From: Kineococcus radiotolerans SRS30216 = ATCC BAA-149
GTDB lineage: Bacteria; Actinomycetota; Actinomycetes; Actinomycetales; Kineococcaceae
Assembly (NCBI RefSeq): GCF_000017305.1
Contig: NC_009664.2
Span: 4,729,184-4,761,183, forward strand
DNA: 32,000 nucleotides
Direction of reading: 5' to 3'
Part shown: positions 1 through 32,000 of the stretch, piece after piece
How the letters are laid out: the number at the start of each line of letters is the position of its first letter
Numbering within the stretch: position 1 is the stretch's first letter
Program-made: the position numbers and the translations under genes
Notes under the pieces: generated by a model
Databases searched by the model: none
Told to the model about the DNA's origin: nothing
What the model saw: only the letters and a program-made list of their open reading frames with translations

Positions 1-201
1 TTCGGTACCGGCCGGCCATCCGGTGAACTGGAGGGTGACGGCGTCCTGGGTTGAGGTCTCCTCGGTCCACTGGAACGCGCGCCCGGCCACGCTGTACCCG
101 GCCACGCTGTACTCGGCCACGTCGAGCAGATCAGCAGAGCCCCCAGCGCACCCCACCGGCGAAGCAAGAACGCCCCGTCGGGGTCCGCGGGTGTCGCTCA
201 T
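1..201 (-). CDS. hypothetical protein, 5' part only (runs off the left edge of the window)
   Basis: ATG at 199-201 overlaps the TGA (198-200) of the upstream minus-strand gene (ATGA coupling). The frame stays open for all 67 codons to position 1, mostly with G/C third positions (MSDTRGPRRGVLASPVGCAGG...VAEYSVAGYSVAG...TLQFTGWPAGTE). It is absent from the ORF track because no stop lies inside the window. Confidence 0.4.
   Translation of the reverse strand, partial: MSDTRGPRRGVLASPVGCAGGSADLLDVAEYSVAGYSVAGRAFQWTEETSTQDAVTLQFTGWPAGTE
85..121. repeat. 15-bp tandem repeat GGCCACGCTGTAC(C/T)C, 2.5 copies, in frame in the partial CDS (VA(E/G)YS units)
   Basis: Read directly: 85-99, 100-114 and partial copy 115-121. 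Confidence 0.85.
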
Positions 202-1271
202 CGTCCTTCGGCGGCCGGGAGCCCGCTGGCACGCAGGTCAGCGACCGCGGCCGTCAGCAAGGTGGTCAGTTCGCTGACCGCGTCCTGCGCGGGGTGCAGC
301 ACGGTGATGCCGACGATGAGGTCCCCGACGCGGGCGGCGCCGGAGACGAAGGGCAGTCCGTTGCTGTCGGTGTGCGCGGCCCAGGTCTGGTCGGCTCCGG
401 CGACGGTGATGGCGAAGGGTGTGGTCGGGTCGGTGAACCGGCAGACACCGGTGTTGGCGACGAGGGCGTCGAAGGCGATCGGTCCCCCGCCGGTGGCCCG
501 GCCGGTGACGACCAGGTCCACGCTGGCCTGGTTCGGCCAGCGCTGGATCTCGTTCCACCAGGTGATTTGCCGCCCGGCCACCATCGGTGGGTCGAAGGGC
601 CGTGAACTGCAGGCCTGCCCCATCACCGTCGGGCTCTTGGGGTACTGCCCGCGGTCGCCGAGGACCACTAGTCCGGCAGGCAGGGCTGCCCGGGTCCGTG
701 TCATGTCGGGGATGTCGTAGGCGACGGGGACGTCCGGGTTGGCCAGCCCCACCGAGGAACCGGCTGTCGAGTCGACCGAAGGGGTGCTGGCTGGTGACTT
801 GCTGAGGGTGGAAGTCCCCGCCGCCGTCTGCGCCGGAGTCTGCGCCGCGGTTGGTGCCGGGGTCTGGGTCGGGGTTCCGGTAGGTGTGGGCGTCAGCGAG
901 GCCGCCGGGACGGTGCGCACGCTGGGCTCGGCGCTCCAGTGCAACCCTAGGGGGAGGGCGATGACAGCGGCCAGGGTGAAGGCGCCTGCGACGGCACGGG
1001 TGCGTCGGCGGTGCTGGATGCGTCGGCGCAGCTGGTGGCGGGTGCCGGCGTGCAGGCTGGCCTCGTCAATGCGGCCGGCGTGGAGCTCCTCGTGCAGGGC
1101 GCTCTGCAGGTGGTGCTGCAGCTGGAGTAGGTCGTCGAGGTCAGCAAGCTCATCGTGGTCGGTGTCGGGGCGGTCGGTGTCGGCGCGGTCGGTGTTGGGG
1201 CGGTCGGTGTCGAGGTGGTCGGCGTCGTCCTCGCCGGGGGTGGGGTGCTGGTCACGAGGTCGCTGGGTCAT
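198..1271 (-). CDS. putative anti-sigma factor / single-pass membrane protein co-transcribed with the ECF sigma factor
   Basis: 357-aa ORF. Its ATG (1269-1271) overlaps the sigma-factor stop (ATGA). It has an acidic N-terminus with TDRP-type pentapeptide repeats and one hydrophobic helix (AVAGAFTLAAVIALPLGL). A Thr/Pro-rich linker and a roughly 190-aa C-terminal domain follow. Its position directly downstream of an ECF sigma gene is typical of anti-sigma factors. No HxxxCxxC zinc motif was seen, so the function is inferred from context only. Confidence 0.65.
   Translation of the reverse strand: MTQRPRDQHPTPGEDDADHLDTDRPNTDRADTDRPDTDHDELADLDDLLQLQHHLQSALHEELHAGRIDEASLHAGTRHQLRRRIQHRRRTRAVAGAFTLAAVIALPLGLHWSAEPSVRTVPAASLTPTPTGTPTQTPAPTAAQTPAQTAAGTSTLSKSPASTPSVDSTAGSSVGLANPDVPVAYDIPDMTRTRAALPAGLVVLGDRGQYPKSPTVMGQACSSRPFDPPMVAGRQITWWNEIQRWPNQASVDLVVTGRATGGGPIAFDALVANTGVCRFTDPTTPFAITVAGADQTWAAHTDSNGLPFVSGAARVGDLIVGITVLHPAQDAVSELTTLLTAAVADLRASGLPAAEGR
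1157..1231. repeat. 15-bp tandem repeat GGTCGGTGTCGGGGC, about 5 copies, in frame in the anti-sigma-like CDS
   Basis: Units at 1157-1171, 1172-1186, 1187-1201, 1202-1216 and 1217-1231, with 1-4 substitutions each. They encode DTDRP/NTDRA/DTDRP/DTDHD. Confidence 0.85.
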
Positions 1272-1837
1272 CGGGACTCCTTCGCGGCGTCGGTGTTGTG
1301 GTCCAGGAGGCGACGCAGGTTGCGCAGGCCGCGGTAGGCGTGGCTGCGGACGGTGGCTTGGGAGCAGTGCAGGAGGTTGGCGATCTCGGCGTCGGGCAGG
1401 CCTTCGTACAGGCGCAGGACGAGGGTGGCCCGTTGCGCGTCGGGTAGGCGGCGCAGCAACGTGAGGTAGTGCTGCCGGTCGCCGTAGCCGGCGCTGTCAT
1501 CGAGGAGGGGAGCATCGGGCAGGTCGGCGGGGTCGCTGACCTGCTCGCGGCGCCAGGGGCGGCGGTGGTGGGAGACGACGGCGTTGACGACCATGCGGTT
1601 CAAGTAGGCCGAGGGGTCTTCGACGGCCTGGATGCGTGACCACTTCAGGACGCAGCGGGCCAGGACGTCCTGGACGACGTCCTCAGCTTGGTGGGGGTCT
1701 TTGAGCAGGCCGCGGGCGAGGCGGACCATCTCGGGGCCCTTCCAGGTGACCAGGGAGTCCAGGTCCCAGACCCCGGCTTGTGCCGGTTCAGGGCGCGAGG
1801 AGGCGTCGGCTCCGGCGGGACCTTGCGAACGTCTCAC
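1268..1837 (-). CDS. ECF-type (sigma-70 family, group 4) RNA polymerase sigma factor
   Basis: 189-aa ORF. Region-2-like segment: AEDVVQDVLARCVLKWSRI...PSAYLNRMVVNAVVSHHRRPW. Region-4 HTH: LPDAQRATLVLRLYEGLPDAEIANLLHCSQATVRSHAYRGLRNLRRLL. GTG start at 1835-1837 is preceded by AGGAGA. Confidence 0.9.
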   Translation of the reverse strand: MRRSQGPAGADASSRPEPAQAGVWDLDSLVTWKGPEMVRLARGLLKDPHQAEDVVQDVLARCVLKWSRIQAVEDPSAYLNRMVVNAVVSHHRRPWRREQVSDPADLPDAPLLDDSAGYGDRQHYLTLLRRLPDAQRATLVLRLYEGLPDAEIANLLHCSQATVRSHAYRGLRNLRRLLDHNTDAAKESR

Positions 1838-2000
1838 ACTCTCCTAACGCTGCCCGGAAGCGGGCTGTTGCGGTTGGAAGGACTTCGTTTTGACGTCACT
1901 TCCGCTGTCGACTTCCGGCACCCCTGGGTCATCGACAAGACCGCGACGTCGCCGGCCGCCAGCGACAGCGCACAACGCGGGATGACCGTGAAGTCGTAGA

Positions 2001-2058
2001 CCGGACGTGACCGCGCCCGGACGTGACCGCGCCCGGACGCGACCAGGCCGGACGTCGC
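2001..2058. repeat. 16-bp tandem repeat CCGGACGTGACCGCGC, 2 perfect + 1.6 degenerate copies, intergenic
   Basis: 2001-2016 and 2017-2032 are identical. 2033-2048 (CCGGACGCGACCAGGC) and 2049-2058 are degenerate. The array lies between the glyoxalase-gene stop (2081) and the sigma-gene start (1837). Confidence 0.85.
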
Positions 2059-2080
2059 TCCTCGCTCCGCCGCCTGGCTC

Positions 2081-2662
2081 TCAGCTGCCGTCTGGCTGGC
2101 AGAAGCGCAGGACGTTGCCGTAGGGGTCGATGACCTCCATGGTTGGCCCGCCGGGGAACTCGAGGTCCACGCCTGGTCGCAAGGGCGCGGCGGAGTGGGA
2201 GTGCAGCTCCGTGTGCAGGGCGTGGACGTCGGCCACCGCGATCCACACGACGCCGTGAGGACTGCCGTCACCGTGGTGCTCGGACAGGTGCAGGACCATC
2301 TGCCCGCGCGAGACCTGCACGTACAGCGGGAAGCCGGCCTCGAAGCGGTGTTCCCAGTCCAGGGTGAAGCCGAGGTAGTCCCGGTAGAAGCCCAACGCCA
2401 CCTCCGCGGACATCACCCGCAGCACCGGGACGCCGGGGGCGAACGCCGGCGCCTGCGCGGGCGGCTGCACGGGTGCGGGCGCGGCCGCAGTGTGCGCGCC
2501 TGCCGTGGCGGCGAGGGTGTTCCAGTCCCGGGCGCCGTGCTGGTGGGCGATGAGTTCCAGCGCCAGGGAGTGGGGGACGTCGATGCCGGCGGCGGCCAGG
2601 TCGCTGCGCAGCAGCTTGGCCAGGTCCTTGGCACGGGCAACAGGGGTTGGGGGCGGGGTCAT
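2081..2662 (-). CDS. glyoxalase/bleomycin-resistance (VOC) superfamily protein with a short helical N-terminal domain
   Basis: C-terminal VOC-type sequence: VLRVMSAEVALGFYRDYLGFTLDWEHRFEAGFPLYVQVSRGQMVLHLSEHHGDGSPHG...MEVIDPYGNVLRF. N-terminal segment: AKDLAKLLRSDLAAAGIDVPHSLALELIAHQHGARDWNTL. I chose the internal ATG at 2660-2662 (MTPPPTP...), preceded by AGGAAGG. The 66-codon upstream extension of the 259-aa ORF is Arg/Trp/Cys-rich and looks non-coding. Confidence 0.85.
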   Translation of the reverse strand: MTPPPTPVARAKDLAKLLRSDLAAAGIDVPHSLALELIAHQHGARDWNTLAATAGAHTAAAPAPVQPPAQAPAFAPGVPVLRVMSAEVALGFYRDYLGFTLDWEHRFEAGFPLYVQVSRGQMVLHLSEHHGDGSPHGVVWIAVADVHALHTELHSHSAAPLRPGVDLEFPGGPTMEVIDPYGNVLRFCQPDGS

Positions 2663-2981
2663 GGTGCGCCTTCCTGCGCGGCAGGTGCTGTGCCGGGTGC
2701 TCGCGTTGCCGGCTGCTGCCGCGTCCGGGAAGCCGCGGGAGGCTGGACCCAGCGGTGCATTCACCAGACCACCGAGGGGGCGCGAGCGGCAGGCTGCACC
2801 GAGCCACCAGCAGGGTAGCCACCGCCGCTGCGCCTGCCCAGATCGACGACCGCACAACATCCGCAGATCGACATGACCGCAAAATTGCTGGAGGCAATGG
2901 TTGCGGTAGCTGCCGCTGAGCCTTGTCGGCGCTCGGGGACTCCTGACTGCCTATGGCGGGGTAGACGCTGTGGGGCCGACG

Positions 2982-3950
2982 TCAACGGCGGCCCCTGCTC
3001 AGCTTGTGCTGCGTCTCAGGCGCACCCCGCCGGAGCCCATCCTGTTGGCCTCGTCGCTGCTGAATCTTTAACCGCTGGTGCTGCTCGCGGCGCTCACAGA
3101 AGGTCGCCAGGTGCTCGGCGGCCTTGGCCGCGGTGTCCAGCGGCAGGGCCTGGTCAGGACTCGTCGGGCCGGCCATGACCGGTCGCCAGGTGTCGCTGTC
3201 ACGGAAAGCGACGATGAGGACGCCGTCGCGGTCGACGACCTGGCTGTGGAGGTTGGGGGCGCCGGGTCCGGCGAGGACGAGGACGGGCCGGACGGGCGTG
3301 TGGATGCCGTGGCTGCGCAGCAGGGCTGCGGTCTTGGTGGCGCCTTGGCGGGCTTGGCGGAGCTTGGACTCCAAGCCGTAGGTGTCTTCCAGGCTCTGCT
3401 GGCGGCTGAAGAGGGCTTTGACTTCGAGGGCGAAGCAGCCTTTGGGGGCCAGGACGACGTGGTCGACGTCGAAGTGCTCGAAGGGGATCGCGCTGATGAC
3501 GCCGTACACGCCGTCGGTGGTGCGCAGCTCGTCCCCGACGTCGCCCTCGACGCCGCGGCCGAGCCGGGCCAGGAGGCTGCCGTCGGCCAGGGCAAGGAAG
3601 CCGGCCCAGCCGACGGCGGCGGCGCCGAGGAAGACGCCGAGGATGCCGGCCTGCAGCTGCGGGTGCTCCCGGGCGCCGTAGCTGAAGGAGACAGCCGCGA
3701 GAGCGAAGGCGGCGAGGAGCTTGGTGAGGTCACGCCAGTTAGCGCGCAGCAGGTGCCGGCGGCGTGCGCGGAGGTCCTGCTCGAGCCAGGAGGCGCGTCG
3801 GCGTCGGTAGCGAGGGTAGGGCAGGCGCAGCTGGCCGTATCCGCGGCGATCACGCAGCCATCTCACCAGCGCAGCATCGACGTGGTGCGGGCTGTGCTTG
3901 AGGTCTACACCCTCACCCGCGTCGGTCTCTCGTCCCCGCTGGTCTTTCAC
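2982..3950 (-). CDS. membrane-anchored NERD (nuclease-related domain) protein
   Basis: 322-aa ORF with GTG start. Two hydrophobic helices (LLAAFALAAVSFSY and ILGVFLGAAAVGWAGFLAL) are followed by a NERD-like core: GVEGDVGDELRTTDGVYGVISAIPFEHFDVDHVVLAPKGCFALEVKALFS...RPVLVLAG. It is transcribed divergently from the SIR2-like gene across a 95-bp gap. Confidence 0.75.
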   Translation of the reverse strand: MKDQRGRETDAGEGVDLKHSPHHVDAALVRWLRDRRGYGQLRLPYPRYRRRRASWLEQDLRARRRHLLRANWRDLTKLLAAFALAAVSFSYGAREHPQLQAGILGVFLGAAAVGWAGFLALADGSLLARLGRGVEGDVGDELRTTDGVYGVISAIPFEHFDVDHVVLAPKGCFALEVKALFSRQQSLEDTYGLESKLRQARQGATKTAALLRSHGIHTPVRPVLVLAGPGAPNLHSQVVDRDGVLIVAFRDSDTWRPVMAGPTSPDQALPLDTAAKAAEHLATFCERREQHQRLKIQQRRGQQDGLRRGAPETQHKLSRGRR

Positions 3951-4045
3951 CTACCCGGGACCTCTCGCCCGCACTGGCGCTCCGCCCCTGTACAGCGCTC
4001 GCGACAGGACGCAAACGCCCGTAGAAGTCAGCCCGTTGGGACAAG

Positions 4046-5845
4046 ATGAGACGCGTGGATGCTCATGTCTCCCTGGCCTTGGCCTTGCAGTCCGGCCCCG
4101 GCACGGTCGCTGCCTTGCTCGGGGCCGGTGCGTCGGCGTCGGCGGGGCTGCCCACGGCGTGGGAGGTGCGGCAGGAGCTGATCCGCCGGGCCGCGCTCGC
4201 TGCCGGTGAGGCGGTGCCGACCGACCCCGAAGCATGGTGGTCTGATCGCGGTGGCAGCGCAGGCTACGACGGGCTGCTGGCGGAGCTGGCGCCCACGCCG
4301 GCGGGGCGGCGCGACTTGCTGCGGGGCTTCTTCGAGCCCACCGAGGACGGGCGCGAACGGGGGGAGAAGCGTCCCGGTGCGGTGCACCACGCGCTGGCCC
4401 AGCTGGTGGTCACTGGCGCGGTGCGGGTGGTACTGACGTTGAACTTCGACCGCCTCATCGAGACCGCGCTGCGCGAGGCGGGTATCGAGCCGGTCGTCAT
4501 CGACTCTCCGGCCGCGGTGGAGGGGATGGAACCGCTGCAGCACCAGCGAGCGGTGGTGGTGCACCTGCACGGTGACTACCTCTCACCCGCGACGCTGAAC
4601 ACCCCCGAGGAGCTCAATACCTACCCGGCTGCGCTCAACGCCTTGATCGATGAGGTCTTCGACCGTTATGGCCTGCTCGTCATCGGCTGGTCAGCGACGT
4701 GGGACAACGCCCTCCGAGCGCGCCTGCAGGCCGCCCGCAGCCCCCGCTACGGCACCTGGTGGATCGACCAGTTCCCCCTAAGCGGGCACGCCCAGGACCT
4801 GGCCAGCGCCCGTCGGGCCGCGGTGGCTATCGCAGATGCGGGGGTAGAGCTGGCGCGGGTGGTCGACGCGCTGCAGGCGCTCGCGGAACAGCGCCTGCAG
4901 GATCCCGTGGGGCCGCCCGCGGCTGTGGCCTTCGCCAAGCGAGCCCTGGCCGGGGCGAATGTGGCCATTGGTTTGCATGACACCCTCAGCCGGGAGACCG
5001 ACCGGGTAGCGAACCTCGACGCTGTCCGCTCAAATGAGTTCAACGTGGGCGGTAATCAGCTGGCGGCCGTGTACGCCCGTCGTCGGGATCAGATTCTCGC
5101 CGGCACCGCCACGTTAAGCGCGCTGGTGGCTACCAGCGCTTACTGGGGAAATGAGCGCACCGATGCTTGGTGGTTACCCACCATCACCCGCTCGGTGCCA
5201 CGCGAGATCGTCGGTGGACTCACGCCGTTGATCGGCCTGCGTTTGGGAGTGGCGACGCTGCTGACCCACGCCGCCGGCATCGCTGCCACCGCCGTCCGTC
5301 GCGACGAGCTGGTTGCCCACTTGGCCGCCGGTAACCGCCTCACGTGGAATGACCAAATCCTAGAGGCGGCTGCGGTGCTGACCCCGGCGGTGTTGTGGGC
5401 AGAAGACGGCGCCGACGCCGAACTGCGCCTGCGAGAGTACTTGCGGCCGCTGCTGCAGAACCACCTCGCCCTCGGCGCCGCCGGGTATGAGCACGCGTGG
5501 GAGGACTGGGCCGCAGTGTGTTACCTCACCCGGCGGCAGGCGGGCACCACTGTGGCTGCTCCCCTCATGGTCATCGACGGCAACGAACCGTACGCGCCGG
5601 CCTTGAAGCGACTCAAAGGGCGAATCAAGGATTTACCGGAGAACACGGGCCTGTTCGCTCATGGCAATCTTGGCGGCAGGATCGGGCTGGCGTGGCCGCT
5701 CCTCGAACGCTACGAGAGTCAGGTCGCCGAGTGGGCCAAGGAGCTCGACCGGAACCACATTACTCCCTTTGGTGCCGGCATCGGAGGAGGCGTCATTCCT
5801 ACAGGGCCGCGTTACCCCGGTCGTCCTGATTTGGCGTGGCGCTGA
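4046..5845 (+). CDS. SIR2-like (SIR2_2 family) domain protein with an uncharacterised C-terminal helical domain of about 340 aa
   Basis: 599-aa ORF. N-terminal motifs: LLGAGASASAGLPTAWE (GAGxS...P.W), VVLTLNFDRLIE (Asn133, codon 4442-4444), VVVHLHGDY (His175, codon 4568-4570) and LLVIGWS. This order and spacing are typical of SIR2_2 NADase-type domains. No motif was recognised after about residue 250. Confidence 0.85.
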   Translation: MRRVDAHVSLALALQSGPGTVAALLGAGASASAGLPTAWEVRQELIRRAALAAGEAVPTDPEAWWSDRGGSAGYDGLLAELAPTPAGRRDLLRGFFEPTEDGRERGEKRPGAVHHALAQLVVTGAVRVVLTLNFDRLIETALREAGIEPVVIDSPAAVEGMEPLQHQRAVVVHLHGDYLSPATLNTPEELNTYPAALNALIDEVFDRYGLLVIGWSATWDNALRARLQAARSPRYGTWWIDQFPLSGHAQDLASARRAAVAIADAGVELARVVDALQALAEQRLQDPVGPPAAVAFAKRALAGANVAIGLHDTLSRETDRVANLDAVRSNEFNVGGNQLAAVYARRRDQILAGTATLSALVATSAYWGNERTDAWWLPTITRSVPREIVGGLTPLIGLRLGVATLLTHAAGIAATAVRRDELVAHLAAGNRLTWNDQILEAAAVLTPAVLWAEDGADAELRLREYLRPLLQNHLALGAAGYEHAWEDWAAVCYLTRRQAGTTVAAPLMVIDGNEPYAPALKRLKGRIKDLPENTGLFAHGNLGGRIGLAWPLLERYESQVAEWAKELDRNHITPFGAGIGGGVIPTGPRYPGRPDLAWR

Positions 5846-5981
5846 CGGCAGCAGGATCCGACCAGCCTGTGGAAATCAGCAGTGACTGACGCGGTGACTA
5901 GGGCCCAGATGCTGCGCCTGTAGTCGTCCTGATGCTCAACGCTTTGGTCTGCGGTGCACCTCGCACGACGTCGGACTCTGC

Positions 5982-8900
5982 TTACTGCTCCAGCTCCTTC
6001 TGGACAAGGATCGCCACTGACGACCCGCGTCGAGCGAGGTTGTCGACCAGTTGCAGTAGAGCCCGACGCAGCGATCCAGGTTCGTGCTCCTCCCGCACCA
6101 CATCTCGCAACCAGGTCTCGACGTATTGACTACGCCCCAGAATCCGAGACCCGTCGGGCCCAATCATCCTCAGGACGAGGCCCATTGCCTGGGGCGTACG
6201 TTCCAGCGCGTTGGCGGCCAGGCAGAGCAGCAGCCGGTCGACGAGGTCGGGGGACGGTTCGGACGCCGTCACCCAGCGATCGATCACGCGGGCGTACTCA
6301 TCTGGCGGCCAGGAGGCTCCGGACTGCGGTATCGGTAGTAGCGCTTCGTCCAGTTTACGTCTCGATGCTTCTTGTCGGGACCGGCGTGATGCTTCCCGTG
6401 CAGACCGCGCCGCGGGCAGCAGCTGATCAAGCAGTCTGGGCCAGACCTCGAACGACCGTTGTCCCTGCGTGGTCGACACGGCCTGGAGCGCGAGTGACTC
6501 AACGACAAAAGCCAGCTCCTCGGGGGCAGGGGTGAACGCCGTGAGATAGCGGTCGAGGATGTCGTCATTGCCGTCGAGCACCGCGGAGGAGACCCAGAGA
6601 CTGATCTGCTGACACCAGTAACGCGATCCGCGAAACCCGCGGGGGATCGCATCGGTGGGTCTACGCCTTAGGTCATACTCGACAAGCGCGGCCAGCGTTC
6701 GTCGAGCGCCCTCGCCGTGCGGGCAGTCACAACGTGCCGCCGCCCTTAGCCCGGGTAGCGCGTCCGCGGCGGTGTCGTAGTTCAACAGGGTGTCGGGATC
6801 GGTAAGCGCCTCCTCAAGAGGTTGCCTCAAACGCTTGCGGGGACGTTCTTGACCGTTCCACGGACCAACTCCTGCAGCCAGGATCCACTCAAGGTAGACG
6901 GCCATGGCGGTGGTGTGTCGTGCGTGAGTCCTCTGCTTCGTGCAGTCGGTGTCGTTCCACGCTGCGGCCAGCCCTTGCAGGAGGCGGTCTCTGACCTGGC
7001 GGGACTGACTGGCCGACAGCATCTCTACTATGGAGGTGAACTGATCCTTATCTTTGCCGCATGCATCCAGGAGGAGGTCGTCGCTGAGCAGGCGGGTGAT
7101 CGCGGTCGCGAGTGACCGGTCGGCGCCGAAGTCCCAACTCATGTCGCGGTCAGCGTCCGCGAATTTGGGCGTGTTCTCGTTCACGAGGCGGAGAAGTGTT
7201 TCCACGGCGGTGGGCAGCATCTGTAGTTCTGCCTCGCCGCCACGGGCCGCCTGCACTACGACGGCGGCCGCAGCCATCGCCAAGGTCTCGGCAGGGTTGA
7301 AGGCGATGCCGAGCTCGGAGTCGCTGCCCTCGTCGCGCACCATGGTCCCAACGGTGGTGTACAGCTGCGCTGCCGAGCCGGGCTGGTCTACTGATTCGTC
7401 GCGGATCTTCATGGCGGCGAACAGGTGGTTGGACAGCTCGAGACGGGTGCGGGCCTCACGGCCGCCGCCTTCTTCCAGTTGCTGTTGAAGATCAGAGGGC
7501 AACTCGACTGAAACCTCCAGCTGGTTCGGCTGGTTCTCGACCGGGTTGAGCCGGTAGTACTCGATCCGAAACATGGACGCGCGCCGCCGAGCGACGGCCA
7601 GCTCCGGGGAGCCCTCAGCGGGTTCACCTTGGCGAGCACGGGAGTTTGTCAAGAACCGTTCACCGGTCGCTTCGAGTTCACGGCGACGTTCCTCGTCGCC
7701 ACCTAGTACGAGCTGTATGACGACACCGTCGACCTGGGTGCTCAGCCCGGGCTCGCCGGTGTCCCACCCTGCACCACCACCGAAGATTCGGGACGTTTCC
7801 ATGTCCCAGACGTCCGGCTCTTGGAGGAAGGGGTCTAGCAGTGCACCGGAAGTCGATGGGTTAATGAGCAGGAGGGAGTACCCCACGGCTGCCAGTGCCG
7901 GACTCACACCTGCGAGCAGGACATCGTCCAGGATTTGTTCTAGAGGCCGCTTGCTCACCTGTGCAACTGCCCATCGGCGCAGCGCCATTAGAGCCGACAT
8001 GGCCGGGTAGGGCCCGGTACCAGCCCGCTGGTACCACCCCCAGGCAGAAGCGGGACCGCGATAGGTGCGGGCGTTCGACCAGTGCGGGAAGGTGAGTTCG
8101 AGAGCCAGTGGACGCTGCGGCCTGGAGAACGAAGCTTCTTCGCGTCCTCGGTGCCGGGTGGCGGCATCGACGACGGCACCCACCAGCCTCAGACCGTGGG
8201 CAGGTGAGTGGTCCAACAGGACAGCGAAGGGCCCCCAGTCGGGCCCAGTCAAACCGAAACCGCGGCGGCGTGCGGTGCGGTGCGAGTGGTCGCGGATACC
8301 GTCCTCGTCGCCTGGAACGCCCAGCCGTCGGCGGCCTCGCAGGGTGCGGCGCGGGGTCATCGGGAGCCGGCCTCGTGCACCATCCATGTCCAGCGGCCAG
8401 TCGAGGTAGTAGCAGCCAGCCAGTTCCAAGAGCAGATCGGGGTTGTCTCGGGCCAACGCGGCTGCAACGTCCGGATCTTCGATGATTGCTTCGAGGTCGT
8501 CGCCGCGTTCGACAGCTCGCTCGAGAAGCGGGCTGGCTTCGGCGGGGAGGTTCTGGCCGAGCAAGCCGAGGACGGCAAGGGCGGACTCGTAACGCTGCCC
8601 ATACGTGGCATCCCCAGCCCAGCTGACCGTCGCGGCGCACAACCGCGATGAGTCGATGCCGAAGTCGCCCGGCCGCAGGCGGTGGAGTTCCAGACTGCGG
8701 AGCCATCGTTCCGTCAGCAACACGGCGGACGCTGCCAACCCTTCCGACAACTCCGCGGCGGTAGCGATCAGCAGTCCGATCACCGGGGCAGCCAGCACGC
8801 TGTTGAGAACGAGACTGGCACCATCGAGCGTCATGCGGTCGGGCGTCGTACGGTCGGTCGTCGCGAAACGAGTCGTCACCGCGATGAGCCGCGCGACATC

Positions 8901-10988
8901 CAAAAGACGCGGTTGTCCGGCGGTGTTGGGGACCAGCTCCTGTAGGTCGAGCCGCTGCAGACCGAGCCCCTGCAGGACAACCCCGGGGTCAGCCAAAGAC
9001 AAAGCCGACTCGTACGGGACGTCACTCCAGCGGTCGCCGTCGCGGGCCGCGAGCCGTTCACAGACTGACAGTTGCTGCTTCCAGACAGCGCGCAGCTCTG
9101 CCGGGTCGCTCGCTGCGGACAGGGTGCGTTGTCCGGCCAAGCGGACTGCTCGCAACAGCGGACGAGGGGAGTGAACCTGTTCCAAAAGCGCCGGATCGTC
9201 GGCCAGGACCATGGCTGCTGCGTAGTCGGCCAGGACGTCGTGGGAAAACCGGTACGTCCGGCCGTGGCGCGTCAGGACGTCGTCGCTGACGAGGCCGCCC
9301 ACTGCGGGGCCAGGAACCGTTGACAGGGATGTGCTGCCCGTGCCGGTGATGACGGCTTCCGCCGCCTCCTCCCAGGCGCGGCTTCGCTCATGGGGTAATC
9401 CCTGCCCTGGACGCATCCCCTCGGAGCGTCGGACGACCGTGTTGTAGAAGAGGTCGAGGATGGTTTCCTCACCGATCGGGTCCTGCTCGGGCAGGGCACT
9501 GCCTGACCGGACGATGAGATCGACGAGGTACGGCCGGCGCAGGAGCTGATTACTGCGAGGGTGACGCAGAAGAGGCGCCAGGAGAGGGAAGGCCTGCTCC
9601 ACCTCGTTCATCTCGTCATCGGTGAGGTCGCCCACCGGCACGTGTGAAGTCAATCGATCACCGAGATGATGGGTCAGAGGGTCGGCAGCTTCTCGGCGGC
9701 AGGTGATGACGACGGTCCATGGCGGACTCTTCCGTCCGCCCGTGGGTGCCGCGTCCAGCAGGAACTCCAGCAGCCGTCCTGCGTCGGCCAGGGCGTTCTC
9801 GGCCCCGTCAATGAGCAGGATGCGAGACCCCGCGGTGGGTGCGGCTGCCAGCGCTGTGGGCAGGTGGGGGATACCCAGCTCGTCCTGAAGGCTGGTGGGA
9901 CTGTCGCCGCCTCGCACAGCAAGATTGATGGCCACCACCGTCGCGTTCTCGCCCTGCTCTTGCACACAGCGACGAGCCAGGACCGATTTACCCACACCGG
10001 CGCTTCCTGAGATCAGCACCAGCCCACCGCCCGCAACAGCCCGGTCGATCTGATCGACAACGCGTGCGCGTTCCAGGCGCAGGGTCCCGCCGATCTGGTC
10101 GACGGTGCGTGCCAGCTCATCCGCCGACGCGGTGAGGACACGCTCGAGCTCGTGCCTGTGCTGGGGAGCGGTGTCCAGGGCGACACCTGCGGCCAGGAGG
10201 GCGGCCCGGAGCATGGGCACGTTGATGACGCCCGCGTTCGGTCCCCAGCCTTCAGCCAGCGTACGCAGCTGCGCGAAGAGCGAGCGCACCGACGGCGCCG
10301 CGGAGGGGAAGACCTGCGCGAGGCGGCTCAAAGTGTCAAGGAAGTCGCGCCCGTCCTCACCGATCTCCATGATCCACACGTGCAGATGACGCAGAAGGTC
10401 GTGGACGAGCCGGTCCACCCCCAGCTCGTCGACCTCTAGGCCCTGTCCGGTGCTTTCCTGGTCGCCTCGTTCGGCTAGGACCCGCTCGACGGCGGCCTTG
10501 ACGTGGTCGTACCGACCACGGACCTCGGCGCTCATCGCTCCCGGCATGAGCAGCCCGAGGAAGGTGTCAACGCTGGTATGAGCCCGGGCGATGACGGTCA
10601 ACCGGTGCAGCTCTTCCAGCTGGGCCCTCGGGCCGCCGGCGGCGAGGCCTAGACGGAGGCTGCCTGCGTCCAGCTCGTCGTGTCGGGTGGACAGCTCCTG
10701 CAGACACTGTCCCAAGACGTCGAGGAACGCGCGGTCTGAGGGGGTGGGAGCCGCCCGGCGCTTGACCTGGTAGTCGATGCTCGATGGCGATGCGCCCTGA
10801 TTGGAGGTCAGGACCAGGTCGTCCAGAGCGTGGCCTGCTACGCGCCGCTGTAGGGCGATGCTGGTGGGGGCTGTGTCCAGCCCTGGCATCAAGTCCCCGG
10901 TCAGCAACCGTCCCAGCGCGAGTGCGGCGAGGGTGTACTCCTCGATCGTGCCCGCCCCGCCGGTTGCCTCAGGCGACACCTGTGCCAC
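5982..10988 (-). CDS. giant NACHT/STAND-like P-loop NTPase with an N-terminal Cap4/DUF4297-like (PD-(D/E)xK-type) module and a helical C-terminal region of about 1200 aa
   Basis: The uninterrupted ORF spans 5982..11231 (1749 aa). Walker A GSAGVGKS lies at 9984-10007. Walker B ILLIDGAE lies at 9798-9821, followed by VVITCR (NACHT-like hhhTSR). N-terminal segment (10752-10961): GGAGTIEEYTLAALALGRLL...IALQRRVAGHALDDLVL...IDYQVKRR. I prefer the GTG start at 10986-10988 (VAQVSPEATGG...). Codons between 10989 and 11110 are rich in A/T-ending and AGA/AGG codons. Further upstream, the open frame shares third-codon positions with the opposite-strand ORF (a shadow). Alternative starts are ATG 11078, 11111 and 11231. 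The stop is TAA. Confidence 0.85.
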   Translation of the reverse strand: MAQVSPEATGGAGTIEEYTLAALALGRLLTGDLMPGLDTAPTSIALQRRVAGHALDDLVLTSNQGASPSSIDYQVKRRAAPTPSDRAFLDVLGQCLQELSTRHDELDAGSLRLGLAAGGPRAQLEELHRLTVIARAHTSVDTFLGLLMPGAMSAEVRGRYDHVKAAVERVLAERGDQESTGQGLEVDELGVDRLVHDLLRHLHVWIMEIGEDGRDFLDTLSRLAQVFPSAAPSVRSLFAQLRTLAEGWGPNAGVINVPMLRAALLAAGVALDTAPQHRHELERVLTASADELARTVDQIGGTLRLERARVVDQIDRAVAGGGLVLISGSAGVGKSVLARRCVQEQGENATVVAINLAVRGGDSPTSLQDELGIPHLPTALAAAPTAGSRILLIDGAENALADAGRLLEFLLDAAPTGGRKSPPWTVVITCRREAADPLTHHLGDRLTSHVPVGDLTDDEMNEVEQAFPLLAPLLRHPRSNQLLRRPYLVDLIVRSGSALPEQDPIGEETILDLFYNTVVRRSEGMRPGQGLPHERSRAWEEAAEAVITGTGSTSLSTVPGPAVGGLVSDDVLTRHGRTYRFSHDVLADYAAAMVLADDPALLEQVHSPRPLLRAVRLAGQRTLSAASDPAELRAVWKQQLSVCERLAARDGDRWSDVPYESALSLADPGVVLQGLGLQRLDLQELVPNTAGQPRLLDVARLIAVTTRFATTDRTTPDRMTLDGASLVLNSVLAAPVIGLLIATAAELSEGLAASAVLLTERWLRSLELHRLRPGDFGIDSSRLCAATVSWAGDATYGQRYESALAVLGLLGQNLPAEASPLLERAVERGDDLEAIIEDPDVAAALARDNPDLLLELAGCYYLDWPLDMDGARGRLPMTPRRTLRGRRRLGVPGDEDGIRDHSHRTARRRGFGLTGPDWGPFAVLLDHSPAHGLRLVGAVVDAATRHRGREEASFSRPQRPLALELTFPHWSNARTYRGPASAWGWYQRAGTGPYPAMSALMALRRWAVAQVSKRPLEQILDDVLLAGVSPALAAVGYSLLLINPSTSGALLDPFLQEPDVWDMETSRIFGGGAGWDTGEPGLSTQVDGVVIQLVLGGDEERRRELEATGERFLTNSRARQGEPAEGSPELAVARRRASMFRIEYYRLNPVENQPNQLEVSVELPSDLQQQLEEGGGREARTRLELSNHLFAAMKIRDESVDQPGSAAQLYTTVGTMVRDEGSDSELGIAFNPAETLAMAAAAVVVQAARGGEAELQMLPTAVETLLRLVNENTPKFADADRDMSWDFGADRSLATAITRLLSDDLLLDACGKDKDQFTSIVEMLSASQSRQVRDRLLQGLAAAWNDTDCTKQRTHARHTTAMAVYLEWILAAGVGPWNGQERPRKRLRQPLEEALTDPDTLLNYDTAADALPGLRAAARCDCPHGEGARRTLAALVEYDLRRRPTDAIPRGFRGSRYWCQQISLWVSSAVLDGNDDILDRYLTAFTPAPEELAFVVESLALQAVSTTQGQRSFEVWPRLLDQLLPAARSAREASRRSRQEASRRKLDEALLPIPQSGASWPPDEYARVIDRWVTASEPSPDLVDRLLLCLAANALERTPQAMGLVLRMIGPDGSRILGRSQYVETWLRDVVREEHEPGSLRRALLQLVDNLARRGSSVAILVQKELEQ

Positions 10989-11145
10989 ACCCACTCGCCC
11001 CCCGTGAACGACCACATGACCTGCTCTGATCGGCGACCCGTCCGATGGGGCGGGCCGCCAAGCCCTACGACAGATCATCTTGCCCGAGGGGCTCCGTCTT
11101 GACGCCCTCATCCCAGATACGTCCACGATCGACGCGGTTGTCTCG

Positions 11146-12060
11146 ATGAGCGCGCCCAACGGCACGAGCAGGCCGCCGTGTGGGCGGTGGGGGACCGCTA
11201 CGCCGCGGCGCGCGGCATCGCGGACGGGCATCCCGCTGGGTCAGCTGATCCTGGTCGGGCACCACAGCGAGGGCCGGGCCCGGCGAGACGCGGCCCGGAT
11301 GGGCGCGCACATGGATGCCAGCGTGGCCCACACCGACGCAGCCGAGGAGGCGCGGCGGGCGGCGCGGATCGCGAAGGCGGCCACCGATGCCCGCTACAAC
11401 CCGGTGACGGTGGCGAAGCGAGTGGAGCGGTTGACCCCCAGGGTGGGGGCCGAGGAGAAGGCGCTCGCGCACTGCGAGCGCGCGGTCGCTGCCGGGCAGG
11501 CCGCTGCTGCGGCCCTGAGCGCGGTTGGCGGCCCGGACTCAGACCTGGATCGGGGGCAGGTGCAGCCCGACCGTCCTCGGGCTGGGGAGAGCGCGCAGGG
11601 GGCCGCGGTGCGGTATGGGCTGAACATGGCCGCCCACGCGGCCGCAGTCGCTGAGCGGTTGCAGGCGCACCGTGCCGACCTGGCCCACTGGCAGGCGGTG
11701 CGTGCCCGGCAGGTCGCGGATGGGACGGCCACCGGCGTCGGCCGGCACAACGTGGCGGCCGGGGATCAGGTGCGGGTGCGTGGGCACTGCTACGAGGTGG
11801 TGCGGGCGAACGCGAAGACGGTGACGGTGCTCGGCATGTTCGGGCCCCGCGCGACCCTGTGGCAGGAGGTCCAGGAGCACCGGCGGGGAGCAGGCGGGAC
11901 CGGTGACCAGGCGAGGGCGGGGGGGGTGACTCAACCCCTGTTCACGGCCCGTCAACCTCCGGCCGCGTCGGGGCCGGGCGTCCCGGCCGCGCAGTCGTGG
12001 CCCTGTGACGATCCAAATTTCTTCGGTACCTCCCGCGCCTGCGCATCTGCGGGACCCTGA
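11146..12060 (+). CDS. DUF3560-like protein (mobile-element/plasmid-associated family), apparently lacking the usual N-terminal part
   Basis: Matches my recollection of DUF3560 proteins: GQLILVGHHSEGRARRDAARM...ARYNPVTVAKRVERL...WQAVRARQVADGTATGVGRHNVAAGDQVRVRGHCYEVVRANAKTVTVLG. ATG 11146 is chosen. The track ORF begins at 11080, but that stretch is antisense-shadowed by the giant ORF. The start is uncertain. Confidence 0.55.
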   Translation: MSAPNGTSRPPCGRWGTATPRRAASRTGIPLGQLILVGHHSEGRARRDAARMGAHMDASVAHTDAAEEARRAARIAKAATDARYNPVTVAKRVERLTPRVGAEEKALAHCERAVAAGQAAAAALSAVGGPDSDLDRGQVQPDRPRAGESAQGAAVRYGLNMAAHAAAVAERLQAHRADLAHWQAVRARQVADGTATGVGRHNVAAGDQVRVRGHCYEVVRANAKTVTVLGMFGPRATLWQEVQEHRRGAGGTGDQARAGGVTQPLFTARQPPAASGPGVPAAQSWPCDDPNFFGTSRACASAGP

Positions 12061-12094
12061 GACAAACGGGCGGGCCGCGTGGAATTGTGACCGA

Positions 12095-12679
12095 GTGCAA
12101 CAGCTCATCACTGCGCCCTTCTTCCGGCGACTGGCCGCCCGGCTCATCGACCTCGGCTTCGCCCTGGTCCTGACCTTCGCCCTGGCCGTGGTCGTGGGCC
12201 TGATCTCAGGTCTCGTGACCGCCTTCAGCGGTGGCCTCGACGAGGATGGACTGGCGATCGCGCTGCTGGTCTGGCTCTGCTACTTCCTGGCCTACGTCGC
12301 GCTGGAGTGGTTTCTGGTGGTCAACCGCGGCGGGCAGACGCTGGGCAAGGGGCTGATGGGCATCAGGGTGGTCCGTGCATCGGGCACCGGCGTCGCCCCC
12401 GCTTCGTCCTTCGTTCGCCTTTTCGTGTTCTTCATCCCGTTCTTCTTCGCCTCGCAGGCTGGGGGGTCGACGTCGGCCGGGTGGGAGGCGCTGGCCACTA
12501 TCGGGTTCTTGTGGTCCACAGCCACACTGATCATGGTGTGCATCCGGCCAGGCGGTCGGCGTGGGGTTCACGACTACTTGTCGGGCACTCGGGTCGTGCT
12601 CGCTCCGAGGCGCAAAGTGAACCTGCGGAAGGACATTCCGATGATGGTGCCTAGGCGGGTTGACCTCACCAAGCGCTGA
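12095..12679 (+). CDS. RDD family membrane protein
   Basis: RRLAARLIDLGFALVLTFALAVVVGL..., then LEWFLVVNRGGQTLGKGLMGIRVV and RRGVHDYLSGTRVV, with 3-4 hydrophobic helices. The track ORF starts at GTG 12005, but codons 12005-12094 are A/T3-rich (CAA ATT TCT GTA CCT). In-frame GTG 12095 is therefore preferred. The start is uncertain. Confidence 0.75.
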   Translation: MQQLITAPFFRRLAARLIDLGFALVLTFALAVVVGLISGLVTAFSGGLDEDGLAIALLVWLCYFLAYVALEWFLVVNRGGQTLGKGLMGIRVVRASGTGVAPASSFVRLFVFFIPFFFASQAGGSTSAGWEALATIGFLWSTATLIMVCIRPGGRRGVHDYLSGTRVVLAPRRKVNLRKDIPMMVPRRVDLTKR

Positions 12680-13171
12680 CCGCGAAGTGTCACCATTCCC
12701 TCGACCAGTAGCGCCGTGGCTTGGTCGTCGTGCGGACGGTGGCGCCGCGGCTGGGATTGCAGGTGGTGAGGAGGAGCTGGTCGGCTTGGGTTCCGCCATG
12801 TGCTCGGGCGAGGGTGTGGTCGGCCTTAAGGGGCATGTGGTCGACCTTGAGGGCAACGTCGCGGAACATCTGCGGTCCCTGACCGACGGGAGGCTGTCGG
12901 ACGCGCGTTCAGATGCCATCGGTCACGGGGCGGTCGGGTCGACGTGTTCGACGACGGCGCCCAGGAGGACGCCGACAGCCTGGACGAGGGGGTCCAGGGC
13001 ATTCGCGGCGTCGGTGGGGTGACGGTGCCGCTCAGGACGCCCAGGAGGAAGAAGGGCCCGGCGGCCGCGACGGGTACCGCGAGGACGGCGACGACGCGCA
13101 GCAGGGCGGCGAGTGAGACCTGCCGAGCGGGCTGTGTCGGGTTGTGTCGGGCTTCGTTGTAGTGATGCGGG

Positions 13172-13531
13172 TCAGGCGGCGTGGGCTTCGCGGTCGTAGA
13201 CGAGGGTGGCGGCTTGGTAGAGGGGGGCGAGGTCGAGGTCGCAGGTGTGGCAGAGGTGGTGCAGGTCGCTGAGCAGTTCGATGAGGGCTTGCTGCATGTC
13301 CTCGGCGTGGCTGCCGCTGGCGCGGGTGTGGTGGTGGAGGGCTTGGGCGGCGTAAGCGGCGCGATGGGCGTTGGTGTGGCGGGCTCGGGCGGCGCGGGTG
13401 GCGGGGTCTTCACCGTCGGGTGCGGCGCTGCTGAGGGCGGTGACGCTGGCGCTGGCGTGAGCGTTGGTGCCGGCGCGGGTGCTGGCGCTGGTGTCGGCGC
13501 TCGCGGGTTGGTGGGTGGGGGTCTGGGTCAT
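13172..13531 (-). CDS. hypothetical small protein (Ala/Thr/His-rich N-terminus, helical C-terminus)
   Basis: Internal ATG at 13529-13531 (MTQTPTHQPASAD...) is preceded by AAGGAC. The C-terminal AEDMQQALIELLSDLHHLCHTCDLDLAPLYQAATLVYDRE resembles small helical proteins found in actinobacterial phage/ICE regions. No family was assigned. Confidence 0.45.
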   Translation of the reverse strand: MTQTPTHQPASADTSASTRAGTNAHASASVTALSSAAPDGEDPATRAARARHTNAHRAAYAAQALHHHTRASGSHAEDMQQALIELLSDLHHLCHTCDLDLAPLYQAATLVYDREAHAA

Positions 13532-13782
13532 GGCGGGTCCTTGAGTGGGTAGTCCGGGGGTGGGAGCCCAGGGGTGGAGTGCAGTGAGGGTGCTACGGGG
13601 AGGTGCTGGCGGCCCTGCTGCCCTTGTGAGCCACGGCTGGGGAGCCGGGCCCATGAGCCGTATCTGCGGGGTTGGTGCTCTGCTGCCCGTGGCGGATCTG
13701 GTGAGGCGGCCTGTGGGGCGGCGGGGAAGTGGTGCTGCTCGCCAGAGCGGGTGCTCGAGCCGGGCTGTGCTGGGCCGGTCTG

Positions 13783-14340
13783 TCAGCTGGCGGGGTGCTG
13801 GGTGGGATGGGTGACGATGAGGGTGAGGTGGGGATCGCTACTGCGGGGTCCTTGGACGGCAGCGTCAGCGGTGGCGGTGGCCTCACGGATGGGCGCGGGC
13901 ACCAGGTGCAGCCCTTGCTGCGGCTTGGACTGCGGCTCCTGGTGCTGGTGCTGGTGCTGCTGGGCTGGGGGGCGGGCGAGGCCGGCGAGGTGACCGCTGC
14001 CGGCGGGTGATCCGGTCCCGGACGGGGGGAGGGGCTCGCTGATGAGTCTGATCACCGGCGCGGAAGGCTGGGCGGTGGTGGAGGCGCTGCGGTGGGCGGC
14101 CTGCAGATGAGCGGCGCGTAGCTGGATGTCCTGCTGCGCGGCGTCGAGATGGGTAGCCGAGCCGGTGGCGGAGCTTGTGGCGTAGCCGGCGAGGTAGCCG
14201 AAGAGCGCGGCCGCGGGGACGGCGGCCAGGAGCAGGAGGGCGCGTTCGCTGGCCTTGGCCGGGGCGAGCAGGGGAATGAGGGTGAGGGTGGCGAAGGAGG
14301 TCAGGCCGACGGTGGTGGCTCGACGTGTGTTGATGTGCAT
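13783..14340 (-). CDS. hypothetical membrane protein
   Basis: ATG at 14338-14340 (MHINTRRATTVGLTSFATLTLIPLLAPA...) with two hydrophobic helices, then a Gln/His/Pro-rich tail. The upstream part of the 266-aa track ORF is Pro/Thr/Arg-rich and unlikely to be coding. Confidence 0.4.
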   Translation of the reverse strand: MHINTRRATTVGLTSFATLTLIPLLAPAKASERALLLLAAVPAAALFGYLAGYATSSATGSATHLDAAQQDIQLRAAHLQAAHRSASTTAQPSAPVIRLISEPLPPSGTGSPAGSGHLAGLARPPAQQHQHQHQEPQSKPQQGLHLVPAPIREATATADAAVQGPRSSDPHLTLIVTHPTQHPAS

Positions 14341-14601
14341 GGTGATGCGGGGCACGTCGACGCTCCTGCCTGCTTCAGATGCCAGCTGACCCGTGTCTTT
14401 CAGTCCCGGTGAGCACTTCATTGGGCTGATGGGCTCTCGCGTTTCACTCTGGGCTGAGCCTGCCACACCGGTGCGCTGATGGCACGGGGTGTGGGGCGTG
14501 GAGAGCGTCGGGGTTGGGCCCCCCCCGGTACGTAAGGACATCCGTCGCGACATCGGCGAAGGCGCCGGCGTTGATCGGGCCATTGATCACGCCATCAGCG
14601 A

Positions 14602-15177
14602 TCACGTCGACCAGGGATCGCGTCCACCAGCTGTCGTGTCGATCACTGCGTCGCTGGCCCGCGGCCGGCTGATCTCGTCGCCGGTCTCGTCGCTGGCCGC
14701 TTGCCACCGTCCGGTGAGCTCCTCGCACGCTCGTGGACCCTTCCCGGTCGGCGCTGGCGGGCGGGGAGGTCGCGTCGGTGGGGCCTGCCGCCTGGGGCTG
14801 AGCTCCGCGGGGGTCAGTTGGGCGGCTTGGTAGGCGCGTAGGAGGGTGGGGCTGATGCGGCCGGTGGCGGTGACGCGGTGGCCGTGGGTGCGGGCCCAGG
14901 AGCGGATGATGCGGTGGTCAGGGGCCAGTGTGGTGCGCTTGCAGTTGTCGCGGTGCCCGATGGTCTGGGCTCCGGTGCGGCGGGCGTGTTGGATGAACAC
15001 GTCGAGGCTGGCGCGCAACTGGCGGGCGTGGTCGGCGTTGAGGTCGATCTCGTGAGCGTCGCCGTCGAGGGTGAAGGTGAGGCGTTCGGTGGCGGGGCTG
15101 CCGTCGATGTTGTCGCTCAGTTGGGTGGTGGTGCGGGTGGCCGTGGGGCATGGTGACAGACGCCCGGGCGCGGCCAT
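14602..15177 (-). CDS. lsr2: Lsr2-family nucleoid-associated protein (xenogeneic-silencer type) with N- and C-terminal extensions
   Basis: Dimerisation-domain match: LSDNIDGSPATERLTFTLDGDAHEIDLNADHARQLRASLDVFIQHARRTG. DNA-binding-domain match: DHRIIRSWARTHGHRVTATGRISPTLLRAYQAA. Both align residue by residue with mycobacterial Lsr2 as I remember it. Start is ATG 15175-15177 or 15184-15186. The ORF continues about 77 codons past the point where Lsr2 normally ends. Confidence 0.8.
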   Translation of the reverse strand: MAAPGRLSPCPTATRTTTQLSDNIDGSPATERLTFTLDGDAHEIDLNADHARQLRASLDVFIQHARRTGAQTIGHRDNCKRTTLAPDHRIIRSWARTHGHRVTATGRISPTLLRAYQAAQLTPAELSPRRQAPPTRPPRPPAPTGKGPRACEELTGRWQAASDETGDEISRPRASDAVIDTTAGGRDPWST

Positions 15178-15440
15178 GGGCCTCATTCAGGCCGAGAGCA
15201 ACCGCAACCTCAAATCACCGGCGGCCAATTACCCGGATTGAGTGACAATGAGCAGGAAGCGTCTGGTTCGTATCAGGTTGATACTGCTTCTTTCTCCGCT
15301 GGATGCTGATGCTTACTAGTGGAGGAGGGGGTGGTGGAGAACGGGTTCGCGTCGAGGGTTCGCGGGAAAGGGCGGTACCGGTTCGTTCCGCCGCGGGCCT
15401 CAGGTTCGGTGTTCACGGTGAGGACCTGACGTGTGCGGCC

Positions 15441-15476
15441 TGCGTGTGGTCTTGCGTGTGGTCTTGCGCGTGGTCT
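15441..15476. repeat. 12-bp tandem repeat TGCGTGTGGTCT x3, upstream of the likely start of the CWB2 gene
   Basis: 15441-15452 and 15453-15464 are identical. 15465-15476 has one substitution. Confidence 0.85.
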
Positions 15477-15518
15477 GAGGTGCGTAACGTTGGGGCTGCG
15501 CCTGCCGATGGGTGCCTC

Positions 15519-17678
15519 GTGCACATCAGCAACACCGGTCACAGGCGTCTCCACAACACCGGTCACAGCCGTCTCCGGCGCGCCCTCGTTGTGGCTGCCG
15601 CCGCGGGCCTGGCTGCGCCGGTCCTCACTCCCGTCGCGGGCGCGTCCACTGCCGCCGCGGCGTGGTCGCCGGCGCCGGCGCAGTTGGAGGTGCTGGCGGG
15701 CACGGGGAACCCGACGACGGGCCTGGACCATGGTTCTTTCCGCTTGACCCGGAACCTGACCGGCCCGGTTGCTGTCGCGGTGGAAGACGCTCCGGGCACC
15801 AACGGTGGCCGGTTCGCCTTCGTCGACGGTGGGTTGACGAGCACGGTGGAGTGGCAGGACGTGTCGGGTCTGCAGTCGCAGAACTTCTCGGTGGACTTCG
15901 GGGCATGGCGGCAGGTGTTCCCCGACGGGCAGGTGCCCGCCACGGGGAAACCGTTCTCGCCTACCGCGCTGGCTCTCGCCTACACGCAGCGGACCTCTGA
16001 TGGGTTCACGGTCTACGCCTCCGACCCGGCCGCGGGCTACGTTCTCGGCGGTAACGACGGTTCCAGCTTCGTGGCGGGTAACGGTGGTTCGGGTGTTCCC
16101 GTTCCGGGCCCAGCGGCCGCGTCCCCCCTGCACGCCACCGCGTTGGCTACCGACAGCCACGGCATCCTGTACGCCACCGACTCCACCGCGGACTCCCTGG
16201 TGGCGATCGACCCGGTGACGAAGTTGCTGCGCCTGGTCGCTGGGACGGGTAAACCCACCGCGTTGGCCGACCCGCGTGCGCTCGCGGTCGGGGCCGACGA
16301 CACCCTCTACGTCCTAGACGGCAACGCCGTCGTCCACCTGGGCGTGGACGGGAGCAGGACGGTCCTCGCCGGAGCGGGCAGCGAGCACCCACTGGCAGCC
16401 CCGAGCGCGCTGACTGTGGGTGATGACGGAACCCTCTACGTCGCTGACGGGCACACCGTCAGCGCCCGCAGCGCCGGCGGTGCCTGGTCCCTGATCGCCG
16501 GCGGCACCCATGGGCGGCCTGTTCTCGGTGACGCGGTCGACAGTCCGCTGGGTGCGGTGACGGGTCTGGCGGTGCGTGATGACGGCACCGTGGCCATCGC
16601 CGACCGCGAAGCCCGCCAGGTCCTGCTCGTCACCCCCGACCAGCCCACCTACGGGATTCCGCTGGAGGCTGGTGTGCACCGGCTCGCCGGGGCGGATCGG
16701 GTGCAGACCGCTGTCCTCGCCTCCCAGCGGCTGGCCCCGTTCGCGCACACCGCCGCCGCGGTCGTCATCGCCCGCGCCGACACCTACGCCGACTCCCTCG
16801 CCGGGGCGCGGCTGGCCTCAACACTGTCCGCGCCGCTGTTCCTCACCTCCGGGGATCACCTCACCCCGCAACTGCGCGCGGAGCTGGACCGTGTCCTGGT
16901 CCGCTCACCGCGGGTCTACCTCCTCGGCACCAGCGACGCGGTGCCGAGCACGATCGGCCAGGACATCTACGCCCTGCGCCCGTTCATGAACGCAGATCGG
17001 GTCGCGGGGTTCGACCGGTTCGGCACCGCCGTACACATCGCGGAGCGGGTACGGTCCTGGGACGGCGCGGACGACACGACCCCGCTGTTCCTGGTCAACG
17101 GCTGGAACTACCCCGACGGGCTGGCGGTGTCTGCCCTCGCCGCCCGCACCGGTGGGCAGGTGCTGCTCACCGACGGCGAGCACCTGCCCGCCGACACTGC
17201 CCGCTATCTCGCTGAGTACGACCCGACGGGTGCTCGCACCGTGCCCGTGGGCGGGGTGGCTGCTGAGGCCGTTGAGAACGACATCCCCGACGCCGCCTAC
17301 GACAACGCCCTGGACAACGCCATCGTCGGTGCGGACCGCTACGAGACCTCCGCTCTGCTCGCCTCGGCCTTCGCCCCCGCCACCAGCAGCCCGGCCAGTG
17401 ACTCAGCTGGCGACTCAGATGGTGACTCGGTCACGGACACGCCTGTCGGGCTGGCGACCGGCGAGAACTGGCCCGACGCTCTCGTCGGGGCTGCGGCGAT
17501 GGGGATCTTGGACGGGCCGTTGGTGCTGACCCCGACTGCGCACCTGGCCCCGGCCACCGCCGATGTGCTCGACCTGCTCAGCACCACACCCGGGCGCATC
17601 AGCACCCTGGTGGTGTTCGGCGGAACCAACCGCGTCTTCGAAGCGGCGCAGCGCGAGGCGGCGGCGTACATCAGCTGA
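15519..17678 (+). CDS. secreted cell-wall-associated protein: NHL/beta-propeller-like repeats + three CWB2 (cell wall binding repeat 2) modules
   Basis: Signal-like N-terminus: RRALVVAAAAGLAAPVLTPVAGAS. Four repeats of the LY(A/V)(T/L/A)D...L(V/I)AG type. Three CWB2-like modules: RLAGADRVQTAVLASQ...ADSLAGARLAS...PLFLT, then RVAGFDRFGTAVHIAE...PDGLAVSALAAR...VLLT, then IVGADRYETSALLAS...PDALVGAAAMG...LVLT. The track ORF begins at 15303. In-frame GTG 15519 lies just before the signal-like region and is preferred, but the start is uncertain. Confidence 0.85.
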   Translation: MHISNTGHRRLHNTGHSRLRRALVVAAAAGLAAPVLTPVAGASTAAAAWSPAPAQLEVLAGTGNPTTGLDHGSFRLTRNLTGPVAVAVEDAPGTNGGRFAFVDGGLTSTVEWQDVSGLQSQNFSVDFGAWRQVFPDGQVPATGKPFSPTALALAYTQRTSDGFTVYASDPAAGYVLGGNDGSSFVAGNGGSGVPVPGPAAASPLHATALATDSHGILYATDSTADSLVAIDPVTKLLRLVAGTGKPTALADPRALAVGADDTLYVLDGNAVVHLGVDGSRTVLAGAGSEHPLAAPSALTVGDDGTLYVADGHTVSARSAGGAWSLIAGGTHGRPVLGDAVDSPLGAVTGLAVRDDGTVAIADREARQVLLVTPDQPTYGIPLEAGVHRLAGADRVQTAVLASQRLAPFAHTAAAVVIARADTYADSLAGARLASTLSAPLFLTSGDHLTPQLRAELDRVLVRSPRVYLLGTSDAVPSTIGQDIYALRPFMNADRVAGFDRFGTAVHIAERVRSWDGADDTTPLFLVNGWNYPDGLAVSALAARTGGQVLLTDGEHLPADTARYLAEYDPTGARTVPVGGVAAEAVENDIPDAAYDNALDNAIVGADRYETSALLASAFAPATSSPASDSAGDSDGDSVTDTPVGLATGENWPDALVGAAAMGILDGPLVLTPTAHLAPATADVLDLLSTTPGRISTLVVFGGTNRVFEAAQREAAAYIS
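15531..15578. repeat. 24-bp tandem duplication (AACACCGGTCACAG(G/C)CGTCTCC..), 21/24 identical, at the 5' end of the CWB2 gene
   Basis: 15531-15554 versus 15555-15578. They encode NTGHRRLH / NTGHSRLR immediately before the signal-like hydrophobic stretch. Confidence 0.85.
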
Positions 17679-17780
17679 ATACCTGGCCCCGGAGCGTTGG
17701 GGTGAGCCGTCGCGCGTCGACGACCGGTTCGGGGTCAGCCTCGGGCTTTCAGCCCTTTCAAGCTTCCCGTCCTTTCGGGG

Positions 17781-17816
17781 CAAGGCGCGCAAGGCGCGCA
17801 AGGCGCGCAAGGCGGC
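17781..17816. repeat. 9-bp tandem repeat CAAGGCGCG x3 + CAAGGCGGC
   Basis: Read directly in the gap between the convergent CWB2 and lrgB genes. Confidence 0.9.
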
Positions 17817-17829
17817 TCACGCGGCTGGC

Positions 17830-17865
17830 GGTTCTCAGGGTTCTCAGGGTTCTCAGGGGTCAGGG
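17830..17865. repeat. 9-bp tandem repeat GGTTCTCAG x3 + degenerate GGGTCAGGG
   Basis: Read directly. It lies 13 bp downstream of the previous array. Confidence 0.9.
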
Positions 17866-18024
17866 AGCGTTCCTCGCCGGTTTGCGAGGTGACTGAGCGC
17901 TGGTCTCAGTGGCTGAGGGACGCGAACGGGTGGATGCCCTCTGGTGGGGGGCGCGCAGCGCTCGCGCTCTGGCGGGACCTGCCCTGTGAACCGACGGGGG
18001 AAGGCCAGGAGGGTTCAAGACCCC

Positions 18025-18059
18025 GGGGGTCTTGCGGGGGGTCTTGCGGGGGGTCTTGC
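18025..18059. repeat. 12-bp tandem repeat (G)GGGGGTCTTGC x3
   Basis: 18025-18035, 18036-18047 and 18048-18059. The first unit overlaps the palindrome GACCCC-G-GGGGTC (18019-18031). Confidence 0.9.
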
Positions 18060-18088
18060 CGACGTCCTACGGGTGGTGTTGCGGGGGG

Positions 18089-18832
18089 TCAGTGGAAGGC
18101 GCGGGCGAGGAGGGGGAGCGCCACGGTCATGGTGAGGGCGTTGAGGACCATCGCGGCGCTGGACCATCCACCGGTGACGGTGGACTCGGTCAAGGCTCTG
18201 GAGGTGCCGATGCCGTGGGAGGTGACCCCGAGGGCGAATCCCCGCGCGCGGGGGTCGCTGACGTGGGCTCGGTCCAGCAGCCAGGGGCCGATGGTGGCTC
18301 CGAGGATGCCGGAGATGAGGGTGAGGACGACGGCGAGGGTGGTGTTGGCGCCGATGCTCTCCCCTAGCGTCAACGCGACCGGCGTCGTCACCGATCGGGG
18401 CAAGGTGGTGAGCACGAGGGCGTCATCGGCACCGAAGGCAGTGAGGGCGGCCACCGTGATGGCCAGGCTCACGGCACCGGTGAGCAGGAGGGTCACCGCG
18501 ACGGCGAGTCGGTCGCTGAGCAGGGCAGGGGCGGAGTGCAGCAGCGGCAGGGCCAGCGCCACGGTCGCCGGTCCCAGCAGCAGGGCCAGGATGGAGACGG
18601 AGGAGAGGTACTCCTGGTAGCTGATCCCGAGCACGTCGAGGACGACGGAGACGGCGATCATGGTGACCAGTACCGGGCTGAGCAGGGCGGGTCGGCCCAG
18701 GCGGTGGTGCAGCTGGCTGGCGGCGAGGTAGGCAGCCAGGGTCAACGCCAGCCCGAATCCTGGCGTGTGGCTCAGCGTGTCGATCAGCGTGGGGCCCAGC
18801 GTCTGGATCGATGCGTGACTCAGCGCGCTCAC
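18089..18832 (-). CDS. lrgB: LrgB/CidB family membrane protein
   Basis: Polytopic membrane protein with LrgB-like segments: LLGPATVALALPL, SVTTPVALTLGESIGAN, GILGATIGPWLL, GFALGVTSHGIGTSRA. GTG 18830-18832 overlaps the lrgA stop 18829-18831 (GTGA coupling). The longer 321-aa track ORF extends through lrgA in another frame. Confidence 0.85.
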   Translation of the reverse strand: MSALSHASIQTLGPTLIDTLSHTPGFGLALTLAAYLAASQLHHRLGRPALLSPVLVTMIAVSVVLDVLGISYQEYLSSVSILALLLGPATVALALPLLHSAPALLSDRLAVAVTLLLTGAVSLAITVAALTAFGADDALVLTTLPRSVTTPVALTLGESIGANTTLAVVLTLISGILGATIGPWLLDRAHVSDPRARGFALGVTSHGIGTSRALTESTVTGGWSSAAMVLNALTMTVALPLLARAFH

Positions 18833-19287
18833 GGGCGGGGCCTGCGCTGGAGCAGCTTCTGCAAGACGACGCCGGCGATCACGAGCGCGCCGGTGAAGGA
18901 CCCGAGAACGGCGAGGGCTAGCGGTGCGGCTGCGTCCAGGATCGTCGGCACCTGGGTCAGCACCGCCACCCCGGGCGGTACGAACAGCAGCTGCAGGTGC
19001 TTCAGGAGGGGATCGGCTGCGGGTTGGACCCGGCGCACGAGCTTCGGGGACCAAGCGCCGAGGGCCAGCAGCAGCACCAGGCCCACGACGGCGGCGGGCA
19101 CGGGTAGCTGCGTGAGGTCGACCAGCAGCGTGCCGAGGAGTTGGAAGCCGATGAGGAGGGTCAGGGCGCTGAGCACCGCTGGAACGTGCGGGGCCCCGCC
19201 ACTGGCTGGTTCAGGAGTCGCCGGCTGAGGGGCAGCGGGCTCGGGGGCAGGGGGCTCGGAAGTGGAGGGTCCGGTATCGGCGTTCAC
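18829..19287 (-). CDS. lrgA: CidA/LrgA family holin-like membrane protein
   Basis: 152-aa ORF. After a Pro/Glu/Ala-rich N-terminus come four hydrophobic helices with LrgA-like segments (LLIGFQLLGTLLV...VPAAVVGLVLLLALG...LLFVPPGVAV...LAVLGSFTGALVIAGVV). It lies directly upstream of, and is coupled to, lrgB. GTG start at 19285-19287; a later start is possible. Confidence 0.8.
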   Translation of the reverse strand: MNADTGPSTSEPPAPEPAAPQPATPEPASGGAPHVPAVLSALTLLIGFQLLGTLLVDLTQLPVPAAVVGLVLLLALGAWSPKLVRRVQPAADPLLKHLQLLFVPPGVAVLTQVPTILDAAAPLALAVLGSFTGALVIAGVVLQKLLQRRPRP

Positions 19288-19430
19288 GTCGGTACCTGGT
19301 CCGGCGGGAGTGCGGCGCGGGCAGCACCGCCCAGGCCCAGGCCCACGCTCTGGGCTGGCGTCGATGTCTGGTCGGTCTGGCCCAGCGGGGGCGGGGACAG
19401 CACCGATCCAGGCCGTGTCCCCGGGCTGAC

Positions 19431-19559
19431 GGTGCTGCTGGCGGTGCTGCTGGCGGCGCTGGGACTGGTGGCGCTGGGACTGGTGGCGCTGGGACTGGTG
19501 GCGCTGGGACTGGTGGCGCTGGGACTGGTGGCGCTGGGACTGGCGGCGCTGGTGCGACC
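19431..19559. repeat. compound tandem array: GGTGCTGCTGGC x2 followed by GGCGCTGGGACTGGT x6 + 1 degenerate copy
   Basis: 12-bp units at 19431-19442 and 19443-19454. 15-bp units at 19455, 19470, 19485, 19500 and 19515 are identical. The unit at 19530 has 1 mismatch, and 19545-19559 is degenerate. The array is intergenic, between the hydrolase stop (19565) and the lrgA start (19287). Confidence 0.9.
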
Positions 19560-19564
19560 CACCA

Positions 19565-20467
19565 TCACAGTTGTCCCGGGTGGGTCTGGGCCGGTCGGGG
19601 TGGTGCTACCTCCTGGCTCTGCTCGCGACTCTGCTTCTGGTCTACGGCAGGCGGGTCGGCGGGCAGGTCGGCGGGCAGGTCGGCGGGCAGGTTGAGGTGT
19701 TCGCGGATGAGGCGGTTGACCTCGTCGGCGTTCTCCCAGCTGGCCAGGTGCGCGCCGGGGACGGTGACCAGGTGAGCGGTGGGCACGGCGTCGCAGATCT
19801 GGTGCAGGTGCTCTGGTGGTGTCGTGCGGTCTTGCGCACCGGGGATGGCCAGGACTTGTGAGTGCAGGTGCGGCAGGCGGGGGCGTAGGTCCATCGCGGC
19901 GATCGCTTCGCAGCACCCGGCGTACCCTTCCGGGTCGGTCGCGGCGATCATGTCGATCATCCGCTGGACGTCGTCGGGGTGGGCTTGGGCGTAGGCGGCG
20001 GTGAACCACCGGCTGACGACGTCAGCAGCGATTACCCCCGGTCCCTGCGCTCGCACCCGGGCCGCCCGCTCCTGCCAGGCGGAGGCGGGGCCGAGGTGGG
20101 CTGAGGTGCACAGCAGCACGAGGCGGGGGAAGCGGTGCGGGGCGCGCAACGCGCAGTTGATCGCGATCATGCCGCCGATGGACAACCCGACCATGGTGAC
20201 GTCCTCGACGCCTTCGCGGTCCAAGACGGCGAGGACGTCGTCGGTGAGGTCATCGAGGTCGTAGGGCCCCGGAGTCGACGGTGAGGCGCCGTGACCGCGG
20301 TGCTCGATGCGCAGGACGTCGACGTCGGGAGTCAGCGCCGCGATCTGCGGCTGCCACATCGTGGCGTCGGAGCCGAGGGAGCCGGCCAGCAGCACGACAC
20401 CTCGCGCGGTGCCCGGACAGCGGTTCCAGATCGCGTGCGCGGCGATAGGACTGGCGATGGGACTCAC
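19565..20467 (-). CDS. alpha/beta hydrolase, 3-oxoadipate enol-lactonase (PcaD)-like
   Basis: GTG 20465-20467 is preceded by GAAGGAGA. HRGHGAS motif, nucleophile elbow GLSIGG, and PEGYAGCCEAIAAMDLR and GAQDRTTPPE...GAHLASWE, all colinear with PcaD-type enol-lactonases. The 506-aa track ORF extends upstream into the neighbouring gene in another frame. Confidence 0.85.
   Translation of the reverse strand: MSPIASPIAAHAIWNRCPGTARGVVLLAGSLGSDATMWQPQIAALTPDVDVLRIEHRGHGASPSTPGPYDLDDLTDDVLAVLDREGVEDVTMVGLSIGGMIAINCALRAPHRFPRLVLLCTSAHLGPASAWQERAARVRAQGPGVIAADVVSRWFTAAYAQAHPDDVQRMIDMIAATDPEGYAGCCEAIAAMDLRPRLPHLHSQVLAIPGAQDRTTPPEHLHQICDAVPTAHLVTVPGAHLASWENADEVNRLIREHLNLPADLPADLPADPPAVDQKQSREQSQEVAPPRPAQTHPGQL
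19646..19693. repeat. 12-bp tandem repeat GGCGGGCAGGTC x4, in frame at the 3' end of the hydrolase CDS (LPAD units)
   Basis: 19646-19657 (variant), 19658-19669, 19670-19681 and 19682-19693. They encode NLPADLPADLPADPPA after the point where the hydrolase fold ends (..LIREHL). Confidence 0.85.
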
Positions 20468-20567
20468 CGTGTCTCCTTCGCTTCTTGCCGTGCCTCTCGC
20501 TGTGCTTCCTGCAGTCCTTCCCACAGGGCGCTCGCGGTGCCGCTCAGGCTGCTCCTCACGGTGCTCT

Positions 20568-22880
20568 TCACGGCGCCTCCGTGACGATGTGCACGACTTC
20601 GTGCGCGCTGAGTCGCTCCACTCGGAAGGACACCCAGTCACCCTCGACGGTGTAGGTGAGGTCGCCGGCGTCGACGAGCCCACGCACCGAGCGCACCTGC
20701 TCCCCGGGGGTGGTGAGCTGCACGCTGAGGTCGATGGGCCCGTAGGGCACGATCTGCGCCTGACGCCCGGGCACGGTGGAGGTGTAGAGCAGGTTGCCCA
20801 GGTGCAGGACGTAGCCGCCGGCTTGGCGGTAGAGGTTGGTGTTGACCGGGGCGGGGGACTGCACCCGCAGCGGATTGCGTCCCTCCAGCGCCCACTGCAG
20901 GCAGCCGGCGAGGACGCGGGCGTGGTCGGGTTGCTCTTCTCGGTGCGCGCAGCGGTCGAGGTCGGCGGGCAGGTACACCACACGCGCACCCCCGGGCCGC
21001 TCGTGAACCAGCAGTGCGGGAATGTCGGTGCGCGGGGTACGCATCCAGCTGGTCTCAGGCGGGAAGATGGGGAACTCCGGCACATAGGTCATCAGCACCT
21101 GCACCCCGGGGGCGGCGGTGACCACGGGCAGGTACCCGCCGAAGGAGATGGTGTCGGTGTCCCCGAGTCCGCCCAGGATGGGGTGCCGCCCCGCCCTCAC
21201 CTCGTGTGCTGCCTCGGGTGCTGTCTCGTCTGCTGCCTCGGGTGCTGCCTCGTCAGTAGCCGCGTGCGCTTGATCTTCAAGGCGCAGGTAGCTGTGCCGG
21301 TCCCAGATCTCGATGGAAGGCGTCGGGGGCAGGACACTTCCTCGCTGCGCTGCGGTGCGGTGGGCCCCGAGCAGGTCGGCCAGGGCGAAGTCCTCGCGCT
21401 CGCGGCCGTGCTCGTCCAGGGCGCTGGTCGCTCCGGTGGCGATGATCGATCCGCCGGCGTCGACAAAGGCGCGGACCGCCTCGCACTGGGCTTCGCTCAT
21501 CACCGCCAGGTCGGGCAGGACGAGGACGTCGACGTCGGCGTGGGCGATGCGGTCGACGTGGATCGGGGTGAAGGGGATGTTCTCGGTGACCAGCACCCGC
21601 GTCAGCCCGGCGTAGGGGGCGATGACGGTGTTGGGGCCGTCCTCGCGTCCGTGCAGGTCGAAGTTGGGTTGGGACCAGACGACGCCGACGCTGGTGATGG
21701 GGGTCCGTTCGGTGAGCACGTCCTGGTGGGCGCTGTGCCAGCTGAAGAGGTCGACGGCGTTGTCGTACTGGCGTCGGTCTTCGTGGACGGAGCCGATGTG
21801 GTGCCACCACGGTGAGGCGCCGCCGGCCCAGCCTTCGCTCATCCACAGCTCCACTTCGGCACGCGGCATGCTGGAGAGCCGGAAGGCGGGGTAGCCCATG
21901 TCGTAGAAGGCGGTGCACTCGAAGACGGGCTTGTCCCAGCCCAGGACGTCGTGCAGTCGCTTGACGACTTCGGCGTTCTGCTCGAAGCCTTCGTCGCCGT
22001 GGCGGCGTTGGTGGTCCAGCAGGATGACGGGGGTGCGCTGGGCCAGGGCGGCGCTGTCCTGGAAGACGGCGGCGTTGTGCGCGATCTGGCCGTGCAGCAT
22101 CCCCAGCCACAGGCAGTCCGGACCGCCTGCGCCTCGGGTCACCGCGTTGTTCTGCTCCCACAGCTGCGTGCGGCGGGCGTAGTTCCAGTCGATCCAGGCG
22201 AGGTAGTCGGGGTCGTCCCAGTCGGTGCGGACCGGCAGGGTACGCCCGGTGGCCGCACCGAAGCGGCGCACGCAGTTGGCGCAGTAGCAGATCTTGGCGC
22301 GGTCGATGCCGGCCCAGCCGTTGTCGGCGAAGGCGTCGGGGGCGTAGCGGGCGATGACTTCGCGGAAGACGTCGGGGATGAACTGGTCGTAGTAGTCGCT
22401 GCTGACGCAGGTCGCGTACTTGTCCCCACGCCGGTAGGGCTGCTGCTGATCGTCGACGCAGAACCACTCCGGGTGGGCGCGGTAGACGTCCTCATCGCCG
22501 CGGTTGGAGTCCATGCGGGCGATGACGGCCAGCCCATCGGCGCGGGCTGCGGCCAGCACCTCACCGAAGAGGTCGCGCTCGGCGATGCCGGGGGCGAGCT
22601 TGTGACCTTCGATCTGGGAGGGGTAGTAGGCGGCGATGCCCCCGCAGTTGACGAAGATCCCGTCGATGCCGGTGCGTCGCCACTGCTGGCGCCAGAAGTC
22701 GACGTCGAGGCGGGCGGGGTCGGCTTCGACGAGGTTGGTCTGGCCCAGTCGCCGGGCGCGGCGGTACCAAGGCTGGGTGCTTTGTGCACCCATGTCCTGG
22801 GGGTCGGTGGCCGGCGTGCCTGCGGTGGTCGCGGCGGTGGTCGCGGCGCCGGTCGCGGTGGTGGTGGGTGTGGTGGTCAT
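20568..22880 (-). CDS. putative glycoside hydrolase, GHL6 / GH42-like with a beta-galactosidase-trimerisation-type domain
   Basis: 770 aa from ATG 22878-22880, which overlaps the permease stop 22877-22879 (ATGA). TIM-barrel-like N-terminal half: GIDGIFVNCGGIAAYYPS...GLAVIARMDSN...HPEW. Cys cluster: KICYCANCVRRF. Central VGVVWSQ...DVLVLPDLAVMSEAQCEAVRAFVDAGGSIIATG resembles the Glyco_hydro_42M fold. Family-level call only. Confidence 0.75.
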   Translation of the reverse strand: MTTTPTTTATGAATTAATTAGTPATDPQDMGAQSTQPWYRRARRLGQTNLVEADPARLDVDFWRQQWRRTGIDGIFVNCGGIAAYYPSQIEGHKLAPGIAERDLFGEVLAAARADGLAVIARMDSNRGDEDVYRAHPEWFCVDDQQQPYRRGDKYATCVSSDYYDQFIPDVFREVIARYAPDAFADNGWAGIDRAKICYCANCVRRFGAATGRTLPVRTDWDDPDYLAWIDWNYARRTQLWEQNNAVTRGAGGPDCLWLGMLHGQIAHNAAVFQDSAALAQRTPVILLDHQRRHGDEGFEQNAEVVKRLHDVLGWDKPVFECTAFYDMGYPAFRLSSMPRAEVELWMSEGWAGGASPWWHHIGSVHEDRRQYDNAVDLFSWHSAHQDVLTERTPITSVGVVWSQPNFDLHGREDGPNTVIAPYAGLTRVLVTENIPFTPIHVDRIAHADVDVLVLPDLAVMSEAQCEAVRAFVDAGGSIIATGATSALDEHGREREDFALADLLGAHRTAAQRGSVLPPTPSIEIWDRHSYLRLEDQAHAATDEAAPEAADETAPEAAHEVRAGRHPILGGLGDTDTISFGGYLPVVTAAPGVQVLMTYVPEFPIFPPETSWMRTPRTDIPALLVHERPGGARVVYLPADLDRCAHREEQPDHARVLAGCLQWALEGRNPLRVQSPAPVNTNLYRQAGGYVLHLGNLLYTSTVPGRQAQIVPYGPIDLSVQLTTPGEQVRSVRGLVDAGDLTYTVEGDWVSFRVERLSAHEVVHIVTEAP
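21207..21254. repeat. 24-bp tandem duplication, 23/24 identical, in frame within the GH-like CDS
   Basis: 21207-21230 versus 21231-21254. They encode DEAAPEAA / DETAPEAA. Confidence 0.85.
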
Positions 22881-23770
22881 TTGATCCCCGTGGTCGCGAT
22901 GCCCTGGACGATGTACTTCTGGGTGAAGAAGAAGAAAAGAGCGATGGGGATCAGGGACAGCACCGACATCGCCAGCAGGGGTCCCAGACCGCTTCCGGAT
23001 TCGGTGCTCACCAGTGAGTTCAGTCCCAGCGGCAGGGTGTACTGGGCGGGGTCGGTGAGGTAGATGAGGGGGGAGAAGAAGTCGTTCCAGTTCCAGATGA
23101 AGGTGAAGATGGTGGTGGTGATCAGCGCGGGGCGCATCAGGGGCAGGATGATGGAGAAGAAGGTGCGGAAGACCCCGGCGCCGTCGATCGCGGCTGCTTC
23201 GTCGAGCTCGCGGGGTACCCCGCGCAGGAACTGGACCATGAGGAAGACGAAGAAGGAGTCGGTGGCCAGGATCTTGGGCAGGATGAGTGGCCAGTAGGTC
23301 CCCACCAGCCCCACGGAGGCGAATTCCACGTACTGCGGGATGGCCACGACGTGGTAGGGGAGCATGATGCCCGCCAGCATGAGGGCGAAAGCGACGTTCT
23401 TGAACTTGAAGTCCAGGCGGGCGAAGGCGTAGGCCGCCAGCGAGCAGGACACCAGGTTGCCGATGACGCAGCCGATGACGACGATCAGCGAGTTGACGAT
23501 GTAGACGGGGATGCCGCCGCCTACCCCGGACGCCCAGCCGATGCGGTAGTTCTCCCACGTGATCGAGGTGGGGATGATCGAGAACGACGTCATGATGTCG
23601 CTCTCGGGGGTGATGGAGCTCTTCAGCATCCACAGCACCGGGTAGAGCATGGCGATGGAGCCGATGAGGAGGGCGACGTGCTTGAGGGTGGAGTGGCGCC
23701 GCCCGCTGCGCCGGCGCAGCTCAGGTCCGCGGGTGTCGGTTCGGCTCTTGGTGAGTGTGGGACTAGTCAT
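22877..23770 (-). CDS. carbohydrate ABC transporter permease (MalG/CUT1-type)
   Basis: 297 aa with six hydrophobic helices and an EAA loop: PRELDEAAAIDGAGVFRTFFSIILPLMRPAL. The start overlaps the upstream permease gene by 8 bp. Confidence 0.9.
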   Translation of the reverse strand: MTSPTLTKSRTDTRGPELRRRSGRRHSTLKHVALLIGSIAMLYPVLWMLKSSITPESDIMTSFSIIPTSITWENYRIGWASGVGGGIPVYIVNSLIVVIGCVIGNLVSCSLAAYAFARLDFKFKNVAFALMLAGIMLPYHVVAIPQYVEFASVGLVGTYWPLILPKILATDSFFVFLMVQFLRGVPRELDEAAAIDGAGVFRTFFSIILPLMRPALITTTIFTFIWNWNDFFSPLIYLTDPAQYTLPLGLNSLVSTESGSGLGPLLAMSVLSLIPIALFFFFTQKYIVQGIATTGIK

Positions 23771-24725
23771 TGTAGAACACCCAGTACTTCGAGAAGAGGA
23801 AGTTGAGGCCGGTGAAGATCGCGATGATGAGCAGCAGGATCCAGCCCATCGCCGAGGCGTAACCCATGTCGAAGCGCGTGAACCCTTGGATGTAGAGGTA
23901 GAGCGTGTAGAACATCGTCGAGTCCGCCGGCCCGCCCGTGCCCCGGCTGATGACGTAGGCCGGGGTGAAGGCCTGGAAGGCCTGGATGAGCTGCAGCACG
24001 AGGTTGAAGAAGATGATGGGGGTGAGCAGGGGGACGGTGACGTGGCGGAACTGCTTGAACCGCCCGGCCCCGTCCAGGCCCGCCTGCTCGTACAGTTCGG
24101 CCGGGATCTGGCGCAGGCCGGCCATGAAGATGACCATGGGTGAGCCGAAGGTCCACACGTGCAGCAGCACGATGGTGCCCAGGCTGGTGTCGGGGTTGCC
24201 GATCCAGTTGGGCAGGTCGGAGAAGCCCAAGCCGCGCAGCACCTGGTTGACGCCGCCGTCGTAGCCGAAGACCGTGTACCACAGCAGGCCGACGCCCACG
24301 CTGCCCCCGATGAGGGAGGGCAGGTAGAAGACCGAGCGGTAGAAGTTCAAGCCCCGGATGCCTTTGTCGAGGAAGACGGCCAGGGCGAGGGCGAAAGCCA
24401 GCTGCAGGGGGACGGACACCGCGACGTAGACGCCGGTGACGGCGAGGGAGGTGTAGAAGCGTGGGTCGGCGGTGAACAGCTGCCGGTAGTTGCTGAGACC
24501 GGTCCAGACGGCCGGTTCCAGGAGGTTGTAGTTGGTGAAGGACAGGTACAGCGAGGCGATCAGGGGGCCGGCGGTGATGAAGACGAACCCCAGGATCCAG
24601 GGCAGCAGGAACAGGAAGGCGGACCGGCCGGAGCGGCGCCGCCGGGGGGTGCGCGGGGGCGCCTTGGTGGCCGCGGTGGGGGCGGCGGGTACCGCGAGGC
24701 GGGCGTCAGCCACGGGGCACCTCAC
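23763..24725 (-). CDS. sugar ABC transporter permease (MalF/CUT1-type)
   Basis: 320 aa with an EAA loop: PAELYEQAGLDGAGRFKQFRHVTVPLLTPII. N-terminal RRRRSGRSAFLFLLPWILGF. GTG start at 24723-24725, or at 24711-24713. Confidence 0.9.
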   Translation of the reverse strand: MRCPVADARLAVPAAPTAATKAPPRTPRRRRSGRSAFLFLLPWILGFVFITAGPLIASLYLSFTNYNLLEPAVWTGLSNYRQLFTADPRFYTSLAVTGVYVAVSVPLQLAFALALAVFLDKGIRGLNFYRSVFYLPSLIGGSVGVGLLWYTVFGYDGGVNQVLRGLGFSDLPNWIGNPDTSLGTIVLLHVWTFGSPMVIFMAGLRQIPAELYEQAGLDGAGRFKQFRHVTVPLLTPIIFFNLVLQLIQAFQAFTPAYVISRGTGGPADSTMFYTLYLYIQGFTRFDMGYASAMGWILLLIIAIFTGLNFLFSKYWVFYND

Positions 24726-24831
24726 CTCGACCGGGCACCGTTGCCGGGCTGGCCACCGCCATGACGAGCAGCGGGGCCACCGGCATCGCGGGTACGCACC
24801 CGGCGGGCAGTGAGGGCGCCGGGAGCGTCAG

Positions 24832-24879
24832 GGCGGTCTCGAGGGTGGTCTCGAGGGCGAGCTCGGGGGCGAGGTGTGG
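24832..24879. repeat. 12-bp periodic repeat GG(C/T)GGTCTCGAG x2 + 2 degenerate units, inside the operon (SBP-permease spacer)
   Basis: 24832-24843 and 24844-24855 differ by one base (each contains CTCGAG). 24856-24867 and 24868-24879 are degenerate. Confidence 0.7.
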
Positions 24880-24924
24880 TGCGTTGTCGAGCACGGGGAC
24901 CTCCTGTCGGTTCGGTCGGGTGAC

Positions 24925-26307
24925 TCAGCCCTTGTCCAGGGCCGCCTGCAAGGTGGCGATGCCTTCCTGCACGGCGGCGTCGATGGCGACGCCACCGTTG
25001 AAGATGTCGTCGCCGGCCTTCTCGACCAGCGTCTGCCAGTTGGCACCGCCCACGGGGGGCTCGGGCCGGGCCCGCATGGGCTGCTCGTCGATGCGGTCGG
25101 TCATCTCGAGGATCTTCATCGCCGTGGGGTCTGCGGCCGCCTTGATCGCGGCGACGATCTCGGGGTTGGAGGGGATGCCGGAGGCGAGGCCGACCACATC
25201 GGCGTTGGAGGGGTCGTTGAGGGAGAAGTTGATGAATTGCCCCGCCAGCTCGGGACTGGTGGTGTTCGCCCCGCTGCACAGGCGGGTGTAGTACTTGAAC
25301 TGGTAGTCCGGGGCCGCGCCGGCGGCGACGGGCGACTTCACCAGCTGCAGCTCGTTCTCCCCGGAGAAGGAGGCGTTGTCCTGGAACTGGTTCAGCTGGA
25401 CGAGGTAGAGGGCGGTCTTGCCGCCGGTCTGGGTCCACTGGGTCTTGCCGGCTGAGATCTGGGTGGGCATCACCCCTCCGGCGTCGGTGGCTTTCTGCCA
25501 CCAGGCAAACCAGCTGCCCAGGACGTCGACGTCGAAGCCAATCTTCCCGTCGGGGGTGAACACCTCAGCACCCTGCTGACGGATCCAGAGGTGGGCGTGC
25601 TGGTAGAAGGTGGACTGGTTCGCGATGCCCCAGTTGCCTTCTCCCTTGGCCCGGGCGTAGTCGGCGGCGAGGGTGGACAGGTCGTCCCAGGTCCAGCTCT
25701 CGTCATCGGGCAGATCCTGGATACCGACCGCGGCCATCGCTGTCGTGTCCACCTGGGTGCAGGTGCTGTACTGGCTGTAGACGGGGCCGTACTGCTTGCC
25801 GCCCAGCTTCCAGGACTCCACCACCTGCGGGTCGAAGGCGGAGTAGTCGATGGTTCCCTCCGGCAGGGTGCCCAGGTCGTAGAGAGCCCCACGGGTGGCG
25901 TAGGTGAGGGCGAGGTTCGCCGGCATCCAGAGGACGTCGGGGAGGTTCTTGCCCGCGGCCTGGACGGAGAGCCGGTCGCCGTACCCGCTGTACTCCGAAG
26001 GTTCGACCTTCACCGTGCCGCCGTCGAAGCCACCGGCGAACTCGGTGAAGATCTTCTGCCGGCTGTCGTTGCCCCACCAGGCGAAACGAATGGTTCCCTC
26101 CGGTGAGCCTTGACCGGTCTGCTGGGGGCTGACCCCGCAGGCGGCCAGACCCAGCGTGGTGGCGGTGGCGGCGCCCAGACCGAGCAGGTGTCGGCGTGTG
26201 AGCGGCCCCTGGAGCGTCGGCTGCGGGGCGGGGACGTGGGCGGGGGCAGGGCCAGAGGCGGGGGCGGGGTCGGGCGTGGATGTGGAGGTGGGGCTGTGGG
26301 TGTTCAC
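24925..26307 (-). CDS. ABC transporter extracellular sugar-binding lipoprotein (Tat-type signal)
   Basis: GTG 26305-26307 is preceded by GAAGGAG at 5-nt spacing. TRRHLLGLGAATATTLGLAACG combines a twin-arginine motif with a lipobox Cys. IRFAWWGN and the overall family-1 SBP pattern are present. It is the first gene of the transporter operon. Confidence 0.9.
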   Translation of the reverse strand: MNTHSPTSTSTPDPAPASGPAPAHVPAPQPTLQGPLTRRHLLGLGAATATTLGLAACGVSPQQTGQGSPEGTIRFAWWGNDSRQKIFTEFAGGFDGGTVKVEPSEYSGYGDRLSVQAAGKNLPDVLWMPANLALTYATRGALYDLGTLPEGTIDYSAFDPQVVESWKLGGKQYGPVYSQYSTCTQVDTTAMAAVGIQDLPDDESWTWDDLSTLAADYARAKGEGNWGIANQSTFYQHAHLWIRQQGAEVFTPDGKIGFDVDVLGSWFAWWQKATDAGGVMPTQISAGKTQWTQTGGKTALYLVQLNQFQDNASFSGENELQLVKSPVAAGAAPDYQFKYYTRLCSGANTTSPELAGQFINFSLNDPSNADVVGLASGIPSNPEIVAAIKAAADPTAMKILEMTDRIDEQPMRARPEPPVGGANWQTLVEKAGDDIFNGGVAIDAAVQEGIATLQAALDKG

Positions 26308-26395
26308 TACAACTCCTTCGTCGTGAGTGGGCGCCGGTCCGTGCGTGAGGTATGCATCCAGTGGATGCACGAGGGGGTGGACCCTGGATGGGCGT

Positions 26396-27976
26396 TCAGG
26401 CGACGGCAAGGGCCGAGGGTTCCACGAGGCTGGGGTAGGCGGCGAGGGTGAGGAACTCGACGTAGTCGGCGTCGACGGCGACCTTCTCGAACAACTCCCG
26501 CGCCGGTGCCGCGCTGGGGGACTGCGAGCGTGCCTGCTGCTCGTCGAGGAGTCGGTTGACCAGGTCAGCGGTGACGGTCTCCCCGTCGGCCATCTGCACG
26601 CTGTTGTGGATCCACTGCCACACCTGGGAGCGGGCGATCTCCGCCGTGGCGGCGTCCTCCATCAGGTTGTCGATGGCGACGGCCCCGGTCCCCTCCAGCC
26701 ACGCCTCGAGGTAACGCACCCCGACGGAGATGTTGCTGAGCAGACCGTCGCGGGTGACCTCTCCGGGAGTGTCGGCCACGGCGAGCAGATCGGCGGCGGT
26801 GATGGAGACGTCGGGAATGACTGCCTTCTGGTTCGGCTGGGAGCCGAGAAGAGCGCTGAACTCCTCACGGCAGATGGCGACCAGATCCGGGTGGGCGACC
26901 CACGAGCCGTCGAAGCCGTCGCCGGCCTCGCGGTGCTTGTCCGCGCGGACCTTCTCCAGCGCTGCGTTGTTGACCTCGGGGTCGCGACGGTTGGGGATGA
27001 AGGCGGACATCCCCCCGATCGCGTGGGCACCGCGGCGGTGGCAGGTACGCACCAGCAGACGGGTGTAGGCGCGCATGAACGGGACGGTCATGGTCACGGT
27101 GTTGCGGTCGGGCAGCACCCAGTCCGCGCCGCGGGAGCGGTAGTACTTGATGAGGCTGAACATGTAGTCCCAGCGCCCGGCGTTCAAGCCCGCCGCGTGA
27201 TCGCGCAGCTCGTAGAGGATCTCCTCCATCTGGAACGCTGCGGGCAGCGTCTCGATCAGAACGGTGGCCCGGATGGTCCCCTGGGGAATGCCGAGGGCGT
27301 CCTGGGCCAGGACGAAGGCCCGGTTCCACAGTCGAGCCTCCTCCCCGCTCTCCAGCTTGGGCAGGTAGAAGTAGGGCCCGCTGCCCTGCTGGAGGAGGGC
27401 TTCGGCGTTGGCGGCGAAGTAGATGGCGAAGTCGAAGAAGGCACCGGCGACAGGGTCCTCCCCGACGCGGACGTGGGCCTCGTCCAGGTGCAGGCCGCGG
27501 GGGCGGACCACGATGGTCGCGACGTCCTGGGCGAGCTCGTAGCGCCGTCCGGCGTCGGTGGTGAAGTCGACCTGACGGCGGATGGCGTCGTAGAGGTTGA
27601 CCTGACCGTCGACGACGTTGCGCCAGGTCGGGGTGATGGCGTCTTCGAAGTCGGCCAGCCAGACCTTCGCTCCGGAGTTCAGCGCGTTGACGGTCATCCG
27701 CCGGTCGGTCGGACCGGTGATCTCCACGCGGCGATCGTCGAGGCCGGGGGCCGCTGGGGCGACCGTCCACGACGCTTCACGCACCGAGGCAGTGGCGGGG
27801 TCGAAGTCGAAGTCCTCGCCGGCGGTGATGCGTTCGGCGCGCCGTTTGCGTTCAGCGAGCAGGCGCTGACGCTCGTCTTCGAGCTCGGTGTGCAGGAGCT
27901 CCAGGAGGGCCTGGGCGCGAGGGGTGAGGACGGTCTCGTCTTCTGCGCTACGCGATCCGTTGATGTCCAGGGTCAT
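26396..27976 (-). CDS. aceB: malate synthase A
   Basis: 526 aa, colinear with AceB: VEITGPTDRRMTVNALNSGAKVWLADFEDA, VRPRGLHLDE, GPYFYLPKLES.EEARLWN, IRATVLIETLPAAFQMEEILYELRDHAAGLNAGRWDY. ATG 27974-27976 is preceded by GAGGAGA. Confidence 0.95.
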   Translation of the reverse strand: MTLDINGSRSAEDETVLTPRAQALLELLHTELEDERQRLLAERKRRAERITAGEDFDFDPATASVREASWTVAPAAPGLDDRRVEITGPTDRRMTVNALNSGAKVWLADFEDAITPTWRNVVDGQVNLYDAIRRQVDFTTDAGRRYELAQDVATIVVRPRGLHLDEAHVRVGEDPVAGAFFDFAIYFAANAEALLQQGSGPYFYLPKLESGEEARLWNRAFVLAQDALGIPQGTIRATVLIETLPAAFQMEEILYELRDHAAGLNAGRWDYMFSLIKYYRSRGADWVLPDRNTVTMTVPFMRAYTRLLVRTCHRRGAHAIGGMSAFIPNRRDPEVNNAALEKVRADKHREAGDGFDGSWVAHPDLVAICREEFSALLGSQPNQKAVIPDVSITAADLLAVADTPGEVTRDGLLSNISVGVRYLEAWLEGTGAVAIDNLMEDAATAEIARSQVWQWIHNSVQMADGETVTADLVNRLLDEQQARSQSPSAAPARELFEKVAVDADYVEFLTLAAYPSLVEPSALAVA

Positions 27977-28043
27977 GAGATCTCCTCGATGGGGTGTCGT
28001 GCGGAGCAGACGTCGTGGTGTGCCGGCACCTCGCCGGTGCTGA

Positions 28044-28088
28044 GTCCAGCGCGTCCAGCGCGTCCAGCGGGTTCAGCGAGTCCGAAGG
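28044..28088. repeat. 9-bp tandem repeat GTCCAGCGC x2 + 3 degenerate copies, intergenic
   Basis: 28044-28052 and 28053-28061 are identical. 28062-28070, 28071-28079 and 28080-28088 are degenerate. The array lies between the enolase-superfamily gene stop (28133) and the aceB start (27976). Confidence 0.8.
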
Positions 28089-28132
28089 TGACGGATGGGG
28101 GTAGAACGACCACTCCTCTGCGGAGCGGTGGG

Positions 28133-29233
28133 TCAGGTGGTGGCAGGGGAGACGGCGCGTACGGCTTCCTGCGTGAAGCGCTCGGTGAGGCGTACGCCCC
28201 AGCCGGGTCCGGTGGGGAGGCTGACGTGACCGTCGATGACCTCGAGTGCCGGTTCGTAGACGTCGCGCGCCCAGGCGACGTCTTCGGCGCTCCACTCCTG
28301 GGCCTGTCCGCAGGCCGGCATCGCGGCCGCCAGGTGCAGGGTGAAGACTTCGAGCAGGGAGTGGTTGGCGCAGTGCGGTGTGCAGGGGACGCCGAACACG
28401 TCGGCCATGGCCGCGACCTCCCGCGCCCGTCCTACACCGCCCAGGTAGCCGATGTCGGGTTGGACGATGTCGAGGAAGCCGTGCTGGAGGATGCGGGCGA
28501 ACTGCTCGAGGGAGGTGTCCTGTTCGCCGCCGGCGATGGGGATGTCCAGGGCTTGGGCGACGGATCCGGTCTGCTCGATCTGCGGGTAGGGGCACGGTTC
28601 CTCGAAGTGGAAGTAGCCGTGCTCTTCGAGCATTCGCCCGACGCGGACCGCCTCCGCGGCGGAGTACCCGCCGTTGGCGTCGGCCCGGATGGAGAGCTCG
28701 TCGCCGAGGCCGTCACGCATGCTCTTAATGAGCTGTTCCGTGCGTCCGGGCCACTGGTCGACGTCGGCGCCCATCGGGGTTCCGATGCGGATCTTGACGC
28801 CGGTGAACCCGTCGCGCTCGATGAGGGCTTGCAGGTGGGCGAGCTCCTCCTGCGGCCCGCGGTCGCGGACCATGCTTGAGAGGTAGACGGGGACGCGGGT
28901 CCTCACTGTCCCGCCGAGCAGCTGGTGCACCGGGCGAGCGGAGAGCTGGCCCAGCAGGTCCCAGACGGCGGTCTCGACGCCGGCCACGGCCCGGTTGAAG
29001 AAGCTTCCGAGGAACTTGTAGTGCTCGCGGAAGCACTGGCGGGTCACGGCTTCCACGTCAGCGGGGTCAGTGCCTAGGAAGGACGGGGCGACCATCGCGT
29101 GCAGGACCTGCTCGGTGCACTCGACCTGGTAGGGCGCTGCCTGCCCGATGCCCACGGCGCCGTCGGCGGTGGTGACGCGGACAGCGAGGACTGGGCCCCG
29201 GCGCAGGGTCTCGATCCGGTCGATCGCAGTCAT
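28133..29233 (-). CDS. mandelate racemase / muconate lactonizing enzyme family (enolase superfamily) protein
   Basis: ATG 29231-29233 (MTAIDRIETL...) is preceded by GGGAGA. Capping-domain start, then barrel motifs FTGVKIRIG, IRADANGGY, FHFEEP, IAGGEQ, LDIVQPD and CTPHC in the canonical order. Substrate is not assignable by eye. Confidence 0.85.
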   Translation of the reverse strand: MTAIDRIETLRRGPVLAVRVTTADGAVGIGQAAPYQVECTEQVLHAMVAPSFLGTDPADVEAVTRQCFREHYKFLGSFFNRAVAGVETAVWDLLGQLSARPVHQLLGGTVRTRVPVYLSSMVRDRGPQEELAHLQALIERDGFTGVKIRIGTPMGADVDQWPGRTEQLIKSMRDGLGDELSIRADANGGYSAAEAVRVGRMLEEHGYFHFEEPCPYPQIEQTGSVAQALDIPIAGGEQDTSLEQFARILQHGFLDIVQPDIGYLGGVGRAREVAAMADVFGVPCTPHCANHSLLEVFTLHLAAAMPACGQAQEWSAEDVAWARDVYEPALEVIDGHVSLPTGPGWGVRLTERFTQEAVRAVSPATT

Positions 29234-29367
29234 CGGCTGTCTCCCTCGACACACCACTTCCGGGATGCGGACTACTTCATCCGCGATGCGGAGTCTTCCA
29301 GTGATCGAGTGACAACGTCAAGGGTGTGACCCTCGATTTCGAGAGATTGCTTCCGTATGCTGGAAGC

Positions 29368-30174
29368 ATGTTGACGCCGCCGTCCGACGCGACTCCTGTC
29401 CCTGCCAGTCGTGGGGATGGCGGCGTGCAATCGGTGGAGCGGGCCTTCACCGTGCTGTCACTGCTCGCCGACCATGGCGGTCAGCTCTCCCTCAGCGAAG
29501 TCGCCGATCTCTCGGGGTTGCCGCTGCCGACGGCCCACCGCCTGCTGAAGACCATGGCGAGCAGTGGCCACGTCAGCCGGCTGCCCGACCGGCGCTATGG
29601 TCTGGGCCCACGCCTCATCGGCCTGGGACAGAAAGCGACTTCGCTGCTGCACCTGTGGGCCCTGCCTCACCTGACCCGTCTCGTCGACGTCGTGGGGGAG
29701 ACGGCGAACCTCGCCGTCCTCGACGGAAGTCACGTCGTCTACGTCGCCCAGGTGCCTTCCCGGCACAACATGCGGATGTTCACCGAGGTCGGACGACGGG
29801 TCAGCCCGCACTGCACGGGAGTGGGTAAAGCCATGCTCGCCGCGCTGGACCCCGAGCAGGCGGACCGGGTGATCAACTCTCTCGACTTCACCGCCCAGAC
29901 GCCCCACACCATCGTGACCCCCGACGCCCTCAGGTCCGCCCTCGACGGTGTGCGCCAACAGGGCTACGCGATCGACGACGGTGAGCAGGAGATCGGCGTC
30001 CGGTGCCTGGCGGTGGCCTTCCAGGTCGGGCCCTCCATCGCCGCCTGCTCGGTCTCGGGTCCCGCCGCTCGCCTCACCGACGAGACCGTGCGTGCCGCGG
30101 CACCCGCCGTCGCCGAGTGCGCCCAAGCCGTCGCCGCCGCGATGGAAAAGAACCGGGCCGACCAGCAGGGGTGA
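29368..30174 (+). CDS. IclR family transcriptional regulator
   Basis: N-terminal wHTH: VQSVERAFTVLSLLADHGGQLSLSEVADLSGLPLPTAHRLLKTMASSGHV. C-terminal effector domain: GVGKAMLA...GYAIDDGEQEIGVRCLAV. ATG 29368 is chosen; the track ORF starts at GTG 29326. It is divergent from the enolase-superfamily gene. Confidence 0.9.
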   Translation: MLTPPSDATPVPASRGDGGVQSVERAFTVLSLLADHGGQLSLSEVADLSGLPLPTAHRLLKTMASSGHVSRLPDRRYGLGPRLIGLGQKATSLLHLWALPHLTRLVDVVGETANLAVLDGSHVVYVAQVPSRHNMRMFTEVGRRVSPHCTGVGKAMLAALDPEQADRVINSLDFTAQTPHTIVTPDALRSALDGVRQQGYAIDDGEQEIGVRCLAVAFQVGPSIAACSVSGPAARLTDETVRAAAPAVAECAQAVAAAMEKNRADQQG

Positions 30175-30708
30175 TCCAGGCACCACCCTCATCCCGCCCT
30201 CACTGCGCGGACAGCCCACCGATCGGTGCCCCGCAGCTCCTGCGGCCCCAGGCCCAGCGGCGCCTTTCGCTACCTCGGCGCAAGCGGTGACGGGTGCCCG
30301 GGCCACGACGGGCCACGGGGGGCACGAGATCGCTGCGCGCTGGAGCGTGTCTGAGTACAGCGACCGCATCCTGTACACCCGCGCGGACGGCAGCCCACGG
30401 CAACCAGACGTACCTGAAAGACAGCACCCGCATCTCACGGTCCAGCTGATGGGCACGAGCATCAGCGGGGACTGAGCGAGCCGTATTGGCGGGTCGTGTG
30501 GAGCTGTTCGCCAGAGGTGGCGACCTGAGCTCTCAATGCTCACCCACGACGACGGCCTTAGGGACGCACCACGTCATCGCCACCTACTTGGAGCCGATGT
30601 GCTCGTGTCCGAGCGCACCGAAATCGGACCCAGGATCCTCGGTCCCGCCGGTGAAGGCCCACGCGATCAGCTCCTGACCCCAGCTCCGCGGCCCGTGCGG
30701 TGACTTGG

Positions 30709-31821
30709 TCAGGACAACGACGACCCCATCGACACCACAGCCCGCCCGAGGATGTCGCCACCGTCCAAGCGTGAATAGGCTTCGTTGACGTCTTCCAAAG
30801 AGAACACGTCAGTGACAAGCGCGTCAGGATCGAACGAGCCACGGGCGGCAAGGTCGACCACCGCCGGCAGATCGGTACGTGTCCGGGCTCCGAAGGAACC
30901 CATGAGCGAGCGGCTGCGCCGGACGAAAGGGGTGATCTCGATGCCGACTTCCGCGTTCCCCGCTGCCAGTCCGACCGCAACCGCCCGGCCGCCGTCGGCC
31001 AGTACATCGACCGCCAGCCGCAGCGTGGCCGGACGGCCCAGAGCTTCGATCGCCACGTCCACTCCCCGGCCACCGGTCGCCGCTCGCACCGCAGCGTGCG
31101 CGTCTTCCTTCGCTGAGTTGACCGTGTGCGTAGCCCCTAGACGACGAGCCATCGCAAGCTTCTCGTCGTTGACGTCGACCGCTACCACCGTCGACGCCCC
31201 CGCCGCCGCGGCGAGTTGAACCATGGACATGCCTAGTCCACCCACTGCGACCACGGCAACCGTCGCGCCGGGTTGGACGCTGCCGGCGCGGTGGACGGCT
31301 CCGTACGCGGTCATCCCGGCACACCCCAGCACAGCGGCACTTGTCATCGACACTTCTGACGGGAGAACCGCCAAGGCACTCACCGGGCACACCGAGTACT
31401 CGGCGAGACCCGCCATCGAGTACATGGCCAGCGGTGACCCGTCCGTGCGCCTCAGGCGGGTTTCACCGTCGAACAAAGCGCCCTTCAACCGGTTCTGGGC
31501 GAAGAATTGCGGACACAGGTCATCGCGGCCTCGCTGACACTCATCGCACCGGGTGCACGGCATGATGAACCCCCCGACGACGGCGTCTCCAACTCGGAGG
31601 TTTTCGACGCCGTCACCGAGCTGCACGATGGTGCCGCTGATCTCGTGACCCAGCACCGCGGGGCGGGGGAACGCAATCTCGCCTTTGAGTACATGCAAGT
31701 CGGAGTGACAGACTCCGCACGCCGCAACACGGATCAGCGCTTCCCCGGCGCGGGGCGCAGGAACCGGAACCCGCTCAAGGACGAACTCAGCACTGTCGGG
31801 CGACAACACCGCCGCGAGCAT
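30709..31821 (-). CDS. zinc-dependent alcohol dehydrogenase (MDR family)
   Basis: Catalytic-Zn motif: CGVCHSDLH...GHEISG. Structural-Zn Cys cluster: CTRCDECQRGRDDLC. Rossmann motif: VAVVAVGGLGMSMVQLA. ATG 31819-31821 (MLAAVL...) is preceded by GGAGA at about 8 nt and matches the usual family N-terminus. Alternative upstream starts are ATG 31852-31854 and GTG 31858-31860. Confidence 0.9.
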   Translation of the reverse strand: MLAAVLSPDSAEFVLERVPVPAPRAGEALIRVAACGVCHSDLHVLKGEIAFPRPAVLGHEISGTIVQLGDGVENLRVGDAVVGGFIMPCTRCDECQRGRDDLCPQFFAQNRLKGALFDGETRLRRTDGSPLAMYSMAGLAEYSVCPVSALAVLPSEVSMTSAAVLGCAGMTAYGAVHRAGSVQPGATVAVVAVGGLGMSMVQLAAAAGASTVVAVDVNDEKLAMARRLGATHTVNSAKEDAHAAVRAATGGRGVDVAIEALGRPATLRLAVDVLADGGRAVAVGLAAGNAEVGIEITPFVRRSRSLMGSFGARTRTDLPAVVDLAARGSFDPDALVTDVFSLEDVNEAYSRLDGGDILGRAVVSMGSSLS

Positions 31822-32000
31822 CGTTTGATCTCCGCTTGGCTTCGACGTCGGCATCGACACGGTGAGCCCTTCTTCAGTTCAGGCCACCTGAGGTGGCGAG
31901 CGAGATTACTCCAGTTTGCGGCCGGCTAAGCACCCTGTCAATGATCAGCGGTCTGCACAACTCAGGAGAAGCTGAAGCGCGGGCGGGCCGACAGGCCCAT

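Follow-up and report, generated by a model that had tools for sequence, protein, structure and literature searches.

Three neighbouring genes in Kineococcus radiotolerans, for SIR2, Avs-like STAND NTPase and NERD proteins, probably form a small defence island of independent members

Three large open reading frames lie next to each other in the Kineococcus radiotolerans chromosome, at positions 2982-3950 (minus strand), 4046-5845 (plus strand) and 5982-11231 (minus strand) of the window, by which we mean the whole 32,000-nucleotide stretch of DNA analysed. They encode a NERD-domain protein, a SIR2 protein and a giant NTPase, and the question that they raise is whether these products work together. 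An earlier note on this DNA had offered a choice between a split sensor/effector system and an island of independent single-gene systems, and the evidence described below favours the island. We give a probability of roughly 70% to reading the block as a small island of defence genes that are autonomous, separately acquired and independently acting, and whose anti-phage effect, if any, is one that we infer.

The NERD and SIR2 genes are divergent and the SIR2 and giant genes convergent, and this layout, with spacings of 95 bp and 136 bp for the maximal ORFs, is as the earlier note had it. The first spacing changes, however, with the deposited 294-aa NERD protein, for which the divergent spacer (3867-4045) measures about 180 bp; no sigma-70-like promoter match was found in it. 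The convergent spacer (5846-5981, 136 bp between stop codons) matched no Rfam family, and a scan for terminator-like sites found none within it; the two sites that the scan returned are both inside the giant gene (7153 and 8276), and shuffled sequences give as many. The DUF3560 and Lsr2 genes reported to the right of the block are present; searches for tRNA genes, integrases and flanking direct repeats gave nothing that would mark the island borders.

The SIR2 gene (4046-5845, plus strand) encodes 599 aa (596 aa in the deposited protein). Its product matched the PADLOC candidate PDC-S65 with an E-value of 1.7e-141 over profile positions 15-585 of 592 and, by this sequence comparison, belongs to an already catalogued single-gene candidate, the kind of library assignment that the earlier note had itself named as telling against a new system. 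Like the window protein, PDC-S65 is the product of a single gene of about 590-600 aa with no conserved partner (117 loci); the match is full length and no difference sets the window protein apart from other members. A literature search returned no experimental record of PDC-S65. The SIR2_2 domain called previously was recovered with Pfam (1.8e-10, exceeding the gathering score). The NADase-type domain (4046-4900, approximately residues 1-285) carries GAGAS at 4121-4135, TLNFD at 4436-4450 and His175 within 4565-4573. An alignment of 52 family sequences shows no variation at T131, N133, F134, D135, H175 or G176 and a conservation of 90% or more at G26, G28 and S30. The NAD-binding and catalytic motifs (GAGxS, TLNFD, H175-G176) are intact and kept across the family. 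In an AF2 model (pLDDT 91.7) this N-terminal fold resembles that of defence NADases, the Foldseek matches being SPARSA SIR2 (2.8e-10), DSR2, ThsA and KomC. The C-terminal half (4913-5842, approximately residues 290-599), all-helical in the secondary structure of the model, had no Pfam match and is presumed to be a sensor or regulatory domain. In a plasmid tblastn search many relatives matched the SIR2 domain only (to about residue 240), and the best-covering ones reached only residue 486-488 of the query.

DSR2 and DSR1 (10.1101/2021.12.14.472415; PMC10981675) have the same organization, in which an NADase-type SIR2 domain at the N-terminus and a helical C-terminal part share one polypeptide. 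DSR2 structures matched the SIR2 fold of the window protein at about 4e-9, and the window protein has both the catalytic His and the NAD-binding motifs, but it is much shorter (599 against about 1000 aa), it aligns over the SIR2 domain alone (TM about 0.35 over the query) and it matches no PADLOC DSR model. By analogy with DSR1 and DSR2, the gene, as a member of the PDC-S65 candidate family, could bring about abortive infection through a single protein, in which the helical half would hold the putative N-terminal NADase inactive until a phage component, the putative trigger, is bound; NAD+ would then be hydrolysed, and the infected cell would no longer support phage growth.

The giant gene occupies at most the ORF that reaches 11231, which would give 1749 aa and overshoots the length of its homologues (1599-1677 aa). 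Since the alignment with these begins at VSPEATGG, the start is probably the GTG at 10979, giving a gene at 5982-10979 (minus strand) and a product of 1665 aa instead of the roughly 1700 aa given earlier. In this protein a nuclease-like head is followed by a STAND ATPase, and this by a long helical tail. The STAND module (9198-10115, minus strand; nucleotide-binding, helical and winged-helix domains) contains the P-loop seen previously, a Walker A motif GSAGVGKS at 9984-10007, together with the Walker B motif RILLIDGAE and, within VVITCRR, an arginine resembling that of sensor 1; all three are conserved. Sequence evidence for the "NACHT-like" label used earlier is weak (Pfam NACHT at E 0.08; AAA_16 under its gathering score; weak matches of family members to NACHT, nSTAND1/3/5 and NB-ARC), and the STAND-type assignment comes instead from a structure model that covers residues 1-1200 of the 1665 (pLDDT 83.5). 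Avs4 (8dgf) was the best Foldseek match of these 1200 residues (5e-20, about 1240 aligned columns), followed by Avs3 (4.6e-11) and then by the animal NLRs NOD2, NLRP3 and NLRC4. The remaining C-terminal region (5985-9197, minus strand, about 1070 aa) is mostly helical, with helical repeats up to residue 1200 in the model; it had no Pfam match and is presumed to be the target-recognition sensor. It shows no similarity to the C-terminal half of the SIR2 protein (hhalign probability 0.14%), and the profiles of the two proteins have no common domain.

The head (10200-10979, minus strand, 260 aa) carries the motifs GGAGTIEEY, DD (10818-10823) and QVK (10761-10769). Five residues (E14, D53, D54, Q71 and K73) do not vary among 20 diverse members of the family, and the Q-x-K lysine is missing in four distant ones. 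The model, whose secondary-structure elements come in the order helix, three strands, helix, strand, predicts a PD-(D/E)xK-like nuclease core with a helical extension; sequence searches with the head matched neither a Pfam nuclease nor a PDB structure. Clustering at 50% identity gives 450 clusters with this domain, which either stands by itself or is joined to various bodies. By hhalign (91.6%, E 8e-7) it matches the N-terminal end of an Actinosynnema protein that is a genuine Avs2 (PADLOC Avs2 9e-240), with LDDxV and QxKR in register, whereas the ATPase and the sensor of the giant are of another family and the giant has no Avs2 model match.

The order of nuclease-type head, STAND ATPase and long helical sensor, as well as the size (1665 against about 1580 aa), is that of Avs4 (AVAST type 4; PDB 8dgf), whose 8dgf_A chain was also the sole significant PDB match of the family profile (9.5e-8, over the STAND NTPase region). 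Identity is only about 12%, however, and the giant stayed under all the curated thresholds for sequence matches, with 26 bits for NCBIfam Avs4 (cutoff 1500) and 6e-4 for PADLOC Avs4. Because the head is of a different family from that of Avs4 and the sensors are without detectable similarity, nothing leads one to expect that the giant recognises the portal. We propose that it may act as an Avs-type pattern-recognition receptor: once the helical tail had bound a conserved protein of the phage, the STAND ATPase would oligomerise, and the N-terminal heads would be brought together and activated, most likely cutting DNA. Since the SIR2 protein is already catalogued and the giant has the standard three-part Avs build, with Avs4 as its best structural match, the earlier statement that the block fits no described defence-system architecture is unsupported: the block offers no new architecture, and its genes add new members to known kinds.

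The third gene (2982-3866, minus strand) runs from a GTG at 3866, the start of the deposited 294-aa protein (100% identity), and its maximal ORF, to 3950, has 322 aa. Pfam bears out the NERD call (2.1e-8, over the gathering score). The domain, with a D...E-V-K motif formed by FDVDH (3459-3473) and EVK (3417-3425), follows an N-terminal hydrophobic segment. As for the membrane anchor proposed earlier, hydropathy gives one clear stretch (residues 73-94, Kyte-Doolittle about 2.1) preceded by a weaker one, and on this basis the protein is probably membrane-tethered. It had no match in PADLOC or NCBIfam searches. A 70% identical homologue adjoins a run of Qat-type domain genes (KAP_NTPase, QatB, TatD_DNase), not a SIR2 gene. 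The NERD protein would be a separate nuclease-family protein, found also beside other defence systems.

Composition divides the block. The 18 other window ORFs used for comparison have a mean GC3 of 0.858 (sd 0.043); the giant has a GC3 of 0.755 (z -2.4), SIR2 of 0.81 (z -1.1) and NERD of 0.875 (z +0.4), and rare codons amount to 4.9%, 5.2% and 2.4%, respectively, compared with roughly 1-2% in most other window ORFs. The atypical codon usage attributed earlier to the whole block holds for the giant, whose composition is indeed foreign, and more weakly for SIR2, but NERD is typical of the window. The three differing GC3 values suggest separate histories for the three genes.

It could be asked whether these are immune genes at all. 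SIR2 might be a deacylase or regulator, the giant an AfsR/MalT-like STAND ATPase related to signalling or transcription, and NERD a housekeeping nuclease. Many STAND clades lie outside defence, since 198 of 589 were classed as defence-associated (PMC13581612), NERD has a native composition and no defence-library match, and the defence role of all three genes is a prediction. We consider this reading unlikely, however. The SIR2 protein scored only 15-21 bits where CobB-type deacylase models require 243-320 bits, and its structure matches defence NADases; Pfam searches, extended to family members, found no DNA-binding or regulator domain in the giant, which has an effector-like head in common with Avs2. 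Further, both families are patchy, occurring on plasmids, in integrase-flanked islands and on IMG/VR viral contigs, near restriction-modification, Avs2 and other defence genes, with neighbours that vary among loci.

A split system, in which the giant senses phage and activates the separate SIR2 NADase, with NERD perhaps as a third, membrane-bound partner, is very improbable. The SIR2 and giant genes are adjacent and both compositionally atypical, and in Avs5 a SIR2 domain is reported to be fused to a STAND NTPase. But the two genes are convergent and therefore not co-transcribed, and the giant has an effector-type head of its own with conserved acidic and lysine residues. Moreover, the three genes have no conserved linkage. 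Among 117 SIR2-family loci (90 full length; 60 with at least 5.2 kb on one side), none contains a member of the window's giant family and none a NERD gene; the small sample of 8 independent giant-family loci contains no SIR2 or NERD gene, and NERD was found in none of the giant-family and PDC-M54A loci examined. Such a lack of co-localisation had been named earlier as speaking against a joint system. The closest SIR2 relative (64% identity, Geodermatophilus) has no giant gene, nor have the closest relatives of the giant (49-51% identity) a SIR2 gene. No neighbour cluster recurs in more than 8 SIR2 loci, where defence genes of several sorts lie nearby (type I and IIG restriction-modification, PDC-S37/Hhe, PDC-S06, a CBASS-type endonuclease), and the giant relatives adjoin Avs2, integrases, recombinases and relaxases.

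Only one of the 117 SIR2-family loci, metagenome contig L013, has any giant-like neighbour: a PDC-S65 gene is followed 158 bp away, on the same strand, by one for a 1640-aa PDC-M54A protein. This protein is distantly homologous to the window giant, sharing head and ATPase at the profile level (hhalign 99.2% over residues 15-660), but the C-terminal 1000 residues are unrelated and the PADLOC PDC-M54A model match of the giant is weak and partial (1.7e-9, residues 275-475 against profile positions 190-392). Because the SIR2 protein of L013 shares just 41% identity with that of the window and relatives at 64% lack a giant, the pair is not co-inherited. The tandem does leave some probability to a loose functional link. 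No PDC-S65 gene lies close to the PDC-M54A relatives of Nonomuraea, S. glaucescens and Sphingobium.

Least likely of the readings considered, the giant would be an inactive remnant of PDC-M54, a candidate listed as multi-gene, with its partner PDC-M54B missing or unrecognised; the weak PDC-M54A match, the profile-level homology and a PDC-M54A-type gene on Sphingobium pYGP1 that overlaps a downstream 463-aa gene by 4 bp point that way, but equating the 463-aa protein with PDC-M54B is an assumption, no homologue of it occurs in the window or any giant-family locus, and the giant-family genes stand alone at 8 independent loci, full length and with intact motifs.

Two minor observations concern the giant. 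As remarked earlier, it alone ends in TAA, among the 21 tabulated ORFs. Finally, for a plasmid relative whose annotation is trypsin-like serine protease, the match is confined to the body of the giant (query residues 315-1405) and leaves out its head, which suggests effector swapping.

The earlier note had proposed that a NERD-domain gene, a SIR2 gene and a giant STAND NTPase gene form a cluster that fits no described defence-system architecture. The observation itself is largely correct, with three large ORFs present at 2982-3950 (minus strand, NERD), 4046-5845 (plus strand, SIR2) and 5982-11231 (minus strand, giant), separated by spacers of 95 and 136 bp, but the architectural claim was not borne out. 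On the evidence of sequence comparison and structure prediction, the block is best explained as a set of independently acquired single-gene modules, namely a SIR2 NADase candidate, an Avs-like receptor and a NERD protein, and we infer the mechanisms of all its genes from homology and predicted structure. A false lead is thereby removed: what seemed a new three-gene architecture would be an ordinary defence island. Two gene starts were corrected. Homologues of the giant measure 1599-1677 aa and align from VSPEATGG onward, which corresponds to a GTG at 10979, and therefore the protein was taken to have 1665 aa; the deposited NERD protein has 294 aa and starts at 3866. The SIR2 ORF is 100% identical to the deposited K. 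radiotolerans "SIR2 family protein". No promoter- or terminator-like sites were found in the spacers of the block, and a search of the window against Rfam returned no family matches.

PADLOC, run as the earlier note had suggested, assigned the SIR2 gene to a named candidate, PDC-S65 (PDLC05061; E 1.7e-141, 471 bits), with residues 3-559 of the 599-aa protein aligned to positions 15-585 of the 592-position profile; by sequence, the protein is a full-length PDC-S65 member. We take the "S" prefix to stand for single-gene, and we found no papers on PDC-S65 or PDC-M54 in the searchable literature. The Pfam match was SIR2_2 (1.8e-10), and the PADLOC models for SIR2-APAZ and ThsA gave far weaker matches, restricted to the domain. 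Sirtuin deacylase models scored 15-21 bits against cutoffs of 243-320. Across 52 aligned family members no variation occurs at T131, N133, F134, D135, H175 or G176, and almost none in the GAGxS loop (GAGAS, residues 26-30); residues 131-135 form the motif TLNFD. In the AlphaFold model (pLDDT 91.7) the N-terminal half matched, by Foldseek, the SIR2 domains of SPARSA (2.8e-10), DSR2, ThsA and KomC, with probability 1.00 for SPARSA-SIR2, DSR2 and ThsA, and the C-terminal half (~290-599) consists of helices only and could be assigned to no family. The fold, glycine-rich loop, TxNxD motif and catalytic His of defence SIR2 NADases of the ThsA/DSR/SIR2-APAZ type are all present. The protein is best explained as a catalogued NADase candidate, with an activity suggested by homology and structure prediction, and it would be a reasonable first-test candidate for a short DSR-like NADase. 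The family is widespread: it counts 73 relatives in the database, 564 confirmed matches in metagenomes and 32 loci on IMG/VR viral contigs, and is carried on plasmids of actinobacteria, proteobacteria, Bacillus and haloarchaea; phage genomes yielded one weak domain match, in a Haloferax virus.

Sequence methods applied to the giant gave only P-loop matches below threshold, and members of its family match NACHT, nSTAND1/3/5 and NB-ARC weakly. The family conserves a Walker A (GSAGVGKS), a Walker B (RILLIDGAE) and a sensor arginine, and its profile retrieved only Avs4 from the PDB (9.5e-8), over the ATPase region. A structure model of residues 1-1200 (pLDDT 83.5) comprises a nucleotide-binding, helical and winged-helix module at ~300-605 followed by helical repeats, and Foldseek ranked Avs4 first (5e-20, ~1240 aligned columns), then Avs3, then NOD2, NLRP3 and NLRC4. 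Antiviral STAND proteins are built of an N-terminal effector, a central STAND NTPase and a C-terminal sensor of at least 400 aa (PMC13581612). Model and Foldseek point to the same three-part build in the giant, as in Avs and other antiviral STAND proteins generally, and the modular pattern of Avs proteins described in that work is also seen in it. It could not be called Avs4, with 26.2 bits for NCBIfam NF041815 against a cutoff of 1500 and only the ATPase aligned to the PADLOC Avs4 model (E 6e-4), nor PDC-M54, whose PDC-M54A component gave a partial match (1.7e-9) and whose putative partner has no homologue in the window. Since these scores lie below the curated Avs4 and PDC-M54A thresholds, we filed the giant as Avs-like, and it is best explained, from sequence and model, as an Avs-like receptor with a nuclease-like head. 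The family is rare and actinobacterial (25 database relatives), and the giant was absent from the phage genomes searched. One relative, plasmid-borne and annotated as a trypsin-like serine protease, aligns with the body of the giant alone, from query residue 315 onward. Separately, on the Sphingobium plasmid pYGP1 (L126:5977-12206) a PDC-M54A-type gene overlaps by 4 bp a gene for a 463-aa cysteine-rich hypothetical protein, which may be the PDC-M54B partner; neither the window nor any locus examined holds a homologue of the 463-aa protein.

The head of the giant comprises its N-terminal 260 aa. At ~21-280 of the whole 1-1200 model it is predicted to run helix, three strands, helix, strand and then helices, an order that fits a PD-(D/E)xK core, and 20 diverse members share invariant E14, D53, D54, Q71 and K73. 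We presume a resemblance to Cap4-type Q-x-K nucleases. A profile search of the PDB and a Pfam scan of the 20 members returned nothing meaningful for the head. The N-terminus of a true Avs2 aligns with it (hhalign 91.6%), as does the head of PDC-M54A. Relatives of the head fall into 450 clusters at 50% identity and occur alone (~300 aa) or on bodies of ~600, 1100, 1650 and 2000 aa. It is therefore a common module that carries no annotation, and a nuclease activity, if shown, would annotate many proteins at once.

The NERD protein scores 35.1 bits with Pfam NERD (PF08378) against a gathering threshold of 22.1, carries the D...ExK motif as FDVDH...EVK and has one clear hydrophobic stretch. Among its 28 relatives is an 88%-identical paralogue on a second K. 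radiotolerans contig of 182,572 bp (plasmid pKRAD01), a copy for which the plasmid collection that we searched gave no match. A 70%-identical homologue on a metagenome contig lies just after genes with the Qat-type domains KAP_NTPase, QatB and TatD_DNase, and a NACHT gene is found near it on the same contig.

In order to determine whether the three families travel together, as the earlier note had asked, we examined their neighbourhoods in other genomes, where they were not found co-localised (0/117, 0/8). The SIR2-family sample comprised 117 loci, 90 of them full length and 60 flanked on one side by 5.2 kb or more, for a total of 1.07 Mb of flank; metagenome and IMG/VR scans were queried with the family alignment, and the scan of genome contigs, with a single-protein query, gave 2 loci. 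Neither the window's giant family nor NERD occurs in any of the 117. The reciprocal sample consisted of eight independent giant-family loci (Sphaerisporangium, Couchioplanes, Kitasatospora, Actinosynnema, Lentzea, two Streptomyces plasmids and one metagenome element), and SIR2 (tblastn and family HMM) and NERD (tblastn) were each found in 0/8. The sole plasmid record with both the SIR2 and giant families has 675 kb between them. SIR2 neighbours are heterogeneous, the most frequent cluster reaching at most 8/117 loci, and among the large adjoining genes are type I and type IIG restriction enzymes, PDC-S37/Hhe, PDC-S06 and a CBASS-type endonuclease. Eight loci (L093, L095, L065, L067, L068, L057, L062 and L083) have one neighbouring gene cluster in common, and the two members scanned, from L067 and L093, encode subunits of type I restriction endonucleases. 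In L067 this gene begins 60 bp after the SIR2 gene, which may therefore sit inside type I restriction-modification operons.

In the sample of eight loci, giant relatives adjoin Avs2, Mrr-type and PIN-TPR genes and sit in integrase or relaxase islands. In Actinosynnema (L006:10001-19776) and Lentzea (L127:10001-19883) a giant homologue is directly followed by a second protein of ~1600 aa; that of Actinosynnema, the one scanned, is an Avs2 (PADLOC 9e-240), with a head that matches the PDC-M54A head (5e-35), and in Lentzea Mrr_cat and DUF4365/PIN-TPR genes come next. These pairs are stacked STAND receptors in one island. In an apparent integrative mobilisable element (L129:5987-16143) a 50%-identical giant homologue precedes genes for a Barstar-domain protein, a TrwC relaxase and a tyrosine integrase.

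The one locus among the 117 that, the window apart, shows a SIR2 gene adjacent to a giant-type gene is a metagenome contig (L013:1502-8379), in which a PDC-S65 gene (4.8e-173) and, 158 bp after it in the same orientation, the gene of a 1640-aa PDC-M54A protein (2e-145) stand in tandem; this protein is distantly homologous to the giant (hhalign 99.2% across head and ATPase). The adjacency would speak for a SIR2-giant partnership, which, if true, would make a split SIR2-STAND system that has two effectors. Several points tell against a conserved pair: the contig's SIR2 is only 41% identical to that of the window, relatives at 64% identity have no giant, the other PDC-M54A relatives examined have no SIR2, and the orientation differs, convergent in the window and tandem in the contig. 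For these reasons a real partnership seems to us very unlikely, and we would give similarly long odds to a loose, recurrent one between PDC-S65 SIR2 and PDC-M54A/giant-type STAND proteins, in which a STAND receptor with its own nuclease head would also license a separate NADase. In our reading, the window and this contig are two occasions on which a pair of defence genes came together in a defence island. An Avs5-like SIR2-STAND unit was rejected, the genes being separate and convergent and co-occurring in 0/8 and 1/117 loci, the latter through a distant giant relative only. A common sensor has been reported for Avs7 and Dsr1 (PMC13581612), but such sharing was discarded here, the SIR2 and giant profiles having no common domain and an hhalign probability of 0.14%.

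The block had also been described as atypical in codon usage. Set against 18 further ORFs from the window (GC3 0.858 on average, sd 0.043; rare codons ~1-2% in most), this holds for the giant (GC3 0.755, z -2.4, rare codons 4.9%) and partly for SIR2 (0.81, z -1.1, 5.2%) but not for NERD (0.875, z +0.4, 2.4%); GC dips from ~0.71 to 0.64-0.68 across roughly 5000-10500, and, among the ORFs compared, only the giant ends in TAA, as had been noticed. To the right, the DUF3560 and Lsr2 genes previously pointed out are indeed present, in a run (11080-15186, GC3 0.81-0.85) of DUF3560, RDD, two ORFs that match no family and a xenogeneic-silencer-type Lsr2. On a Citricoccus plasmid (L010) an Lsr2 gene directly adjoins a SIR2 homologue. 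PADLOC matched none of ten flanking ORFs, and neither integrase genes nor tRNA genes or convincing direct or inverted repeats as island borders were found in the window. The left flank holds an ECF sigma factor and a glyoxalase-family protein. The end of the sigma gene is overlapped by a 357-aa ORF, which may encode an anti-sigma factor containing a peptide repeat; inside this ORF a 15-nt unit, GGTCGGTGTCGGSGC, stands in five tandem copies (1142-1245). Beyond the Lsr2 gene, the right flank continues with a CWB2 wall protein, LrgAB, an ABC sugar transporter, malate synthase and an IclR regulator, and directly downstream of the CWB2/NHL wall-protein gene we observed perfect 9-nt tandem repeats, GCAAGGCGC, in about four copies (17780-17814).

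Follow-up and report, generated by a model that had tools for sequence, protein, structure and literature searches.

A single gene at positions 4046–5845 on the forward strand of a 32,000-nucleotide stretch of the Kineococcus radiotolerans SRS30216 genome (hereafter the window) encodes a 599-residue protein that joins an N-terminal SIR2_2-type domain with conserved catalytic residues to a C-terminal all-alpha domain, and that matches the catalogued phage defence candidate family PDC-S65. We consider it probable, at roughly 0.55, that the protein is a single-polypeptide sensor-effector of the 'defence-associated sirtuin' kind, in which a SIR2_2 NAD+ glycohydrolase governed by an all-alpha regulatory or sensor domain would deplete NAD+ and cause abortive infection. 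Support for this reading comes from the domain anatomy of the protein, the conservation of its catalytic residues, the near-obligate pairing of its two domains, the lack of a conserved neighbour and the mobile or defence-type contexts in which its relatives occur. We infer NADase activity, an anti-phage function, sensing by the C-terminal domain and activation by oligomerisation, the first two by extrapolation.

The open reading frame begins with ATG and comprises 599 codons and a stop codon, with a GC3 of 0.70–0.86 in each 100-codon block along its entire length. This full-length coding signal confirmed that 4046–5845, originally picked out in an earlier note made from the letters of the window, is a real gene. 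Its product is 100% identical to a K. radiotolerans protein (P0001) that carries the generic NCBI label 'SIR2 family protein'; NCBI places the start at a GTG at position 4055, three codons downstream, giving 596 residues. Open reading frames antisense to or overlapping the SIR2 gene were discarded as frame shadows. The forward-strand frame at 3078–4049, which overlaps the SIR2 start codon, is likewise no gene, and the actual gene at that position encodes a NERD-domain protein on the reverse strand. The NERD gene and the SIR2 gene diverge from a 95 bp intergenic region (3951–4045), the presumed site of the promoters of both; a search for sigma-70 consensus promoters gave none, a negative result that carries no information in this high-GC actinomycete.

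The SIR2_2-type domain was delimited to residues 1–262 (4046–4831) from its Pfam match, Foldseek alignments and an AlphaFold model in which pLDDT is mostly above 90. Pfam SIR2_2 (PF13289) matched residues 128–244 (E 1.8e-10), its 41.5 bits clearing the gathering cut-off of 24.5, and PADLOC model PDLC05061 for PDC-S65 matched residues 3–559 at profile positions 15–585 of 592 (E 1.7e-141); taken as sequence matches, both lie far beyond chance. A script check found every SIR2 motif at the position previously reported: GAGAS at residues 26–30 (4121–4135), which forms the NAD-binding glycine-rich loop, GLPTAWE at 34–40, TLNFD at 131–135 (4436–4450) with the catalytic N133 and D135, HLHG at 173–176 (4562–4573) with the catalytic H175, and VIGWS at 212–216. 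Among 60 aligned homologues T131, N133 (60/60), F134, D135 and G176 are invariant and H175 is retained in 59, while G26, G28 and S30 reach at least 95% conservation across 79 family members. The SIR2_2 match and the conservation of N133 and H175 bear out the original description of a defence-type SIR2_2 protein that stands alone and retains its catalytic residues, and the N-terminal part (approximately residues 1–285) is predicted to be an NAD+ glycohydrolase.

The SIR2 domain is modelled as a Rossmann core with a helical insert (approximately residues 53–110) in place of the sirtuin Zn-ribbon module. Its top Foldseek matches are the SPARSA SIR2-APAZ chain 8y80_E (E 2.7e-10), DSR2, ThsA and KomC, with TM-scores of 0.65–0.72 normalised to stand-alone SIR2 chains, and H175 is equivalent to the residue mutated in the deposited structures named DSR2 (H171A) and KomC(H146N). 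Stand-alone SIR2 proteins of 264–277 residues align over 282–296 columns. The earlier note had divided the protein at about residue 250 into a SIR2 domain and a helical remainder; the helical character of the C-terminal part stands, but the boundary has moved, as the SIR2 fold reaches approximately residue 262–285 and the extra domain therefore measures about 315–337 residues and not 350.

A housekeeping deacylase of the sirtuin type, acting on proteins, had been named as the alternative to a defence enzyme; both the generic NCBI annotation and weak, partial matches to CobB models point to such a role, or to that of a regulator unconnected with defence. These matches nevertheless reach only 15–21 bits against equivalog cut-offs of 243–320 (21.5 against 320 for NF040867; 16.7 against 305 for NF003738), and the entire protein contains one Cys, so that it has no Cys4 Zn ribbon and differs in this from canonical CobB/Sir2 sirtuins. 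The SIR2_2-type domain, the patchy, multi-phylum and plasmid-borne distribution of the family, its variable neighbourhoods and a local dip in GC content (to 0.635–0.69 at 5–11 kb of the window) also argue against a housekeeping role. The alternative fails on the CobB scores and the missing ribbon, and we regard it as very improbable.

Each of the nearest relatives by sequence and fold (SPARSA, DSR2, ThsA and KomC) is an anti-phage protein with NAD+ as its target. The SIR2-APAZ proteins of SPARSA (e.g. Geobacter sulfurreducens, PDB 8in8, 8jkz and 8y80) provide the closest SIR2 subtype on both measures (PADLOC Aga_SIR2, E 9.8e-24; PDB 8in8/8jkz, E 2.2e-6; Foldseek as above) and at 584–587 residues are almost identical in length to the present protein. 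The likeness, however, ends with the SIR2 domain (residues 108–242 in sequence; about 312 columns in the fold alignment), and no short pAgo (MID-PIWI) gene is adjacent here. The near-equal length had raised the possibility that the C-terminal domain is an APAZ domain, which was ruled out by a fold search with that domain alone, in which the 8y80, 8jl0 and 8jkz chains were not matched. DSR2 of Bacillus subtilis resembles the Kineococcus protein in being a single polypeptide from a stand-alone gene, in having an N-terminal SIR2 domain (an NADase in DSR2) with an identical Asn/His pair, and in the helical, non-catalytic stretch behind it, which is the sensor in DSR2; the two SIR2 domains can be superposed (Foldseek E 2e-9 to 1e-6). 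DSR2 itself, at about 1,000 residues, carries a MID domain and binds a phage tail-tube protein through an alpha-solenoid CTD, whereas the C-terminal domain here spans about 315 of 599 residues, gives no MID + CTD match, and belongs to a protein that matched no PADLOC DSR model. Full-length Foldseek alignments to DSR2 extend over 600–770 columns with an rmsd of 17–21 Å and are spurious beyond SIR2, and the C-terminal domain alone finds no DSR2 chain; its identification as a DSR2 MID or CTD was thus rejected.

ThsA similarly places an N-terminal SIR2 NADase under a C-terminal regulatory domain (SIR2 Foldseek E 2e-9; PADLOC ThsA model E 2.7e-5, residues 112–193). Its regulatory domain is a ligand-binding SLOG (or Macro) domain and it needs the TIR protein ThsB, whereas Pfam, PADLOC and fold searches gave no SLOG or Macro match here and no TIR neighbour is conserved. 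The sole-Sir2 protein is also the product of a single gene; it is reported to convert NAD+ to ADPR in vitro, and a homologue to protect E. coli against T2 and T4 (bioRxiv 10.1101/2024.12.27.630466). It is unlike the present protein in having about 440 residues in a reversed domain order, its SIR2 domain being C-terminal and preceded by an unrelated region. SIR2-HerA (Nezha) and SIR2-STAND (Avs5) differ again in that SIR2 is coupled to a HerA or STAND ATPase through fusion or a conserved adjacent gene; the present protein has no ATPase fused to it, and the NTPase gene beside it did not accompany its homologues in the related loci compared.

A long connecting helix (residues 263–285, 4832–4900; helix 265–284 by DSSP in the full-length model), intermediate in conservation, leads from the SIR2 fold to the C-terminal domain, which comprises a better conserved proximal half (residues 286–430, 4901–5335; alignments A1 and A2) and a fast-evolving distal half (residues 431–599, 5336–5842). 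The structure prediction and Foldseek search proposed in the earlier note gave a confident all-alpha model for this domain (approximately residues 263/286–599; pLDDT 87.5, pTM 0.87), with helices and a single beta-hairpin at 431–440 by DSSP, and no significant fold relative in the PDB (best E 0.24, TM at most 0.25) or among viral folds. Profile searches of the domain against PDB sequences, Pfam, PADLOC and BFVD returned nothing besides PDC-S65, whose HMM it matches on its own with an E-value of 1.4e-24. The original failure to relate the domain to SLOG, TIR, HerA, pAgo/APAZ, Macro or STAND modules holds for both sequence profiles and fold search, and the same searches revealed no likeness to SAVED, CARF, the DSR2 CTD or a ThsA-type sensor.

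Conservation declines along the protein, with a mean identity to the query of 46% in the SIR2 domain, 29% in residues 263–430 and 16% in the distal C-terminal domain. Sixteen columns are at least 80% conserved in residues 286–430 and one in residues 431–599. The proximal half carries the signature residues P287, A293, K298, R299, L301, L310-H311-D312, AYWG at 365–368, W376, G411 and R419; the distal half consists of the beta-hairpin, helices and a tail, the last of these present in only about one fifth of the compared family members, and tblastn matches to distant relatives mostly end at about residue 420–490. Plasmid matches confined to SIR2, as in Gordonia, had the appearance of a sensor swap, but the Gordonia homologue (48% identity in SIR2) has the same architecture with a very divergent C-terminal domain that is detectable by HMM only. 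Judged from these alignments, the gradient is what one would expect if a conserved effector carried a recognition surface that is diversifying.

The conserved polar and aromatic residues K298, R299, H311, D312, Y366, W367, W376 and R419 could instead mark a small-molecule pocket or an intramolecular interface. A ThsA-like effector would use such a pocket: the C-terminal domain would bind a second messenger, or a phage or host metabolite, supplied by an unlinked enzyme, and the ligand would switch the NADase on. So tight a charged and aromatic set is typical of a ligand pocket, and the fold search with the SIR2 domain returned ThsA as one of its structural matches. We nonetheless think this activation route rather unlikely, as no signal-generating partner (TIR, CD-NTase or cyclase) is conserved beside the gene in 80 related loci, the domain resembles none of the ligand-binding modules SLOG, Macro, SAVED and CARF, and the very fast evolution of the distal half fits protein recognition better.

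A second PADLOC model, PDLC05060, also matches the protein (E 5e-91). Measured against these profiles, the whole 600-residue architecture is already catalogued as PDC-S65, from which it shows no structural difference, and the novelty attached to it in the earlier note was overstated. PDC-S65 is one of 145 PDC systems ('phage defence candidates') that Payne et al., in their guilt-by-embedding study, drew from genes lying inside BREX, DISARM and type I RM loci; the authors state that these candidates are untested (bioRxiv 10.1101/2024.01.29.577857). Our literature search found no paper or supplement that names PDC-S65 or describes its domains, and no experimental test of any member of this architecture; a paper on Streptomyces-validated systems (bioRxiv 10.1101/2025.01.08.631966) does not describe them as SIR2 proteins. 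We identified at least 571 relatives in GTDB species genomes, from Actinomycetota, Pseudomonadota, Acidobacteriota, Chloroflexota, Cyanobacteria, Planctomycetota and Archaea, together with 47 plasmid records that include haloarchaeal megaplasmids. The phylogenetic distribution, which had been put forward as a check, is thus patchy and spans several phyla, archaea included.

Clustering at 50% identity gave 1,957 clusters that contain the C-terminal domain; in 148 of 150 full-length proteins it follows a SIR2 domain of the present type. In a singleton (P0180), known from one 2.1-kb metagenomic contig, the same domain is instead preceded by a TIR domain, the other common NADase effector; searches for further TIR proteins with this domain, or for further relatives of P0180, found none. 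Short matches of about 400–470 residues, considered as alternative architectures, are N-terminal truncations from a conserved internal Met (MLNT, residue 184 here). It is a tentative proposal, to which we give somewhat less than an even chance, that the C-terminal domain is an immune sensor of a new class, its fold lacking any solved or viral relative; as such it would directly recognise a conserved phage component or an infection-derived metabolite and could drive SIR2 or, in one case, TIR.

The genomic contexts of the relatives were found to be highly variable. No cluster of open reading frames is common to more than 6 of the 80 related loci, and the 118 immediate neighbours are heterogeneous, many of them ordinary metabolic genes, so that the single-gene status of PDC-S65 holds and no obligatory partner is apparent. 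HsdR lies directly downstream in 6/80 loci, and HsdS is an immediate neighbour in three of the 62 loci with flanking genes scanned; ResIII, NB-ARC/TPR, Schlafen, DUF499 and Type ISP genes also occur among the neighbours, a qualitative observation made with no background comparison. The contexts of close relatives all differ, with integrases and DUF4062, an RHS toxin, IS elements and Abi_2, or AbiGi and Multi_ubiq/ThiF. Overall, the relatives are found in mobile elements, plasmids, type I RM loci and defence islands; in the present window the neighbours are NERD and STAND-like genes, and no RM, BREX or DISARM genes are adjacent.

Some SIR2-superfamily enzymes are ADP-ribosyltransferases and not hydrolases. 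The Kineococcus protein might accordingly ADP-ribosylate or deacylate a specific phage or host macromolecule recognised by the C-terminal domain, or might be a toxin that mobile elements use against one another; the giant RHS/YD toxin gene that adjoins one close relative and the frequent occurrence of the family on plasmids and beside IS elements and integrases could be taken as evidence for such readings. All of the nearest characterised relatives of this SIR2 subtype, however, are NAD+-consuming defence effectors, and no conserved small immunity-like gene was found adjacent in the related loci. We judge a modifying enzyme or toxin to be unlikely.

The earlier note had also suggested that the C-terminal domain docks onto the giant NTPase encoded next to the SIR2 gene, an AAA_16, STAND-like protein with weak similarity to Avs4 and PDC-M54A. 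In such a two-component system the C-terminal domain would be an adaptor and the NTPase the sensor. The genes are adjacent, with 136 bp between their stop codons, and fused SIR2-STAND proteins (Avs5) have been described. The two genes are, however, convergent and therefore not an operon. No homologue of the NTPase or of the NERD protein was found within 10 kb in any of the 80 related loci or in the contexts of the four closest relatives, no SIR2 or NERD gene lies beside three homologues of the NTPase, and the SIR2 protein and the NTPase have no common domain (best E 0.32). The docking proposal is not supported by these comparisons, and a joint system with the NTPase is, in our estimation, the least probable of the explanations considered. 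An NTPase-NERD operon with the SIR2 gene embedded in it, suggested by the two flanking genes being on the same strand, was likewise rejected, as the NTPase homologues have no NERD neighbour and the NERD gene gave no PADLOC match. The window thus holds three independent defence-like genes in one island and not a SIR2-NTPase two-component system. Searches for the boundaries of the island found no tRNA, att-like direct repeats, Rfam families, or consensus promoters or terminators.

Under the preferred reading of a single-polypeptide sensor-effector, the C-terminal domain (approximately residues 286–599) would keep the SIR2 enzyme inactive in the absence of infection. Contact of this domain with an infection cue, for which a phage protein is the likeliest candidate, would turn the enzyme on, probably by altering its oligomeric state, as happens in DSR2, ThsA, SPARSA and KomC. 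The active SIR2 domain would then deplete NAD+, so that the infected cell would cease to support phage replication. The gene would be partner-free and move horizontally as a single cassette, which in K. radiotolerans would have come to lie in an island beside two independently mobile defence-like genes, one NERD nuclease-like and the other encoding the STAND-like giant NTPase.

SIR2 NADases are among the commonest prokaryotic immune effectors, and each characterised system has its own sensor, be it the DSR2 CTD, SLOG, pAgo/APAZ, HerA or STAND. In the PDC-S65 family this effector is joined to a helical domain that is modelled with confidence and for which no relative can be recognised, and the family is large, with some 1,950 clusters at 50% identity across many bacterial phyla and archaea. 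The practical result for the window is a corrected annotation with three independent defence-like genes in one island, and a single 1.8-kb gene makes an easy target for further work. If the C-terminal domain does represent a new sensor class, PDC-S65 would be an abortive-infection system of one gene, widespread and present across phyla, that recognises infection by a mechanism so far undescribed. The target of the domain, once shown, would give NAD-depletion immunity a further principle of sensing and make PDC-S65 a defined system.

The SIR2 gene at 4046-5845 (+ strand; ATG, 599 codons plus stop) is a real coding ORF. Because the window is about 70% G+C, and spurious long ORFs are frequent in such DNA, we examined codon-position composition: GC3 was 0.81 overall and 0.70-0.86 per 100-codon block, and the ORFs overlapping 4046-5845 on either strand showed shadow-frame composition. 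The product is 100% identical to a K. radiotolerans 'SIR2 family protein', for which NCBI places the start three codons downstream. An earlier note had described a SIR2_2 protein with a full motif series and an intact Asn133/His175 catalytic pair, and this was borne out: a script check located GAGAS (residues 26-30), GLPTAWE (34-40), TLNFD (131-135), HLHG (173-176) and VIGWS (212-216), the Pfam SIR2_2 match scored 41.5 bits against a threshold of 24.5, and across an alignment of 60 homologues T131, N133, F134 and D135 were invariant and H175 was present in 59. That this SIR2 domain belongs to a housekeeping deacylase is very improbable: CobB deacylase models scored 15-21 bits against cut-offs of 243-320, and with one cysteine in total the protein lacks the Zn ribbon that is a feature of deacetylase sirtuins.

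The whole protein matched PADLOC-DB entry PDLC05061 'PDC-S65' (E 1.7e-141; residues 3-559, profile positions 15-585 of 592), so the combination of SIR2 and C-terminal domain is already catalogued. Other PADLOC matches were confined to the SIR2 part, the best being pAgo-associated SIR2-APAZ (E 9.8e-24, residues 108-242), with ThsA next. [quoted passage not shown] (bioRxiv 10.1101/2024.01.29.577857) obtained from genes lying inside BREX, DISARM and type I RM loci and present as untested. No paper in the searched literature, including the available supplements of Payne et al., names PDC-S65, nor did we find there an experimental demonstration of activity for any member. The experimentally studied sole-Sir2 (bioRxiv 10.1101/2024.12.27.630466) differs in being about 440 aa long with the opposite domain order. 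A SIR2 NADase and a sensor within one protein is a known kind of system, and the family stands in the catalogue as PDC-S65; the C-terminal domain is the part without a recognisable relative.

When an AlphaFold2 model of the full-length protein (60-sequence alignment; mean pLDDT 92.1, pTM 0.72) was compared with the PDB using Foldseek, the matches were exclusively SIR2 domains of NAD-depleting defence proteins, headed by SPARSA SIR2-APAZ (8y80_E; E 2.7e-10, 312 columns, rmsd 4.8 A) and including DSR2, ThsA and KomC (for KomC, TM 0.68-0.72 with the 264-277-aa chain as reference length). Where alignments to DSR2 and ThsA extended over 500-770 columns, the rmsd was 17-21 A and they had no meaning past the SIR2 domain; residues 263-599 were therefore modelled on their own. 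The resulting model (19 sequences; pLDDT 87.5, pTM 0.87) is all-alpha, with approximately 15 helices and one beta-hairpin, in agreement with the helical character first proposed. A separate extra domain was also correctly recognised; its boundary, put near residue 250, calls for a slight correction: the SIR2 fold reaches about residue 262-285, leaving an extra domain of about 315-337 aa. Searched alone, the C-domain model had no significant neighbour, whether among PDB folds (best E 0.24, TM at most 0.25) or among the viral ones of BFVD (best E 0.41); its profile found nothing among PDB sequences (best E 1.8), and individual members gave nothing consistent against Pfam and only PDC-S65 against PADLOC. 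Profile and fold searches likewise found no link to SLOG, TIR, HerA, pAgo, Macro or STAND modules, as had been claimed, nor to APAZ, DSR2 MID or DSR2 CTD. One of the 19 aligned C-domain sequences matched PF19996 (ivWA-helical_N, the helical part of vWA proteins in FtsH ternary systems) at E 1.4e-4, whereas none of the remaining 18 did. An inserted segment or a chance match is the probable explanation, and nothing else hints at a relative of the C-domain.

An exhaustive HMM search of 1.84 billion cluster representatives with the C-domain profile returned 1,957 proteins with E no higher than 1e-3, of which 1,105 reached 1e-10 or lower. Among the 150 retrieved proteins of at least 560 aa, the full-length family HMM also covered the SIR2 domain in 148; shorter matches were N-terminal truncations starting at a conserved internal Met (MLNT; residue 184 in the query). 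One of the two exceptions, P0193 (607 aa), lacks SIR2: its C-domain (321-590) follows an unrelated N-terminus that includes a long low-complexity stretch rich in Pro and Glu, and the protein may be either an artefact of fusion or another, third architecture. The other, the metagenomic protein P0180 (590 aa), has a TIR_2 domain at 125-257 (Pfam E 1e-9; ThsB-like in PADLOC) fused to a C-domain at 286-561 (PDC-S65 profile positions 310-578, E 1.3e-19; aligned to query residues 292-529). P0180 looks like a NADase effector swap with TIR in place of SIR2, the kind of exchange to be expected if NADase effectors are interchangeable in front of a sensor module. It is a singleton on an ENA contig of 2,152 bp, and two further searches found no relatives.

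The proposed check on the distribution of the 600-aa architecture revealed a large multi-phylum family: at least 571 relatives were confirmed in GTDB species genomes, from Actinomycetota, Pseudomonadota, Acidobacteriota, Chloroflexota, Cyanobacteria, Planctomycetota, Verrucomicrobiota and Archaea, with a median length of 584 aa and near-full HMM coverage. Homologues were present on 47 plasmids, Halobacterium megaplasmids among them, and absent from phage genomes save for one weak SIR2-only match. In the haloarchaeal Haloferax virus Halfgib1 (MW344766.1, 13494-13889), a gene annotated 'tetratricopeptide repeat protein' holds a SIR2-like stretch (query residues 110-240, 29% identity, E 8e-7) and would encode a viral SIR2-TPR protein. 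The plasmid carriage could fit an NAD-dependent modifying enzyme or a mobile-element toxin, as opposed to a bulk NADase, but with structural matches exclusively to NAD-depleting proteins this is unlikely.

Mean identity to the query over 79 members from many phyla falls from 46% (residues 1-262) to 29% (263-430) and 16% (431-599); in a Gordonia plasmid homologue the SIR2 domain is 48% identical and the C-domain detected by HMM only (E 8e-18). The proximal C-domain retains a compact conserved polar/aromatic set (P287, K298, R299, L310-H311-D312, AYWG 365-368, W376, G411 and R419), and the distal half has one column at least 80% conserved. We read this gradient as suggesting a conserved coupling or regulatory core beside the enzyme and a recognition surface that is diversifying. 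Alternatively, the conserved polar residues could form a ligand pocket, as for a ThsA-like effector switched on by a small molecule; we consider such an effector distinctly unlikely.

Upstream of the SIR2 gene, ORF 3078-4049(+) overlaps its start with an apparent ATGA translational coupling, but is a frame shadow and not a gene (GC3 0.76, versus 0.86 for the NERD-domain gene at 2982-3950 on the minus strand; 322 aa, NERD E 2e-8, no PADLOC match). The real upstream gene being NERD, the SIR2 gene is divergent from it across a 95-bp spacer. Downstream, with 136 bp between stop codons, it converges with a giant STAND-like NTPase ORF (5982-11231, - strand; probable true start 11015, giving 1,677 aa, the longest form being 1,749 aa). 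Its recognisable part is a weak AAA core at residues 387-504 only, with about 380 unassigned residues before it and about 1,100 after; AAA_16 and AAA_22 matches fell below Pfam thresholds, and similarity to PADLOC PDC-M54A (E 1.7e-9) and Avs4 (E 1e-6, far under the NCBIfam cut-off) was weak. Then come DUF3560 (11080-12060, +), RDD-family (12005-12679, +) and xenogeneic-silencer-type Lsr2 (14602-15186, -) genes, with ordinary metabolism and transport genes beyond. Over 5-11 kb, G+C falls to 0.635-0.69, compared with about 0.70-0.72 upstream, and the NERD-SIR2-NTPase-DUF3560-RDD-Lsr2 stretch looks like a horizontally acquired island. No tRNA and no flanking or att repeats marking its boundaries were found in the window, nor any Rfam family or consensus promoter or terminator.

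Elsewhere, strand asymmetry is unusually strong at 13001-15000 (GC skew +0.35, AT skew -0.33 at 13-14 kb), where several candidate ORFs overlap; the sole one scanned, 13783-14583(-), had no Pfam match. ORF 198-1271(-) contains five tandem copies of a 15-nt GGTCGGTGTCGGSGC-like unit (1142-1245), so that its 357-aa product, without a Pfam match, would have a pentapeptide repeat close to the N-terminus; as the ORF overlaps by 4 nt the stop codon of an ECF-type sigma-70 gene (1268-1837, -), it may encode the cognate anti-sigma factor. A 1,021-aa glycoside-hydrolase-like ORF with GHL6/GH42 domains (20568-23633, -) overlaps the upstream ABC permease gene (22877-23770, -) by about 750 nt in another frame; the glycoside-hydrolase-like gene probably begins well downstream of where the longest-ORF call puts its start.

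Comparison of 80 related loci (tblastn, 10-kb flanks) found no homologue of the NTPase or NERD genes, and all-against-all clustering found no flanking ORF cluster in more than six. Recurrent clusters were type I restriction HsdR directly downstream (6 loci), NB-ARC/TPR STAND (5) and IS3 transposase (5); the 118 immediate neighbours at 62 loci included a few each of HsdS, ResIII helicase, SWI2/SNF2, Schlafen/AlbA_2, DUF499, Type ISP and DUF4917 genes, and also housekeeping genes. No two of the closest relatives (52-64% identity) share a setting: one has three integrases and DUF4062, another an RHS toxin, a third IS elements plus Abi_2, and a fourth AbiGi together with an M78/HTH pair and a Multi_ubiq/ThiF cassette. 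At the loci of the relative P0004 (62% identical), a 200-aa ORF without a Pfam match (L082 2587-3189; L083 3412-4014) overlaps the SIR2 stop by 4 nt, indicating translational coupling, and is followed by a 2,249-aa RHS/YD-shell protein; it has no equivalent in the window and could be a clade-specific accessory gene. Directly upstream of the SIR2 homologue P0013 lie Multi_ubiq, a small ORF, ThiF (E1-like) and a second small ORF (L085 7382-9861; L086 2644-5123), adjoining AbiGi and the M78-peptidase/HTH pair. The cassette resembles a defence module for ubiquitin-like conjugation within the same island.

Homologues of the NTPase, about 1,600-1,680 aa long, were found in actinomycetes only and stand alone. 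None of those compared in Sphaerisporangium, Kitasatospora and Saccharothrix (38-51% identity) had a SIR2 or NERD neighbour, their neighbours being integrase, PIN, Fic, AbiJ and Endonuclease_7 genes, and a SIR2 gene embedded in an NTPase-NERD system was accordingly rejected. The SIR2 protein and the NTPase have no domain in common (best E 0.32). The suggestion that the C-domain is an adaptor docking on the NTPase was not upheld by these comparisons, and a two-component system of the two convergent neighbours is extremely improbable. With no partner gene and no common domain, the SIR2 gene is a cassette that stands alone; it shares the island with the NERD and NTPase genes, each of the three being independent of the others, and the NTPase may be an Avs-like defence gene in its own right.

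We infer, with a probability of roughly 0.55, that the SIR2 protein combines sensor and effector in one polypeptide, in the manner of DSR proteins, and acts by NADase-driven abortive infection. The C-domain would keep the SIR2 NADase off until bound by an infection cue, most probably a protein of the phage; activation would probably proceed via oligomerisation, by analogy with DSR2, ThsA, SPARSA and KomC, and hydrolysis of NAD+ would then abort the infection. Such a protein would not surprise a specialist; PDC-S65 is a large, pan-phylum, single-gene candidate family that would be easy to characterise.

Follow-up and report, generated by a model that had tools for sequence, protein, structure and literature searches.

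The window, which is the whole 32,000-nucleotide stretch of Kineococcus radiotolerans DNA that was analysed, carries on its minus strand a single large gene for a STAND protein. Judged from profile comparisons and a predicted structure, this protein belongs, as a highly divergent member from an actinobacterium, to Avs4, a known family of antiphage sensors that each consist of a single protein. Its domain layout comprises an N-terminal domain (residues ~14-330), a STAND NTPase (~331-650) and an all-helical sensor (~651-1677). The explanation that fits best as a whole, and that is probably correct, is that of a pattern-recognition receptor against phages, made of one protein and belonging to the Avs4 lineage, in which the phage portal would trigger a nuclease.

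The gene and its product

5982..11015, minus strand: complete Avs4-like STAND gene, 1,677 amino acids plus stop (ORF list, translation and identical public gene call)
10994 and 10988, minus strand: alternative in-frame GTG starts of the same gene (reading of the start region)

The public gene call (P0001) has the identical 1,677 residues and begins at the GTG at 11015. Homologues begin 5-13 residues ahead of 'SPEATGG' in an alignment of 19 relatives, so that the GTG at 10994 or at 10988 is also possible. A preliminary description of this DNA had ended the gene at 10988, which is nearly right, but had taken the reading frame to be 1,749 residues long. This ATG-to-stop frame, which extends to 11231, is over-extended because it overlaps the divergent DUF3560 gene at 11146-12060 on the plus strand.

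The motifs quoted in that description, namely GSAGVGKS, ILLIDGAE, VVITCR and the N-terminal string GGAGTIEEYTLAALALGRLL...IALQRRVAGHALDDLVL...IDYQVKRR, all translate exactly from the minus strand at the coordinates reported for them. They are not chance matches, since the reading frame has 51 homologues at E <= 1e-3, and the key residues (G337, G342, K343, D403, R440, E26, Q56, D65 and D66) vary little or not at all among 19-36 aligned relatives. Public annotation goes no further than 'ATP-binding protein' or 'hypothetical protein'.

The sensor and membership of the Avs4 family

5985..9065, minus strand: C-terminal all-helical sensor of the Avs4 type, residues 651-1677 (AlphaFold2, Foldseek, hhalign)

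No family had been named for the ~1,200 C-terminal residues, and this holds true for sequence profiles; the predicted fold, however, is of the Avs4 type. Foldseek aligns the AlphaFold2 model of this region (residues 641-1677; pLDDT 86.6, pTM 0.81) with 8DGF_A, the structure of Avs4 bound to the phage portal, over 1,164 columns (E 1.1e-12, TM 0.62). Beyond 8DGF, the model resembles generic solenoids, with importins next at TM ~0.2 and all of them at ~0.3 or below.

Direct comparison with the existing Avs4 profiles gives low scores. The NCBIfam model NF041815 reaches 26.4 bits (E 9.5e-7) against a cutoff of 1,500 bits, and its match is restricted to the NTPase, in the region equivalent to residues 306-599. 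The PADLOC Avs4 model reaches 15.1 bits (E 6e-4), again over the NTPase only, and the curated thresholds are not attained. Being below the NF041815 cutoff, the protein is not an 'equivalog' by the NCBI definition. Given these low scores, membership is assigned through a transitive profile-profile link together with the predicted structure. The profile of the family found here (A1) and that of a gammaproteobacterial family (A5) are aligned by hhalign with 100% probability (E 1e-42) over 1,539 columns, from positions 1-1655 of the former and 5-1700 of the latter, reaching the C-terminus. P0050, a member of A5, matches the Avs4 models of PADLOC (1.4e-172) and NCBIfam (9.5e-194), and matches the STAND protein directly at 5.9e-5. 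In the PDB, the A5 profile finds 8DGF only, at 1.2e-126.

The Avs4 fold predicted for the sensor makes the portal its most likely ligand. The fold of portal proteins is conserved throughout the tailed phages, and the match of the sensor model is specific to portal-bound Avs4 (TM 0.62 against ~0.2 for others). Against this stands the divergence of the sensor, which is only ~12% identical to the E. coli Avs4 (EcAvs4) of 8DGF and ~17% identical to the gammaproteobacterial relatives; ligand specificity may therefore differ. The 2026 Avs survey describes STAND sensors as diversified across many phage proteins, with portal sensing having evolved separately in Avs11. An Avs4-derived STAND protein that works by the same logic, but recognises a non-portal phage protein or some other infection cue, is an unlikely alternative.

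The STAND NTPase

9066..10025, minus strand: STAND NTPase, residues 331-650, with nucleotide-binding, helical and winged-helix domains (Foldseek, NCBIfam, Pfam)
9984..10007, minus strand: Walker A motif GSAGVGKS (G337-S344); G337, G342 and K343 invariant in 36 sequences
9798..9821, minus strand: Walker B motif ILLIDGAE (I399-E406); D403 invariant, G404, A405 and E406 nearly so
9696..9713, minus strand: sensor-1 strand VVITCR (V435-R440); R440 invariant in a 19-sequence alignment, strand 434-440 in the model
9237..9248, minus strand: FSHD motif (F590-D593) of the winged-helix domain; F590 and D593 invariant and H592 nearly so in 36 sequences

The hallmark NTPase features of Avs4, which are the Walker A and Walker B motifs, the sensor-1 arginine and the winged-helix histidine, are all present and conserved. 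The FSHD motif presumably corresponds to the conserved histidine ('MHD') of STAND NTPases.

In a Foldseek search with the AlphaFold2 model of residues 1-720 (mean pLDDT 88.7), Avs4 8DGF (1.6e-12) and Avs3 8DGC (4e-10) lead, followed by NLRP3, NLRC4, NLRP9, NOD2, CED-4 and SAMD9. The STAND NTPase and the effector-NTPase-sensor layout proposed earlier are borne out by this order of matches (Avs4, Avs3, then NACHT NLRs). The wider label of an Avs/bNACHT-like sensor was right in pointing to an antiviral STAND protein, but is narrowed here to the Avs4 lineage specifically. By sequence, whole-protein scans of Pfam, NCBIfam and PADLOC returned weak P-loop-level matches only. Pfam AAA_16 matches the NTPase at 1.5e-5, and the Pfam NACHT model PF05729 gives 13.1 bits against a gathering cutoff of 26.7, over the P-loop only. 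A few relatives carry precomputed PF05729 matches.

The N-terminal effector domain

10626..10976, minus strand: N-terminal effector core, residues 14-130 (AlphaFold2 topology alpha1-beta1-beta2-beta3-alpha2-beta4)
10950..10964, minus strand: glycine-rich loop TGGAG (T18-G22), directly ahead of helix alpha1
10938..10940, minus strand: Glu26 in helix alpha1, candidate metal-binding carboxylate; Glu in 188/188 aligned sequences
10848..10850, minus strand: Gln56 at the end of beta1; Gln in 195/196 aligned sequences
10818..10823, minus strand: Asp65-Asp66, opening strand beta2, in the place of the 'PD' aspartate; Asp/Asp in 197/197
10761..10769, minus strand: Gln83-Val84-Lys85 at the end of beta3, '(D/E)xK' position in QxK form
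10026..10625, minus strand: helical subdomain, residues 131-330 (helices 130-328 in the model)

In the model of residues 1-720, the core consists of helices at 21-39 and 95-110 and strands at 50-55, 67-73, 76-85 and 120-126, a predicted topology as in PD-(D/E)xK (restriction-endonuclease-like) enzymes. D65-D66 lies just ahead of the strand at 67-73. Across 200 sequences of the family, the glycines of the TGGxG loop (G19, G20 and G22) show practically no variation. Gln56 is equally the rule in the gammaproteobacterial Avs4 relatives, where the consensus reads 'LKFQNK'. The preliminary description had interpreted the glutamine as a missing catalytic acid, and the module as a possibly degenerate nuclease. 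Conservation argues otherwise: by sequence, Gln56 is a hallmark of the family and not a decayed residue, and the invariant E26, Q56, D65 and D66 with the covarying Q83 and K85 are what an active site under selection would show.

Covariation at residues 83 and 85 has no exception in the family sequences listed, where the pairs are Q/K (83 sequences), E/K (2), S/K (3), G/R (56) and A/R (52). Position 85 is arginine in 108 of the 200 listed sequences, and position 83 is glycine or alanine in those. The putative pocket occurs in two strictly covarying forms, Y27/Q83/K85/H146 and [HR]27/[GA]83/R85/Q146. [GA]-x-R, found in more than half of the listed family, is unusual for a lysine-dependent nuclease; this weighs against the nuclease reading, and the chemistry of the family is only putatively that of a nuclease.

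The core is accompanied by the helical subdomain, with conserved R168 and D224, across differing STAND architectures. At E <= 1e-3, a search with the N-terminal domain gathers 3,412 cluster representatives (clusters at 50% identity), and the domain is also fused to NB-ARC+TPR, EAD1+NACHT, NPHP3_N-type NTPase and TPR+PIN proteins. Such varied partners are what would be expected of a portable effector. It is conceivable, although doubtful, that the TGGxG-E-Q-DD domain represents an effector family without a model in public profile libraries, carried by many STAND sensors, whose arginine form, if active, may mean a chemistry that is neither Cap4 nor restriction endonuclease. If this were true, the domain would not be one more nuclease but an immune effector enzyme of a new kind.

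Searches for a known nuclease family place the domain in none. It matches no Pfam model, including Cap4/DUF4297. PF14130 is absent at E <= 10 from 20 N-terminal domains, seven full-length relatives and the P0050 N-terminus, in scans where HMMER filters hide most matches above E ~0.1. A PADLOC scan of the 20 N-terminal domains gave no nuclease family, and the domain profile matched no Cap4, Avs3 or DUF4297 chain among PDB sequences. The PDB matches that it did give, to kinesin-light-chain TPRs over helices 186-290 (best E 6.8e-5), were set aside as a helical-hairpin or compositional resemblance rather than homology of the catalytic core. Compared by Foldseek with viral structures, the 1-720 model found AAA+/STAND ATPases only, and nothing on the N-terminal domain. 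Its alignment with 8DGC_B (Avs3) covers 762 columns and is dominated by the NTPase.

A link to DUF4297 was also sought through the N-terminus, with the motif E...DD...QAK, of a second STAND protein that is encoded beside the homologues of the Saccharothrix clade, and was rejected because hhalign aligned it to the domain studied here with a probability of only 35%. None of the eight homologues of this protein has PF14130, and Pfam is blank for it. Of the Cap4/DUF4297 nuclease module proposed earlier, the predicted PD-(D/E)xK topology and the D...QxK motif are retained; a match to the family in Pfam or among PDB sequences is not.

As the domain is matched neither by a nuclease profile nor by the sequence of any solved nuclease, it might have another function altogether. 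It could act on nucleotides or RNA, with the TGGxG loop binding phosphate, or serve as a non-catalytic oligomerisation or adaptor module. The invariance of the glycine-rich loop would suit this, as would the family sequences that have Arg85 with glycine or alanine at residue 83. In one relative an EAD1 adaptor directly follows the domain, and Pfam holds NACHT-associated families of inactive restriction endonucleases, to which one weak match was found. However, the invariance of E26, Q56, D65 and D66 in about 200 sequences from two phyla argues for catalysis. The Q-x-K form is that of active DUF4297, two members have the canonical E-x-K, and the predicted topology is of the PD-(D/E)xK type. A function other than DNA cleavage is, on this evidence, rather improbable, and a candidate DNA nuclease is the preferred reading.

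Genomic context and the SIR2 neighbour

The family is rare and patchy, with 13 of 185,579 species genomes carrying it, and shows no conserved synteny. Its neighbours at the homologous loci include integrases, Prim-Pol, AbiJ, Abi_C, TIR, GmrSD, a Type ISP restriction enzyme, PIN and Fic, as well as cargo of a CRISPR-associated Tn7. An all-against-all comparison of flanking ORFs from 14 homologue loci revealed no shared partner gene. As in stand-alone Avs4, there is no conserved neighbour, and the contexts are those of defence genes and mobile elements. A Ser/Thr kinase gene lies upstream in only 2-3 of the 14 loci. In the window, GC content dips to 0.635-0.65 over 5-8 kb between flanks of 0.70-0.72, and an Lsr2 gene lies nearby. 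As part of the best explanation, the gene probably belongs to a horizontally acquired chromosomal island of this high-GC actinobacterium.

The gene adjoins a SIR2 gene tail to tail, with 136 bp between the stop codons. SIR2 is an effector known from Avs5, Thoeris and the defence-associated sirtuin systems, and this adjacency might suggest a two-gene system in which SIR2, through NAD+ depletion, is the real effector; the preliminary description had considered SIR2 an attractive alternative effector. The genes are convergent, however, and therefore not co-transcribed. The SIR2 protein matches PDC-S65, a stand-alone, single-gene PADLOC candidate, end to end (1.7e-141). No SIR2 homologue occurs within 10 kb of the STAND gene at the 14 other loci, where NERD and other neighbours are likewise unshared, and the STAND protein has a conserved effector domain of its own. 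A two-gene system is thus very improbable; the SIR2 and STAND genes appear to be independent, with no sign of cooperation.

Actinobacteria have many large regulatory STAND ATPases, and the annotation is vague enough to accommodate one, but a housekeeping or regulatory protein of the MalT/AfsR type is a negligible prospect, as a Pfam scan found no DNA-binding domain and the rarity without synteny, the mobile-element and defence-gene contexts and the full-length Avs4 homology all oppose it.

Proposed mechanism

The mechanism proposed here for the Avs4-type receptor is modelled on E. coli Avs4 and on Avs3 and Avs7 of Salmonella. What the analysis established is the domain layout, the conserved motifs, homology to Avs4 over the full length, the match of the predicted sensor fold and the mobile/defence context; that the portal is the specific ligand, that the protein forms tetramers, that it acts as a nuclease and that it aborts infection, we infer from the analogy. 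At rest, the N-terminal domain would be kept inactive by the helical sensor of ~1,030 residues together with the NTPase in its ADP-bound state. On infection, a conserved phage structural protein, for which the portal is the most likely candidate, would bind the sensor. The NTPase would then swap its nucleotide and oligomerise, probably to a tetramer. Oligomerisation would join the PD-(D/E)xK-type N-terminal domains into an active nuclease, with a candidate site made of E26, Q56, D65/D66, Q83 and K85. This nuclease would degrade DNA, and the infection would be aborted.

Significance

The Avs4 receptor lineage extends to Actinobacteria in a form that is missed by standard defence annotation. With scores as low as 15-26 bits for the Avs4 models of PADLOC and NCBIfam, STAND immunity must be under-annotated in such genomes. 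A survey of actinobacterial defence systems makes no mention of AVAST or STAND. A large orphan gene gains a testable hypothesis, activation by the portal protein of an actinophage. The effector domain, which lacks a Pfam model, is present in thousands of STAND proteins, and its covarying candidate active site merits biochemistry. The tempting link between adjacent SIR2 and STAND defence genes is removed as unsupported.

Comparison with known systems

The PADLOC candidate PDC-M54A is of similar length (its profile has 1,621 positions) and weakly matches the N-terminal helical part and the start of the NTPase, at 33.8 bits (1.7e-9) over ~200 residues, 275-475 of the 1,749-residue ORF. A weak match to it, over residues 202-299, is also seen for 15 of 20 family N-termini. 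The window has no PDC-M54 partner gene, the scan of 10 neighbours having given zero PADLOC matches, and no literature on PDC-M54 or PDC-S65 was found.

NACHT NLRs and bNACHT proteins share the STAND fold, the Walker A motif, a DGxE-type Walker B motif, the sensor-1 arginine and the winged-helix histidine, and the NACHT domain of NLRP3 matches the 1-720 model with a Foldseek TM of 0.48-0.53, normalised by target. In contrast to them, the protein does not reach the NACHT cutoff, and Avs4 and Avs3 are better structural matches than any NACHT protein.

The Cap4/DUF4297 nucleases, which include CBASS Cap4, the N-termini of SeAvs3 and SeAvs7, HerA-DUF4297 and Lamassu LmuA, likewise serve as the N-terminal effectors of immune ATPases that oligomerise, and for Avs3, Avs7 and LmuA it is documented that induced oligomerisation activates them. 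Common to them and to the N-terminal domain are a core of the PD-(D/E)xK type (predicted here), followed by a helical extension, and D...Q-x-K on the beta2-beta3 hairpin, as D66/Q83/K85 in this protein and D40/Q53/K55 in DUF4297. The catalytic mutant of DUF4297 is D40A/Q53A/K55A (PMC11291478), and the corresponding lysine of the Cap4-type LmuA is K57. Unlike Cap4/DUF4297, the domain has an invariant glutamine where the preliminary description had expected glutamate, an extra invariant glutamate in helix alpha1 and the invariant loop TGGxG, and PF14130 is unmatched in the ~30 sequences scanned.

The gammaproteobacterial clade of ~1,700-residue Avs4 proteins (P0050 of Aliivibrio fischeri, with others in Vibrio, Acinetobacter and Pseudomonas) has the same full architecture including the N-terminal domain, whose consensus reads NPFSTGGGGVNFETR...LKFQNK...TDDFVLV...YAQIKHE. 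It belongs to another phylum and shares ~17% identity, and the PADLOC and NCBIfam Avs4 profiles recognise that clade but not the STAND protein.

E. coli Avs4 (8DGF), a sensor of the phage portal protein, is the same kind of single polypeptide, of ~1,600-1,700 residues with an effector, a STAND NTPase and a helical sensor of ~1,000 residues, and it is also encoded by a single gene in defence or mobile-element contexts. Identity to it is ~12%, and the host here is an actinobacterium. The two part company at the N-terminus. Positions 278-1696 of A5 align to residues 188-1586 of EcAvs4, while the N-terminal domains have no detectable sequence similarity. The N-terminus of EcAvs4 is reportedly an Mrr-like nuclease, and that of the STAND protein is instead the ~320-residue domain with the signature TGGxG-E-Q-DD-QxK.

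Gene model and conserved motifs

The architecture, conservation, homology, fold match and genomic context of the STAND gene were established in the present analysis. The GC content of the whole window is about 70%. On translation, all motifs quoted in the preliminary description were found where it had placed them, and the N-terminal string GGAGTIEEY...ALQRR...LDDLVL...YQVKRR was confirmed in the STAND protein. The NTPase motifs are as follows:

9984-10007, minus strand, Walker A GSAGVGKS
9798-9821, minus strand, Walker B ILLIDGAE
9696-9713, minus strand, VVITCR

On the minus strand, ORF 5982-11231 encodes 1,749 residues, the ORF length originally given, but its 5' end is too long. In P0001, an identical public gene call, the start is GTG 11015 and the length 1,677 residues; homologues start 5-13 residues ahead of a conserved 'SPEATGG', and a divergent DUF3560 gene, into which the longer ORF would run, fills 11146-12060. 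GTG 10994 and GTG 10988 are possible alternative starts. Residue numbering follows the 1,677-aa protein throughout.

Predicted structure of the NTPase and sensor

Two AlphaFold2 models, built on family alignments, cover residues 1-720 (pLDDT 88.7, pTM 0.87) and 641-1677 (pLDDT 86.6, pTM 0.81), and both are confident. The first contains three parts:

residues 21-126, alpha-beta-beta-beta-alpha-beta core
residues ~130-330, helical subdomain
residues ~331-650, P-loop NTPase with helical and winged-helix parts

Avs4 (8DGF, 1.6e-12) and Avs3 (8DGC, 4e-10) head its PDB matches; next come NACHT modules from NLRP3, NLRC4, NLRP9 and NOD2, as well as SAMD9 and CED-4. A fold search of the same model in BFVD returned ATPases only.

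The 641-1677 model is nearly all helical. The C-terminal tail had been described as belonging to no nameable family; by predicted fold, it singles out Avs4 in complex with the PhiV-1 portal (8DGF_A; E 1.1e-12, query-normalised TM 0.62, 1,164 columns), far ahead of importins, mTOR and other generic solenoids (TM 0.1-0.3). Because this match outstrips all others, the tail of ~1,000 residues is predicted to be an Avs4-type sensor.

Probable Avs4 ancestry

The Avs4 models of NCBIfam (26 bits, cutoff 1,500) and PADLOC (15 bits) match the STAND protein over the NTPase only. A remote match of the STAND protein, P0050 from Aliivibrio fischeri (E 5.9e-5), is scored as Avs4 by both PADLOC (1.4e-172) and NCBIfam (646 bits), with both matches beginning at residue 281 and reaching the C-terminus. 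Profile A5, made from 20 members of the gammaproteobacterial clade that includes P0050, has a single match among PDB sequences, E. coli Avs4 (EcAvs4, 8DGF; 1.2e-126), with positions 278-1696 aligned to 188-1586. Compared with the profile of the actinobacterial family (A1), A5 gives a probability of 100% and an E of 1e-42 over 1,539 aligned columns. Since the alignment spans 1-1655 of A1 and 5-1700 of A5, the homology extends over the full length, N-terminal domain included. The N-terminal signature of the STAND protein, SPEATGGAGTIEEY...IALQRR...LDDLVL...YQVKRR, equals that of the A5 consensus, NPFSTGGGGVNFETR...LKFQNK...TDDFVLV...YAQIKHE. We therefore place the STAND gene in the Avs4 lineage, as a deeply divergent member, and its product is very probably an antiviral STAND protein of that lineage.

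P0050 is itself cargo of a CRISPR-associated Tn7-like transposon. This element, of type I-F (L019, WOBN01000010.1), carries P0050 between TniQ-Csy2-Csy3-Csy4 and TnsA-TnsB-like-TniB genes, with an AAA_15/AAA_21 ATPase gene adjoining it.

The N-terminal domain

When 1.84 billion cluster representatives were searched exhaustively with its profile, the N-terminal domain was recovered from 3,412 of them at E <= 1e-3; at E <= 1e-30 the number was 638. Beyond the ~1,650-aa architecture, it is fused to NB-ARC+TPR, EAD1+NACHT, an NPHP3_N-type NTPase, and TPR+PIN. From this variety of fusions, the domain behaves as a portable effector module. Scans of ~30 sequences gave no Pfam match to this domain, whether to Cap4/DUF4297 (PF14130), to the NACHT-associated REase families or to any other model; nor did its profile match a PDB chain of Cap4, Avs3 or DUF4297. 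The PADLOC candidate PDC-M54A matches weakly, in the helical subdomain only; no literature on PDC-M54 or PDC-S65 was found. In a profile search, TPR repeats of kinesin light chains were matched with formal significance (E 6.8e-5) by residues 186-290 of this subdomain (about 10146-10460); helical hairpins of a TPR-like kind may therefore lie between the NTPase and the nuclease-like core.

In an alignment of 200 sequences, near-invariance is seen for the T-G-G-x-G loop, E26 in helix alpha1, Q56 where beta1 ends and D65-D66 where beta2 starts. Residues 83/85, where beta3 ends, always covary (Q/K in 83 sequences, E/K in 2, S/K in 3, G/R in 56, A/R in 52), with no mixed Q/R or G/K pairs among the 200. 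Residues 27 (Y vs H/R) and 146 (H vs Q) switch together with them. Two pocket forms are seen in family members P0068-P0211, Y27/Q83/K85/H146 and [HR]27/[GA]83/R85/Q146, and both occur in the ~1,650-aa length class. In the antiparallel beta2-beta3 hairpin the start of beta2 adjoins the end of beta3, so that, judging by the secondary structure of the model, D65/D66 and Q83/K85 would occupy the classical 'PD' and '(D/E)xK' positions.

The experimentally active DUF4297 nuclease also uses Q-x-K, the form seen in Q83/K85, and is inactivated by D40A/Q53A/K55A (PMC11291478). In LmuA, a Cap4-type nuclease, the catalytic lysine is K57 (PMC12663957). The proposed Cap4/DUF4297 layout is thus reasonable as a resemblance, given the Q-x-K form and the aspartate positions, but does not establish membership of DUF4297. 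The suspected loss of a catalytic acid is not supported by the alignment: Gln56 is the invariant state of the family, and three invariant carboxylates (E26, D65, D66) are kept. The N-terminal effector is probably a nuclease.

Directly after the Avs4-like gene, Saccharothrix, Lentzea and Actinosynnema have another large gene (1,572 aa):

L003, 11910-16628, second large gene
L011, 15051-19754, second large gene
L012, 15055-19752, second large gene

Its product is 84-88% identical between genera, has no Pfam match, and carries a P-loop (GEHGRGKS, residue 417) and an N-terminal E37...D43-D44...Q58-A-K60. It may be a second STAND receptor, in tandem with the first. A link to DUF4297 through this protein was sought and not found: the hhalign probability between its N-terminus and the N-terminal domain of the STAND protein is only 35%, and PF14130 was absent from its few relatives.

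Distribution and genomic context

A protein search found 51 relatives, most of them 1,600-1,750 aa long and from Actinobacteria (Sphaerisporangium, Kitasatospora, Kineosporia, Actinoplanes, Couchioplanes, Saccharothrix, Lentzea, Amycolatopsis, Micromonospora and Rhodococcus), with distant matches in Aliivibrio. In a scan of one genome per species, the family was present in only 13 of 185,579 species. The neighbouring genes vary between homologue loci:

integrases, Prim-Pol, Fic, PIN
AbiJ, endonuclease VII, resolvase
ImmA-like peptidase, MazG_C, integrase
Abi_C, TIR, GmrSD, Type ISP restriction enzyme, IS110

All-against-all comparison of flanking ORFs from 14 loci gave no conserved partner gene, and the syntenic housekeeping orthologues considered in the preliminary description were not found. 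A 511-aa Ser/Thr-kinase-like gene lies directly upstream of the homologue in Kineosporia sp. R_H_3 (L008) and Actinoplanes couchii (L010), and is missing in most other loci. In the L008 homologue (9980-14944), a stop codon follows residue 244 and divides the gene into ORFs 9980-10714 and 10715-14944, through either pseudogenisation or an error of assembly.

The STAND gene lies in a low-GC stretch (0.635-0.65 vs 0.70-0.72 in the flanks); the dip, at 5000-8000, spans the SIR2 and STAND genes. Apart from the genes listed here, the window holds ordinary metabolism genes. The STAND gene is flanked by NERD-domain and SIR2 genes at one end and by DUF3560, RDD and Lsr2 genes at the other:

2982-3950, minus strand, NERD (nuclease-related) domain protein, 322 aa, adjoining the SIR2 gene
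4046-5845, plus strand, SIR2_2 protein, 599 aa
11146-12679, plus strand, DUF3560 and RDD-family genes, divergent from the STAND gene, start codons ~130 bp apart
14602-15186, minus strand, Lsr2 (xenogeneic silencer), ~3.5 kb upstream of the STAND gene

DUF3560 is common on mobile elements of actinobacteria. The GC dip and the Lsr2 gene would both fit an island that was acquired horizontally and may be silenced.

The SIR2 protein had been put forward as an alternative effector for the STAND protein. The evidence argues against this: the genes are convergent (136 bp from the SIR2 end to the STAND stop codon), and PDC-S65, a PADLOC candidate consisting of a single gene, is matched along the whole length of the SIR2 protein (1.7e-141, residues 3-559 vs 15-585 of 592). 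Furthermore, tblastn matches to the SIR2, NERD, DUF3560, RDD and glyoxalase proteins were confined to two window-identical assemblies, with none at other homologue loci. The preferred reading is that the SIR2 and STAND genes share one defence island and are independent of each other. The SIR2 protein also matches the SIR2 domain of short-pAgo-associated proteins (1e-23); no Argonaute gene is found near it, and its C-terminal ~350 residues are without a family match. The NERD protein, which matched no PADLOC model, may represent a third defence gene of the island.

Proposed mechanism and comparison with known systems

The ligand, stoichiometry, chemistry and outcome proposed here for the STAND protein draw by analogy on published work on Avs3 and Avs4, on the activation cycle of Avs7 and on LmuA tetramerisation (PMC12663957). 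The sensor would bind a conserved phage protein, for which the portal is the leading, if still tentative, candidate. The NTPase would then swap ADP for ATP and oligomerise. Pairing of the N-terminal domains would create an active nuclease, leading to DNA degradation and abortion of the infection.

This combination of effector, NTPase and sensor is already known from hundreds of gammaproteobacterial genomes, where current tools call it Avs4. What is new is an actinobacterial clade missed by standard HMMs, a large effector domain family with a covarying active site and no Pfam model, and a supposedly unnameable tail that the predicted fold identifies as an Avs4 sensor. The STAND protein shares its effector domain with the large gammaproteobacterial Avs4 clade. 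In contrast, the EcAvs4 chain is matched by the A5 profile only from residue 188 onward, and its N-terminal effector therefore lacks sequence similarity to that of the STAND protein; the EcAvs4 effector is said, in the 2022 work of Gao et al., to be an Mrr-like nuclease.
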